DNA from: Rhynchopus sp. YZ270_cl-10
Taxonomy: Eukaryota
Direction of reading: 5' to 3'
NCBI GenBank assembly: GCA_964035575.1
Contig: OZ037846.1
Coordinates: forward strand, 558,001 to 622,000
DNA: 64,000 nucleotides
Numbering within the stretch: the first letter of the stretch is position 1; each line of letters starts with the position of its first letter. Below are positions 1 through 64,000 of this stretch, one piece after another. The notes under the pieces are model-generated. The model did no database searches. It was not told the origin of the DNA and saw only the letters and a list, made by a program, of their open reading frames with translations. The translations under genes were made by a program, and so were the position numbers.

Positions 1-756
1 GATCTGTCTTTACTACTCTACTACTATGTCTTTTTTCGTTGACCGCAGCATGACCCAAAGGGACCGCGCAGCGGAATAGTAGCATAGTACGGAGTTAAAC
101 GGGGAAGAAAAAAGGGGGGAAACGGTAGGAAAAGAAAGAAAAATGGTAAACACAGCACCGAGCAAGCCAGCACTCACAGAAAGAAATCGTGTTGATATCC
201 ATTCGCCGTCTCGAAGACAGTGGATAAGGGGGGGCCGTAAGCGCAAGGAGTGCCAAGCATAGTCAGCACACCCCATACAGGGGGACACATTTCAAACAAA
301 AATAAAAGCGCATGGTGCACGAAGCAGAGTCAGTACCATCAAACGGGAGAGCAAAAAATAGGAAAACGGTGTCAGTGATAAGCAGGGACTACAAAAACCA
401 GCACGGGCGGACCCACCAACGAAACGACAATCTTCCGCGAGAGTCGCCTCTCCAAACTACTGGGCAGCGGACGTTCGTGAAGCAGGGAGGCGTGGTACTA
501 AAACATGTCCTCAACCGCGTATAGCGGGGCTCGTGGCCATCAGAACAACCCGCCCTTGGCAGGAAAATACCACGTACACAACGCAAGAAAACAGAACGCG
601 CACGCACAATACGAGGACAAGCTCCTCAAAGAAAAACCAGTCGTCCCGCGACAGGCCCACACAGACCACCATTGAACCCTAGGTGATGAAAAAATAAAAC
701 AAACACTAAACACTCCTACGACGCACTGTGAGCGGGAAGGCAAACAATAAAATGCA

Positions 757-1640
757 TGGGGCACTAAGCATAGTCAGCACGCACCAGCGATGAAATGTTG
801 ATGAACAAGAAACACCCCTTCGTCGCTCCTCGAGCAGGAAGGTAAAATAAAATGCATGGGGCACCAAGCAGAGTCAGCACGCACCAGCGATAAAGTGTAG
901 ATGAACATTGACACCCCTTCAGGGGAAAAAGTAAAAAGCACAAGGGGCACCAAGCAGAGTCAGCACGCTCCAAGCGAGAAAATGATAACAATAACAAAAC
1001 CCTTCGTCGCTCCGTGAGCGGGAAGGTAAAATAAAATGCATGGGGCACCAAGCAGAGTCAGCACGCACCAGCGATAAAATGTTGATGAACAATAAACACC
1101 CCTTCGTCGCTCCACGAGCAGGAAGGCAAAATAAAATACATGGGGCACCAAGCAGAGTCAGCACGCACCAGCGATAAAGTGTTGATGAACAATAAATACC
1201 CCTTCAGGGGAAGGGGTAAAAAGTACATGGGGCACTAAGCAGAGTCAGTACGCACCAGCGATAAAAGGTTGATGAACAATAAACACCCCTTCGTCGCTCC
1301 ACGAGCAGGAAGGCAAAATAAAATACATGGGGCACCAAGCAGAGTCAGCACGCACCAGCGATAAAGTGTAGATGAACATTGACACCCCTTCAGGGGAAAA
1401 AGTAAAAAGCACAAGGGGCACCAAGCAGAGTCAGCACGCTCCAAGCGAGAAAATGATAACAATAACAAAACCCTTCGTCGCTCCGTGAGCGGGAAGGTAA
1501 AATAAAATGCATGGGGCACCAAGCAGAGTCAGCACGCACCAGCGATAAAATGTTGATGAACAATAAACATCCCTTCGTCGCCCCATGGGCAAAATATAAA
1601 AACTCATGGGGCACTGAGCAAAGCCAGCACGCGCCATAAC
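757..1640. repeat. Tandem array of about 10 units of 86-100 bp with a 471-bp higher-order period
   Basis: Units start GGGGCACCAAGCAGAGTCAGCACGC (near 757, 857, 944, 1042, 1142, 1229, 1329, 1415, 1513, 1607). Near-identical shadow ORFs at 764 and 1235 are 471 bp apart. Degenerate copies near 250 and 318. Confidence 0.95.
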
Positions 1641-1651
1641 AAACAAAACAA

Positions 1652-3556
1652 TTATTGACAAAACATTGCCTCCACACTCTCGTATACTTTGAGCACAGGG
1701 GGGAGTGACACCATCGTGGGGGCCACCGTCCCGCGAGTGAACTCGTCAGCACGTTGACTTAAAGTGTCCACCCACGTGGCGGATACACACATGTTTGCTG
1801 CCTTTGCAGTGTCAAAAATCGCACACAGCAGCTCGTTAGCTAGATAATTCTTGCTGTGACCTTTGTTTATAGCTGCCACTGCAGCGGCGTTGTCGACCTG
1901 AAGAGACACTTCATGATTAGGGTGGTTTGCGGCCGCTAACCGAACGGCTAGCCAAGCAGCGTATAGCTCTTTCAGGTATATGTGATGTTTCTCAGGATCT
2001 GGAAACACACCCTGAACAACAGGTTCGAAAAACTCAGATTCTATTAAAGCAGCCCACTCGCGGTCCGAGGCATCTGACCAAGTCACCACGGTGGGTCTCT
2101 CTGGTTGGTCTACAATCCAGTCATTACAACGCATCACAGACACTATGCCTGTGAATTCTGAGATAACAGATGGGGGGATAAAAAGTTGAACATCCCACTT
2201 TTGTGGGTCAATAGCAAGTAAAGACGCGGTACGCCGCAGAAAAGAAAGAGAATCACGGTAATAACACAAATTCCGTTTGGTACAATACAAAAACCACACG
2301 AAACCTCCCAATACTTTGTAGAAATCCCGGGCAGTGCAGTCGTCTTTCAACACCGCACTGAGAACGGGGGATTCCACACACTTCTCAATCCAGTCAGGGG
2401 CAGCACGGTACCGTCTTGGGGAACTCGCCAAGTCAAACTCCAGGCCCAAAGCGCAAAAGTTCGTCCTAGGCACTCCCTCTCCCTCGTCGTCATTCAGCTC
2501 GGCACCGACACGTTCAGCGCGTCGGAGGAACGAAGAGTAGCGCCTCTCTGCCTCCTGCAAGGTATTGCCCACGACAAAGAAGTTGTCCACCCAAGGTATC
2601 CCTTCATCCTCTGGCAGCAACACCATAGCCGAGCGGTGCGCGATGCACGGCGCCCAACTCCACCCCATGCACAGCACGTTGAGCTTTGCCCTCACAAAGG
2701 GTCCGCGTGCACCTGCCAGGTTCACTCCAAAGAAATCGTCCACACCATCTGCCAGCGGAAACTGGTAAAACCAGCTCCGCCCATCAGCTTGCACCACGTA
2801 CGCACTGTCCAGAAACCTCTTCACTACCTTATGTATGGAAGGTAGATACATGGGAGGGGGGTCACGCATCAGGCGGTTCAGCTTCCGACCGTCGCAGACC
2901 AGCCTCAGTCCCCGCACCTTCTTCGGCACGGTGAAGGCGGGAAGTATCACCTTCTGCTCGCCAGACCGAGACATCACACCCCACTTCTGCAGCTTCCCCC
3001 AGTGGCGCAGCATATGCCTGGAAGTCCCTCTCTTTACCGGGACTGACGACTCCAGGACTTTTCGGCCCTCCTCGGTGAGGGCTGCCGTGAAGGCTTCGGG
3101 GGACCGGATCACGTCGAGGACTCCTGTCAGAAGACCTTGAGAGTCCATCGCCGTTAGGGCATCCAGGTCCAACCTAGCACGGGAGATCTCCGCCAGCTCC
3201 CCCTCAGCGCGTTCGGCGGGAGCAGACACAAAGCGGCGATCCAAAACAATCGTTGCCTCCCCGTACAGGAGCACAACATCAGGCCCATCGTCCTCCTCCG
3301 TCCTCCTCGGGAGCGCGGGCGGTGGTGGAGGCGCGTACATCTTCGGCGGCGCTCCGAATGTCGGGAAAGCAGGACGCAATGGTGGTGCACGCGCTCTTCT
3401 CCAGCGTCGTACCCACACACAGGGCCTCAAGCCACACTGCAGCGGAGGGTGCGTCAGCGAGGGCCCAACTGCTCCTGCGACGCACTGCACGACGGCAACC
3501 CGTGCTCCTCCTCGTCCCCTGCCACCCCGCGCACGAGTCCTACTCCTCCGTGCCAT
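1652..3556 (-). CDS. Reverse transcriptase-RNase H of DIRS (tyrosine-recombinase retrotransposon) type, 634 aa
   Basis: RT motifs FTVPKK..RLVCDGRKLN, QADGRSWFYQFPL, LCMGWSWAP and WVDNF. DIRS-type RNase H motifs WSDAS, HIYLKELYA, VDNAAAVAAINKGHS and ADEFTRG. Basic RG-rich N-terminus. Confidence 0.9.
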   Translation of the reverse strand: MARRSRTRARGGRGRGGARVAVVQCVAGAVGPSLTHPPLQCGLRPCVWVRRWRRARAPPLRPAFPTFGAPPKMYAPPPPPALPRRTEEDDGPDVVLLYGEATIVLDRRFVSAPAERAEGELAEISRARLDLDALTAMDSQGLLTGVLDVIRSPEAFTAALTEEGRKVLESSVPVKRGTSRHMLRHWGKLQKWGVMSRSGEQKVILPAFTVPKKVRGLRLVCDGRKLNRLMRDPPPMYLPSIHKVVKRFLDSAYVVQADGRSWFYQFPLADGVDDFFGVNLAGARGPFVRAKLNVLCMGWSWAPCIAHRSAMVLLPEDEGIPWVDNFFVVGNTLQEAERRYSSFLRRAERVGAELNDDEGEGVPRTNFCALGLEFDLASSPRRYRAAPDWIEKCVESPVLSAVLKDDCTARDFYKVLGGFVWFLYCTKRNLCYYRDSLSFLRRTASLLAIDPQKWDVQLFIPPSVISEFTGIVSVMRCNDWIVDQPERPTVVTWSDASDREWAALIESEFFEPVVQGVFPDPEKHHIYLKELYAAWLAVRLAAANHPNHEVSLQVDNAAAVAAINKGHSKNYLANELLCAIFDTAKAANMCVSATWVDTLSQRADEFTRGTVAPTMVSLPPVLKVYESVEAMFCQ

Positions 3557-4859
3557 ATTTATTCGGTAACGAAGTTAAAAAATTTTTCGTTGACCGCAGC
3601 CATTTAGGCTCTTTGCCTATGACGCACATGATAATGGATGAGGGGGAGGATTCAAAAGGAAAAAGCGTAAAGACAGATCTATCGTTGGTTTTAAATATGT
3701 TTAGTTTCCAATCACACTTCGTGTGTGCAAAGATAAAATGATATGTTGTAACATATAATGGGGTGCACGGTGCAACCCATGTGTAATGGGGGTGAAAGCA
3801 TGTGAAAGTGTTTTATATACATTCTTTTTCTAATGAAAAGAAGGTACAGAGGGTGCTAAAGAAGTACCCTTGCTTATGTGAAAGTGGTGTTAATGTGGCG
3901 CCCCCAGGACACCCCATGTAACATAGTTATTGGTGTATGTTGGATGTTTCAAGACCTTTCAAAAAAAGCAAAGAAAGAGAAAGTGTACACGACGTCCTAA
4001 TCAGATAATATGGAAAACAAGTAATTGCTATCGGGAAAAAAACGGGGTGTGATGTGGAACTCCATCCTGTAGAAATAATCTACAACACGCCCAGCATTCT
4101 GCTCTTCTGCAGGTATGCTAACGCTCTTCGTAAGCTGCCAGACCCACTGGGACGCCAGCATCTGAAACGTTCAAGAAGGGGGGGCTGTCCTCTTCGTCCA
4201 GCACCATCTGCTCGATAGCGTTGTTGGACGTAGTCTCGGCAGACTCGGCGTGTTCCAGCTCGTTTTTGTCCACAGGGTCCCCACATTGTCGTCGTCGTTG
4301 GAGCAGTGCGGAAGGAACACAGAATGCACAGACTACAACACATCGATCACACCAGGCGCATCAGCACCTCCAGCAAATCGCCAGGATGCTACGGTGGTTT
4401 CGAAAATCGCGCGGAGTTTTCCACAGCACACCCGTTTTTCCTTAGCAATTACTTGTCCTTGTTGTTACTGTTGTTTTCAACCACCTTCCTTCAACCCTTG
4501 TAGGGATCAGTTGTAATTTTTTTCGCGAAAACATGAAATTATACATTTCAAGAGAACAAATTAAAAAGGGTCCTTATTTGCATTTTTGGGCTCCGCCCGT
4601 GCAGTGGTGGGGTCAATCTCGAAAATTGGACAATTTTTTGACTACTTAAATTTTGAGAAATATGAGCCCGGTTGCTTATACGTGGGGCCCATTTTCAGCT
4701 AAAATTTTCCTCAAAATCTGGTTTTGTAAAATTGACCCTTTCCCCCCCCCCACATCGATTTCAATACTATACCTTACTTCACCTACGGTTACCCTTACAG
4801 GGGGGTGAAGGAAGGTAAGTTGAAAATTCTGCGAAAACTCCAAAAAGCTTCGGGCATAC

Positions 4860-4940
4860 CGCTTGACGGGAAGGTCAGCTTTTTGTGGAGAATGAGCTCG
4901 TACATCTCGTTGATGTTCTCGCTGTAGAACGGAGGCAGAC
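4860..4940 (-). CDS. AGC kinase paralog 1, exon 2; the last exon was not found and probably lies left of the window
   Basis: CAG acceptor at 4943-4941, in-frame (G)LPPFYSENINEMYELILHKKLTFPSS, GT donor at 4859. Same exon boundaries as paralog 2. Confidence 0.88.
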
Positions 4941-5578
4941 CTGTTGGGTAAAGGGGGGGGAGGGATAATTGTAGTGGGGGATAACTGTAGAATGGCGGAT
5001 AAAATAAAAAATATCGCCAGTTTGTTCTTCTCAAAAAATGGGGGATAGTTGTAGTGGGGGATAAAAAAAAATATCTCTCTTTTTTCCCACAATATCCCCA
5101 TCCCCAAGGAAAATCCACACCAAAAACGCGGTGTGGGAAATGGGGGATAACTGTAGTGGGGGATAAAATAAAATAAAATGGGGGAGAAAAAACGGGGGAT
5201 AATTGTTTTATCCCCCACCCCCCTTTAAAAATTTTTCAAAAAAAAAAAAAAAAATCTTTGTTTTCTGCCCATTTTCCCTACATTTCTTATTTTTCTTCTT
5301 GTTAGAGACGCTCAATCGATCGAATTCTGTGAATAGACACGGAACTCAAGGTCGAAAAATTTCCAGAAAAAAATCCTGAAAATTCGAACATTATTACGAT
5401 CAATAATTTGTACGAATACAGCATATTCATGGAAAACAGTACACAACAGCCCACTCGCTTTACAGTATACCTTTGGTACAATTGACCGGGGTGTACCGAG
5501 GGTGGACATCCAACCCTGCAATGGTACTACATCCATTTTTCGTGGTTTACATCATAAGGCACAACCCAGTCTACATAC

Positions 5579-6560
5579 CTGTCACCATCTCGTAGAGAAG
5601 GATACCAAGGGACCACCAGTCCACTGCACGTCCGTGGCCACCTCCCTTGAGGAACTCTGGCGCAAGGTACTCTGGTGTGCCGCAGAAGGTCGTAGCCTCC
5701 TCTCTGCCGTTAATGCCCGGCTTGGCAAGCCCGAAGTCCGTGATGCAGCAGTTGCCCTTTTTGTCGAGAACGCAGTTCTCCGGCTTGAGATCTCTGTAAA
5801 TGATGTTGAGGCTGTGGAGGTGGCCCAGGGCAACACCGATCTGCGCGGTGTAGAACTTTGCCCTGCTCTCTGGGAAGGTGCCGACCTGTGAGAGGTGGTA
5901 GAACAGCTCACCGCCAGAGAGGAAGTCCAGGATCAGGAAGAGCGACTCCGAGGTCTGGAAGGCGTAGTGCAGCTTCACGATGAAGGGGTGGTTGATAGCG
6001 CCAAGGATGTTCTTCTCCGCTTTCATGTGTTCGACCAGACCTTCACGCAGGATCAACTCTTTTGACATGCATTTCATCGCAAATATCTCTTTTGTGTCCT
6101 TCTTCCTTACCTGCATCACCTTACCGAAGGATCCTTTTCCTACGACACAGAGCAGGTCGAAATCCTCGAGGCCAATCATCTTGGGTTGTTCAAAGATGTC
6201 GTCGTCGTCGTCAGAGCCTCCTCCGGTTACCTCAATGTCTTGCTGGCGGGAGGACGCTTTGCTTTCCTTGATTTTGTAAATCCAAAGTCTCCGTTCCTGT
6301 TCATTCGAAGCGTACAAAGTGTACGGCTTATGCATATTCGGCCCTGTGATCGTCCACGCCAGCTTTTTCTTAGGATCCTCAGTGATCATAGTATCACGCA
6401 GGTCAATCATCCCAAGCGGCTTGTCTCCATTAGCAGCCGGCCGGCCCTTGAAGTAAAACAGTTTCTTGCTTTTGAGCTCAAACCACCTGTCCTGGTCCCG
6501 CTTCATTAAGCTTCCTCCAGCTTTCTTCAAAAATCCAGAACATTCTGGTTGGTCTGTCAT
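5579..6560 (-). CDS. PH-domain AGC Ser/Thr kinase (Akt/SGK-like) paralog 1, exon 1
   Basis: N-terminal PH domain (GFLKK..RWFELK), GKGSFGKV, FAMK, YRDLKPEN, DFG, TFCGTPEYLAPE, DWWSLG. Donor GTATGT starts at 5578. Confidence 0.93.
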
Positions 6561-7484
6561 TGTAGGGGATGGGGAGGGAAAGGACTACTAACACGAAGAG
6601 AAGGGAGGGAGGGAGAGGGAGGAGGAAAAAAAAAAGGCAAACACAAAGTGGTGTAGTTGGCGCTCGGTTGGAGCTGTGTGTGGGGTAAGTGGGGCGGTAT
6701 ACGCACGAAGGGGGTGGTGTGTGTCTGTAAGGGGGAGGAGGGGGAGGTTGAGGATGGAAATAAAGGAAAGTTGAGTTGAAATACAAAGCCCTCTCGTGAA
6801 CAGTGTACCATTGGTATAATGACCGGCTGTACCGGAGGGTCCGGGGGGGAGGTGGACACCACCCAACCATGGAATGCTACGATGCTGTTTTGTGGTTTAC
6901 ATCTGATATGTGCTCCTCCCGCTTCATCAGATGAAATGGGGATCATTGCGAACACAGGGTAGAGGGTTTGTACCCCCCGATGTTTTGTTGTCTTACTGTA
7001 TTTCGCGAGATATAAAATGGTCTGGTTCACTTTTTTTATATAGTTTTTCGGTAATACGATCGTCTTTATTTGTTTATCGGAAACCTAATTAAATCAGTGT
7101 CCACACATCAACCTCGAGGACCTGATACAGACCTGTCTGTACACACTGTTTTGCCGTTGTGCGGAAAGGGTGTGGAAAAGAAACATAACAAGGAAACAAC
7201 AAGAACGCCAAAAGCGAGACAGTGCCCTTCTGAGCCCTGCAAATAAAATCTCGCGAAACGGGGTGGGGGGGAGTGGGGTGTTAAAGGAGAGAGAGAGAGA
7301 GCTTTGCCCCAAGGTCCTTCGAGACCAAAGTGGTAAAGTCACGGAATGTGGTCTGTTGCTGTACATCGTTGGTAGCAGCAAACGTAAAGTCGGAGAAGAA
7401 GAAAAAAAGCAAGTGTGGAGTTTGTCTGCACCTATAAGGAGAAGGGTGCGAATTCAAGTAAGTTGGAAACAGCCCCAGCGAAGC

Positions 7485-9275
7485 TCAAGCAGACGCAGCA
7501 AGGTGGTTGTTGGGCATGGCACGCAGCTTGGCGGCGTCCTCCACACCGTCGCCCACAGGCGCAATCCCGAAGTTGGTGACAAGGAAGTCTACAAGCGTCG
7601 GGGTGAGGAAGGCAGGCAGACGGGGTCCCAGGTGGATGTTCTTCACGTCAAGGTGGAGCAGCGTCAGCAGCACAGCCACAGCCTTCTGCTCGAACCACGA
7701 GATCCCGAACGAGATCGGGAGGTCGTTCACAGACGGGACACCCAGGGCATCCTGGAGGGCAAGCGCCACACGGATCGCACCAAAGGCGTCGTTGCACTGA
7801 CCCACGTCCAAGAGACGAGGGATGCCGCCAATGTCGCCAAACTCCTCAGTGTTGAAGCGGAACTTCCCGCATCCCAGCGTCAGGATCACAGAGTCGTCTG
7901 GCACGCTCTTCGCCATGTCGGTGAAGTACGAGCGGTTCGTCTCCCGTCCGTCGCACCCACCAATCACGAAGAAGTGCTTCAGGTCCCCAGACTGGATCAG
8001 CTCCACCACCTTCCCGGCGTTCGCAAGAATGGCGTCGGCACCGAACCCAGTCGTCATCGGCCCAGTGCGGCCCTTTGCACCGCTCTCGAAGGGCGCACAC
8101 TCAAGCGCCTTTGCAATCACCTCAGAGTAGTCGTCGTTCTCCATGTGCTTCACACCGGGCCAGCCAGTCGTCTGGCGGGTGAACAGACGGTCGCTGTACG
8201 TGCGCTTCGGCTCAATCAGGCAGTTCGTTGTCATGACCACAGCACCAGGGAAGTTCGTGAAGTCAATGCGCTGCTTCTGCCACGCACCCCCGTAGTGGCC
8301 CACAAGGTGCGAGTACTTCTGCAGCTCCGGGTAGCCGTGCGCAGGCAGCAGCTCCCCGTGGGTGTACACGTTCACGCCCTTCCCCTCCGTCTGCTCCAGG
8401 ATGTTCTTCAGGTCGCGGATGTCGTGTCCCGACACAAGGATGCAGTGTCCGGGCACAGGTGTCGTGTCCACTGTCTTCGGTGTGGGCACGCCGTACGACG
8501 TCAGGTGTGCCTGCTCCAGCAGTGCCATCACCTCCAGGTTCACCTCACCCACCTTCAGCGCCACCGGGAGGTGGGTGGCCACACTTGCCTTCGGGTCTGC
8601 AGTCGCAGCCAGGCACTCGTGCAGGCCTGCGTAGATCGAGTCGCTCTCCTTCCCCTGCACCATGGCGTGGTGTGCGTAGGCTGCTGCACCCTTCACGCCG
8701 TACGTGATCAGTTCCAGCAGCGAGAACGTGTCCGCGTCGAAGTGCGCCGCACGCGACAGCACACCCGCCTCCTCGTCCTCGTCGTCCAGAGGCTCGTACG
8801 TCGTTGCACCGCCCAGGTCTGCCGTGCCGCCAGCCTTCTCGTACAGCGCACGCGCCGTCGCACGCACAACCTTTGCACGCGCCAGGTACTCCGTGAAGCG
8901 GTCTGCGTCGTTGTTCACGTTCGTCAGCGTCGAGAACATCGACTCCAGCACAAACCTGTCCACCTCTGCGTCCACCGCAGTTGCGTCCAGCGCACGTGCT
9001 GCGTGTGCGTACTGGCTGATCCCGCGTGCGAAGTGCACAAGGTTGTCCTGCATGTGTGCCACAGCAGGACGCTTCCCGCACATCCCGATCTTGTCGCAGC
9101 CGCTCCCGTTCGTCTGCTCACACTGCATGCAGAACATGATCGGGTGCGTCTCGCGGATGTCCGCCAGTGTGCCCGACGACCACCGCTTCTGTGCACACAC
9201 ACCTGCCTGCACAGCGCGCACAGAGGACGCTCCCGCACGCACAAGGCAGCGCTTACCTGCGTTCATTGTGTTCAT
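7485..9275 (-). CDS. hcp: Hybrid-cluster protein (hydroxylamine/NO reductase) with putative mitochondrial presequence, 596 aa
   Basis: MFCMQCEQT..GC..IGMCGK Fe-S motif. Hybrid-cluster ligand motifs SGHD, HGELLPAH, TTNC, GGCDG, LGCGK, GQCND and WFEQKA. About 35-aa acid-free, Arg/Ala-rich N-terminal extension ending QKRWSS. Confidence 0.95.
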   Translation of the reverse strand: MNTMNAGKRCLVRAGASSVRAVQAGVCAQKRWSSGTLADIRETHPIMFCMQCEQTNGSGCDKIGMCGKRPAVAHMQDNLVHFARGISQYAHAARALDATAVDAEVDRFVLESMFSTLTNVNNDADRFTEYLARAKVVRATARALYEKAGGTADLGGATTYEPLDDEDEEAGVLSRAAHFDADTFSLLELITYGVKGAAAYAHHAMVQGKESDSIYAGLHECLAATADPKASVATHLPVALKVGEVNLEVMALLEQAHLTSYGVPTPKTVDTTPVPGHCILVSGHDIRDLKNILEQTEGKGVNVYTHGELLPAHGYPELQKYSHLVGHYGGAWQKQRIDFTNFPGAVVMTTNCLIEPKRTYSDRLFTRQTTGWPGVKHMENDDYSEVIAKALECAPFESGAKGRTGPMTTGFGADAILANAGKVVELIQSGDLKHFFVIGGCDGRETNRSYFTDMAKSVPDDSVILTLGCGKFRFNTEEFGDIGGIPRLLDVGQCNDAFGAIRVALALQDALGVPSVNDLPISFGISWFEQKAVAVLLTLLHLDVKNIHLGPRLPAFLTPTLVDFLVTNFGIAPVGDGVEDAAKLRAMPNNHLAASA

Positions 9276-10292
9276 TGTGAGTGTGGGTGTTGTGTTTCGT
9301 CAAAAAAGGTTCTGTTGTTGTGGAATGCAGTGAGCGTACGTGTGGGCGTACAAGAAAACAAAATTAAAGGGGAAAGGGGGATACATTCGTTTACTGCATA
9401 CGATTGGAGGGCATCTTTCTTTTTTTTCTTTGGGGGGTTTTTTGCCCTCTGTACGTACCTTCACTATGGGGGAAGGGGGTGCCGGTTTACAACCTGTCAC
9501 GGTTTTTTGCGTTTGTATTTTCGTTCTTTTTGTTTTTTTGTCTTTTTTTTTTTTTTGTTTTTTTTTTTGGGACGAAAAAAAAGAAGAGAAAGAATATTTC
9601 GCACTCCATATTTTTCTCCAAATATTGCATGGTGTGGACAAGTAGAGGGGCTACCCTTACAAACACCGCAACATCTTTTCCCCCCCATTTTTGTACATTG
9701 AACCGCAAAGAATCATTTCATATATTTTCTACTGAATAGAAGGTATATGAAATAATTCGGTGAAAAAGAAGAAAAAAAAAAAACTGCCGAGTGAAACGGA
9801 CAGACAAAACAACGGAATTACATTGGTGTTTTTTTTTGTTTTGTGTTATTTTTTTTTTACTCATTTTATTTTTCCCCGACAAAGAATATCTCGTCTTTTG
9901 ACAAAAAGAAAAATGGTCAAAAAGACTCTCTTTGCCGGTTTTTGGTTAGTACGAAAACAATACCACAAATACATAATTACACTGAAACCTCACAAGAGCC
10001 TTTGAGCACCAATCGACATTTGTACTACTTGTTTCGCCCTTGGTTAAAAATAAAATAAAAATAAAAAATAAAGGTGAAGTTGACAGTGCAAACTCCTCTA
10101 GTCGCGCGGGCACTGGAAAGAAAAAGAGGAATTTTCCACTAATGAACAATAGCCCTCTCTGTCATTCCTGCACAGAATAAACTGTAGTTATTGATAGCAG
10201 GCACACCTCCGACCGACCCACGTACCATGCCAGACATCTGGATGAAAGCAAACAAGAATAAAGACACCACATAGGTGGATCACTTTACATAT

Positions 10293-10913
10293 GGGACAGT
10301 CCATAAACCCACCCCCCTAAAAGGTAACCTTTTGAATATTTTTTACATTAGATAACTTCCACTCGGACTTTTTGCTCGATTTTTGCTCCTTTGAACTCAG
10401 AATATTGTTTCTGAGGTCACAGGAGCAAAAATCGAGCAAAAAGTCCGAGTAGAAGATAGATGAATTAAAGTCGAGAAATAAAAAAACTCCAGTTGAAATG
10501 AGTTTGGCTGGGTTTCGTGGGTAAACCTGTTTTTTTACCTAAGTTTACCAAAAAACCACCAGAAAAAGTGCCAAAAATGTCAAAAACAGGTGGAAATAGA
10601 CTCGAAAACCATTTTTGGGGCATATTTGCCGCAAAGGAGGGTACATTATGCTGTTTTTAACCTTTTTTTGTGTTTTTTCCACAAAAATGGAACCCATTCA
10701 AAACCCAGTTCAACTGGGGCTTTTTTATTTCTCGACTTTAATTCATCTATCTTCTACTCGGACTTTTTGCTCGATTTTTGCTCCTGTGACCTCAGAAACA
10801 ATATTCTGAGTTCAAAGGAGCAAAAATCGAGCAAAAAGTCCGAGTGGAAGTTATCTAATGTGAAAAATATTCAAAAGGTTACCTTTTAGGGGGGGGAGTT
10901 TATGGACTGTCCC
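10293..10913. mobile_element. Non-autonomous foldback element with about 210-bp TIRs
   Basis: GGGACAGTCCATAAAC...GTTTATGGACTGTCCC ends. 10293-10500 is the near-perfect reverse complement of about 10706-10913. Confidence 0.88.
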
Positions 10914-10919
10914 ATATAT

Positions 10920-11849
10920 CATCCAAAATCTCGCTAGCCGTATACTTTTTCATATTTTTCACTCAGAAATGTGAGATGCATATTTTTTATCGTCCGACAC
11001 CGGAATTGAACGTTTCGAAACCGCGCTTTCAAAAGAAATAAAAATCTCAAAAAAATAAAAAAAAATTTTTTTCTGAAATGGCCGTGTCGGTTTTTTCTCG
11101 TTTTCTTATCGGTGACTCAAGAAATAAAGTGTCAACAAACGCCCAAAAAATTTAGCCTATATGCATTTCCGGACTCCGCCCAATAAAATAAAAAAAAAAT
11201 CGAAAACTTTAGTGGAGTTGAAGTTACATAAAAACCAGACCATGGCTATTAGGTACTAATACAGGCAAATTCCTTAGCAAAACGGGCCAACTTCCCGCAC
11301 AAATACTAGTGACAGCGAAAAATTTTCTGCGAGACGAAACCGGCGTTATTTGAATGATATTGTGAACCCTCATTCCAAAGAAAAAAAAATCGAAAACTTT
11401 CTTGAAGTTACTTCATGGTGAAACATCTTGGTCATTAGAAGGAAAACCCCGGTTTACAAGGGAAATCCTTAAGGAAATGGGTGTGGTAAGGGAAAACCTT
11501 AAGGAACCTACTGAAAACCACCCCCCTCACGATTTTTCTTCAGAAAACCACAGGTGCATAAAAAAAAATTGTCCGACCCCGGAATTGAACGATTTTACAC
11601 CCGATCTTTCAAAATAAATAAAAATCGAAAAAAAAATTTGGGCTAATAATTCCGAGGATGCTTGCGGGCACGCCCGCAAGCGTTTGCGACACCGAGGGTG
11701 CAATTTTTCCCTCCGAAAACGCGCTTATATGAATTTCCGGGGCAATCTGAAAAAATTCCGGGGTCGGACAATTTTTTTAACGAAAAATGGATCACTTAAA
11801 AACCAGACCAAAATCGGGCTTTTCTATACGGCTGGGCAGATTTTGGATG
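10920..11849. mobile_element. Non-autonomous TIR element
   Basis: Ends CATCCAAAATC / GATTTTGGATG, flanked by ATATAT on both sides. Internal CCGACCCCGGAATT motifs. Confidence 0.7.
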
Positions 11850-11855
11850 ATATAT

Positions 11856-12775
11856 CACACATTCTCCGAAACTGCGTATCACTTGTGACCAACCATGGAG
11901 CCAATTTAAAGTGACTATTTTTCCACTAAAAAAATTCTCCGACCCCGGAATTTTTTCAGATCGCTCCGGAAATGCCATTCCGCGCCTTTTTGCAAAAAAA
12001 TATTGCACCCTGAGGTCATTAAACGTCTGTGTGCGTTGACGGGTGGATCCTACTAATTTCTCGCGCCCCCAAAATAAAATTTTTATTTTTATTTTGAAAG
12101 ATCGGGTGTGAAAACGTTCAATTCCGGGGTCGGACAATTTTTTTTATGCCTCTCTTCATGTCGCAAAGGATTTTGGGAGAGGGGGGCGTTTTCAGGTATT
12201 CCCTATACTTTCCTAAGAGATCAGGTTAGAAACCCCTTTTTGGGTGGTCTTCGGTGACTTATTCCACTAAAAACGTTTTTATCAAAAGTTGCCGATTTTT
12301 TTTTCTTTGGAATTATTTTCAACAATTCTCTCAATTCTGACGATTTTTTTCCGCCGGAAAAATACTAGATGTCAGCCAGGTTTCGGTGGAGCCAACCCCA
12401 TTTTTGCACCCAAATTGCACCCGAATTGCCCTATATATGGGTATTATACAATGGAGCCAATTTAATTTAATAGTTTTTGACTAAAATGCTCGATTTTTTT
12501 TTCTTTGAAAAGTTTGGAGTCCGGAAACACCATTCCGCGTATTTTCAGAAAAAATTATGCATCTGTCCTTTTCTCACCTGTTGCTGAGAGTGGGAGGCAA
12601 AAACTCTCGCGGTGATTTCAGAAAAAAGATTTTTTTTATTTTTTTGAGATTTTTATTTCTTTTGAAAGCGCGGTTTCAAAACGTTCAATTCCGGGGTCGG
12701 ACGATAAAAAATATGCATCTGGGTCGAGTGAGTGAAAAATCTGAAAAAATGATACGCAATTTCGGAGAATGAGTG
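11856..12775. mobile_element. Non-autonomous TIR element related to 10920-11849
   Basis: Ends CACACATTCTCCGAAACTGCGTATC / GATACGCAATTTCGGAGAATGAGTG, flanked by ATATAT. Internal blocks are inverted homologs of the neighbouring element. Confidence 0.75.
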
Positions 12776-14708
12776 ATATATTTTTTTTTTGACAAATTGT
12801 TGGAATAGTGTAGTTGCCACCTGTGCAAGCTCCACTTTGACAATCGCCCAAATTCCACAAACAAAAGGAAGAAGGGAAATTGGGGGTGGGTAAAGGGAGA
12901 GGTGGAATGGCGTATTTTTTTATCGATTTGCTATCATCAAAAAAAGGGGGATAAGATGATCCTAAGCCCCTCTGAGTGAAGTTGCCTGTTTTTTGTTTTT
13001 TTGTTTTTTATAAATTGTTGGAGTGGTGTAGTTGCCTCGGTTGTGTTGCCACAGTTGTGCAATCTTCACTTTCTTTTTTTGTTTGAAAACTTGGTTGTAT
13101 TAGTGTAGACACCCGAGGATGAGCTCCACTATAAAGCCGGTATTTGTCTTTTTTTTTTGGATGTTTGTTCTTGTTTGGTTTCGCTCTGTTGGGGTATGAG
13201 GGGCGAAGGGAAATACACACACAAAAAGTTTTTAAAAAGATGCAAAAGAGAACCTAAAAAAAAAGAAGGTTCCATCACAATCTTCTAAAAAGGGGGGAAA
13301 CAAAAAAATACGTAACAAAAACAACGGAACGGAAACTGAATACATTTTTTTCTTCTTCTTTTTGAAAATATTGGATTTTTTTTTTGATAAATTGTTGGAG
13401 TAGTGTAGTTGCCTCGGTTGTGTTGCCACAGTTTTGTGCAATCTCCACTGTCAAATTTTTTTTTTTTGTAGTGCCAACTGCACGAACTGCATGAAGGGGT
13501 GTGCCAATACACGCGTTTTAATATCTTCCTTCGCTACGCTCGGGGAAAATAAACCCACTTGTGACTCCAGTCTGAGAGCGTGAAATAATGGGAATCTTAT
13601 TTCACGCGAGTAAATAGCTTTTTTTTTTGGGGTGTATGACAGAAAAAAAGGGGTCCCCTGCGTCCCCTAACCCCCCCTCCTATTTTACTTTTTCTTTTTG
13701 GTGGTGGGGGGATGGTACGCTCACAAACCTATAAACTGAGCGTTTTTTGTTGCAGGCCTCTCGTGAACAGTGTACCTTGGTATATGACCGGCTGTACCGG
13801 GGGGGTGGACACCAAACCAAATAAAAAATGGTCGCTTCGAATACTGCACCAAAAACAAAATAAAACAAACTCAAAAAAAGGGGGGAAAATACACCATCTC
13901 GCACAAAAAAAAAATTGGTTTTTTGGTGTTATTTTGCTAAGAGCGTGGGCGAAAGGGGGAAGAGATTTTCCTTCGAAGAGTCAACTTACAGTAAGACAAC
14001 AAACATCGGAGAGGTAAAAAAAAACCCCCCCTTAGAGTTTTGAAATCCCAAAATCCACCTTAGTTATTACCCCTCCTGTGTGTTTTTACCCCACCGATGT
14101 TCCTCTACCCCACCGGTGTTTTTTACCAGTGGACATGATACTGTGGGTCAACATGAAAAATATGGGGAAATGAGGTGAGATATTGGGGAAAAGGGTGGAA
14201 ACTTGTCATCAAAATTCTCATGCCTAGGGGTAAAAAACCCCTCCTTAGAGTTTTGAAATCCCAAAATCCACCTTAGTTATTACCCCATTGGTTGTTGTCT
14301 CACTGTCTGTAAAAAGGAGGAATGTACCTTTCTCGTACACATACCCCGAACGTTCCCGATATGGGTGGAAAGTCCTAAAAATACATTGGCATTTTTCTTG
14401 GTTTATTGCACTGCTGTCATCAACGAAAAATAAAATATAATGAGAATAGGGGGAATAGGGAAAAAAGGGAGTTTTAGTAATGAGTAAAAGAAAACAAAAC
14501 ACCTTTTTTTTTTTTTACTGAGGGGGAGGGGCGAATAAGAGATATGGCTCCCTCCTCCGCAGTAAAAAAAAAAAAAAAAGGCAATAATAACAATATTCCT
14601 TGACAGTCAAAGAAAAAAAAAAGCCCTCAGCTGTCCAGATGAACAACTGGCTTAACACACTATCAAAACGGGTAACAAAGAATAGAGCAAAAAAAAAGGG
14701 GGGGGGGT

Positions 14709-15870
14709 TAGGGGATACGACTCCAGCCATTTTGGCTGGGACCAAACGCACGGAAAATTCATTTGGCATTATCTGGCCATCTCCAAGGCAACTGCGGGTG
14801 AAAAACACCCTCAGAGTGGGTCACAGGGGGCCTGTGGGTCGAAAAACGACCCAGAAGCCACCCCAGAATACAAAAAAATGGAAAAAAATAGTGAAAAAAC
14901 GGCTTTTTTCACGTTTTGGCCACTTTGGGCAAAATAGCGATTTTTCGAGAAAAAAATCAAAAACCGGGATATTTTTTGACATCACAAAGCCTCCTTTGGC
15001 ACAAATATACCCCAAAAGTGGCCTGTGAGTCCATTCCAACCTGTTTTGGACATATTTGACACTTTTGGAAGTGTTTTTTTGGTGTTTTTAGGTCAAAAAA
15101 ATGCCCAAGACGTCCCCAAGACATCCCCAAGACACTTTGCACACCCCCTGTTACGGTCATATTTTTTTCGTTTTTTTGCCTGAAACCCCCAAAATACCCC
15201 TCCCGGACCCCACATAGTCCCGAATATCCATCACACACCCACTCAGAGTGAGTAGAAGCACCCCAAAAAAAATATTTTTTAAAGCCCTAAAATTGTGCTT
15301 CAGTTTCGGCAGCATATTTTTTTTGGGGTGCTTCTACTCACTCTGAGTGGGTGTGTGATGGATATTCGGGACTATGTGGGGTCCGGGAGGGGTATTTTGG
15401 GGGTTTCAGGCAAAAAAACGAAAAAAATATGACCGTAACAGGGGGTGTGCAAAGTGTCTTGGGGATGTCTTGGGGACGTCTTGGGCATTTTTTTGACCTA
15501 AAAACACCAAAAAAACACTTCCAAAAGTGTCAAATATGTCCAAAACAGGTTGGAATGGACTCACAGGCCACTTTTGGGGTATATTTGTGCCAAAGGAGGC
15601 TTTGTGATGTCAAAAAATATCCCGGTTTTTGATTTTTTTCTCGAAAAATCGCTATTTTGCCCAAAGTGGCCAAAACGTGAAAAAAGCCGTTTTTTCACTA
15701 TTTTTTTCCATTTTTTTGTATTCTGGGGTGGCTTCTGGGTCGTTTTTCGACCCACAGGCCCCCTGTGACCCACTCTGAGGGTGTTTTTCACCCGCAGTTG
15801 CCTTGGAGATGACCAGATAATGCCAAATGAATTTTCCGTGCGCAAAAAATGGCTGGAGTCGTACCCCCTA
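14709..15870. mobile_element. Palindromic hAT-like non-autonomous element, family A copy 1
   Basis: TAGGGGATACGACTCCAGCC...GGCTGGAGTCGTACCCCCTA, arms of about 570 bp nearly perfectly inverted. Almost identical to 38733-39934. Preceded by G10. Confidence 0.9.
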
Positions 15871-16732
15871 GGCATAGGTGCCCGCCGAGTCGTTTTTGGG
15901 CGAGTTGTCGGAACTTTACGATTTCACCTAACAACTCGCCCAATACTCGGACAACTCGGCCACAACTCGCCCTATACTCGGCACAACTCGCCCTATACTC
16001 GGCACAACTCGGCCACAACTCGCCCATTTATACAGGCAAAAACATACAGGGATGGGAGGTGACGTTGTAAGGTTACACACATGTAACGTTGGTACAACAC
16101 ATAATCTCAAGAAAAACAACCAGGGCTAAGGCCAAACGCCACTCATTACATGCACCTTGTCATATGACTAGTCATAGGTGGTAACTAGGTCGTGGTGGTC
16201 CATGGGCCACCGTGCACTTTTGGTAATTGCTGGGGGGAATGGGATATACTCCGTACATGGATACACACAGAACACACGGTTCCCCAGACATCTGTCAGGC
16301 AATCACTGATTCACTTCACACAGGTCGGGCAGGCGCTGCCTGCCCATCCTCTTTTCCTGTCTGCTATCGATTCCAGGTTCACAACGTTCACACGTTTAGT
16401 CAAAATGCTTTGGGCGACGACTTCCTTTGGGATACACAAAACCACACAAAGCGCACATTCACAGACCAGCTGTGAAGCGTGGGATGCACGAGATAAAACG
16501 TGATGTGGTGTACCTGTGTACCTGTGTACCTGTGTACCTGTGTACCTGTGTACCTGTGTACCTGTGTACCTGTGTACCTGTGTACCTGTGTACCTGTGTA
16601 CCTGTGTACCTGTGTTTTTGTAGCCATAAAAAATCCCAAAAAAAAACAACTCGCCCAAAAAAAATGGGCGAGTTGTTGGCCGAATTTGGGCGAGTTGCCG
16701 AGTTGTTTTAACTCGCCGGGCACCTATGCCTA
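15869..16732. mobile_element. hAT-like MITE abutting family A copy 1
   Basis: TIR TAGGCATAGGTGCCCG / CGGGCACCTATGCCTA, subterminal CAACTCG repeats, followed by G10. Confidence 0.8.
16508..16614. repeat. (GTGTACCT)n 8-bp minisatellite, about 13 copies
   Basis: Directly visible perfect tandem repeat. Confidence 0.97.
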
Positions 16733-16955
16733 GGGGGGGGGGTGCGGGTTTCACATCTGCGTTTTTCCGTGCATTTTTTTTTTTTGTAAATCAAGGTACT
16801 TGACAATAGGAAATAGAAACGACGGAAGGTGCGTGCCCGCCAGCTTGTGTTTTTCTCATTCATTGTTTTTTCTCACACAACACACACTTCAGCGAAAAAA
16901 CACACCAAGCTTGCGGAGCGATAAACGAAAAAGTTGTTTTTCATTGTTTTCTTTT

Positions 16956-19190
16956 GAGAAAAGTTCGATTTCGGCCTCGAAAATACCCGTGACACCGATT
17001 TGTCACGGTACTTTGTCACGGAATTTTTTTGAAAGATTCGATTTCGTGACAAAAAAAAATCGATTTCGTGACAAGCCGATTTTTTCATTGACACACAAAA
17101 TTCAATTTAGTGACAAATGACTTTTTTCATTGACAAAAAAAAATTCGATTTCGTGACAAATCCATTTTTTCATTGACAAAAAAATGTCATTGAAAAAAAT
17201 GGAATTTGTCAAGGAAAAAGTCGTGACAGCCAACCCGCCAGTCACTGAAAAGTGACCAGACAGCCACTTGACAAACACAAAAGAGGCCATTCTTGAGCTG
17301 TCTAGAAACCGAAGGGCAGAGACTGAAGACACAAGGTATGATAACTTTATGATTATGCAAGACTTAGTATATCGCGAACACGGTCAGGCTTGCACGCCTC
17401 TGGCCAGAGGCCAGCCCCACTAAATGATATGCAGCAGACACTCATTGCAGATTTCATTTTCATTCGGTAAAAAATTAATGGGTGCGCACGTTTCTATACC
17501 TAATACCCCAACCCTCACCCATACATTCCATTACACACACCAAAACAGATCGAATCCACCAGCGCATGCGACGGAAGCAGATTCAGATTGTGGTTTGATA
17601 AGCAGAGTTCGGTTATTATGGTGGTGGAAAGGGGGGTGGGAACACTTTGTCAGTCACTGCTATAGCCATTAACCAGGGAGCATAGCTAGTGCAAGAAATT
17701 CGACTTTGGAAACCTTCCGGAAAGTCTGTCCTCTGCTTCCGGAGGACTAGACACAAGAAAATATTGTTTGTTCCCCCAGAAAACCAGTGCACAATTCACA
17801 CTCCTTGTGGGTGGTCTTGTTGCCTTTTCGTCATAGTAATTTTGGCCCAGGCATGCTCTTGAAGCATGACAATTTAGTGTGTATGGGGCAGGGTGTTGTT
17901 TTGTTCTGAATTCTCTTTGTTATAACATCTAAGTCAATCGCGGGTGGTGGTTTGTGTAGCGTGAGGCACTCTTTTTAACAAACTTCCTGCAGTTGCTATG
18001 CACTGTTATTTCTTCGGATTTATCATCATACAGCGTAACATAGTGGATTCGCCTGGTCGACACAACCTTTGATAGATATGGGATAACCAACCCCCTTCGA
18101 CCCCTCGTGGGTTCACTGAACAAGCCCTAGTGGTAGTTAAACGCGATTGACATTTACATTCCTAGAGATGAAAGAACAAGATAACACTTCTGTACCCGCG
18201 CATCAAAATTGTGGAAAACTTTGCACCCCAAACACCCTCAACAACGCCCGCCAAAAGGCGCCCCTTGTTGCTGGGAGTTGGTTCTCATGTTTGATACACT
18301 GCACAGCAGGCATTCCTCTGAGTCCAACGCATGTTTGGCCTGTCTGCGGCGTTGTACTTAAGGTGCACGAAGACAGGGTCTGGTGGTAAATTTTGCGTAG
18401 TACTGCGACGTGGTACTACGTGGGTCTGGGAACCTGGTACCTGGGTACAGGATATTTGTTGTCAAAGACATCTTCCACCATGCATTGAGGAGGGTAAGAC
18501 AGTGTTCGCAGTTTCTACCTGATAGCATTACACATTTAACTTCTCCACGGGGGTCTTGGGCCGTTCATTCGGTTATACCTTGACTACCGGAAGATATTCT
18601 TGAGGCCTTTTTGGTCTCTAGAATATCCGGTCTTCCCGAACGGAGGCACACTTTGTGTGTTACTACGACCTGGCAATTTCCAGCAGTAGGTTAAGTAATC
18701 TTTCTTGTAAATTGTTGGATCATTATCTCCTCAGTGCATGAATGCCCCACGTGACTGGACACTTTTGTGTTTGTCATGTGGAGCTGTGGTTGCTCTTTCA
18801 CGACTTTTATCCTTGTATCCAGTGTACCCAGTACCCAGTGCCCTGTCACGACTTTTTCCGTGACAAAAAGTTTGGTTTCCTTGACAAAATCCATTTCTGT
18901 CACGACTTTTTCCGTGACAAAAAGTTCGGTTTCCTTGACAAAATCCATTTTTTCATTGACATTTTTTTGTCACTGAATTTTTGGATTTGTCACGAAATCG
19001 AATTTTTTTTTGTCAATGAAAAAATCGGTTTGTCACGAAATCGAATTTTGTGTGTCAATGAAAAAATTGGTTTGTCACGAAATCGATTTTTTTTTGTCAC
19101 GAAATCGAATCTTTCAAAAAAATTCCGTGACAAAATTCCGTGACAAATCGGTGTCACGGTAATTTTCGAGGCCGAAATCGAACTTTTCTC
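16956..19190. mobile_element. Non-autonomous Mutator-like element
   Basis: Long TIRs GAGAAAAGTTCGATTTCGGCCTCGAAAAT with subterminal GTGACAA repeats. 9-bp TSD TTTTCTTTT at 16947-16955 and 19191-19199. No intact ORF inside. Confidence 0.8.
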
Positions 19191-20680
19191 TTTTCTTTTT
19201 ATTCAGAACCGAAAGTTAGTTTCTATTTTTTCCCCAAATACAGTGTTTCCGCGCTCCTTCATTGGGTACGATTTTTGATGAAGAATCGTGATTTTGTATA
19301 GAATAGAGCATAAAAAAAGGGGGGTTTGAAAGTTTGTTTTGTTTTGTTTTGTTTTTGCTTTTGCTACTTTATTTTGTACTTTTTTGCTTATTTGTTTGTT
19401 TACTTTTGCAGCATGACCAAGGGTCATAAAAAAAGGGGGGGTGCGGGTTTCACATCTGCGTTTTTCCGCGCATTTTTTTTTTTTTCCCCAAATAAAAAGT
19501 TTAGAACGAGAAAGAAAAAAAAGAAAAAAAAAAACGGGGCTTGAGAGAGATGTGAACGGGTCTTCACAGGGAATTTTTGCGCCTACTCTCCTTATCAAAA
19601 AAAGGACTCTTGTCTTGCTTTTTCTTTGTGGATTGGGAGAGATTTGAATTGGGTTGTATCTGGAGGGGTTTTTTTTTGTTTTTTTTTGATAAATTGTTGG
19701 AGTAGCGTCGTCTGCCTCAGGTTGTGTTGCCATGGTTGGTACAATCTCCACTTTCTTTTGCTACCTTTGCTTTTGTTCTCTCGTTTGGATCGGGAGGGGA
19801 GGGAGCAATGATTACTGGGGGAAATCATTTATTTTGTGGAATTCTGCTGTGCTGCATATGCGATTGCAAAAACAAAAACAAAAACAAAAAAAAAGCAAAT
19901 TGGCGAGGAGCGGGGGGGTGGGATGGTGACGACTAATTAGGCTAATTAGGGTACCTTCTTTTCCCCTCTCTTTCGATCCCGAAAGAGAGGGGGTTTGAAA
20001 GTTTGTTTTGTTTTGTTTTGTTTTTGCTTTTGCTACTTTATTTTGTACTTTTTTGCTTATTTGTTTGTTTACTTTTCGATCCCGAAAGAGAGGGGGGTTT
20101 GAAGGTTTGTTTTGTTTTGTTTTGTTTTTTTTTTTTTGAAAGAGAAGGAGGTGGGCATTTGGTGAGTTTTTCTTTTTCTTTTTTTTTTTTTTTGAAAACT
20201 TGGTTGTATTAGTGTAGACTGATTGAAGGGGTTTGCTTTTTTTCGCAGTTGTCATTTTTGGTTTTTTTTTTGGTAATTTTCATCAAACTTGTTTTATTTT
20301 TGTATTAGTGTAGAGACCCGAGGATGAACTCCACTATATTTTTCTTTTTTTCTTTTGAAAAGTTAACAACATGTACTCACATAGAGATCACCCACCTTTG
20401 TGTGAACTCCACCGATTTTATTTTATTTAGAAAGTTTGCCTTTGCTGGACCCTTCATACATTCCACAGTACATGAGATTTTTTGTTGTGTATTTTCTTTT
20501 ACCTTTTTTTAATAATCTTTTTTAGTGTAGCCATCTTTCACGTCTCCACTAGAAAACGCTCTCAAGAAAAACTCTCGGATTTTTTTTTTTTTGGGAAAAT
20601 GGGAAAATTGAGAATGGGACTTTTGGGGGGAAATCACAAAAATTGTGTGGACAAAAAAGACACTAAAAAAAGCATTTTAC

Positions 20681-21545
20681 CACGTATGGCAAATGATAAT
20701 TTATTATGAGATCTCATAATAAATTATGAGATCATTATGCGCTATTATGCGCGCTCATAATAATCGCATAATGCATAATAGCGCATAATAGCACATAATA
20801 GCACATAATAGCACATAATAGCGCATAATGATTATGCGCTATTATGTGCTCATTATGTGCTCATTATGTGCCCTACCCCAATGCCCCAAACCAGAAAATA
20901 CCACCCTCAGATGTCCAAAAATCCATCTGCGCCCGGTTTTGAGCAGTTTTGAGCCTCAAGAAGCCCCGTATCTGCTTTTTTCAAAAATGTACATACAACT
21001 TGTACCTGCCCACCCCTCGTAGATAGAGCAACTCACACATCCATCACGCCTCAGTGTGAGCCAGGGGCCAGAAAAGCCCCCAAAGCCACATATTTTCACC
21101 CCAGAACCTATCCCGAGGGGTACCCAGGCGGTTTCGGGGTGTTTAGAGGGACTTGGTGGAACTTAGAACCATGTTTCAAAAAGTGTCAAGCACCTGGTAC
21201 CAAAGGTTTTCCCACCCAAGGTATCTTAAGCCGTCAAAAAACGTGAAGTAGGTAATAAATCAAAGAAACCCCCCTGAAGTCAATAAAAACCACACCATAG
21301 GCCCATTTGTACCCCAAAAATCGAATTCCGCCCGGTTTTGGGCACTTTTGACCACTTCTGAGCGACTTTTTTTGGGTGGGGGGGTGGGGGGTACGGCACA
21401 TAATGAGCGCATAACGCCGCATAATTGGCGCATAATAGCGCATAATAGCACATAATAGCACATAATAGCACATAATAGCGCATAATATCACATGTATTAT
21501 GAGATCTCATAATAGCGCATAATATATTATCATTTGCCATACGTG
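20681..21545. mobile_element. MITE with 7-bp TSD and subterminal (GCACATAATA)n repeats
   Basis: TIR CACGTATGGCAAATGATAAT. TSD ATTTTAC at 20674-20680 and 21546-21552. Confidence 0.85.
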
Positions 21546-24500
21546 ATTTTACGCAGAATTTACTCTTCCATTATTTTCATTTTATTTTTTTTGAAATGAA
21601 TGATTCCGAACCACTAGGTAGTGTTACAGTATTAAAAAAAAAAAACAAAAATAAGAAATGAACGCCCTGTCAAGAGACAGGGTTTGAAAGTTAGTTTTGT
21701 TTTGTTTTGTTTTTGCTACTTTATTTTGTTCTTTTTTGTTTTGTTGTTTACTTTCGCAGCATGACCAAGGGTAAAATAAGAAATGAACACACCTGTCAAG
21801 AGACAGGGTGTTCGCAATACACACAGTGGTTTACCCTACTCCTCCGAGTGGATGAACGATTACAAACGAACCTTCGTTTTTTTTTTTTTTTTTTTTTGGA
21901 AAAAAAAAATTGGGGGAAAAAAACAATCCTCGTGGAGCTACCACAGCACAAAGAGCGAGGAAAAGTCCCCAAGTAAAGAAAACATAAAAAGACAGCCCTG
22001 GATGCGGATCACAATGGGGGGAGAGAAAAAAAGGAGAAAAGTTGAAATACGCATCGTGTGCATACACACTTAGCTAAAAAAAAAAAGATCGGGTCCTTTG
22101 TTTGTGCGCTCAAAGCCGGGAAAACAAAAAGGTGAAAAAATGTGTTAAACTGAAGTACGGCTGTTGTGGTTAATTGAGTACTCAAAGAAAACAAGCAAGC
22201 TTCTGTTTTTTTCAATCCGTTTTGTTTGCCCTGCAGCGCTGCCTCCAATCTTTTTAGAATTGACAACAAGTTGTTTTATCAAAAAAACAAAGAGGGGTGT
22301 TGGTGAGATGACCTTAAGCCTTGTGTGCTTGGACATCTTTGAAAGAAAAAGGCAAAAACAAGAAAAGGAAACCGGCGTTGGCAAAAAAAAGAAAAAGAAA
22401 ATAAAAGTGAAAATAAAATCAAATCAAAAAGAAAAGCAAAGGCAAAAAAATACCCCAAAAAACAGCAATTATTGAACCAATTGCTACCACATTCTGCCAG
22501 AGAGACATTACCAACCAGGAGTGAATAAGATATGTGCGAAGAGTGAAAAGAAAAGAATAGGGGATGGGGGGTTTGAAAGTTAGTTTTGTTTTGTTTTGTT
22601 TTTGCTACTTTTTTTTGTTCTTTTTTGTTTTGTTGTTGTTTACTTTCAGGGGATGGGGGGAAACGAATGGAGTGTTTGGTTTTGTTTGTATTTGACAAAA
22701 AAGTATTCCCACCATTTTTTTTTTTTTTCAGAGGTGGTGTGAAGTCTTGTATTTTTTTTTTTGCCAGATTGATTCCGACGATAGACCTCGACCCCTTACT
22801 GGGGGTGAGCGAATCGCCATTTTTTTTTTCCCCTTAAAAATTCCTTCGCATACATTAGTCACTTTAAACAGCTCTGCCGAACACAAGGTTGTTGTGATTC
22901 TCGTTTTGTTCTCTTTTAAAACAAACCTAAGGCCGTTGATACGGAGTTGCTTGGAAAAAGAAGAGTTGACAGTGCAAACGCCTCACCGTACACCGGCAGG
23001 ACGCAGGGCATTTTTTTTTTTTAAATAGAACCGATGCAGGACACTGGTACTCCGTGGGTCGAAAATGGTCTGGAAAATGGTCCTCCTAATAGGCCCAAGG
23101 TGACATATCACCCTCAAGACCGATAGCGAAACACAGTACAGATGATAAAAAAAAATATATGAAAAAGAAAGAGTTTTTTCATCAGAAAGCAATCAATAAA
23201 TTGATAGTATATGGTGAGGGATCAACAAAAAAAATGTTCCCATCTTTCTTACTCCCCCAGTAAAGAAAGAGAAGAAAAAAAAAAACTCTCACCATCTGAA
23301 CAACTCTCCTCAGTGATATTTTCACTGTCACTTCCCCCTCCCCCTCCTCCTCCATACCCCTTAAAAACAATGCCCCTCGGAGTACGTGGACTAGAACTAC
23401 AACAACCCTCTCGTGAACAGTGTACCAAGGTACACTGTTCACGAGAGGGCTGTACATGATGAGTGGACCCCCCTCACATTTCTTTTTATTTAAAACAAAA
23501 GGCGGCACTCCGTATCCAAAACAGGGGGGATGCCTGGGGACACAAAAACAGGTTTCTGTATTGAGACGGGAGGGAAGGGGAAGAAACGTGGGAAGAGCAA
23601 CGAGCGTCTCATAGCCCGAAGATGTGTTTTGTTCCATTGTTTTTTTTTTTTTTGTTACTATTGTAGTTTCGACAATCATCTGTCCGAGAACGGGTTTTGT
23701 ACAACAAAGTCGCCCGAAAGGCCTTATTTTTTTTGTATTTGTTTTTTTTTGTTTGCTTTGTTAATCATAAATTCTTACTCTGATAGGACCACGTTACGAC
23801 CTTATAAAAGATCAATACTCAAAAAAATGTCTTTTTCGTTGTGTCGACAATCGCCTTCAGTAGCCCTCAGTAGGTAACCAAGGTCTTGTACTCAATACGG
23901 TTGCCAATGATGCAAATAAAGCAAGAATTTTGGGTATTTTTTTTTTTTAAACCCTCCAGAGTTACTTCATGATACACTTCACTTTGTCGACAAAGGGACA
24001 ATCACCCAACCAAGAGAGATAGGCTAATGTGCTCAAAATATGCCCAAAAAAAAAGGGGGGGGCTGGGAACTATTTACTTTCGTTTTTTTTGATAAATTGT
24101 TGGAGTAGTGTAGTTGCGTCGGTTGTGTTGCCACAGTTTTGTGCAAATCTCCACATTTTTTTTCTTCTTCTCTTTCTCTGTTTCAAAGGATATCGCGTTA
24201 TGTCATGAAAAAAAGACAAATAAAAAAATGGTATCTCAAGACGATGCCCCTTAATAAAAGGGGCAGAAAAAAAAAATATGTGATGCAAAGAAGAAAATTT
24301 GTAAGATGAAAAAGTGACTCGAGTGCACTTACACATAAAAAAAGAATCATTTCAAAAAAAGGAAAAAAAACTTCCACTAATTAGTACAACGCTGTGGAGG
24401 GGAGAGGGAAGAAAGCAAAGTTGTATAAAATAGGGTAGGGAAGTCATCTCGCAAGGAACTAAAGCAGAGGGGGGAGAGGGGGTGGCTTTTGGGAAAAAGA

Positions 24501-24637
24501 AAGCATTTTTTTTTTTTTTTTTGTTTTTGTTTTTTTTTGGAAAAATTATTTGATTTTTACCCCGCGTATACACGCCTGTACGCGGGGTAAAAACCAGGTG
24601 GAAAAAGTGGAAACACGTGAACAAACCAATGACGCAG

Positions 24638-24674
<37 letters not shown>

Positions 24675-27600
24675 GTGTAGTGATGTGGCTGACGACCCCA
24701 AAATAGCAGAAAATAGCACAACAATAGCACCCCCCCTTTCAGCCACACCATTGTAGGGAAGAGGAAATTGGTAATGGGATGGGAAATAAAAATAAAAAAT
24801 GGGTAAGGGAGAGTCAGCTGACCTAAGCATGAGAAAGAGCTTAGCCACCTCCCGAAGACTGAGCTCTAGAATCCACTTGGATTGCGTCATGTTGATTTTT
24901 GAGAAAATGTGAAAGGGGTGATTCGTGGGTTGTTATGAAGTTTTTTTTTTGATAAATTGTTGAAATAGCGAGTTGCCTCGGTTGTGTTGCCACAGTTGTG
25001 CAATCTCCACTTTCACATTATTTTTTTTTTTTGTTAATTTTTGCTTTGTGCTCTCTGTTTTTTTTGGTGGGAGGGTGAATGAAGAATCAAAAAAAAGAGA
25101 AAAAAATACAGAGAAGCACCTTAAAAAAAAGGAGGAAATAAAGCGGAAAGTGTTTCAAAAAAAAAAAAAAAAGGGAAAAAGAGGGAAAAGGAGGGTGGGA
25201 ATTACATTGAAATTGTCCGCTACTATGTCATTAGGTATAACCTGATACCGTACTGGAGTACTCTTGGAACTCCACGCCACCCCTCCTAAGCCGCCCAAAT
25301 GGGGCGGCTGTTTGTTGTTGTGTCGACAATCGCCGAGTAATCCCACCAGGTGGGAGAATTCGGGTCTGTACTCAATTTTTCTTCTTCTAAAAAACTTGGT
25401 TTGTATTAGTGTAGACACCCGAGGATGAACTCCACTATTTTTTATCTTTTCCTTCTCTTCTTGACCAAAACAATAGTGGTAGACACTCAGACAAAATTTT
25501 GCACTTCGGCCTGTTACCCTCCATCCACACTTCCGTTTTTTTTGCTTTTTTCCTCTTTTTTTAAAAAATCATTGTGCACAGTGAATAACTTTCCTGTGAT
25601 TCAAGGAGAGAGAGAGCGGGGAAGGGGAAGGGGAAAATGCCTCAAACCAATGCGGCTAATGGTAGCTACATTACATTTGCACATTTTTATTTTTTCAACC
25701 CAAGAAGCCATCAAACTTAAAGTTGACTTGAAATACAACAACCCTCTCGTGAACAGTGTACCTTTGGTACAATGATTGTTGGGTGCACCGGGGAGGGGGG
25801 GTGGATCCCGAATCAGGCAGCCCTACATAAATTAAAATTCTGATATTTTCTGGACATAAAAAAAAAATTATTTCATATGCTTTCTATTGAATACTGAATA
25901 GAAGGTATAATCGGGGGGCACTAAAAAACACCCCAAACTTAGAAACAAAATAAATATATGGGGGCTTTTCTGTATTCGCAGCTACACTAAAACAGATTAT
26001 AGGGAAAAGTGGGGGGAAGGGAAAGTGACGATTATCCCCTGGGTTTGGGCACACAAAAATAATGCCATTTTTTTCTTCTTCGCTTGGGGGTTCCTAACGA
26101 GACATAGGCTAATGTGTTTATTGCACCAAAATTGGATGGAAACATAGTAAGAAAACGAAAGCTGTTGTAAACAATAAATAAATTAAAAAAAAAAAAAAGG
26201 GAAAAGAAGTCTCCGGGATAGCTCCATCGGAGTCACAGCAGGGTTTTTTCTGACTGAAAAAAGAAGAAAAAAGAAAAAAAGAAAAAAAAAGAAAGACTCA
26301 GCCGAACCTTCGGCGGACCCTCGCTGTGATAATATTTATAAACAAATAAACTGAAAAGAGAGAAAAGGATAAGTTCGATATCAACGTTATAATATGAAAG
26401 AGTTCTCTTAAACATACTCGCAAAAGGTGGTTTGTAAGTTGGTCCAAGACAGAGCAAAGGGACAATATAAAATAATAAAAACAGAAAACGCAAAACACAA
26501 AAATGTATAAAATAAAAACTGGAGCGCTCAGAGAAAAAAAAAATTCTTTTTGTATAGCCCGGAGTCTTCCACTCTGGGTGTTTTTTTAAGCCACGGACGC
26601 TTTTGCAGTTTTTGGGGTGCAAAAATCGTGTGTAAAAAAAACAGACATTTTTTTTTTATACAGAGGTTTTAGGTTTTAGAGAAACACCTATGGTGTGGGG
26701 ACAGATGCGATGCCAAAAAAAAAAAAAACGAAAATCGCTCAGAAAGAGCGAAATATATCAAAGCAAGAGGTCACGTTGATGCAGGCACACCTCGGAATTA
26801 TTTTTTTTAACCCACAATGACCAGACCCGAATAAAAGCACACACACAAAAAAATAGTAACTCTGATAGGTGAAAGGGAAAAAAAAGGTTTTTTTTTCGTG
26901 CTCAAATACCTTGGAGGGGTGATTGGCGACCGTATCTGGGGATACTATTTCTCCTTTAAAGCTGTGCTTTTTGTAGGTCTTTTTAAAAAAAGACAGATGT
27001 CCTGGTGGGTGAAATTCTAGGGATAAGAAGGGGGGGTGACGATAGCTGTGTATTGTGTATGATGCTGATGTGGTTTTTTTTCTTTGCTGATGTGTTGGAC
27101 ACGGTACTCAAAAAAAAAAATATAGATCTGAAACACAAAGCCCTCTCATGACCGGCTGTACCGGGGGGGGTGGGCACCCCAACCATGCAGTCCTACAATC
27201 CATTTCGTGGTTACAATCGTGCTGAAACACATCTCAGTCAAAAAAAAAAAAAAAATACATCACATTATATAATACGGCCACCAATAGGCGAGTGTGGGTA
27301 CCACCCCCTTTTCATTTATATTTTCGTAAGGGAATAACCGCGTAGCTGCAGTAGCTTTTTTTTTTTCTTTGCTCATTTTTTGTTTACTAAGCGACAGAAA
27401 AAAAAAGATAACTTTGTTTAAAAGAACGAGAAAGAGTGAGAGTGAGAGAGAGAGAGAGAAATAAAGAAAAGCTTTTTTATTGTAAGATAGGACCACCACG
27501 AGTTATTTAACTGAATATCTTGGTTGTTTTTATTGGGTGGATTTTCTTTTTCGGTTTGGTTTTTTTTTCAATTTAAATAAATTCGCACAATTTGGAGGGG

Positions 27601-28184
27601 AGGTAAACTATTTTTTTTGGGGGGTGTGTGTGAGAGGCTTAGCTGATAGACGTTGCAATGCCATCTTGTTTTTTTTTTTTTTTTTTTTTGTGCTTTTTTT
27701 TGAAAACTTGGTTGTAATAGTGTAGACAGCTCCACTATACTAAAAAAAAATTGTTTTTGATTGTTTTCTTTTTTTTTAGTTTTGTTGTGTTGACAATCGC
27801 CCGTTTTTCTGTTTTCTTTTTTCTTTTTGAAAAATCAAAAAAAAAAAAAATTGCTTCCCTGAAGCCACTACCTTATCACCACGCTTTAAACACAAAAGAA
27901 ACCAAAAATGAAATAAGAGCGCTAACAAAGGGGACGAGAGTGGACACCAAAAAACAAACAACAAAAAAAATACAGGTACAAAAAAAACAGGCCATTTTTT
28001 TATCATGGCCACTCAACGCCTCAAATATGCAGGGTAACAGGTCAGAACAGCCTTCTTTCATTGTACACTCCTTTTACATTATTTTGATAAATTGTTGGAG
28101 CAGTGTAGTTGCCTCGGTTGTGTTGCCACAGTTTTGTGCAATCTCCACTTTCTTCTTTTTTTTCCACAATCCATCCTTTGAAGC

Positions 28185-28510
28185 CTATGCAGCGGTGGTT
28201 ACCCGCGCGGCCATCACCTTTCTTCTGTGCTGCACGCGTTCGAAATGAAATCCGGTGAACACGCCGTTGGCGTCTTTAGAATTGACACGTGCCCCGCTGT
28301 GGCGTGCGGGCATCTCGGTGAATTCGCTTTCGAAGTTCATGACCTGCGGATCAGGGACGAAGGGCACCTCCAGCTCGCAGGCAGACATGGCGTCGAAGTC
28401 GATGTCGCTGAAGAAGAACTGCTGGCGGAACTCAGCGATCGATTGCAGACGTCTGTCCTTCGACCGATCCAGCAGGCGCGCAGTCAATGCCCGCGCCTCA
28501 GTGGACATCC
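28185..28510 (-). CDS. AGC kinase paralog 2, exon 3 (kinase C-lobe end and AGC tail)
   Basis: Acceptor A(n)CACGACAG at 28511. In frame MSTEARALTARLL..FFSDIDF..PFVP..NFESEFT..FTGFHF, ending in a stop. Confidence 0.9.
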
Positions 28511-28825
28511 CTGTCGTGTTTTTTTTTTTTTTTTTTTTTTTTGTGTAACATTCGCTCTAAGTACAGTACTCTAAATAAGTATTTTGAAAGTAATTTTGGA
28601 GAACTTTTTTGCCAAACATATGGTCTGTACTCCTCTCTATCTTTGGGCGCGGTACTCAAATGTTTGGGTTTTGACGGACACCGTGTGCCCCAAAGAGCGC
28701 CACACACGAGGAGAAGGAAGAGAAATTGGTCCAGAAGAATGGACGCATACGAGAAGAGCAATCAGTTTGGTTCTGCATGCAAGAACATTAATTTAGCAAA
28801 ATGCCCCCAAAATATCAGAACCATA

Positions 28826-29832
28826 CAATGTGTCCCAGAATTAATGTCACCTGGCGACATTTTTGAATAAAAGTGCAAAAGTGGACAAATTTCGTGACAT
28901 TTTGATCTTGTCGTGAAGAAAAAGTGTGTAGGGGGTGAAATATTTACATTGCAAGTACCCTTTTTGGCAAAAAAGGGTCTACAACAAAAAAAAGTGAAGT
29001 GGATAGTGGATAGTGTAAATGACTCTAGGACGCAGGCACGTAATGAAGTAAAAAACACATAGGCGTGCACAAAATCAAGTAGAACATGTATTAATATTTT
29101 GTGTGCATCCCCTCGGACTGGCGAACTGCCTCTAGGCGTCGTGGCATTGACTCGATGCACCCTGCAACGAAGCTCGTGTCCATCTTTGACCATTCTTTGT
29201 TGATGATACGTTTAAGTGTCGCCACGTCTTTGGGCTCCCTTTCGTTGACTGCAGTCTGCAGCTTGGCCCACAGGTTTTCAATAGGATTGAGGGGAGTTTC
29301 AGGGGAGTTTCCTGGCCAGTCTTCTTTGGGTAGGAACGAAAAAGGCTGTGTGGAGAGGAAGGCTTGAGTAGTGTTGGCAGTATGACAGGGAGCCCTATCC
29401 TGCTGAAAGATGTAGCTCCTGTCAGGAAGGAGTTCTTTTATCTCTTTGAGGGCTCTGCAACAGTGTCCGGTACTTCTCCGCATTGAGCGATCCCTCGAAG
29501 AAGTAGAGCTTAGTCTTACCGCTGGTCGTGATCCTTTTTGCCCACCCCAGGCGTGAAGCTTCTGGGTAGACCTGACCTTATCAACGGGCGGAGGCGGCTA
29601 TGTTTTTTACTTCATTACGTGCCTGCGTCCTAGAGTCATTTACACTATCCACTATCCACTTCACTTTTTTTTGTTGTAGACCCTTTTTTGCCAAAAAGGG
29701 TACTTGCAATGTAAATATTTCACCCCCTACACACTTTTTCTTCACGACAAGGTCAAAATGTCACGAAATTTGTCCACTTTTGCATTTTTTTTCAAAAATG
29801 TCGCCAGGTGACATTAATTCTGGGACACACTG
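28826..29832 (-). mobile_element. Internally deleted Tc1/mariner element in kinase intron 2
   Basis: About 235-bp TIRs CA(A/G)TGTGTCCCAGAATTAATGTCACC with TA on both sides. Confidence 0.92.
29091..29483 (-). pseudogene. Truncated Tc1 DDE transposase C-terminus
   Basis: FQQDRAPCH, WPGNSP..LNPIENLW, SMPRRLEAV, G.HTKY motifs. N-terminal half missing. Confidence 0.9.
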
Positions 29833-30159
29833 TAGATGCTAATGGGCGTTGTGCACACCACAGTGCACACGTAGCTTAGCTCCTGTCCGAGAACAGAAGT
29901 GAAGAATGTGGTGCATCTTCCGCTTCCACGGATTCCTGCCTTAGCAGATTGGCCTTAAGGGAAAGGCGGGCGCGAAACGTATTGCCGCGGAAACTGCCGG
30001 AGGACTGGGAGGGTGCTTTTACAAAAGAGAGTACTTGAAATATAACAGCCCGCTCCCGTGGTACAATGACCGGCTGTACCGAGGGGTGGACGTCCCAACC
30101 ATGCAGGTCCAACATCTATTTCGTGGTTTGCATCTGATAAAAAGACAAAAGAACATTAC

Positions 30160-30237
30160 CTTCAGGGAACTGGAGCGGCTTGAACTTAATAAGTTCGTAC
30201 ATCTCATTCACGTTCTCGCTGTAGAACGGTGGGATAC
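30160..30237 (-). CDS. AGC kinase paralog 2, exon 2
   Basis: CAG acceptor at 30240-30238, (G)IPPFYSENVNEMYELIKFKPLQFPE, donor GTAATG at 30159. Confidence 0.9.
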
Positions 30238-30300
30238 CTGTAGAGAAAGGAAAACATGATGGTGAATGTAGACAAAATGATGCAAAATGAACACAAAACT

Positions 30301-30505
30301 AAACTAACATTTTTGCCACTTGATTTGTCCTCACTAATCTACTACTGAGTCTTTTTTCGTTGACCGCAGCCATTTTAGGAAGCCATTTAGGCTCTTACCC
30401 CTATTGATTGGGGGGGAGGGAAATGATTCAAAAGGAAAAAGCGTGAGGGACAAATTTACCGTTGGCTAATCATATTCAGTTTCTAATAACACTGCGTATA
30501 AGCAA
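30301..30505. other. About 200-bp imperfect hairpin element; empty-site homolog of the flanks of the RT cassette
   Basis: Single 18-mer at 30353-30370. GATTTGTCCTCAC (30322-30334) pairs with GTGAGGGACAAATT (30443-30456). Colinear with 1-49 joined to 3601-3730. Confidence 0.75.
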
Positions 30506-30800
30506 AAAGAAAACAAAAACAAAAACAAAAGGGGAATGATGTTGCTAAGATCCTCCTCCTTAGCCTCCCGTTCCTAAGTCTTTCTTATCTTTACGAGGCA
30601 AGTTGCCGATGTGCAAAACCCTCTGGAACACAGGGCAACTAACGCTCTGAGCTATCGAATTCTCCCATCCGCTCTGAACTACTCGACTTAGGTGATCGTA
30701 ATAAAAAAAGGTGGAGATTTGCACAACTGTGGCAACACAACCCGAGGCCAACTACACTACTCCAACAATTTACCAGAAAAAGAAAAAAATAACCACATAC

Positions 30801-32301
30801 CCGCAATCATCTCATAGAGCAGGATACCAAGGGACCACCAGTCCACTGCACGTCCGTGGTGGCACCCCTTTTCCAGGAACTCTGGCGCAAGGTACTCTGG
30901 TGTGCCGCAGAAGGTCGAGGTTTCTTCTCTGCCACCGACACCCGGCTTGGCAAGCCCGAAGTCCGTGATGCAGCAGTTGCCCTTTTTGTCGAGAACGCAG
31001 TTCTCCGGCTTGAGATCTCTGTAAATGATGTTGAGGCTGTGGAGGTGGCCCAGGGCGAGACCGATCTGCGCGGTGTAGAACTTTGCCCTGCTCTCTGGGA
31101 AGGTGCCGACCTGTGAGAGGTGGTAGAACAGCTCACCGCCAGAGAGGAAGTCCAGGATCAGGAAGAGCGAGTCTGCTGTCTGGAAGGCGTAGTACATCTT
31201 CACAATCAACGGATGGTTGATTGCGCTGAGGATACTCTTCTCCGCCTTCATATGATCCACCAGACCTTCACGCAGGATCAACTCTTTTGACATGCATTTC
31301 ATCGCAAATATCTCTTTTGTGTCCTTCTTCCTTACCTGCATCACCTTACCGAAGGATCCTTTTCCTACGACACAGAGCAGGTCGAAGGAATCGAGACACA
31401 CTTCTTGTTTTTTAAACATTTCTTTGGTGGTGCTTGCAGCTCTCGTAATGCCTACGGTAGATTGGGAACGTTGGAGAGAGGACTTTTGAAGGTTTGATGG
31501 AGAGCGTTGGAGGGCTGCACGCTGAAGGTTTGAAGGGGAGCGGGTCATGGCGGCAGTTGGGGAGCGCATTTTTGACAGATTCGGCTGCGACTTCGCGGTC
31601 GCAAGCATCGAAGACTGCGACCGCAGTGCTGCAGACGACCCTGGACGTTGGTACGCTTTGTTCTCGATTTTTTTCGCCTCTTTTGCTTCCTTTGGTGCCT
31701 TTTTGGTGCGGCGTTGCGTCAACACTCTTGGCAGCGATGCAACAGATGCCATCCTCGAAGTCATCCTAGTAGGCGACATTGTACCCACCCTCTTCAACGC
31801 AGGCTGCACCGTCGGAGCTTCTGTAGGCACCGAAAGCAGATCGAAACGCTCATCTGTCGAAGCCTGCATGCTTTCCTTCTTCAATACATTTGCGTTTTGC
31901 ACTGCTGCTTTGATCATAGCACACCAATGCGCCTTATCCCTCTCATTGCCAGCAACCAAGGTATACGTTTTCGGCAGAGTCGGACCGCAAATGGACCACT
32001 GCAACGGCTTTCTTGGATCCTCTGTCGTTGTTGTGTCTTGAAGATCGATGGACCCCAACGGTTTTTCGTCTTCTCTCGGTGCCGTTTTGTAGTACCGTAT
32101 AATCGATCCACGAAGTTCAAAGAATCTTTCGTGGTCGCCCTTAATTCGGGAAAGACTGAGCTTCTTCAAAAACCCGCTTGCAGCAAGAGGCAGGGAGGTT
32201 GCGCTGCCGCATGTCCCGGCAGAAGATGTGACAGTAACGGTCGTTGTGCCACCCCCACTGCTCCCGCTGTCGACACTCCTCGTTGAGGATGACATCGACA
32301 T
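30801..32301 (-). CDS. PH-domain AGC kinase paralog 2, exon 1
   Basis: PH domain, long basic Ser-rich linker, complete subdomains I-IX. Donor GTATGT at 30800, same position as in paralog 1. Confidence 0.93.
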
Positions 32302-33274
32302 CCCCCGCCTCTCCGATACCGGTAAAGGAGACAGTTTGCCGCCTTGGGGTTAGAGAGAAAACCGAAAGAGAAACAAAGAGGAAAGGGGAGGGGGGAAAAA
32401 AAGGGGGGGAGAGAGAGAGGAGGAGGAGGAGGAGGAGGAAGGGGGAGGGGGGTGTGAAAAGACGCGTATGGGAAGGGGGGTGGTGTTACCGCCTTTTTTT
32501 CGTATTTTTTTTTTGTGTATTTGGTGGGGGGGGGGGGGGGGGAGAGAGGTTGGTGTATTGTCTGGGATGGTGGTGTTTTTTGTGGAGGGGGGCGACTGGA
32601 AGCAATGCAGGTGCTTCAAAACGAAGAAGTACTTGTTTGAAAAATACTGGGGAAAAAAAATGGGCATTTTTGGTGCTCCTGACGACCCCATATTGCGTAC
32701 TTCTTGCATACTTTATGCACACACAAAAAATACAGGAATGCCCTATATTGCGTACTTAGTGCGTAGTTGTGGCGTACTTGGTATTTTGGATTTCCTTTGT
32801 GCACCAATTTTTGGCTCATCTTGAAGAAAACAGCCATTTTTTTTTTAGCGTAGTGTATGAAGAAACAAAAGAGGGTATATGGGTAGGTACTTTCCTTTAA
32901 ATTTGCATTTTTTTTTTTGTTGAGAAATACACACTTTGAACCTTTTTTCTTTGGGGCTTTTGAAGGGGTAGCACACCTCTCTCCCCATGACAAATATAAT
33001 CGGGAGGAGGGACACCCCACAGTCAGCTAATATAATAGGTGCACCTGAAAAAAGAAAAATTTGACTTGATTCAATGAAATACAAAAAATGCTTGAGAGAC
33101 TCCTTACTCTTTGCTCAAAAGGCTAAAAAAAACGGGAAGGGGTTCGCTTCCACGCTTCCAAAAAAAGCCCTTTCGTGAACAAATGTACCTTTTGGTACGA
33201 GAAATGATTAAGATATTATTTTCAATCGAAAGATGGAGTTTTCCACCAGCAGAGAAAAAAAAATATTTTCTTTT

Positions 33275-34612
33275 TCAGTTCCCCTCTAACACCAAGCACT
33301 TCCCTGCTAGATCCGCCTTTTTCGCTTCACTTTCCTCGGTTTTGTATCGATTTACTGTACGCTCTGAGGGGAAGAGGTTGTGATTCGATTGCACCCAGAG
33401 CTCCACCTTTGCAATAACCGGAGCTGCGGACATCCCATGCTGCACTATCAGGTACACATCCTCAAGGCTATCACCCTCCCCCACGCCTGACACAGCCTCC
33501 TCCTCGACCCTCCTGCAGTCGCACACCCCATCACCATCACCCTTCTTGCCAACACCATACCCAATCACCACACCATAGTGTGCGTAGGCTCCTTCGTATA
33601 GTGCAGGCAAGGATGTGCCTGGGCTTCTGTCGTATGGAAGTACAACAAGCTTGTTGGCTTGCAACGCGGAGAGCACCGTTGTCCCGGTTGTAGGGAGAAC
33701 CGAGGCAGGCATTTTGAGGTGTTCTTCGGAGAGGGTGCGGAGCTCGTTGATGCGGAACATCTCCCCGTCATTGGTAAAACCACGGGACACTGCTGTTGTG
33801 AGAAGCCCATCTGTTCCCCCTTCTCCATTTTCCCCTTCATATACCATACGCAATGCCGCAAGACCACATGAAGGACCAATCTGTTTCGCCCACGGAAAAT
33901 TTTTGCATTGATATTCAAAACTCCCCAACCGAGCCACCGCTTGGACAATCAAATCAGAAAGATCCTCTTCACTCCGCAAAATCGATTCGGTCCTTTCAAG
34001 AAGCCGCTTCCGCATCCAGACCACATCGTCACCTTCTTGAGGGTTATCTTCTATCGGCCCTGCAGCACGACCTCTTAACATCGCTTCTAATGCTAACACA
34101 GCTTGCCCCCTACCACGTAACACCGGTTTATCTAGATTAATCCGATCACACAGCATATAACCACAACGCAGGTAAAACCCCTTTGCGGTGGACGTCCAGA
34201 GGTAGATATAAGCATAACCTGCAGAGAGTGCAGCATCTTCCAAAGCGGACATAAGCGCGGTACCGAAACCTTCTCCACGACGTGTTTTGGGGATCACTAC
34301 AGAAGTAACCGCGCAGGAGGATCCTTCACCACTGTCCACAACCTTCTGAAGGCGGGCATATCCAAGCAAAGTAGATGTAGTGTTCGGATCTACGGTGGTG
34401 CAGGTAGCATCGGCTGGTGGAGTGGACGTGGGGTGTGAGGAAGAAGAGGTGCCATGTGTCATATCCTCCACCAATGCATAAGAAACACCGCCCTTAGCAA
34501 TAATGCGGGCCGCACGTTGCGCAGAAGTGACATTTGGCCATTCCTCTGAAAGGCAGGCGCATGCAGCAGCATTCAGCGCTTCTGTCGTAGAAGTGAGCTC
34601 TACAAGGCGCAT
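33275..34612 (-). CDS. NAA80-like GNAT N-acetyltransferase fused to an ACTMAP (C19orf54)-like cysteine protease, 445 aa
   Basis: N-half: LSEEWP, GYARL, SVVIPKTRRGEGFG, FYLRCGY, WMRK. C-half: QIGPSCGLAAL, RGFTNDGEMF, LPYD, AHYGVVIG, QHGMS, SNHNL. ATG at 34612; the listed 5' extension runs into a transposon. Confidence 0.85.
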   Translation of the reverse strand: MRLVELTSTTEALNAAACACLSEEWPNVTSAQRAARIIAKGGVSYALVEDMTHGTSSSSHPTSTPPADATCTTVDPNTTSTLLGYARLQKVVDSGEGSSCAVTSVVIPKTRRGEGFGTALMSALEDAALSAGYAYIYLWTSTAKGFYLRCGYMLCDRINLDKPVLRGRGQAVLALEAMLRGRAAGPIEDNPQEGDDVVWMRKRLLERTESILRSEEDLSDLIVQAVARLGSFEYQCKNFPWAKQIGPSCGLAALRMVYEGENGEGGTDGLLTTAVSRGFTNDGEMFRINELRTLSEEHLKMPASVLPTTGTTVLSALQANKLVVLPYDRSPGTSLPALYEGAYAHYGVVIGYGVGKKGDGDGVCDCRRVEEEAVSGVGEGDSLEDVYLIVQHGMSAAPVIAKVELWVQSNHNLFPSERTVNRYKTEESEAKKADLAGKCLVLEGN

Positions 34613-34678
34613 TGTGTCGGCACAGCTGAGGGTAACAAGGCCACTGTGTCCAGAGGAGAGGAGGGGGGGGGGGGGGGG

Positions 34679-36104
34679 TAGGGGGTCCGACTCCCTAGTA
34701 AAAATTTGTCCGGTTTTCGTTTTTTTCACCATTAGGCCATTTCCCGGGCACCCCCGGGTGAATCCTGCCCCCAAAATAGGGTTTCTGGGCCCTGTGGGGC
34801 TAAATTCACCCTCTAGGTACCCCAAAATATGAAAAAAATTGAAAAATATGGTGAAAAATCGGGTTTTTGGCCTTTTGGGCACTATGGCCAGTTTTGACTA
34901 AATTTCCAAAAAAAAATCAAAAAAAGCCCCAAAAATAGACGAAAAAAGGAGTCTCTGGCCACAATTTCGGCCCAAAAATGTGTTTTGAGTCCATTGCAAA
35001 CGGTTTTTCGCCTTTTTGCCACTTTTTTTGATGATTTTTTGGTGTTTTTAGGTGCAAAAACAACCCCAGAACAACCCCAGAACAACCTCAGAACACTTTT
35101 TCACCACATTCTGGATCAATATCTAGCCGAACTTTTTGCTGAAAACCGCCGAAAAACCACCCCTGTAAGTCAGATTATACCGAATGTTGCTCCAATTCCC
35201 ACAATAACACCCAAATCTACGTCAGAAAATCGGGGAAAAAAAACACACTTTTTTCAAAAGGTCGTCAGGCAGGGTTCCACCCCAGAACAACCCCAGAACA
35301 CTTTTTCACCACATTCTGGACCAATATCTAGCCAAACTTTTTGCTGAAAACCGCCGAAAAACCACCCCTGTGAGTCAGATTATACCGAATGTTGCTCCAA
35401 TTCCCACAATAACACCCAAATCTACGGCAGAAAATCGGGGAAAAAAAACACGCTTTTTTGGCTAGATATTGGTCCAGAATGTGGTGAAAAAGTGTTCTGG
35501 GGTTGTTCTGGGGTGGAACCCTGCCTGACGACCTTTTGAAAAAAGTGTGTTTTTTTTCCCCGATTTTCTGACGTAGATTTGGGTGTTATTGTGGGAATTG
35601 GAGCAACATTCGGTATAATCTGACTTACAGGGGTGGTTTTTCGGCGGTTTTCAGCAAAAAGTTCGGCTAGATATTGATCCAGAATGTGGTGAAAAAGTGT
35701 TCTGAGGTTGTTCTGGGGTTGTTTTTGCACCTAAAAACACCAAAAAATCATCAAAAAAAAGTGGCAAAAAGGCGAAAAACCGTTTGCAATGGACTCAAAA
35801 CACATTTTTGGGCCGAAATTGTGGCCAGAGACTCCTTTTTTCGTCTATTTTTGGGGCTTTTTTTGATTTTTTTTTGGAAATTTAGTCAAAACTGGCCATA
35901 GTGCCCAAAAGGCCAAAAACCCGATTTTTCACCATATTTTTCAATTTTTTTCATATTTTGGGGTACCTAGAGGGTGAATTTAGCCCCACAGGGCCCAGAA
36001 ACCCTATTTTGGGGGCAGGATTCACCCGGGGGTGCCCGGGAAATGGCCTAATGGTGAAAAAAACGAAAACCGGACAAATTTTTACTAGGGAGTCGGACCC
36101 CCTA
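34679..36104. mobile_element. Palindromic hAT-like non-autonomous element, family B
   Basis: TAGGGGGTCCGACTCCCTAGT...ACTAGGGAGTCGGACCCCCTA, long inverted arms, poly-G on both sides. Confidence 0.9.
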
Positions 36105-36129
36105 GGGGGGGGGGGGGGGGGGGGGTAGG

Positions 36130-38728
36130 CAGTGTTGTAAAAAGACAGGGTCCTGGCAAAAAAGACCAAAAAAGACCATAAAAGACCAAAAAAGGCCAAA
36201 AAAGACCATAAAAGACACAAAAAAGACACAAAAAAGACATAGAGGGACTCTACCTTGCAGAAAAAAAAGCACTCCACGCGTTTTGAACACAAATCGCAGG
36301 TTTTCCTAAAGCTGAATCTAAATTCTGAAACTAAAACCAAAACTAAAAATGGAAAACCTTTCACCACTCAACCGACTCTTCATCTTCATCGCTGTCGTTT
36401 CCTTCAGCAGGAGCTGCCTCGACTTCAGGAGCTTCTGCTTCTGCTTCTGCGTCGCAGTCAATCACAGGTTCTCCTGGTTTGGCACCCTCGATTTCAAACC
36501 AGGAGTCACCTTTGCCAGTGCGGAGGCAACTGTGAATCTGCGTCAGCTTCGTCACTCGCGCCGAGAGGAGTCGATTCCTCCGCAACTGCGACATCCAGCC
36601 CATTGTGCTGAATTGCCGTTCGAGTTCGGCACTCGAGGCTCGGATCCCCGACACTCTGTACCCAATCCTGCAGAGCTTCACGTCTTTCTCGCTCCCTCCA
36701 TCGCTCTGCACCTCCAGCAAGAATATCCTCCACCACTCCTCTGGTGTCTTGGTCTTCGCAAGATCCCACATCCCGTCATTTGCAAAAATGCCGGATGCAG
36801 TGCGAAACTCGATCAGACACGCCGACAGTGCCGCGCCCCCCAGTTTTTTGAGGTAGGCAGAGGCGTTCTTCTTCACCTCTGCACACGGAGCCCAACCTGC
36901 CAGTTTGGTCAGCGGGTGTTTTGCTGGCAGGTCCTTTGCTTCTTTGTACACCTGTGTGATTGTTGTTGTTGTTGTTGTTGGGATCAATATGGCTGAAGTA
37001 TACCTGAAAAAATGGGTTGAGAAGAGTCGCAGCGGAGAAAACACCGTCCTCGTGAGTGATGTAGCGAGAAACACGCACTTGGATTTTTTTAATAACGTTC
37101 TCCATTTTCTGTTTGTCTTCCACCGTTGCCAAAGCTGCCTTCGTCTCTTTTGCTGCACTCAGAGCTTGCTCAAGAAGCGGAATCACAAACCCAATCCTAC
37201 ACGAATCCGACTGCAACAAGTTGACCACAACACCAGCCTTCTCCACAAATTTGTGAATCGCGCGAATCAGAGGCATGCTGTTGCAGACTTTAAGAATATC
37301 TGGGCAGCGGGCGAGTGCTTCCTCATCATCGGCAACAAGCAACAGAGCCTCTCGGTATTGCGCGACGAAGTCGAACAGCTTTGACGTTGTAGTCCATCTG
37401 GTAATCGCCATAAGCTTTGGCGCGTTCGTTCGCTGACTCAGTTCAGTCTGTTTTTCCTTCAAAACAGCCCTGAGGTAGTCAACATTCTTCAGAGACGCTA
37501 CAACGCTGTTCAGCAACTTTGTCACGTAGTTGAATTCCTGTCCCGTTTCGTTGCCTTTGGATTTCTTGGTCCCGAGACAGTCATTCACCATGCGTTGTAC
37601 AGTATGGGCAGCGCAGACAATGGTGTGCACGTCAATGTTCTTTTTTTTTAGTTCGGCTTTGAAGAGTTTGTTTGCCTTGGTAGCTGTCGTATCTCCATCT
37701 GAAATGAGTGCAACAGCTTTTTTTTGAAATTTTTCTGGTGTTTGCGTGAGGTGTGAAAGAAGCTCCTGCGCGTTGTGTTGTTTTTGTTGTAAGATCCCGC
37801 TGTTCACGATCAATCCTGCCTGCTCCCCTGCTGTTCCGGCGCACGCAAAAACTTTTTCTGCTCGCGAATTTTTCCAGGTGTCCGACTGGAGGGAGATGTG
37901 CTCGTTTTTTGCGAGCTTATCAAACTTCGGAACACAGATGGTGGTGTGCACCTTGTCCAGCAAAGTTGTGGAGATGACGTGTCGGCTGGGTATGTGTTCT
38001 TTTTTTAGCCCTGGTCTCGTTGCCATCATGGCCTCAATAAAAAGTGGACTATCGACTACCGAGAAGGGCACCCCTGCGGCGAACACGAACTTCGCCCAGG
38101 CGAGATGCATCTCCTCGATCTCCTTCGCGTTCGGTGCAGGGATGCAGGGGATGCGGGTTTGGCTCTTTTCGAGCTTCGCCCTCTTTGCAGCAGGCGCTTC
38201 AGCCGGTGCCGTCGTGTCGGAGCGGGATCTTTTCGCCCGCTCTTCTTCCTCTTCGATCCTCTGTTTCGCCCTGTCACTCTTCTTCGGGCAGTCCTCCACG
38301 ATGTGCTTCTTCATCCGTGTGGCTGAAATGCCGTTCTTCGCCAACCTGTACCCGCAGCCCTCCCCCTTGCACTCGAGGTAGTCAACCTCGTTCTCCGTCA
38401 CCTCCACGTACTCCTCGCGGCTCCAGCAGCTCTTCCTCCCTGGCATTTTATTATTATTCCCCTGATTAGTCTGTGTTGATACTCTGTAAGTGTGGGTGTT
38501 TGTGATGTTTGCGGGATCCCTTTTCAGCTCAGCTCCATGGGCTCATAAGCACCATAACCCCAAAAACGTGCGCTCAAAAAAGACCAAAAAAGACCGAAAA
38601 TGCTGGCAAAAAAGACCAAAAAAGACCGAAAATGCTGGCAAAAAAGACCAAAAAAGACCAAAAAAGACCAAAAAAGACCAAAAAAGACACATCAAAAAAG
38701 ACACAAAAAAGACACTGCCACAACACTG
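36130..38728 (-). mobile_element. Autonomous-looking hAT DNA transposon
   Basis: TIR CAGTGTTG / CAACACTG, 8-bp TSD GGGGTAGG at 36122-36129 and 38729-38736, subterminal AAAAAAGACC repeats, transposase gene. Confidence 0.93.
36361..38446 (-). CDS. hAT transposase, two exons (38446-37004 and 36951-36361), 677 aa
   Basis: BED-like finger (CKGEGC..KKHIVEDC), SDTW, SDGD, CAAH, TRW, PEEWW, SSAELERQFS and RRNRL. A 52-nt GT-AG intron at 36952-37003 joins the two ORFs in frame. Confidence 0.92.
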
Positions 38729-38732
38729 GGGG

Positions 38733-39932
38733 TAGGGGATACGACTCCAGCCATTTTGGCTGGGACCAAACGCACGGAAAATTCATTTGGCATTATCTGG
38801 CCATCTCCAAGGCAACTGCGGGTGAAAAACACCCTCAGAGTGGGTCACAGGGGGCCTGTGGGTCGAAAAACGACCCAGAAGCCACCCCAGAATACAAAAA
38901 AATGGAAAAAAATAGTGAAAAAACGGCTTTTTTCACGTTTTGGCCACTTTGGGCAAAATAGCGATTTTTCGAGAAAAAAATCAAAAACCGGGATATTTTT
39001 TGACATCACAAAGCCTCCTTTGGCACAAATATACCCCAAAAGTGGCCTGTGAGTCCATTCCAACCTGTTTTGGACATATTTGACACTTTTGGAAGTGTTT
39101 TTTTGGTGTTTTTAGGTCAAAAAAATGCCCAAGACGTCCCCAAGACATCCCCAAGACACTTTGCACACCCCCTGTTACGGTCATATTTTTTTCGTTTTTT
39201 TGCCTGAAACCCCCAAAATACCCCTCCCGGACCCCACATAGTCCCGAATATCCATCACACACCCACTCAGAGTGAGTAGAAGCACCCCAAAAAAAATATT
39301 TTTTAAAGCCCTTCAACTTCAACATGGATGCTGCCGAAACTGAAGCACAATTTTAGGGCTTTAAAAAATATTTTTTTTGGGGTGCTTCTACTCACTCTGA
39401 GTGGGTGTGTGATGGATATTCGGGACTATGTGGGGTCCGGGAGGGGTATTTTGGGGGTTTCAGGCAAAAAAACGAAAAAAATATGACCGTAACAGGGGGT
39501 GTGCAAAGTGTCTTGGGGATGTCTTGGGGACGTCTTGGGCATTTTTTTGACCTAAAAACACCAAAAAAACACTTCCAAAAGTGTCAAATATGTCCAAAAC
39601 AGGTTGGAATGGACTCACAGGCCACTTTTGGGGTATATTTGTGCCAAAGGAGGCTTTGTGATGTCAAAAAATATCCCGGTTTTTGATTTTTTTCTCGAAA
39701 AATCGCTATTTTGCCCAAAGTGGCCAAAACGTGAAAAAAGCCGTTTTTTCACTATTTTTTTCCATTTTTTTGTATTCTGGGGTGGCTTCTGGGTCGTTTT
39801 TCGACCCACAGGCCCCCTGTGACCCACTCTGAGGGTGTTTTTCACCCGCAGTTGCCTTGGAGATGGCCAGATAATGCCAAATGAATTTTCCGTGCGTTTG
39901 GTCCCAGCCAAAATGGCTGGAGTCGTATCCCC

Positions 39933-39934
<2 letters not shown>
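38733..39934. mobile_element. Palindromic hAT-like element, family A copy 2
   Basis: TAGGGGATACGACTCCAGCC...GGCTGGAGTCGTATCCCCTA followed by about G28. Confidence 0.9.
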
Positions 39935-39967
<33 letters not shown>

Positions 39968-41237
39968 TTCCTAATTTTGCGTTTAAAACGTTTAAAACGT
40001 TTTAAACGTTTTAAATTATTTAAAACGCGTTTTAAACGTTTTAAACGTTTTAAACGTTTAAAACTCGAATAAAAAACGGGTGACAGTTCTGCACAAAAAA
40101 ACGTAAAAAAAGTGGGGGGAATTTTTCGAATTTTTTTTTTCTGTATCAAAAATCATAGTTTTGGTGCATCTGGGGTCAATTTAGCCTGGTTTTTCTTGGT
40201 TTCTCCTGCTAACTTGTTTCCTGTACGGTACCCTAATGAGTGCGCTAAAACCTGGCTGATCAAGCGCTTGGTGCCAGCATTTGATGTGTCAAAAATTCCC
40301 AGCGGGTTCCAGATGGGTAACAGGGTACTTAAGGCTGAGTATGACAGGGTCATGGTTCCTGTGAGAGCAGCCCTAGCAAAGAGCCTGCACATCTCGGTAT
40401 ACGTTGATGGCTGGAAGGCGCACAACGACGAGAAGGTGTTCACCCTTGTCGCGAGGGTGCGGATGCCCGCCCTGTAAGCACAAAAGTTTTGGAGGAGGAC
40501 TTGCACAATGCGGAGGAGATCTGCACGCACCTGCATGAGAAAAAGATAGGTTGAGTGGGCTAGTGTGTGATGGGGACACCATGGGACACCACTGTGTCTT
40601 CTCTGTCCACAACAGCAGCGGCGGACGACCTGGAGAAGTTCATGCGGGTGGAGGACTCCCCTGGTAGAGCTGCTGCGATATCGACTAAGCTACCTGCAGG
40701 CGACAGCTGGCTTGCCGGAGCGATAGAGACTGTGGAGGAGACGGGAGCCTATCGCCACAGCGTACGCGCACCCTTACTGGACCACGACCCCGTGTCACCG
40801 TGGGAGTGGGATCGTACGCTGAATGACGTGCTGATCACCAGAAATACCGGGTGTCAGCAAGAGTGACTCTGCAAGCAGCGAAGAGAACCGGCAAAGGACG
40901 GAACTGGCTCTTGCGGCTCTGCCACCCCACACGGGACGCGTCTACACAGACAGATCCTTGCACACGGTAAACAGAACACTACGCGCTTCACTGACTACCA
41001 GATCAGCGCACCCCCAAGGAGGAGTGGGGGCCATCTTCTACCACAACGACGGCTCCACTACACCAAAGGGGGCACACCAAGCATCCAGTGGCGCAGGCAC
41101 ACTCTGCTCGGCCTATCAGGCAGAGCTGGTGGCACCTTGTAATTAGACACCATGCGGTGTCTAATTACACCGTGCCTGCTGCCACTGAAAAGTTCAGCAA
41201 AGAGGAAAATACCACATTTTTTCGCAAAGACATTTTT

Positions 41238-42167
41238 CACGGGTCAGGAAAGATCTTTTGTCTTTTTTTGTCTTTTTTCGAGAGAAAAAAAAAAAAAATC
41301 AAGATTTTCAGGATTTTTGTCTTTTTTTTTCAGGATCTCTCGAGATCTTTGAGATCTTTGAAAAATCCTGAAAAAAAAAGGAAAAAAAGGAAAAAAAGAG
41401 AAAAAAAGATGAAAAAGATCTTGAAAATCTTTTTTTCTCAAAAAAAAGATAAAAAAGATTTTTGGCATGGATGTCCAAAGTACTTGAAGTACTTTTTTCG
41501 GATTTTTTATGGTACTTGAAGTACTTGACCCCCCTTTTTTTTCCTCTCAAAATGACAGTCAAGTACTTGAAGATTGATCAAGTACTTGACAGAAATCAAG
41601 TACTTGATACCCTATTTTTTTTTCTCGTACTTTTTTACTTTTTTACCCTCTGGCAGAGTCTGTCAAGTACTTGTTTTCGCAAAAAAAACGTCAAGTACTT
41701 GATCAAGTACCCACTTTTTTTTTGTACTTGATCAAGTACTTGACGTTTTTTTTTTTGTGAAAAAAGTACTTGACAGAGGGAGAACAAGTAAAAAAGTACT
41801 AGAAAAAAAAATAGGGTGTCAAGTACTTGAAGTATCAAGTATTGGATTTTTTGGGGGATCAAGTACTTGATATACTTCAAGTACTTTGGACATCCATGTT
41901 TTGGGATTTTGAAAAATCTTTTTGGGAAAAAAAAAAAAAAAGATTTTGAAAATCTTTTTTTTTTTTTTCAAAGATTTCTCAAGATCTCGAGATTTTTCAT
42001 GAAATTTCATGGATTTTTCCAGGATTTTTCAGGATTTTTCCAGGATTTTCAAATCTTTTCTCTTTTTTTTTTTCTCCCAAAAATCTTTTTTTTTTTTTTT
42101 TTTTCGGGAGAAGAGGATTTTTTTTCTCGAAAAAAAAAAAAAAAAAAAAGATCTTTCCCGACCCGTG
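41238..42167. mobile_element. MITE nested in the left arm of the palindrome
   Basis: TIR CACGGGTC(A/G)GGAAAGATC, 6-bp TSD ATTTTT. Absent from the right arm. Confidence 0.85.
41466..41898. mobile_element. MITE nested within 41238-42167
   Basis: TIR CATGGATGTCCAAAGTACTTGAAGTA, 6-bp TSD TTTTGG, many CAAGTACTTG palindromes. Confidence 0.85.
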
Positions 42168-44152
42168 ATTTTTTTTTGCCTGTAAAAAAAAAAAAAAAAT
42201 TTTTTTTTTTTTGCCTGAAAAGCCAAAATTCACCACCGTTTTTTATTCGAGTTTAAAACGTTTAAAACAGTTTAAAACGTTTTAAACTCGAATAAAAAAC
42301 GGTGGTGAATTTTGGCTTTTCAGGCAAAAAAAAAAAAATTTTTTTTTTTTTTTTACAGGCAAAAAAAAATGTCTTTGCGAAAAAATGTGGTATTTTCCTC
42401 TTTGCTGAACTTTTCAGTGGCAGCAGGCACGGTGTAATTAGACACCGCATGGTGTCTAATTACAAGGTGCCACCAGCTCTGCCTGATAGGCCGAGCAGAG
42501 TGTGCCTGCGCCACTGGATGCTTGGTGTGCCCCCTTTGGTGTAGTGGAGCCGTCGTTGTGGTAGAAGATGGCCCCCACTCCTCCTTGGGGGTGCGCTGAT
42601 CTGGTAGTCAGTGAAGCGCGTAGTGTTCTGTTTACCGTGTGCAAGGATCTGTCTGTGTAGACGCGTCCCGTGTGGGGTGGCAGAGCCGCAAGAGCCAGTT
42701 CCGTCCTTTGCCGGTTCTCTTCGCTGCTTGCAGAGTCACTCTTGCTGACACCCGGTATTTCTGGTGATCAGCACGTCATTCAGCGTACGATCCCACTCCC
42801 ACGGTGACACGGGGTCGTGGTCCAGTAAGGGTGCGCGTACGCTGTGGCGATAGGCTCCCGTCTCCTCCACAGTCTCTATCGCTCCGGCAAGCCAGCTGTC
42901 GCCTGCAGGTAGCTTAGTCGATATCGCAGCAGCTCTACCAGGGGAGTCCTCCACCCGCATGAACTTCTCCAGGTCGTCCGCCGCTGCTGTTGTGGACAGA
43001 GAAGACACAGTGGTGTCCCATGGTGTCCCCATCACACACTAGCCCACTCAACCTATCTTTTTCTCATGCAGGTGCGTGCAGATCTCCTCCGCATTGTGCA
43101 AGTCCTCCTCCAAAACTTTTGTGCTTACAGGGCGGGCATCCGCACCCTCGCGACAAGGGTGAACACCTTCTCGTCGTTGTGCGCCTTCCAGCCATCAACG
43201 TATACCGAGATGTGCAGGCTCTTTGCTAGGGCTGCTCTCACAGGAACCATGACCCTGTCATACTCAGCCTTAAGTACCCTGTTACCCATCTGGAACCCGC
43301 TGGGAATTTTTGACACATCAAATGCTGGCACCAAGCGCTTGATCAGCCAGGTTTTAGCGCACTCATTAGGGTACCGTACAGGAAACAAGTTAGCAGGAGA
43401 AACCAAGAAAAACCAGGCTAAATTGACCCCAGATGCACCAAAACTATGATTTTTGATACAGAAAAAAAAAATTCGAAAAATTCCCCCCACTTTTTTTACG
43501 TTTTTTTGTGCAGAACTGTCACCCGTTTTTTATTCGAGTTTTAAACGTTTAAAACGTTTAAAACGTTTAAAACGCGTTTTAAATAATTTAAAACGTTTAA
43601 AACGTTTTAAACGTTTTAAACGCAAAATTAGGAACACTGGGGGGGGTTCGCCTGAGGTGTGTGTGAAGGGATGAGGTAGAAAAGAAAAGAAAGCGTTGAC
43701 GTGACATCAGGCTTCTAGGTCCAAATAAAAGGAAAACGGAAAAGGTGCTGTGAAAAAAGATTCCACCCCAAAGGAGGGGAAGGAAGGAGGGGGGGAGTGG
43801 GTGTGGTAGGGGAAAGGGGAAAGGGGAAAGGGGGAGGTGTGTGTCAGTGTTGTTGTTCGGAGGTGTCGGGGGGAAGAGAGATGTGGTTCCTTCCCATCGT
43901 AGTGTCCGATAAAGCGAAGTGTGGCAAAGAAAAGAAAAGTTGTCAAGTGATGACCCAATCCGTTCGTGTGGGTCAGCTTCTCAAACAGAAATAAGCAGGC
44001 AAAGCACACTCATATGTGAGTGTGTGCCTGTACGTTGTGGAATATAAAAAAGTGGAATGTAACAAAAAGAAGGCAAAACAATAACACAAAAAAAGAGATC
44101 ACATAAAAAAAGGTGGTCACGCGGAGTGGCGTAACCTCTGCTGCCTGAATGC

Positions 44153-45139
44153 TCAGACAATCGAGGTCACAGGGGACTCGTTCAGGCCGCACTCGTTCGA
44201 GCCGTAGGACACACGGATGTATCCAGACTCTCCCCAGGTGGTTCCCCAGGAGTTCTTGATGATCCAGTAGTCAGCGCCGTATCCGACAATGAGCACTCCG
44301 TGGTCAAGCTGGCATCCGAAGATTCCACAGCAGGTCGTCAGCACTCCGCCCGAGTACGACTGCCACTTCTGCGCGTCCACGGCGATGGAGAGGGGTCCTC
44401 CGGTCGACACGAAGGTCTTCATCTGTGCCTCGGTGTGGGTGATGTCCTTGTACGACGAGATCGTGGCCCCAACAGGCTTCCCAGTCAGAGACTCGCAGGT
44501 GTGGCGGATCCCGGTCCCCGACTTGTAGGGGTACGAGTCCTCAGTCACAATGTCTCCGTTGTGGTTCGAGATCAGCCACTTCAGGGCGTTGTCCATCAGA
44601 CCGCCGTTGCAGCCCTGGTCGACCTTGTCGCACGACACAAGCTCCTGCTCCGACACAGAGGTCAGGGTCTTCCCCGACAGCTGCCACTGGCCCTCAATGC
44701 CTCCCGTCGTGGAGAACGCCCAGCACGATCCGCACTGTGCCTGGTTCTTCACGTGGGTCACGGCACCAGCCGACCTCCAGTCCTTCGAGTCGGCGGCGGC
44801 AGCCACCTGCTCCTCAGTGAACATGGCAGGGGGCGACTGCTTCTTCTCCACCTTCATGTTGTGGTACGACTTGAACTCAGCAGCAGACATGTCGGAGAAC
44901 ACGTTCATCCCGAACTGGGCTCCCTTGGTCTGCTCCTTCTCGAAACGCGACGCCTTCAGCATGTTGGCGGTGAAGATCCCGTAGCGGCGCTGCTCCTCCG
45001 TGATGCTCGAGTACTGCTTCCCGTGGTCGTTCTTGAAGGTGTTCCACAGCAGCTGCGAGTTCGCACGCACGTACTGCTCAGAGTAGCCGTGTGCCTGGCT
45101 CGCCAGGAGGGCACACACAACAAGGGACAGGGTGCGCAT
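44153..45139 (-). CDS. Papain-family C1A (cathepsin L-like) cysteine protease, 328 aa
   Basis: Signal peptide MRTLSLVVCALL, I29-type prodomain (FGMNVFSD), QCGSCWAFS, CNGG, LDHGVLIVG, YWIIKNSWG. Confidence 0.96.
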   Translation of the reverse strand: MRTLSLVVCALLASQAHGYSEQYVRANSQLLWNTFKNDHGKQYSSITEEQRRYGIFTANMLKASRFEKEQTKGAQFGMNVFSDMSAAEFKSYHNMKVEKKQSPPAMFTEEQVAAAADSKDWRSAGAVTHVKNQAQCGSCWAFSTTGGIEGQWQLSGKTLTSVSEQELVSCDKVDQGCNGGLMDNALKWLISNHNGDIVTEDSYPYKSGTGIRHTCESLTGKPVGATISSYKDITHTEAQMKTFVSTGGPLSIAVDAQKWQSYSGGVLTTCCGIFGCQLDHGVLIVGYGADYWIIKNSWGTTWGESGYIRVSYGSNECGLNESPVTSIV

Positions 45140-45626
45140 TTTCGTGGATGTTACTGTTTTGCTGAGGGTGTGGGTGAGTAAATCGTGTTTGGAGCAGGGG
45201 ACGAGTGCATCGTGTTGACAATCCAACGGTGGTGCACAGAACACAGCACAATCTTCCTTCCACTAGACTGTATAATATCCGCCTCATACGTCACAAAGGG
45301 TATGCTGTACATTGGCTGGAGGTGACATTGTACACCTGTTGCTTGGTGTTGAATAACGTCGCCTTTGTGCTGCAGAAACACAGAAATCCAGAGACTGATC
45401 AGAGATGTGTCACAACGACGTCGTGCACTCTCGTTGGGTAAGAACACCACATTCTCATCTCGTTCATCACTCGATAAATGACGGTGGGCTTTACACTTCG
45501 TGGAATCATGAATTCGACACAGATTGGAACTAAACTGGACCAAACATTTCCCAAACACAGTTATCAAGAAAGGTCTGTTGAACGTGAAGCAAGTGCCAGA
45601 TGTAAATCTGAGCAAACACAACAGTG

Positions 45627-47360
45627 CTACTTCACGGAACACATCTGAGGGCAACACACAACACTGCACGTCCCAGAAGGAACTGCGTGTGCTGGTGTGC
45701 CAACCCCTCCCGCAGCTGTCCATGCCTCAGCAACGTCAAGGTCAGACTGCTCACCACGCAGGTACCCACGCACGGCAATGTTGTACTCCTCCCAGTGCTT
45801 CTTCCCACCTATCATGTACATCCACTCGTCAACTGAAACTGTTGTGTCCTCTTGTTTCGCAATCACTTCCGCCACAACCTGTGCCTCACAACCAGAGGCA
45901 ACCTCCACCTTGCACGGAAGCAGACGCAGCTGGTGTTCGCACTCAGCATCGCTGAAGCACATCCTGTTGCACACCACATCACACCCCAGCATACGCCCCA
46001 CACGTTCCAGCCCGTTCACATCACGCACAAGCTCCCCCACCATGCTGAACCGACGCATCACCTCACAACCCATGTCACCACGCAGCACCTTCCCAGTCGC
46101 AACACCAGCATTCACCTTCTCACAAAAGCTGCTCGCACCCTTCAGAAGCAGGCTTGCTGCGTGCAGTGCAGATGTGGCATGTGTCGCACACTGCTTCGAG
46201 GCGTTGAACGAACAGTGGATCCTGTCCCCGATGAACACGTCCACCATCCCACATCTTGTCTCTGTTGCCTGCAGGGTCTTCAGGAGGAGAGTGGTGAAGA
46301 AGGAGGAGTAGGTCGCACTGTCCTTCTCCAGCAAATGCAGGGTGTCCTTCACGTTCAGTGTCAGCAGGGTTGTCTTCACCGAGGACAGACCCAGTGGCAG
46401 GCACACTGGCATGATCACACTTCTCGAATGTGAAGACTCTGTGGATGTGTCTGTTGTCTCTGTCAGGTCACCCCCTTCGCTCTCTGAGTCCACCTTCTCC
46501 ACCTCATCCTGAAAAGGCAGACACGTCTTCGGGAGGTACGCTTTGTACATGCGCAGGTTCTTCTCCAGTCTCCACAGGGCAGCAGTCATCCCCTCAGGCA
46601 GGTCACCCCCATGCACGTCCAGCATCTCCGCCACCTGCTCCACGTCGTACCCCGCAAGAAGCGACGCAATCTCCTGCACAACGCTGATCGTGCGCCTCAT
46701 TGACTCCTGCTCCTTCAGCACGTTGTGCGCAAACCTGCGTGTCACGAAGAAGTCGGTGAGGAAGACAGCAAGGGAGGAAAGGGAGCCATGCGGGGGAAAT
46801 GGTATCTTGCAGGGCAAGAACTCGCAGTCTGCCTTTTCGATAACCGCCGCTCTCCTGCTGTGCTCACCTTCGTGCGGTGGCAACCCAGGAAGGTCAAACA
46901 AGCCAAACCTGAAGGATTCCTCACATGCCATCAGGAGAAGCCACACCACTGTCGCACCCACGAACCATGCACTGTGCCGTGATGGGACTTCCATCACAAG
47001 CAACAGGTCCACGAGTAAGATCAGCATTGGCCAGGTAAAGTTTTCAATAGAACGTGAGTGCAAATCCCACAAGCAGATTGCAATGCCAAAGACGTACATG
47101 ATGCCCACCACAAACGTGGTGTGCAGTTGCTGCTTGCAGAGCACCTTCACAATGACAACAGACGCAGCTGTGACGAATATGCAAGACCCGAGTTCGTGAA
47201 CAAGCCGGTCTTGTATGCCACTCTTCTGCTCCTGAAGCAAAGAAAAAACCACAGTCAAGACAGCTGAAGCCACACAGAACGCAAACATGAGGGTGCGCTT
47301 CTTCGCCTCGACAGCACTGAGAGACCCGTCAATGGTCAGTGCGCTGTTCAGGCACCGCAT
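45627..47360 (-). CDS. Multi-TM protein with degenerate class III nucleotide cyclase domain, copy 1
   Basis: Five to six hydrophobic segments, then GMVDVFIGD, NAGVATGKVLRGDMG, FSMVGELV..LE. First ATG at 47360. Confidence 0.85.
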   Translation of the reverse strand: MRCLNSALTIDGSLSAVEAKKRTLMFAFCVASAVLTVVFSLLQEQKSGIQDRLVHELGSCIFVTAASVVIVKVLCKQQLHTTFVVGIMYVFGIAICLWDLHSRSIENFTWPMLILLVDLLLVMEVPSRHSAWFVGATVVWLLLMACEESFRFGLFDLPGLPPHEGEHSRRAAVIEKADCEFLPCKIPFPPHGSLSSLAVFLTDFFVTRRFAHNVLKEQESMRRTISVVQEIASLLAGYDVEQVAEMLDVHGGDLPEGMTAALWRLEKNLRMYKAYLPKTCLPFQDEVEKVDSESEGGDLTETTDTSTESSHSRSVIMPVCLPLGLSSVKTTLLTLNVKDTLHLLEKDSATYSSFFTTLLLKTLQATETRCGMVDVFIGDRIHCSFNASKQCATHATSALHAASLLLKGASSFCEKVNAGVATGKVLRGDMGCEVMRRFSMVGELVRDVNGLERVGRMLGCDVVCNRMCFSDAECEHQLRLLPCKVEVASGCEAQVVAEVIAKQEDTTVSVDEWMYMIGGKKHWEEYNIAVRGYLRGEQSDLDVAEAWTAAGGVGTPAHAVPSGTCSVVCCPQMCSVK

Positions 47361-47589
47361 CGTTGGGCTTTTGATCCTCACAAACCTTTGCTGTGTGTGG
47401 AGCAGGGGTGTGTGGATGTGTGTTGTGTGCACTGGTGGGTGGTGTGGGTTCAGTGTTGGGAGATGGACGTGACCACCACAATCGGGATACTTTGCACAGA
47501 AATTAATGTCACACGGGAGAGGCTGCGCATTTTAGTGGACACGACTGTTTTGGTGATGGGGTGGGGAGTACAGACAGTAGAAGGTGGAG

Positions 47590-48600
47590 CGGAGGACCAG
47601 CAAAGTCACAGCCGAGGCGCGTCTGGCTGGTTTGCCCAGAGTCATAAACGAAGACTACGTAGTCACGAAGGTCGCCGACGTTCCGTTTGAGATACGCGAC
47701 AGTCTCCTCAGTTCTGGGATGACGAGCAACGATGGTGTCCTGTGGTGTTCCCTTTGCAGCACCGTCATAAATCACTAGGAGTCAATCGTGGATAAGAACC
47801 ACCAGAGCAAAGCACACGCTTCAAAGAAGCCGCGTTCGCTTGCTCCCACGACGACGAAGACGCGCGCATCCGCGGCAAGGACGCAAGCCGTCTTCTCCCC
47901 CATCGTGTCGCCCGAGGCCTTCATCCGGACCAGGACCCTTGGAGTGCTTATTGCAGGATTGACGTCCCAGCAGGCAGCTAGCTTGCCTCAACTTCGCACC
48001 AATTTTCGCAACCCCATCTGGTTCGTTGAGGAAACGCAGCAGCTCATCCGTGAGGGGAAAAATTCAGGAAAAGCTGTGGCATTATATTCACCCGGCAGCG
48101 CGTTGCTAGCCGTGTGTGCATTCATTGGAGAGTCGATACTTCTCTTGGTAAAGGCGCCACAAAAGACGGCGGATGCGACCGCGGTGACGATGTGCATGCA
48201 ATGTTGGAAGAGGCCCGTGAGTACTGCGGCATACACCGCAACACTGTGTTGGCTGACTTTGGGAGTATCAACTGCAAAGCAGTGTCGGCAGTGAAGAGGG
48301 GGCGTGGTGTCAGAACACAGCACAGTCTAAACGTAGCGGGACTGTATAATATCCGCCTCACACACTTCACAAAGGGTATGCTGTACATTGGCTGGAGGTG
48401 ACATTGTACACCTGTTGCTTGGTGTTGAATAACGTCGCCTGTGTGCTGCAGAAACACAGAAATCCAGAGACTGATGCAGAGACGTGTCACAACGACGTCG
48501 TGCACTCTCGTTGGGTAAGAACACCACATTCTCATCTCGTTCATCACTCGATAAATGACGGTGGGCTTTACACTTCGTGGAATCATGAATTCGACACAGA
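47590..48600 (+). pseudogene. Degenerate hAT (CGGBP1-like zinc finger) transposase remnant in array spacer; repeated at about 53010-54060
   Basis: DGVLWCSLCSTVINH*ESIVDKNHQSKAH resembles the CGGBP1-type C2H2 finger. Stops and frameshifts present. Confidence 0.5.
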
Positions 48601-48703
48601 TTGGAACTAAACTGGACCAAACATTTCCCAAACACAGTTATCAAGAAAGGTCTGTTGAACGTGAAGCAAGTGCCAGATGTAAATCTGAGCAAACACAACA
48701 GTG

Positions 48704-50449
48704 CTACTTCACGGAACACATCTGAGGGCAACACACAACACTGCACGTCCCAGAAGGAACTGCGTGTGCTGGTGTGCCAACCCCTCCCGCAGCTGTCCAT
48801 GCCATAGCAACGTCAAGGTCAGACTGCTCACCACGCAGGTACCCACGCACGGCAATGTTGTACTCCTCCCAATGCTTCTTCCCACCTATCATGTACATCC
48901 ACTCGTCAACTGAAACTGCTGTGTCCTCTTGTTTCGCAATCACTTCCGCCACAACCTGTGCCTCACAACCAGAGGCAACCTCCACCTTGCACGGAAGCAG
49001 ACGCAGCTGGTGTTCGCACTCAGCATCGCTGAAGCACATCCTGTTGCACACCACATCACACCCCAGCATACGCCCCACACGTTCCAGCCCGTTCACATCA
49101 CGCACAAGCTCCCCCACCATGCTGAACCGACGCATCACCTCACAACCCATGTCACCACGCAGCACCTTCCCAGTCGCAACACCAGCATTCACCTTCTCAC
49201 AAAAGCTGCTCGCACCCTTCAGAAGCAGGCTTGCTGCGTGCAGTGCAGATGTGGCATGTGTCGCACACTGCTTCGAGGCGTTGAACGAACAGTGGATCCT
49301 GTCCCCGATGAACACGTCCACCATCCCACGTCTTGTCTCTGTTGCCTGCAGGGTCTTCAGGAGGAGAGTGGTGAAGAAGGAGGAGTAGGTCGCACTGTCC
49401 TTCTCCAGCAAATGCAAGGTGTCCTTCACGTTCAGTGTCAGCAGGGTTGCCTTCACTGAGGACAGACCCAGTGGCAGGCATACTGGCAAGTTCTCATTTC
49501 TCGAATGAGAAGACTCTGTGGATGTGTCTGCTGTCTCTGTCAGGTCGCCGTCGTGTTCACCCCCGTTGCTCTCTGAGTCCACCTTGTCCACCTCATCCTG
49601 AAAAGGCAGACACGTCTTCGGGAGGTACGCTTTGTACATGCGCAGGTTCTTCTCCAGTCTCCACAGGGCAGCAGTCATCCCCTCAGGCAGGTCACCCCCA
49701 TGCACGTCCAGCATCTCCGCCACCTGCTCCACGTCGTACCCCGCAAGAAGCGACGCAATCTCCTGCACAACGCTGATCGTGCGCCTCATTGACTCCTGCT
49801 CCTTCAGCACGTTGTGCGCAAACCTGCGTGTTACCAAGAAGTCCACCACGAAGACACCAAGAGTGGAAAACAGGCCGAACGGGGGAAATGACGTCTTGCA
49901 GGGAAGGAACTCGCAGTCTGCCTTTTCCATAACCTCCGCTCTCCTGCTGTGCTCACCTTCGTACGGCAACAACCCAGGAAGGTCAAACAAACCAAACCTG
50001 AAGGATTCCTCACATCCCATCAGGAGAAGCCACACCACTGTCGCACCCACGAACCATGCACTGTACCGTGATGGGACTTGCATCACAAGCAACATGTCCA
50101 AAACCAGTATCAGAATTGGCCAGCCCAGTATACCATGAGTGCGTGCGACCAAATCCCACAAGCAGATTCCAAGGCCAAAGACGTACAGGATGCCCACCAC
50201 AAACGTGGTGTGCAGTTGCTGCTTGCAGAGCACCTTCACAATGACAACAAACGCAGCTGCGCTGAATATGAAACAACCGACAAGGTAAACAATCCGGTCT
50301 TGCACTTCGGTCTTCCCCTGATGTGAAAAATAATCAACCAGATTAACTAAAACTCCAACCACACAGAACGCAAACATGAGGGTGCGCTTCTTCGCCTCGA
50401 CAGCACTGAGCGACCCGTCAATGCTCAGTGCGCTGTTCAGGCACCGCAT
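48704..50449 (-). CDS. Multi-TM degenerate cyclase protein, copy 2
   Basis: Paralog of copy 1, ATG at 50449. Confidence 0.85.
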   Translation of the reverse strand: MRCLNSALSIDGSLSAVEAKKRTLMFAFCVVGVLVNLVDYFSHQGKTEVQDRIVYLVGCFIFSAAAFVVIVKVLCKQQLHTTFVVGILYVFGLGICLWDLVARTHGILGWPILILVLDMLLVMQVPSRYSAWFVGATVVWLLLMGCEESFRFGLFDLPGLLPYEGEHSRRAEVMEKADCEFLPCKTSFPPFGLFSTLGVFVVDFLVTRRFAHNVLKEQESMRRTISVVQEIASLLAGYDVEQVAEMLDVHGGDLPEGMTAALWRLEKNLRMYKAYLPKTCLPFQDEVDKVDSESNGGEHDGDLTETADTSTESSHSRNENLPVCLPLGLSSVKATLLTLNVKDTLHLLEKDSATYSSFFTTLLLKTLQATETRRGMVDVFIGDRIHCSFNASKQCATHATSALHAASLLLKGASSFCEKVNAGVATGKVLRGDMGCEVMRRFSMVGELVRDVNGLERVGRMLGCDVVCNRMCFSDAECEHQLRLLPCKVEVASGCEAQVVAEVIAKQEDTAVSVDEWMYMIGGKKHWEEYNIAVRGYLRGEQSDLDVAMAWTAAGGVGTPAHAVPSGTCSVVCCPQMCSVK

Positions 50450-51041
50450 CGTTGGGCTTTTGATCCTCACAAACCTTTGCTATGTGTGGAGCAGGGGTGT
50501 GTGGATGTGTGTTGTGTGCACTGGTGGGTGGTGTGGTTAATGTCAGGTTGATAACGATTGGGTAATTCTCTTCGACGCTTTTGAAAATATTCGTCCACGC
50601 TGAACACACGGTTCCTCTTTCTACTTCTTGTTAAGGATGTGGCGCCTTGCTTCTTCATGGGTGCCTCCGCAAGACTTAGAACCTGATACCTACAGTGTAG
50701 TAATGTGCGTGGATGTTGCAGAAGAGAACACAGACAGTGAATCTCTAGATGGCTAAGAAGACAAAATCAGTGTTGCGGGCAGAACGGATAAGAAAGTCTG
50801 TGAATAGAGAGCAACATCCACATCAGTAAATTGGTCCGTAAATAGTTTCGTTCTTAAAGAATCTTTGTATGAATAGTTGCCACATTGGGTAATTTGTTCC
50901 TGAGTACAGTCCAAAGATTATACCAACACGGTGCTTGGGTGTTCAGCATTGCCGTAAATATGGACTCTAAAACTGGAGGGCTCAGCACTTGGCAGCGAAA
51001 AATTATTTTACATCAAGTGCCAGATGTAAATCTGAGCAGTG

Positions 51042-52778
51042 CTACTTCACAGAACATATCTGAGGGCAACACACAACACTGCACGTCCCAGAAGGAACTG
51101 CGTGTGCTGGTGTGCCAACCCCTCCCGCAGCTGTCCATGCCATAGCAACGTCAAGGTCAGACTGCTCACCACGCAGGTACCCACGCACGGCAATGTTGTA
51201 CTCCTCCCAATGCTTCTTCCCACCTATCATGTACATCCACTCGTCAACTGCTTCTTCTGCATCACTCAACTGAGACATCACTTCCGCCACAACCTGTGCC
51301 TCACAGCCAGAGGCAACCTCCACCTTGCACGGAAGCAGACGCAGCTGGTGTTCGCACTCAGCATCGCTGAAGCACATCCTGTTGCACACCACATCACACC
51401 CCAGCATACGCCCCACACGTTCCAGCCCGTTCACATCACGCACAAGCTCCCCCACCATGCTGAACCGACGCATCACCTCACAACCCATGTCACCACGCAG
51501 CACCTTCCCAGTCGCAACACCAGCATTCACCTTCTCACAAAAGCTGCTCGCACCCTTCAGAAGCAGGCTTGCTGCGTGCAGTGCAGATGTGGCATGTGTC
51601 GCACACTGCTTCGAGGCGTTGAACGAACAGTGGATCCTGTCCCCGATGAACACGTCCACCATCCCACATCTTGTCTCTGTTGCCTGCAGGGTCTTCAGGA
51701 GGAGAGTGGTGAAGAAGGAGGAGTAGGTCGCACTGTCCTTCTCCAGCAAATGCAGGGTGTTCTTCACGTTCAGTGTCAGCAAGGTTGCCTTCACTGAGGA
51801 CAGACCCAGTGGCAGGCACACTGGCATGTTCTCATTTCTCGAATGCGCAGACTCTGTGGATGTGTCTGTTGTCTCTGTCAGGTCACCCCCGTCGCTCTCT
51901 CCGTGTGTCTTCTCCACCTCATCCTGAAACGGCAGACACGTCTTCGGGAGGTACGCTTTGTACATGCGCAGGTTCTTCTCCAGTCTCCACAGGGCAGCAG
52001 TCATCCCCTCAGGCAGGTCACCCCCATGCACGTCCAGCATCTCCGCCACCTGCTCCACGTCGTACCCCGCAAGAAGCGACGCAATCTCCTGCACAACGCT
52101 GATCGTGCGCCTCATTGACTCCTGCTCCTTCAGCACGTTGTGCGCAAACCTGCGTGTCAGCAAGAAGTCTACCACGAAGACACCAAGAGTGGAAAACAGG
52201 CCAAGTGGGGGAAATGGTGTCTTGCAGGGCAAGAACTCGCAGTCTGCCTTTTCCAGAATCACCGCTCTCCTGCCGCGCTCACCTTCGTACGGCAACAACC
52301 CAGGAATGTCAAATAGGCCAAACCTGAAGGATTCCTCACATGCCATCAGGAGAAGCCACACCACTGTCGCACCCACAAACCATGCACTGTACTGTGATGG
52401 GACTTGCATCACAAGCAACAGGTCCACAACCAGGATCAGAATTGGCCAGGCAAAGTAATCATAAGTGCGTGCGTGCCAGTCCCACAAGCAGACACCTACA
52501 CTGAAAGAGTACATATACCCCACCACAAACATGGTATGCAGTTGCTGCTTGCAGAGCACCTTCACAATGCCAACAAACCCAAATATGACAACTAAGCAAG
52601 ACCCAATTTCATTAACAATCTGGTGTTGCGCGTCGGTCTTCTGTCCCTGGGTCAGCAAAGTAAAAATAACAGTCGCCACAGTTGAGGCCAGACAGAACGC
52701 AAACAGAATGGTGCGCTTCGTCGCCTCGACAGCACTGAGAGACCCGTCAATGGTCAGTGCGCTGTTCAGGCACCGCAT
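51042..52778 (-). CDS. Multi-TM degenerate cyclase protein, copy 3
   Basis: Paralog, ATG at 52778. Confidence 0.85.
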   Translation of the reverse strand: MRCLNSALTIDGSLSAVEATKRTILFAFCLASTVATVIFTLLTQGQKTDAQHQIVNEIGSCLVVIFGFVGIVKVLCKQQLHTMFVVGYMYSFSVGVCLWDWHARTYDYFAWPILILVVDLLLVMQVPSQYSAWFVGATVVWLLLMACEESFRFGLFDIPGLLPYEGERGRRAVILEKADCEFLPCKTPFPPLGLFSTLGVFVVDFLLTRRFAHNVLKEQESMRRTISVVQEIASLLAGYDVEQVAEMLDVHGGDLPEGMTAALWRLEKNLRMYKAYLPKTCLPFQDEVEKTHGESDGGDLTETTDTSTESAHSRNENMPVCLPLGLSSVKATLLTLNVKNTLHLLEKDSATYSSFFTTLLLKTLQATETRCGMVDVFIGDRIHCSFNASKQCATHATSALHAASLLLKGASSFCEKVNAGVATGKVLRGDMGCEVMRRFSMVGELVRDVNGLERVGRMLGCDVVCNRMCFSDAECEHQLRLLPCKVEVASGCEAQVVAEVMSQLSDAEEAVDEWMYMIGGKKHWEEYNIAVRGYLRGEQSDLDVAMAWTAAGGVGTPAHAVPSGTCSVVCCPQICSVK

Positions 52779-54164
52779 CGTTGGGCTTTTGATCCTCACA
52801 AACCTTTGCTGTGTGTGGAGCAGGGGTGTGTGGATGTGTGTTGTGTGCACTGGTGGGTGGTGTGGGTTCAGTGTTGGGAGATGGACGTGACCACCACAAT
52901 CGGGGTACTTTGCCCAGAAATTAATGTCACACGGGACACTGTACCCATTTTAGTGGACACGACTGTTTTGGTGATGGTGTGGGGAGTACAGGCAGTAGAA
53001 TGTGTAGCGGAGAACCAGCAAAGTCACAGCCGAGGCGCGTCTCGCTGCTTTGCCCATCGACATAAACGAAGACTACGTGGTCACGAAGGTCGCCGACGTT
53101 CCGTTTGAGATACGCGACAGTCTCCTCAGTTCTGTGATGACAAGCAACGATGGTGTCCTGTGGTGTTCCCTTTGCAGCACCGTCATAAATCACTAGGAGT
53201 CAATCGTGGATAAGAACCACCAGAGCAAAGCACACGCTTCAAAGAAGCCGCTTTCGCTTGCTCCCACGACGACGAAGACGCGCGCATCCGCGGCAAGGAC
53301 GCAAGCCGTCCTCTCCCCCATCGTGTCGCCCGAGGCCTTCATCCGGGCCAGGACCCTTGGGGTTCTTATTGCAGGATTGACGTCCCAGTAGGACGCTATT
53401 ATGGGACTTGTCATCACCTTCGTCACCTTGCCTCAACCTCGCACCCTTCTTCGCCACTAGATCTGCTTCGTTGAGGAAACGCAGCAGCTCATCCGGAAAT
53501 AAAATACCGCAAAAGGTGTGGCAATAGGGTGGATGAGACATGCGTGAGGCACCTGGGCATCGCGTTGCTAGCCGTGTGTGCATTCATTGGAGAGTCGATA
53601 CTTCTCTTGGTAAAGGCGCCACAAAAGACGGCGGATGCGACCGCGGTGACGATGTGCATGCAATGTTGGAAGAGGCCCGTGAGTACTGCGGCATACACCG
53701 CAACACTGTGTTGGCTGACTTTGGGAGTATCAACTGCAAAGCAGTGTCGGCAGTGAAGAGGGGGCGTGGTGTCAGAACACAGCACAGTCTAAACGTAGCG
53801 GGACTGTATAATATCCGCCTCACACACTTCACAAAGGGTATGCTGTACATTGGCTGGAGGTGACATTGTACACCTGTTGCTTGGTGTTGAATAACGTCGC
53901 CTTTGTGCTGCAGAAACACAGAAATCCAGAGACTGATCAGAGATGTGTCACAACGACGTCGTGCACTCTCGTTGGGTAAGAACACCACATTCTCATCTCG
54001 TTCATCACTCGATAAATGACGGTGGGCTTTACACTTCGTGGAATCATGAATTCGACACAGATTGGAACTAAACTGGACCAAACATTTCCCAAACACAGTT
54101 ATCAAGAAAGGTCTGTTGAACGTGAAGCAAGTGCCAGATGTAAATCTGAGCAAACACAACAGTG

Positions 54165-55910
54165 CTACTTCACGGAACACATCTGAGGGCAACACACAAC
54201 ACTGCACGTCCCAGAAGGAACTGCGTGTGCTGGTGTGCCAACCCCTCCCGCAGCTGTCCATGCCATAGCAACGTCAAGGTCAGACTGCTCACCACGCAGG
54301 TACCCACGCACGGCAATGTTGTACTCCTCCCAATGCTTCTTCCCACCTATCATGTACATCCACTCGTCAACTGAAACTGCTGTGTCCTCTTGTTTCGCAA
54401 TCACTTCCGCCACAACCTGTGCCTCACAACCAGAGGCAACCTCCACCTTGCACGGAAGCAGACGCAGCTGGTGTTCGCACTCAGCATCGCTGAAGCACAT
54501 CCTGTTGCACACCACATCACACCCCAGCATACGCCCCACACGTTCCAGCCCGTTCACATCACGCACAAGCTCCCCCACCATGCTGAACCGACGCATCACC
54601 TCACAACCCATGTCACCACGCAGCACCTTCCCAGTCGCAACACCAGCATTCACCTTCTCACAAAAGCTGCTCGCACCCTTCAGAAGCAGGCTTGCTGCGT
54701 GCAGTGCAGATGTGGCATGTGTCGCACACTGCTTCGAGGCGTTGAACGAACAGTGGATCCTGTCCCCGATGAACACGTCCACCATCCCACGTCTTGTCTC
54801 TGTTGCCTGCAGGGTCTTCAGGAGGAGAGTGGTGAAGAAGGAGGAGTAGGTCGCACTGTCCTTCTCCAGCAAATGCAAGGTGTCCTTCACGTTCAGTGTC
54901 AGCAGGGTTGCCTTCACTGAGGACAGACCCAGTGGCAGGCATACTGGCAAGTTCTCATTTCTCGAATGAGAAGACTCTGTGGATGTGTCTGCTGTCTCTG
55001 TCAGGTCGCCGTCGTGTTCACCCCCGTTGCTCTCTGAGTCCACCTTGTCCACCTCATCCTGAAAAGGCAGACACGTCTTCGGGAGGTACGCTTTGTACAT
55101 GCGCAGGTTCTTCTCCAGTCTCCACAGGGCAGCAGTCATCCCCTCAGGCAGGTCACCCCCATGCACGTCCAGCATCTCCGCCACCTGCTCCACGTCGTAC
55201 CCCGCAAGAAGCGACGCAATCTCCTGCACAACGCTGATCGTGCGCCTCATTGACTCCTGCTCCTTCAGCACGTTGTGCGCAAACCTGCGTGTTACCAAGA
55301 AGTCCACCACGAAGACACCAAGAGTGGAAAACAGGCCGAACGGGGGAAATGACGTCTTGCAGGGAAGGAACTCGCAGTCTGCCTTTTCCATAACCTCCGC
55401 TCTCCTGCTGTGCTCACCTTCGTACGGCAACAACCCAGGAAGGTCAAACAAACCAAACCTGAAGGATTCCTCACATCCCATCAGGAGAAGCCACACCACT
55501 GTCGCACCCACGAACCATGCACTGTACCGTGATGGCACTTGCATCACAAGCAACATGTCCACGCCCAGGATTAGAAGTGGCCAGCCCAGTATACCATGAG
55601 TGCGTGCGACCAAATCCCACAAGCAGATTCCAATGCCAAAGATGTACATGATGCCCACCACAAACGGGGTGTGCAGTTGCTGTTTGCAGAGCACCTTCAC
55701 AATGCCAACGCACCCAGTTGTGACGACGATACAGGACGCGATTATGTTAACGATCTGGTGCTGCACGTCGGTCTTCCCCTGATGGGGAAAAGAAACAACA
55801 ACATTGACCGATACTCCAACCACACAGAACGCAAACATAATGGTGCGCTTCGTCACCTCGTCAGCACTGAGAGACCCGTCAATGGTCAGTGCGCTGTTCA
55901 GGCACCGCAT
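54165..55910 (-). CDS. Multi-TM degenerate cyclase protein, copy 4
   Basis: Paralog, ATG at 55910. Confidence 0.85.
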   Translation of the reverse strand: MRCLNSALTIDGSLSADEVTKRTIMFAFCVVGVSVNVVVSFPHQGKTDVQHQIVNIIASCIVVTTGCVGIVKVLCKQQLHTPFVVGIMYIFGIGICLWDLVARTHGILGWPLLILGVDMLLVMQVPSRYSAWFVGATVVWLLLMGCEESFRFGLFDLPGLLPYEGEHSRRAEVMEKADCEFLPCKTSFPPFGLFSTLGVFVVDFLVTRRFAHNVLKEQESMRRTISVVQEIASLLAGYDVEQVAEMLDVHGGDLPEGMTAALWRLEKNLRMYKAYLPKTCLPFQDEVDKVDSESNGGEHDGDLTETADTSTESSHSRNENLPVCLPLGLSSVKATLLTLNVKDTLHLLEKDSATYSSFFTTLLLKTLQATETRRGMVDVFIGDRIHCSFNASKQCATHATSALHAASLLLKGASSFCEKVNAGVATGKVLRGDMGCEVMRRFSMVGELVRDVNGLERVGRMLGCDVVCNRMCFSDAECEHQLRLLPCKVEVASGCEAQVVAEVIAKQEDTAVSVDEWMYMIGGKKHWEEYNIAVRGYLRGEQSDLDVAMAWTAAGGVGTPAHAVPSGTCSVVCCPQMCSVK

Positions 55911-56566
55911 CGTTGGGCTTTTGATCCTCACAAACCTTTGCTGTGTGTGGAGCAGGGGTGTGTGGATGTGTGTTGTGTGCACCTGGTGGGTGGTGTGGTT
56001 AATGTCAGGTTAGTAACGATTGGGCAACACTCCTCGAGGCTTTTGAAAACATTCGTCCACGCTCAACACACGGTACCTCTTTCTACTTCTGTTTAAGAAT
56101 GTGGCGCCTTGCTTCTTCATGGGTGCCTCCGCAAAGACTTAGAACCTGTGAGCTACAGTGTAGTTATGTGCCTGCATGTTGCAGAAGAGAACACAGACAG
56201 TGAATCTCATTACAGGCAAGAAGACGAAATCAGTGTTGCGGGCAGAACGGATCAGAAAGTCTGTGCATAGGGAAAAACAACCACCACATCGGGTAAAGAT
56301 TTGTTCCGTAAATAGTATCGTTCTCTGTATGAATATTTGTAACATTGGGCATTTTTTAACATAGCACAGTCCAAATATTATACCAACACGGTACTTGGGT
56401 GTTCATCACTACTATAGATATGGGTGGCTTTTTTTTGCGACCCCACGTTACTATGCACTATATAAAGTGGAAGGCTTAGTACTGTGCTTTAGCTCTCAGC
56501 ACTCTTGACAACGAAAAATTAGTTTGAAGCAAGTGACAGATGTAAATCTGAGCAAACACAACAGTG

Positions 56567-58294
56567 CTACTTCACGGAACACATCTGAGAGCAACACACA
56601 ACACTGCACGTCCCAGAAGGAACTGCGTGTGCTGGTGTGCCAACCCCTCCCGCAGCTGTCCATGCCATAGCAACGTCAAGGTCAGACTGCTCACCACGCA
56701 GGTACCCACGCACGGCAATGTTGTACTCCTCCCAATGCTTCTTCCCACCTATCATGTACATCCACTCGTCAACTGCTTCTGCTGCATCAGTTAGCTGAGC
56801 CATCACTTCCGCCACAACCTGTGCCTCACAACCAGAGGCAACCTCCACCTTGCACGGAAGCAGACGCAGCTGGTGTTCGCACTCAGCATCGCTGAAGCAC
56901 ATCCTGTTGCACACCACATCACACCCCAGCATACGCCCCACACGTTCCAGCCCGTTCACATCACGCACAAGCTCCCCCACCATGCTGAACCGACGCATCA
57001 CCTCACAACCCATGTCACCACGCAGCACCTTCCCAGTCGCAACACCAGCATTCACCTTCTCACAAAAGCTGCTCGCACCCTTCAGAAGCAGGCTTGCTGC
57101 GTGCAGTGCAGATGTGGCATGTGTCGCACACTGCTTCGAGGCGTTGAACGAACAGTGGATCCTGTCCCCGATGAACACGTCCACCATCCCACGTCTTGTC
57201 TCTGTTGCCTGCAGGGTCTTCAGGAGGAGAGTGGTGAAGAAGGAGGAGTAGGTCGCACTGTCCTTCTCCAGCAAATGCAAGGTGTCCTTCACGTTCAGTG
57301 TCAGCAGGGTTGCCTTCACCGAGGACAGACCCAGGCACACTGGCAAGTTCTCATTTTTCGACTGAGAGGACTCTGTGGATGTATCTGCTGTCTCTGCCAG
57401 CTCACTCCCTTCGCTCTCTGAGTCCATCCTCTCCACCTCATCCTGAAAAGGCAGACACGTCTTCGGGAGGTACGCTTTGTACATGCGCAGGTTCTTCTCC
57501 AGTCTCCACAGGGCAGCAGTCATCCCCTCAGGCAGGTCACCCCCATGCACGTCCAGCATCTCCGCCACCTGCTCCACGTCGTACCCCGCAAGAAGCGACG
57601 CAATCTCCTGCACAACGCTGATCGTGCGCCTCATTGACTCCTGCTCCTTCAGCACGTTGTGCGCAAACCTGCGTGTCACGAAGAAGTCGATCAGGAAGAC
57701 AGCAAGAGTGGAAATGATGCCAACTGGCGGAAACGGTGTCTTGCAGGGAAGGAACTTGCAGTCTGCCCTTTCGATAACCGCCGCTCTCCTGCTGTGTTCA
57801 CCTTCGTACGATGGCAACCCAGGAAGGTCAAACAAACCAAACCTGAAGGATTCCTCACATGCCATCAGGAGAAGCCACACCACTGTCGCACCCACGAACC
57901 ATGCACTGTACCGTGATGGCACTTGCATCACAAGCAACATGTCCACAATCAGGATCAGAAGTGGCCAGCCCAGTATACCATGAGTGCGTGCGACCAAATC
58001 CCACAAGCATATTGCAATGCCAACGAAATACATGAAGCCCACCACAAACGGGGTGTGCAGTTGCTGTTTGCAGAGCACCTTCACAATGCCAACGCACCCA
58101 ACTGCGATGAATATGCAAGACGCGAGTATGTTAACGATCTGGTGCTGCACGTCGGTCTTCCCCAGATGGGAAAAAGAAACAACAACATTGACCGATACTC
58201 CAACCACACAGAACGCAAACATGATGGTGCGCTTCGTCACCTCAGCAGCACTGAGAGACCCGTCAATGGTCAGTGCGCTGTTCAGGCACCGCAT
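56567..58294 (-). CDS. Multi-TM degenerate cyclase protein, copy 5
   Basis: Paralog, ATG at 58294. Confidence 0.85.
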   Translation of the reverse strand: MRCLNSALTIDGSLSAAEVTKRTIMFAFCVVGVSVNVVVSFSHLGKTDVQHQIVNILASCIFIAVGCVGIVKVLCKQQLHTPFVVGFMYFVGIAICLWDLVARTHGILGWPLLILIVDMLLVMQVPSRYSAWFVGATVVWLLLMACEESFRFGLFDLPGLPSYEGEHSRRAAVIERADCKFLPCKTPFPPVGIISTLAVFLIDFFVTRRFAHNVLKEQESMRRTISVVQEIASLLAGYDVEQVAEMLDVHGGDLPEGMTAALWRLEKNLRMYKAYLPKTCLPFQDEVERMDSESEGSELAETADTSTESSQSKNENLPVCLGLSSVKATLLTLNVKDTLHLLEKDSATYSSFFTTLLLKTLQATETRRGMVDVFIGDRIHCSFNASKQCATHATSALHAASLLLKGASSFCEKVNAGVATGKVLRGDMGCEVMRRFSMVGELVRDVNGLERVGRMLGCDVVCNRMCFSDAECEHQLRLLPCKVEVASGCEAQVVAEVMAQLTDAAEAVDEWMYMIGGKKHWEEYNIAVRGYLRGEQSDLDVAMAWTAAGGVGTPAHAVPSGTCSVVCCSQMCSVK

Positions 58295-58833
58295 CGTTGG
58301 GCTTTTGATCCTCACAAACCTTTGCAGGGATGTGTGGAGCAGGGGTGTGTGGATGTGTGTTGTGTGCACTGGTGGGTGGTGTGGTTAATGTCAGGATAAT
58401 AACGATTGGGCAATTCTCCTCGAGGCTTTTGAAAACATTCGTCCACGGTCAACACACGGTTCCTCTTTCTACTTCTTGTTAAGGATGTCACATGCGTGGA
58501 TGTTGCAGAAGAGAACACAGACAGTGCATCCTCCGGCTAAGAAGACGAAATCAGTGCTGCGGGCAGAACGGATAAGAAAGTCTGTGCATAGGGAAAAACA
58601 ACCACCACATCGGGTAAAGATTTGTTCCGTAAATAGTATCGTTCTCGGTAAGAATATTTGCAACATTGGGTAATTTGTAACTTAGCACAGTCCAAAGATA
58701 AAACCAACACGGTGCTTGGGTGGTCAGCATTGTCGTAAATATGGACTCTAAAAGTGGAGGCCTAAGCACTCTTGACAACGCAAAATTAGTTTAAAGCAAG
58801 TGCCAGATGTAAATCTGAGCAAACACAACAGTG

Positions 58834-60567
58834 CTACTTCACGGAACACATCTGAGGGCAACACACAACACTGCACGTCCCAGAAGGAACTGCGTGTGCT
58901 GGTGTGCCAACCCCTCCCGCAGCTGTCCATGCCATAGCAACGTCAAGGTCAGACTGCTCACCACGCAGGTACCCACGCACGGCAATGTTGTACTCCTCCC
59001 AATGCTTCTTCCCACCTATCATGTACATCCACTCGTCAGCTGAAACTGCCGTGTCCTCTTCTTTCGCAATCACTTCCGCCACAACCTGTGCCTCACAGCC
59101 AGAGGCAACCTCCACCTTGCACGGAAGCAGACGCAGCTGGTGTTCGCACTCAGCATCGCTGAAGCACATCCTGTTGCACACCACATCACACCCCAGCATA
59201 CGCCCCACACGTTCCAGCCCGTTCACATCACGCACAAGCTCCCCCACCATGCTGAACCGACGCATCACCTCACAACCCATGTCACCACGCAGCACCTTCC
59301 CAGTCGCAACACCAGCATTCACCTTCTCACAAAAGCTGCTCGCACCCTTCAGAAGCAGGCTTGCTGCGTGCAGTGCAGATGTGGCATGTGTCGCACACTG
59401 CTTCGACGCGTTGAACGAACAGTGGATCCTGTCCCCGATGAACACGTCCACCATCCCACGTCTTGTCTCTGTTGCCTGCAGGGTCTTCAGGAGAAGAGTG
59501 GTGAAGAAGGAGGAGTAGGTCGCACTGTCCTTCTCCAGCAAATGCAGGGTGTCCTTCACGTTCAGTGTCAGCAGGGTTGCCTTCACCGAGGACAGACCCA
59601 GTGGCAGGCACACTGGCAAGTTCTCGAGTCTGCAATGTGAGGACTCTGTGGATGTGTCTGAGCTCTCTGTCAGGTCACCCGCTTCGCTCTCTGAGTGCAT
59701 CTTGTCCACCTCATCCTGAAAAGGCAGACACGTCTTCGGGAGGTACGCTTTGTACATGCGCAGGTTCTTCTCCAGTCTCCACAGGGCAGCAGTCATCCCC
59801 TCAGGCAGGTCACCCCCATGCACGTCCAGCATCTCCGCCACCTGCTCCACGTCGTACCCCGCAAGAAGCGACGCAATCTCCTGCACAACGCTGATCGTGC
59901 GCCTCATTGACTCCTGCTCCTTCAGCACGTTGTGCGCAAACTTGCGTGTTACCGAGAAGTCCACCACGAAGACAGCAAGAGAGGAAAGGGCGCCAAATGG
60001 GGGAAATGGTGTCTTGCAGGGTAAGAACTCGCAGTCTGCCCTTTCGATAACCGCCGCTCTCCTGCTGTGTTCACCTTCGTGCGGTGGCAACCCAGGAATG
60101 TCCAACAAACCAAACCTGAAGGATTCCTCACATGCCATCAGGAGAAGCCACACCACTGTCGCACCCACGAACCATGCACTGTACCGGGATGGGACTTGCA
60201 TCACAAGCAACATGTCCACAACCAGGATTAGCATTGGCCAGGAAAAGTATTCATAAGAGCGTGCGTGCAAATCCCACATGAAGATTCCAATGCCAAAGAT
60301 GTACATGATGCCCACCACAAACGTGGTGTGCAGTTGCTGCTTGCAGAGCACCTTCACAATGCCAACAAACCCAGCTGTGGCGACTATGCAAGACCCAAGT
60401 TCGTGAACAATCTGGTGTTGCGCGTCGGTTTTCTGCTGCAGAAGCAAAGAAAAAACAACAGTTACCACAGCTGCGTACACGCAGAACACGAACATGGTGG
60501 TGCGCTTCTTCGCCTCGTCAGCACTGAGAGACCCGTCAATGGTCAGTGCGCTGTTCAGGCACCGCAT
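58834..60567 (-). CDS. Multi-TM degenerate cyclase protein, copy 6
   Basis: Paralog, ATG at 60567. Confidence 0.85.
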   Translation of the reverse strand: MRCLNSALTIDGSLSADEAKKRTTMFVFCVYAAVVTVVFSLLLQQKTDAQHQIVHELGSCIVATAGFVGIVKVLCKQQLHTTFVVGIMYIFGIGIFMWDLHARSYEYFSWPMLILVVDMLLVMQVPSRYSAWFVGATVVWLLLMACEESFRFGLLDIPGLPPHEGEHSRRAAVIERADCEFLPCKTPFPPFGALSSLAVFVVDFSVTRKFAHNVLKEQESMRRTISVVQEIASLLAGYDVEQVAEMLDVHGGDLPEGMTAALWRLEKNLRMYKAYLPKTCLPFQDEVDKMHSESEAGDLTESSDTSTESSHCRLENLPVCLPLGLSSVKATLLTLNVKDTLHLLEKDSATYSSFFTTLLLKTLQATETRRGMVDVFIGDRIHCSFNASKQCATHATSALHAASLLLKGASSFCEKVNAGVATGKVLRGDMGCEVMRRFSMVGELVRDVNGLERVGRMLGCDVVCNRMCFSDAECEHQLRLLPCKVEVASGCEAQVVAEVIAKEEDTAVSADEWMYMIGGKKHWEEYNIAVRGYLRGEQSDLDVAMAWTAAGGVGTPAHAVPSGTCSVVCCPQMCSVK

Positions 60568-60961
60568 CGTTGGGCCTTTGATCCTCACAAACCTTTGCTA
60601 TGTGTGGAGCAGGGGTGTGTGGATGTGTGTTGTGTGCACTGGTGGGTGGTGTGGGTTTAGTGTTGGGAGAAGGACGTGACCACCACAATCGGGGTACTTT
60701 GCACAGAACTTAATCCCACACGGCACAGGTACCCATTTTAGTGGACTGTTTTGGTGGTGTGTCGGGACCCCGGGACGTCAGGTGGGCTCAAGGCGTAGTC
60801 TCAGATGGTTGTTGAAGACAAGGGGGGAGGAAATTGAAAGTTGGATGTGTCTCGCCTCTTATGCGCAAATCTAAAAAAATATCATAAAAGAACAGTTTAT
60901 GAGATGAACCTAAGCCTATCTGTGCTTAGTCATCTTTGATCAAGAAAACAAAACTAAATAC

Positions 60962-62821
60962 CATACATTGAAATCCCGGGGAGTCACGGGGAGTTTGGCA
61001 AAAAATCAAAAAAAACGAACTCCCCGTGAGTGTTTTTTTGGTTTCGAGAGTTTTCGAGAGTGTTTTTTTTTTTTTTTTACGGAGAGTTTTCGCGATTAAT
61101 CGCGACAAAATTCGCGATTAATCCCCGGGAGTAAAATCGCGATTTTTTGTAGCATTTTACCCCAAACACAACCGTGCACACCTGGTGCTATCCGCATCTG
61201 ACCTGTGCCTACCTGGGCACACGTTCAGTCTACGTACTCACATTACACCTACCGATTGATTCGCAAAATGCACCCACCACGACAGAGGGGTGATAAGCCT
61301 CGCTTTAGGCGGCACAGTGGTGGCGGACATGAGCAAACGAGCCCACAGGTCGATCACAAATGCGACGGGTTAATTCCGCGCTTGGGAATTATCCACACCT
61401 GTTTAAGATATAATTACGCTTAAATTACTCTGGGCGCAAAATGGTACACCATACCAGCACGGAAGCATACCACCACATGAAAGCAGGGCTATTTTAAATA
61501 TGGGGATAAGGAACAAGAAAAGGGTGAAAACGGGTCGAGGCTTCCCGCCGCAGGCGGAAATTTTTAGATGCCGTGCACTTTTCCAGGTGGTTTGAAGAGT
61601 GATCTGACCATATTGTCCCAGTATAGCAGTACACCCAATAAATCCATTGGAGAAGGAACATTGCACTTTTGACCACCACAGAATACATGTTGCCAGCCAC
61701 ACCACTAAAGTACAAAAACCCCCTCGGAACGTAGTGAGAGCTTGTGAAAAAATCTCTCCCCGTTCATAGATGGCCCAGTTTTCGAGATTTTTTCATAAAT
61801 TCGCGATTAATCGCAAATTTTTATTTTATAAATTGGAGAGTTTTCGAGAGTATTTTTTTTAAATCGGGGAGTATTGGAGAGTTTTGGAGAGTTTTGGAGA
61901 GTTTTTTTTAAATTGGAGAGTTTTCGAGAGTTTTTCACAAATTCGCGATTACTGGGGGGGGCCGAATAGTGGACCCCCCCTGAATAGTAGACCCCCCTTG
62001 AATAGTAGACCCCCCCTGGGAATTCTGGGTTTTTTTAAATTTTTTTTCCTTTGAATAGTGGACCCCCCCTGAGAAATTCTGGGGGAAAATTTTTTTTTCC
62101 GTTGAATAGTGGACCCCCCCCCCAGGTTTTCGTTTTTTTTTTTTTTTTTTTTTTTTTTTTTCTTACAATAGTTCTGTAACCTCTCTCTCTTTTACGGCAG
62201 GTAACCGGTTGAGGTGATACTTCCGGACTGAGGAAGGGCATTCTTTTACTTTTTTTATTTTGCCTGGACGGGGATGGGGGCGGCTTTGTCTAGATTGTTT
62301 TTATTTTGTAGTCTTTTGTTGGGTTAAGGGGATTGGCAGACAACACTGAGGACCTCCTTGGGCCACAGCTGTTGGCGTTGTCTAGCTCTACCCGGCTGTA
62401 CACTTTTTTTTGACTTTTTGCGGAAGTCACGGAAAAATTTTAGAGGGGATCAACTACAAATTTCAAATTGATTTTTCTTTCTTTGGATAGATTTTGTGAC
62501 AAATCTTTCCAAAGAAGCAAAAATCAGTATATTTTGACACACCCTATCAGCCTCATCGACAGGAGGGATTTAGTAAAAATACAGAAAAAAAATTTTGGGG
62601 GGGTCTACTATTTAGGGGGGGTCTACTATTCAACTTGGAAAAAAAAATTTTTTTTTCTGAGACCCCCGATTTATACCCGTCGGTTCGCCTAATAGTGGAC
62701 CCGGGGTCTACTATTCGGCCCCCCCCAGTAATCGCGAATTTTTTTTCTTTTTTTTTAATCGCTAAAACTCTCGAAAACACCAGTGGAGAGTCTCCGCGAC
62801 TCCCGGGGATTTCAATGTATG
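60962..62821. mobile_element. Non-autonomous TIR element with 6-bp TSD
   Basis: TIR CATACATTGAAATCCCGGGGAGTC. TSD AAATAC at 60956-60961 and 62822-62827. Confidence 0.82.
61952..62728. mobile_element. TA-TSD MITE nested in 60962-62821
   Basis: TIR CTGGGGGGGGCCGAATAGT, inserted at the TA of the host palindrome TTCGCGAT-TA-ATCGCGAA. Confidence 0.85.
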
Positions 62822-62966
62822 AAATACAGATAATATCTTGTAAAGTTGGGAACGAAATTCCTACATTCGTCACCTTAAAAAACCAAATTCAGGGGACACA
62901 CAGTCCGTAAACCCCCCCCTCCCTGCAAGGCAACGTTTAGCGGTTTTAGTCTTTCTGTTCAAAGAC

Positions 62967-63009
62967 CAGGGCCTTCAACCATCGACAAAGCCTGTCCACA
63001 GTTTTGTCG

Positions 63010-63040
<31 letters not shown>

Positions 63041-63654
63041 GACCTCCCCGAGCCCGCGCGCGCGGGTGCAGCAAAACACAGGGAGAAGCTCTCAGGGGGT
63101 TTATATAGGTTTTGGTCATTTTTGAAAACTCGGTCAGCCAAAAAACTCCGCCTGTCCCACACACGTGTATTTCAACACAAGCAGCATTGGTAGCTTTGTA
63201 GCCACTGGTGATCCACAAGCCGTAGTGGGTATACCTGTCTTATCAGTAAGCTCAGTACATTTATAACAACGAAAGTCCCTGGCGAAGCCACGGTACGCAA
63301 CATTTCAAATATTGCGCATACCATGGCGCTTTATTTACAGCCAAACTATGTCATGGGAAGGGTGGGATGCCTGCTTGCGCCGCAGGCGCACGGTACGCTA
63401 CTTTTGCCTGGCTCACTCCTCGTTGAGTTCTACGAGCTCCGTCCAAATGGTCACAGTGGATCACAGGAGAATGTTAAAGTTAAAACCCTGAACCGAGTTT
63501 CTCCCGTGGACCACCCTGTAACTCGGTCAGAGATAAAAGGATTTTGCCAAAATCCCATATTTTTTTTAGATTTGTCGAACTTCGACAAAAAAAAAAAACA
63601 AAAATAAAAAAGTTGTCGAAGTTAAGGCTTAACTTCGACACGTTGAAGGCCCTG
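62967..63654. mobile_element. hAT-like MITE
   Basis: TIR CAGGGCCTTCAAC / GTTGAAGGCCCTG. Left flank TCAAAGAC; right flank TCAAAG is then interrupted by a CAGGGG-starting sequence at 63661. Confidence 0.7.
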
Positions 63655-63718
63655 TCAAAGCAGGGGCTCCGCTACCGTATAAAGTTCTGTTGCGGCGCAA
63701 CAGAAGTCTGAAAAAAAG

Positions 63719-63759
<41 letters not shown>

Positions 63760-64000
63760 TGGTGCTTGAACCACGGGAGTACCATGTGGAACTGGGTTGC
63801 TGACCGCACCATCCAGGCTGTACCTCAATTTTTTTTTTTGCCTGCGGCGCTATTTTTCCTTTTTTGCTCCGCAAAAAAGGATTCGATGTGTGACTCTGTG
63901 CTGAAAAAGCTAGATTTTTACACCGTACCCTAAATTTTTTTCGCCTGCGGCGCCATTTGTTTGATTTTTTTTTGCTCCGCAAAAAAAAAATACAGTTCCC

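Follow-up and report, generated by a model that had tools for sequence, protein, structure and literature searches.

In animals, the actin N-terminus is reported to be matured by two enzymes: ACTMAP cleaves off the acetylated Met or Cys, after which NAA80 adds an acetyl group to the acidic residue that is thereby exposed (PMC11735805, PMC11465159); actin maturation is given as the sole known job that the two families have in common in animals (PMC11735805). This 2025 review and a 2026 paper present the pathway as restricted to animals. NAA80 itself has been reported in Dictyostelium, and the same source lists it as absent from T. brucei, T. cruzi, P. falciparum, Tetrahymena, E. huxleyi, yeast and plants (Drazic 2018, PMC5924898). 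ACTMAP is described as a protease with a C39-like papain fold, with C132 as the nucleophile of the human enzyme (PMC13367750); no solved ACTMAP structure was found by our PDB sequence and fold searches. In bacteria, an architecture has been described in which a GNAT acetyltransferase is fused to a DUF3335 peptidase (PMC10318531).

Here, we have analysed a 64,000-nucleotide stretch of DNA from the eukaryote Rhynchopus sp. YZ270_cl-10 (contig OZ037846.1, positions 558,001 to 622,000; hereafter, the window), where an NAA80-like acetyltransferase and an ACTMAP-like protease are encoded as one polypeptide. The preliminary description of this locus, made from the DNA letters alone, knew of no account of such a fusion, and none was found in the full-text literature that we have searched, the ACTMAP discovery paper (Haahr 2022), a 2023 commentary and the supplements being outside its scope; both Pfam domains are already annotated automatically on fusion proteins. 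The protein is one member of a broad, apparently undescribed eukaryotic family, and in our judgement the single chain probably carries out both maturation steps, coupled to each other, on the actin N-terminus, a reading which is suggested by the intact appearance of both active sites. The comparisons that are presented below show the frame, the family of each half, the preserved catalytic residues, the broad occurrence of the fusion and the joint inheritance of its halves; from them, we infer the activity, the substrate, the coupling and the age of the enzyme.

The fused frame and its two domains

The preliminary description had claimed one intronless frame that joins a GNAT domain to an ACTMAP-type domain, and this is what we find: a single reading frame, free of internal stops, whose parts are listed in Table 1. 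Every motif that had been named is present: EEWP (residues 23-26), GYARL (84-88), RRGEGFG (111-117), FY..CGY (146-152) and WMRK (199-202) in the N-terminal half, and GPSCGLAAL (246-254), GEMF (283-286), PYD (326-328), AHY (344-346), HGMS (392-395) and SN.NL (409-413) in the C-terminal half. Profiles of 92 relatives, among which the four diplonemid-like sequences were not included, score 160.5 bits on the N half, 185.1 bits on the C half and 60.2 bits on the junction, far above the 8.8, 2.1 and 3.2 bits, respectively, that 500 shuffles attain at best. The AlphaFold2 model of the whole protein has a mean pLDDT of 83.4 and a pTM of 0.79.

Table 1. Features of the fusion gene, with positions in the window, strand and basis of the assignment.
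Feature	Position	Strand	Basis
Fused frame, NAA80-like GNAT followed by ACTMAP-like cysteine protease, 445 aa, intronless	33275..34612	-	ORF and Pfam; X1 and X4 contigs identical
NAA80-family GNAT domain (residues 1-204); its last strand, WMRKRL, is aligned to the NAA80 C-terminus	34001..34612	-	PDB search, Foldseek, VIA-align
Trp25 to Arg33, equivalents of fly W36 and R43	34514..34540	-	HMMER alignments, conservation
Short linker, residues ~205-228, one predicted helix	33929..34000 (approximate)	-	AlphaFold2 model; junction profile
ACTMAP-family papain-fold (C39-like) cysteine protease domain, residues ~229-445	33278..33928	-	PF21646, ESM Atlas, fold searches
Gln244 (predicted oxyanion residue) to Cys249 (predicted nucleophile)	33866..33883	-	Family alignment; Q-x4-C pattern, human ACTMAP C132
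His345, predicted catalytic histidine	33578..33580	-	Family alignment; invariant in alignments A2 and A5

The identity of residues 1-204 as a GNAT of the NAA80 family is supported by sequence and by predicted fold. Pfam places the GNAT family PF00583 at residues 80-152 (E 5.5e-9), and among the 177,635 distinct sequences of our PDB search set, the best matches of the N half are fly NAA80 (1.1e-7) and human NAA80 (2.7e-7), followed by the next GNAT at 0.013. The separation widens with profiles: a profile of 20 family members (A1) finds the NAA80 enzymes at 2.5e-21 and 3.3e-19, scoring them at 72-79 bits, against 3e-7 for the next GNAT, and a profile of eight sequences around the hydrozoan clade finds them at 1.6e-33 and 1e-31, against 1.8e-11. 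When the predicted model is searched with Foldseek, NAA80 chains take the first five places; in VIA-align, these same five chains give Z-scores of 19.6-21.0, while the next non-NAA80 protein gives 16.3. In the best superposition (Z 21.0, rmsd 2.1), 149 residues are aligned with 29% identity over the model range 1-204, and the match reaches the last strand of NAA80. The known NAA80/NatH structures (fly CG8481, PDB IDs: 5WJD and 5WJE; human, PDB IDs: 6NAS, 6NBE and 6NBW) are the best sequence and fold match for the whole domain, which differs from them in being joined to a protease and in occurring in diplonemids and diatoms, beyond the range that has been reported for NAA80.

Residues ~229-445 are a protease of the ACTMAP family, an assignment that rests on Pfam and the ESM Atlas. 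The Pfam family ACTMAP-like_C (PF21646) is matched at residues 243-352 with 68.9 bits over a cut-off of 27 (E 6.6e-19), covering positions 5-120 of the 121 in the model, while no C39 family of Pfam matches the fusion protein at E<=0.1. Across alignment A2, PF21646 occurs in all 102 members, C39_2 in four and DUF3335 in none (E<=0.01). In the ESM Atlas, the chordate ACTMAP cluster ranks first for the C half, at 0.96 with 195 of 256 features, and a Verrucomicrobiota PF21646 cluster ties at 0.96 with fewer shared features (171). The domain model (pLDDT 91.6) takes up a papain/C39-like fold, with PDB entry 3erv as its best Foldseek match (7.1e-5) and a best VIA-align score of Z 14.6 (rmsd 2.6, 143 residues aligned). 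PF21646, the C39-like papain fold and the predicted cysteine nucleophile are features in common with ACTMAP (C19orf54), the difference being that the protease here forms the C-terminal half of a fusion.

The conservation of the predicted catalytic residues was followed in an alignment of 147 sequences (entries of at least 340 aa from both homologue searches, after two single-domain rows had been dropped). Gln244, Gly246 and Cys249 are invariant in all 147; among the 143 sequences that have a residue at the respective positions, His345 is kept in 139 and Asp328 in 141, and position 391-392 varies among the members. The catalytic roles of Gln244 and Cys249 are predicted from the Q-x4-C pattern of papain/C39 enzymes and from C132 of human ACTMAP. 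In PDB sequence, fold, Pfam and Atlas searches, the two halves are placed closer to NAA80 and ACTMAP than to the generic GNAT or C39 families, so that the reading of the preliminary description has withstood the first of the refuting checks that it had set.

Proposed maturation of the actin N-terminus

According to the mechanism that we propose, actin would be left by the general co-translational enzymes, MetAP and NatA or else NatB, as Ac-X-Asp/Glu-Asp/Glu; the protease domain would then clip the acetylated first residue, using Gln244, Cys249 and His345, and the GNAT domain, with acetyl-CoA as the donor, would acetylate the exposed acidic end while gripping it through Trp25, Arg33, Arg87, Ser104 and Thr140. 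As the halves are covalently linked, the free, unacetylated actin intermediate would be short-lived. Among protists, T. cruzi and E. huxleyi are reported to have actins in which acidic residues come after a small one (Drazic 2018 Table S2, PMC5924898).

The proposed actin-binding residues of the GNAT half are named by analogy with fly NAA80, where W36, R43, K73, S88, S124 and T125 contact the actin peptide, K73, S88, S124 and T125 making polar contacts to its acidic residues 1 and 3, and the side-chain of S124 binding actin residue 1; W36 and R43, in the alpha1-alpha2 loop, are reported as essential for the activity on acidic actin peptides, and E87 as dispensable (Goris 2018, PMC5924903). These positions were mapped onto the fusion by HMMER alignments, and residues were counted over 96 aligned members. 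W36 corresponds to W25 (Trp in 89 of 96), K73 to R87 (Arg or Lys in 74), S88 to S104 (Ser in 59) and T125 to T140 (Thr in 88). We take R33 to be the equivalent of R43, a mapping that requires a one-residue insertion, as the spacing from Trp25 to Arg33 is one residue wider than that from W36 to R43 in the fly enzyme; this position is Arg in 48 of the 96 members, and Tyr in 30, largely diatom-like sequences. In place of fly S124, the fusion protein has Trp139, and Trp is found here in 74 of 96 members, while five of the six hydrozoan-clade sequences have Ser. The position of the dispensable E87 is occupied by Thr in the fusion protein.

In human NAA80, an actin-binding surface has been described (M1/M2: V220, F221, R225, L226, L230 and L231; Rebowski 2020, PMC7141826), the segment of which aligns to the family without gaps after the FY...GY motif. 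The anchor was found in 132 of the 147 sequences, 87 of which have Leu where the human enzyme has L226, and the basic-basic-Leu and L231-type positions are common among the members; V220 and F221 are not retained, and the fusion protein itself has a one-residue deletion at the L226 segment. The proline-rich profilin loop of human NAA80 is absent, at least three consecutive prolines occurring in the region in 2 of 124 members, and the family has instead a conserved helix that bears the residues LE. As fly NAA80 is also reported to be without this loop (PMC7141826), the loop does not define the NAA80 family.

The most probable alternative accepts a true fusion of NAA80 and ACTMAP, but holds that it acts on different or broader N-termini, or that only one of its halves acts on actin; we consider this rather unlikely. 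It draws on the Trp that replaces S124 in the position-1 pocket, on the Tyr that, in nearly a third of the members (30/96), replaces R43, on the missing profilin loop, on the report that human NAA80 can acetylate Met-acidic ends of the NatB type (PMC5924903), and on the bacterial PF21646 proteins, which must act on substrates other than actin; being found in bacteria, PF21646 does not by itself imply an actin substrate. Against this, NAA80 and ACTMAP are reported to be dedicated to actin wherever they have been tested (PMC11735805, PMC11465159), a common substrate is the simplest explanation for their co-occurrence in one chain, and the fusion protein keeps W25, R33, R87, S104 and T140. We therefore continue to favour two-step action on actin.

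The start of this organism's actin was sought by probing four sequencing runs with a giant-virus actin-like stretch (L143:1483-1530). A conventional actin in run X4 starts with Met-Ala and three acidic residues, as read by hand from a loose end in a run with another organism label; its depth is half that of the fusion gene (67 versus 132), so that its assignment to the organism is not possible. In runs X1, X2 and X5, the probe has found a different actin-like unitig, with the N-terminus lying outside it. This unitig is present at about twice the single-copy depth, and, by hand-reading in X1 and X2, DNGATT replaces the usual phosphate-loop motif, while the start of the DNase loop is conventional; it may be the organism's own actin in a divergent form. 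In addition, 13 IMG/VR contigs (L139-L151), most of them labelled as giant-virus MAGs, encode divergent actins that are full-length and have acidic residues close to the N-terminus; these were considered as a stand-in for the substrate, and rejected as too divergent.

Bacterial look-alikes, distribution and history of the fusion

A second alternative derives the fusion from the bacterial GNAT-DUF3335 proteins (PF11814), with a generic peptide-modifying role and a superficial likeness to NAA80 and ACTMAP. This architecture, described before, has the same order, a GNAT followed by a C39-like peptidase, at a similar length, and when the whole protein is compared with the Atlas, its nearest neighbours are a C39 cluster from phages and GNAT-DUF3335 fusions from bacteria (0.92-0.94, 136-149 of 256 features). 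The families nevertheless separate when 32 such bacterial loci are compared with ours. A profile from 20 of them matches enzymes of the RimI/NAA10 type, and no NAA80 occurs in the first 60 of its 106 matches; the rimI model scores 17 bits on the fusion protein versus 76.8 on a bacterial member, and the bacterial GNATs reach at most 36.4 bits with our N-half profile, against the 72-79 bits of NAA80 with profile A1. On the protease side, the C-half profile finds none of the 32 DUF3335 domains, and the reverse search none of 72; the hhalign probability of the protease half is 83.4 versus DUF3335 and 97.9 versus bacterial PF21646 proteins, and, as given above, DUF3335 is missing from all 102 members of A2. 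We thus regard descent from these proteins as highly improbable; judged from these profiles, the bacterial GNAT-DUF3335 fusions are a different family with a parallel architecture.

Stand-alone proteases that carry PF21646 occur in bacteria, in the phylum around G001, a Verrucomicrobia genome: the family is found above the cut-off in 8 of 401 sampled genomes of this phylum, with scores of 27-47 bits, lower than that of the fusion protein. The motifs Q..CG, GE, P[YF]xD, HW and SN are common to both groups, but the bacterial proteins are single-domain, of 234-251 aa, with no GNAT in the frame. They (L115-L125) form two subfamilies, with two copies in some genomes. A further scan gave a PF21646 match in none of 27 genomes and in none of the controls.

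Far from being peculiar to this genome, the fusion belongs to a widely distributed family, with hydrozoan animals among its carriers. A word-based search has returned 19 other proteins, 17 of which have both Pfam domains, and a full HMMER scan has returned 557 clusters (50% identity) at E<=0.001. Among the best 150 of these 557, where the record of the fusion protein itself is included and stand-alone forms are under-counted, 139 have both halves, always with the GNAT first, four have the GNAT only and seven the protease only, the single-half cases being mostly short fragments. The taxonomic range is read from the five carriers, among 30 proteins looked up by name, that are assigned to a species: Flectonema neradi (a complete Trinity ORF), Diplonema papillatum, Cylindrotheca fusiformis, Clytia hemisphaerica (RefSeq XP_066932969.1) and Hydractinia symbiolongicarpus (RefSeq XP_057293642.1, on a 28.8-Mb contig); the whole fusion is also contained in transcript ORFs from MMETSP and other sources. 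Relatives were found at 13 metagenome loci: both halves share a frame at seven, the GNAT shares one with the beginning of the protease at four more, the two lie in separate frames at one, and the last is a fragment.

Narrow pattern scans for the fusion have yielded no confirmed relative, either among 9 stretches from prokaryote genomes or among 18 from viral contigs, and a narrow search of plasmids gave 63 records with partial GNAT matches only. A search with the protease half of Clytia has found eight proteins, none of which is a named stand-alone ACTMAP of an animal. Of its five protease-only matches, P0204-P0207 begin in the NAA80 tail or at the junction and look like truncated fusions. Additional domains are seen in P0070, P0097 and P0180 (an endonuclease/exonuclease/phosphatase domain, DUF4864 as a weak match, or another domain of the C39 type), some of which may be due to gene-calling joins.

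For the history of the fusion, the two halves of 96 sequences were treed separately, and the trees were compared with those of 500 shuffles. The half-trees share 34 of 93 splits, against a mean of 0.21 and a maximum of 5 in the shuffles; of the well-supported splits, 22 of 36 and 23 of 31 recur in the tree of the other half, and the distances of the two halves correlate (rho 0.65). The diplonemid-like four and the hydrozoan six are clades in both trees, and the fusion protein groups with two diplonemids and one further record (support 0.99). The agreement of the half-trees, along with the conserved junction, points to a fusion that would have arisen once, long ago, and been inherited as a unit; its transfer between lineages is possible.

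The pathway is likely to be much older than the animals, judging from the sequences compared here. The ancient origin outside animals that the preliminary description had proposed is supported by the presence of the fusion in diplonemids and diatoms, and was in part known already, through the reported NAA80 of Dictyostelium (PMC5924898). We suggest, with some hesitation, that the single-chain enzyme could be ancestral, present in the last common ancestor of Discoba, stramenopiles and animals and kept in hydrozoans, and that the NAA80 and ACTMAP of flies and vertebrates could be the halves of a fission; if this were true, actin N-terminal maturation would be a basic eukaryotic pathway that was lost in fungi and plants, and not an animal invention.

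The fused family in diplonemids, diatoms and hydrozoans alters the animal-only picture of the pathway, whose origin becomes directly testable in tractable species, and provides independent genomic support for the two enzymes acting as a unit. In practical terms, structural studies of ACTMAP gain a single-chain target, and recombinant actin could be matured with the product of one gene.

Gene model and surroundings of the locus

In runs X1 and X4, from two studies, one contig each covers the whole frame with no differing letters and no gaps, with the qualification that X1 or X4 may be the source of the assembly itself. In four sequencing runs, intergenic DNA is covered like the genes, so that the reads look like DNA. 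Longer gene calls of 485 aa and 535 aa (P0002) exist at the same locus; they start within a palindrome at 34679-36104, and the diplonemid relatives start at the residue equivalent to position 34612, so this position is likely to be the true start codon. At 34613-34680 (minus strand), a pyrimidine tract and a CAG, 13 nt upstream of the start codon, would suit a trans-splice acceptor.

It appears extremely improbable that two adjacent genes were falsely joined, in the assembly or in gene calling, or that the protein is cut in two or inactive: the frame is flanked by high-copy repeats and the palindrome, and its GC3 is 0.49 versus 0.61-0.85 in four neighbouring genes, but the X1 and X4 contigs run unbroken across it, the junction is conserved, 139 of the 150 best clusters are fused, complete fused ORFs occur among transcripts (Flectonema, MMETSP) and RefSeq proteins (Clytia, Hydractinia), and the predicted catalytic residues are intact in the alignment.

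The palindrome, directly upstream of the fusion gene, is near-perfect and about 1.4 kb long, with arms of 351 and 267 nt that are 100% complementary and a 181-nt direct repeat inside; it is likely to be a foldback element, and is adjoined by the remnant of a hAT-like transposase (36361-38446).

Elsewhere in the window, six or more ORFs that resemble each other form a tandem array at 45627-60567; each has about 580 aa, and their N-terminal parts are hydrophobic. Of the four that were scanned, three have no Pfam match and one has a weak match below the cut-off. An intronless gene at 7485-9275 encodes a prismane/hybrid-cluster protein that is extended at its N-terminus and has about 50% identity to proteins of bacteria; the gene was possibly transferred. 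Two related PH-domain protein kinases (5571-6560 and 30757-32301) have long first exons that end at the same motif, where they apparently have an intron in common.
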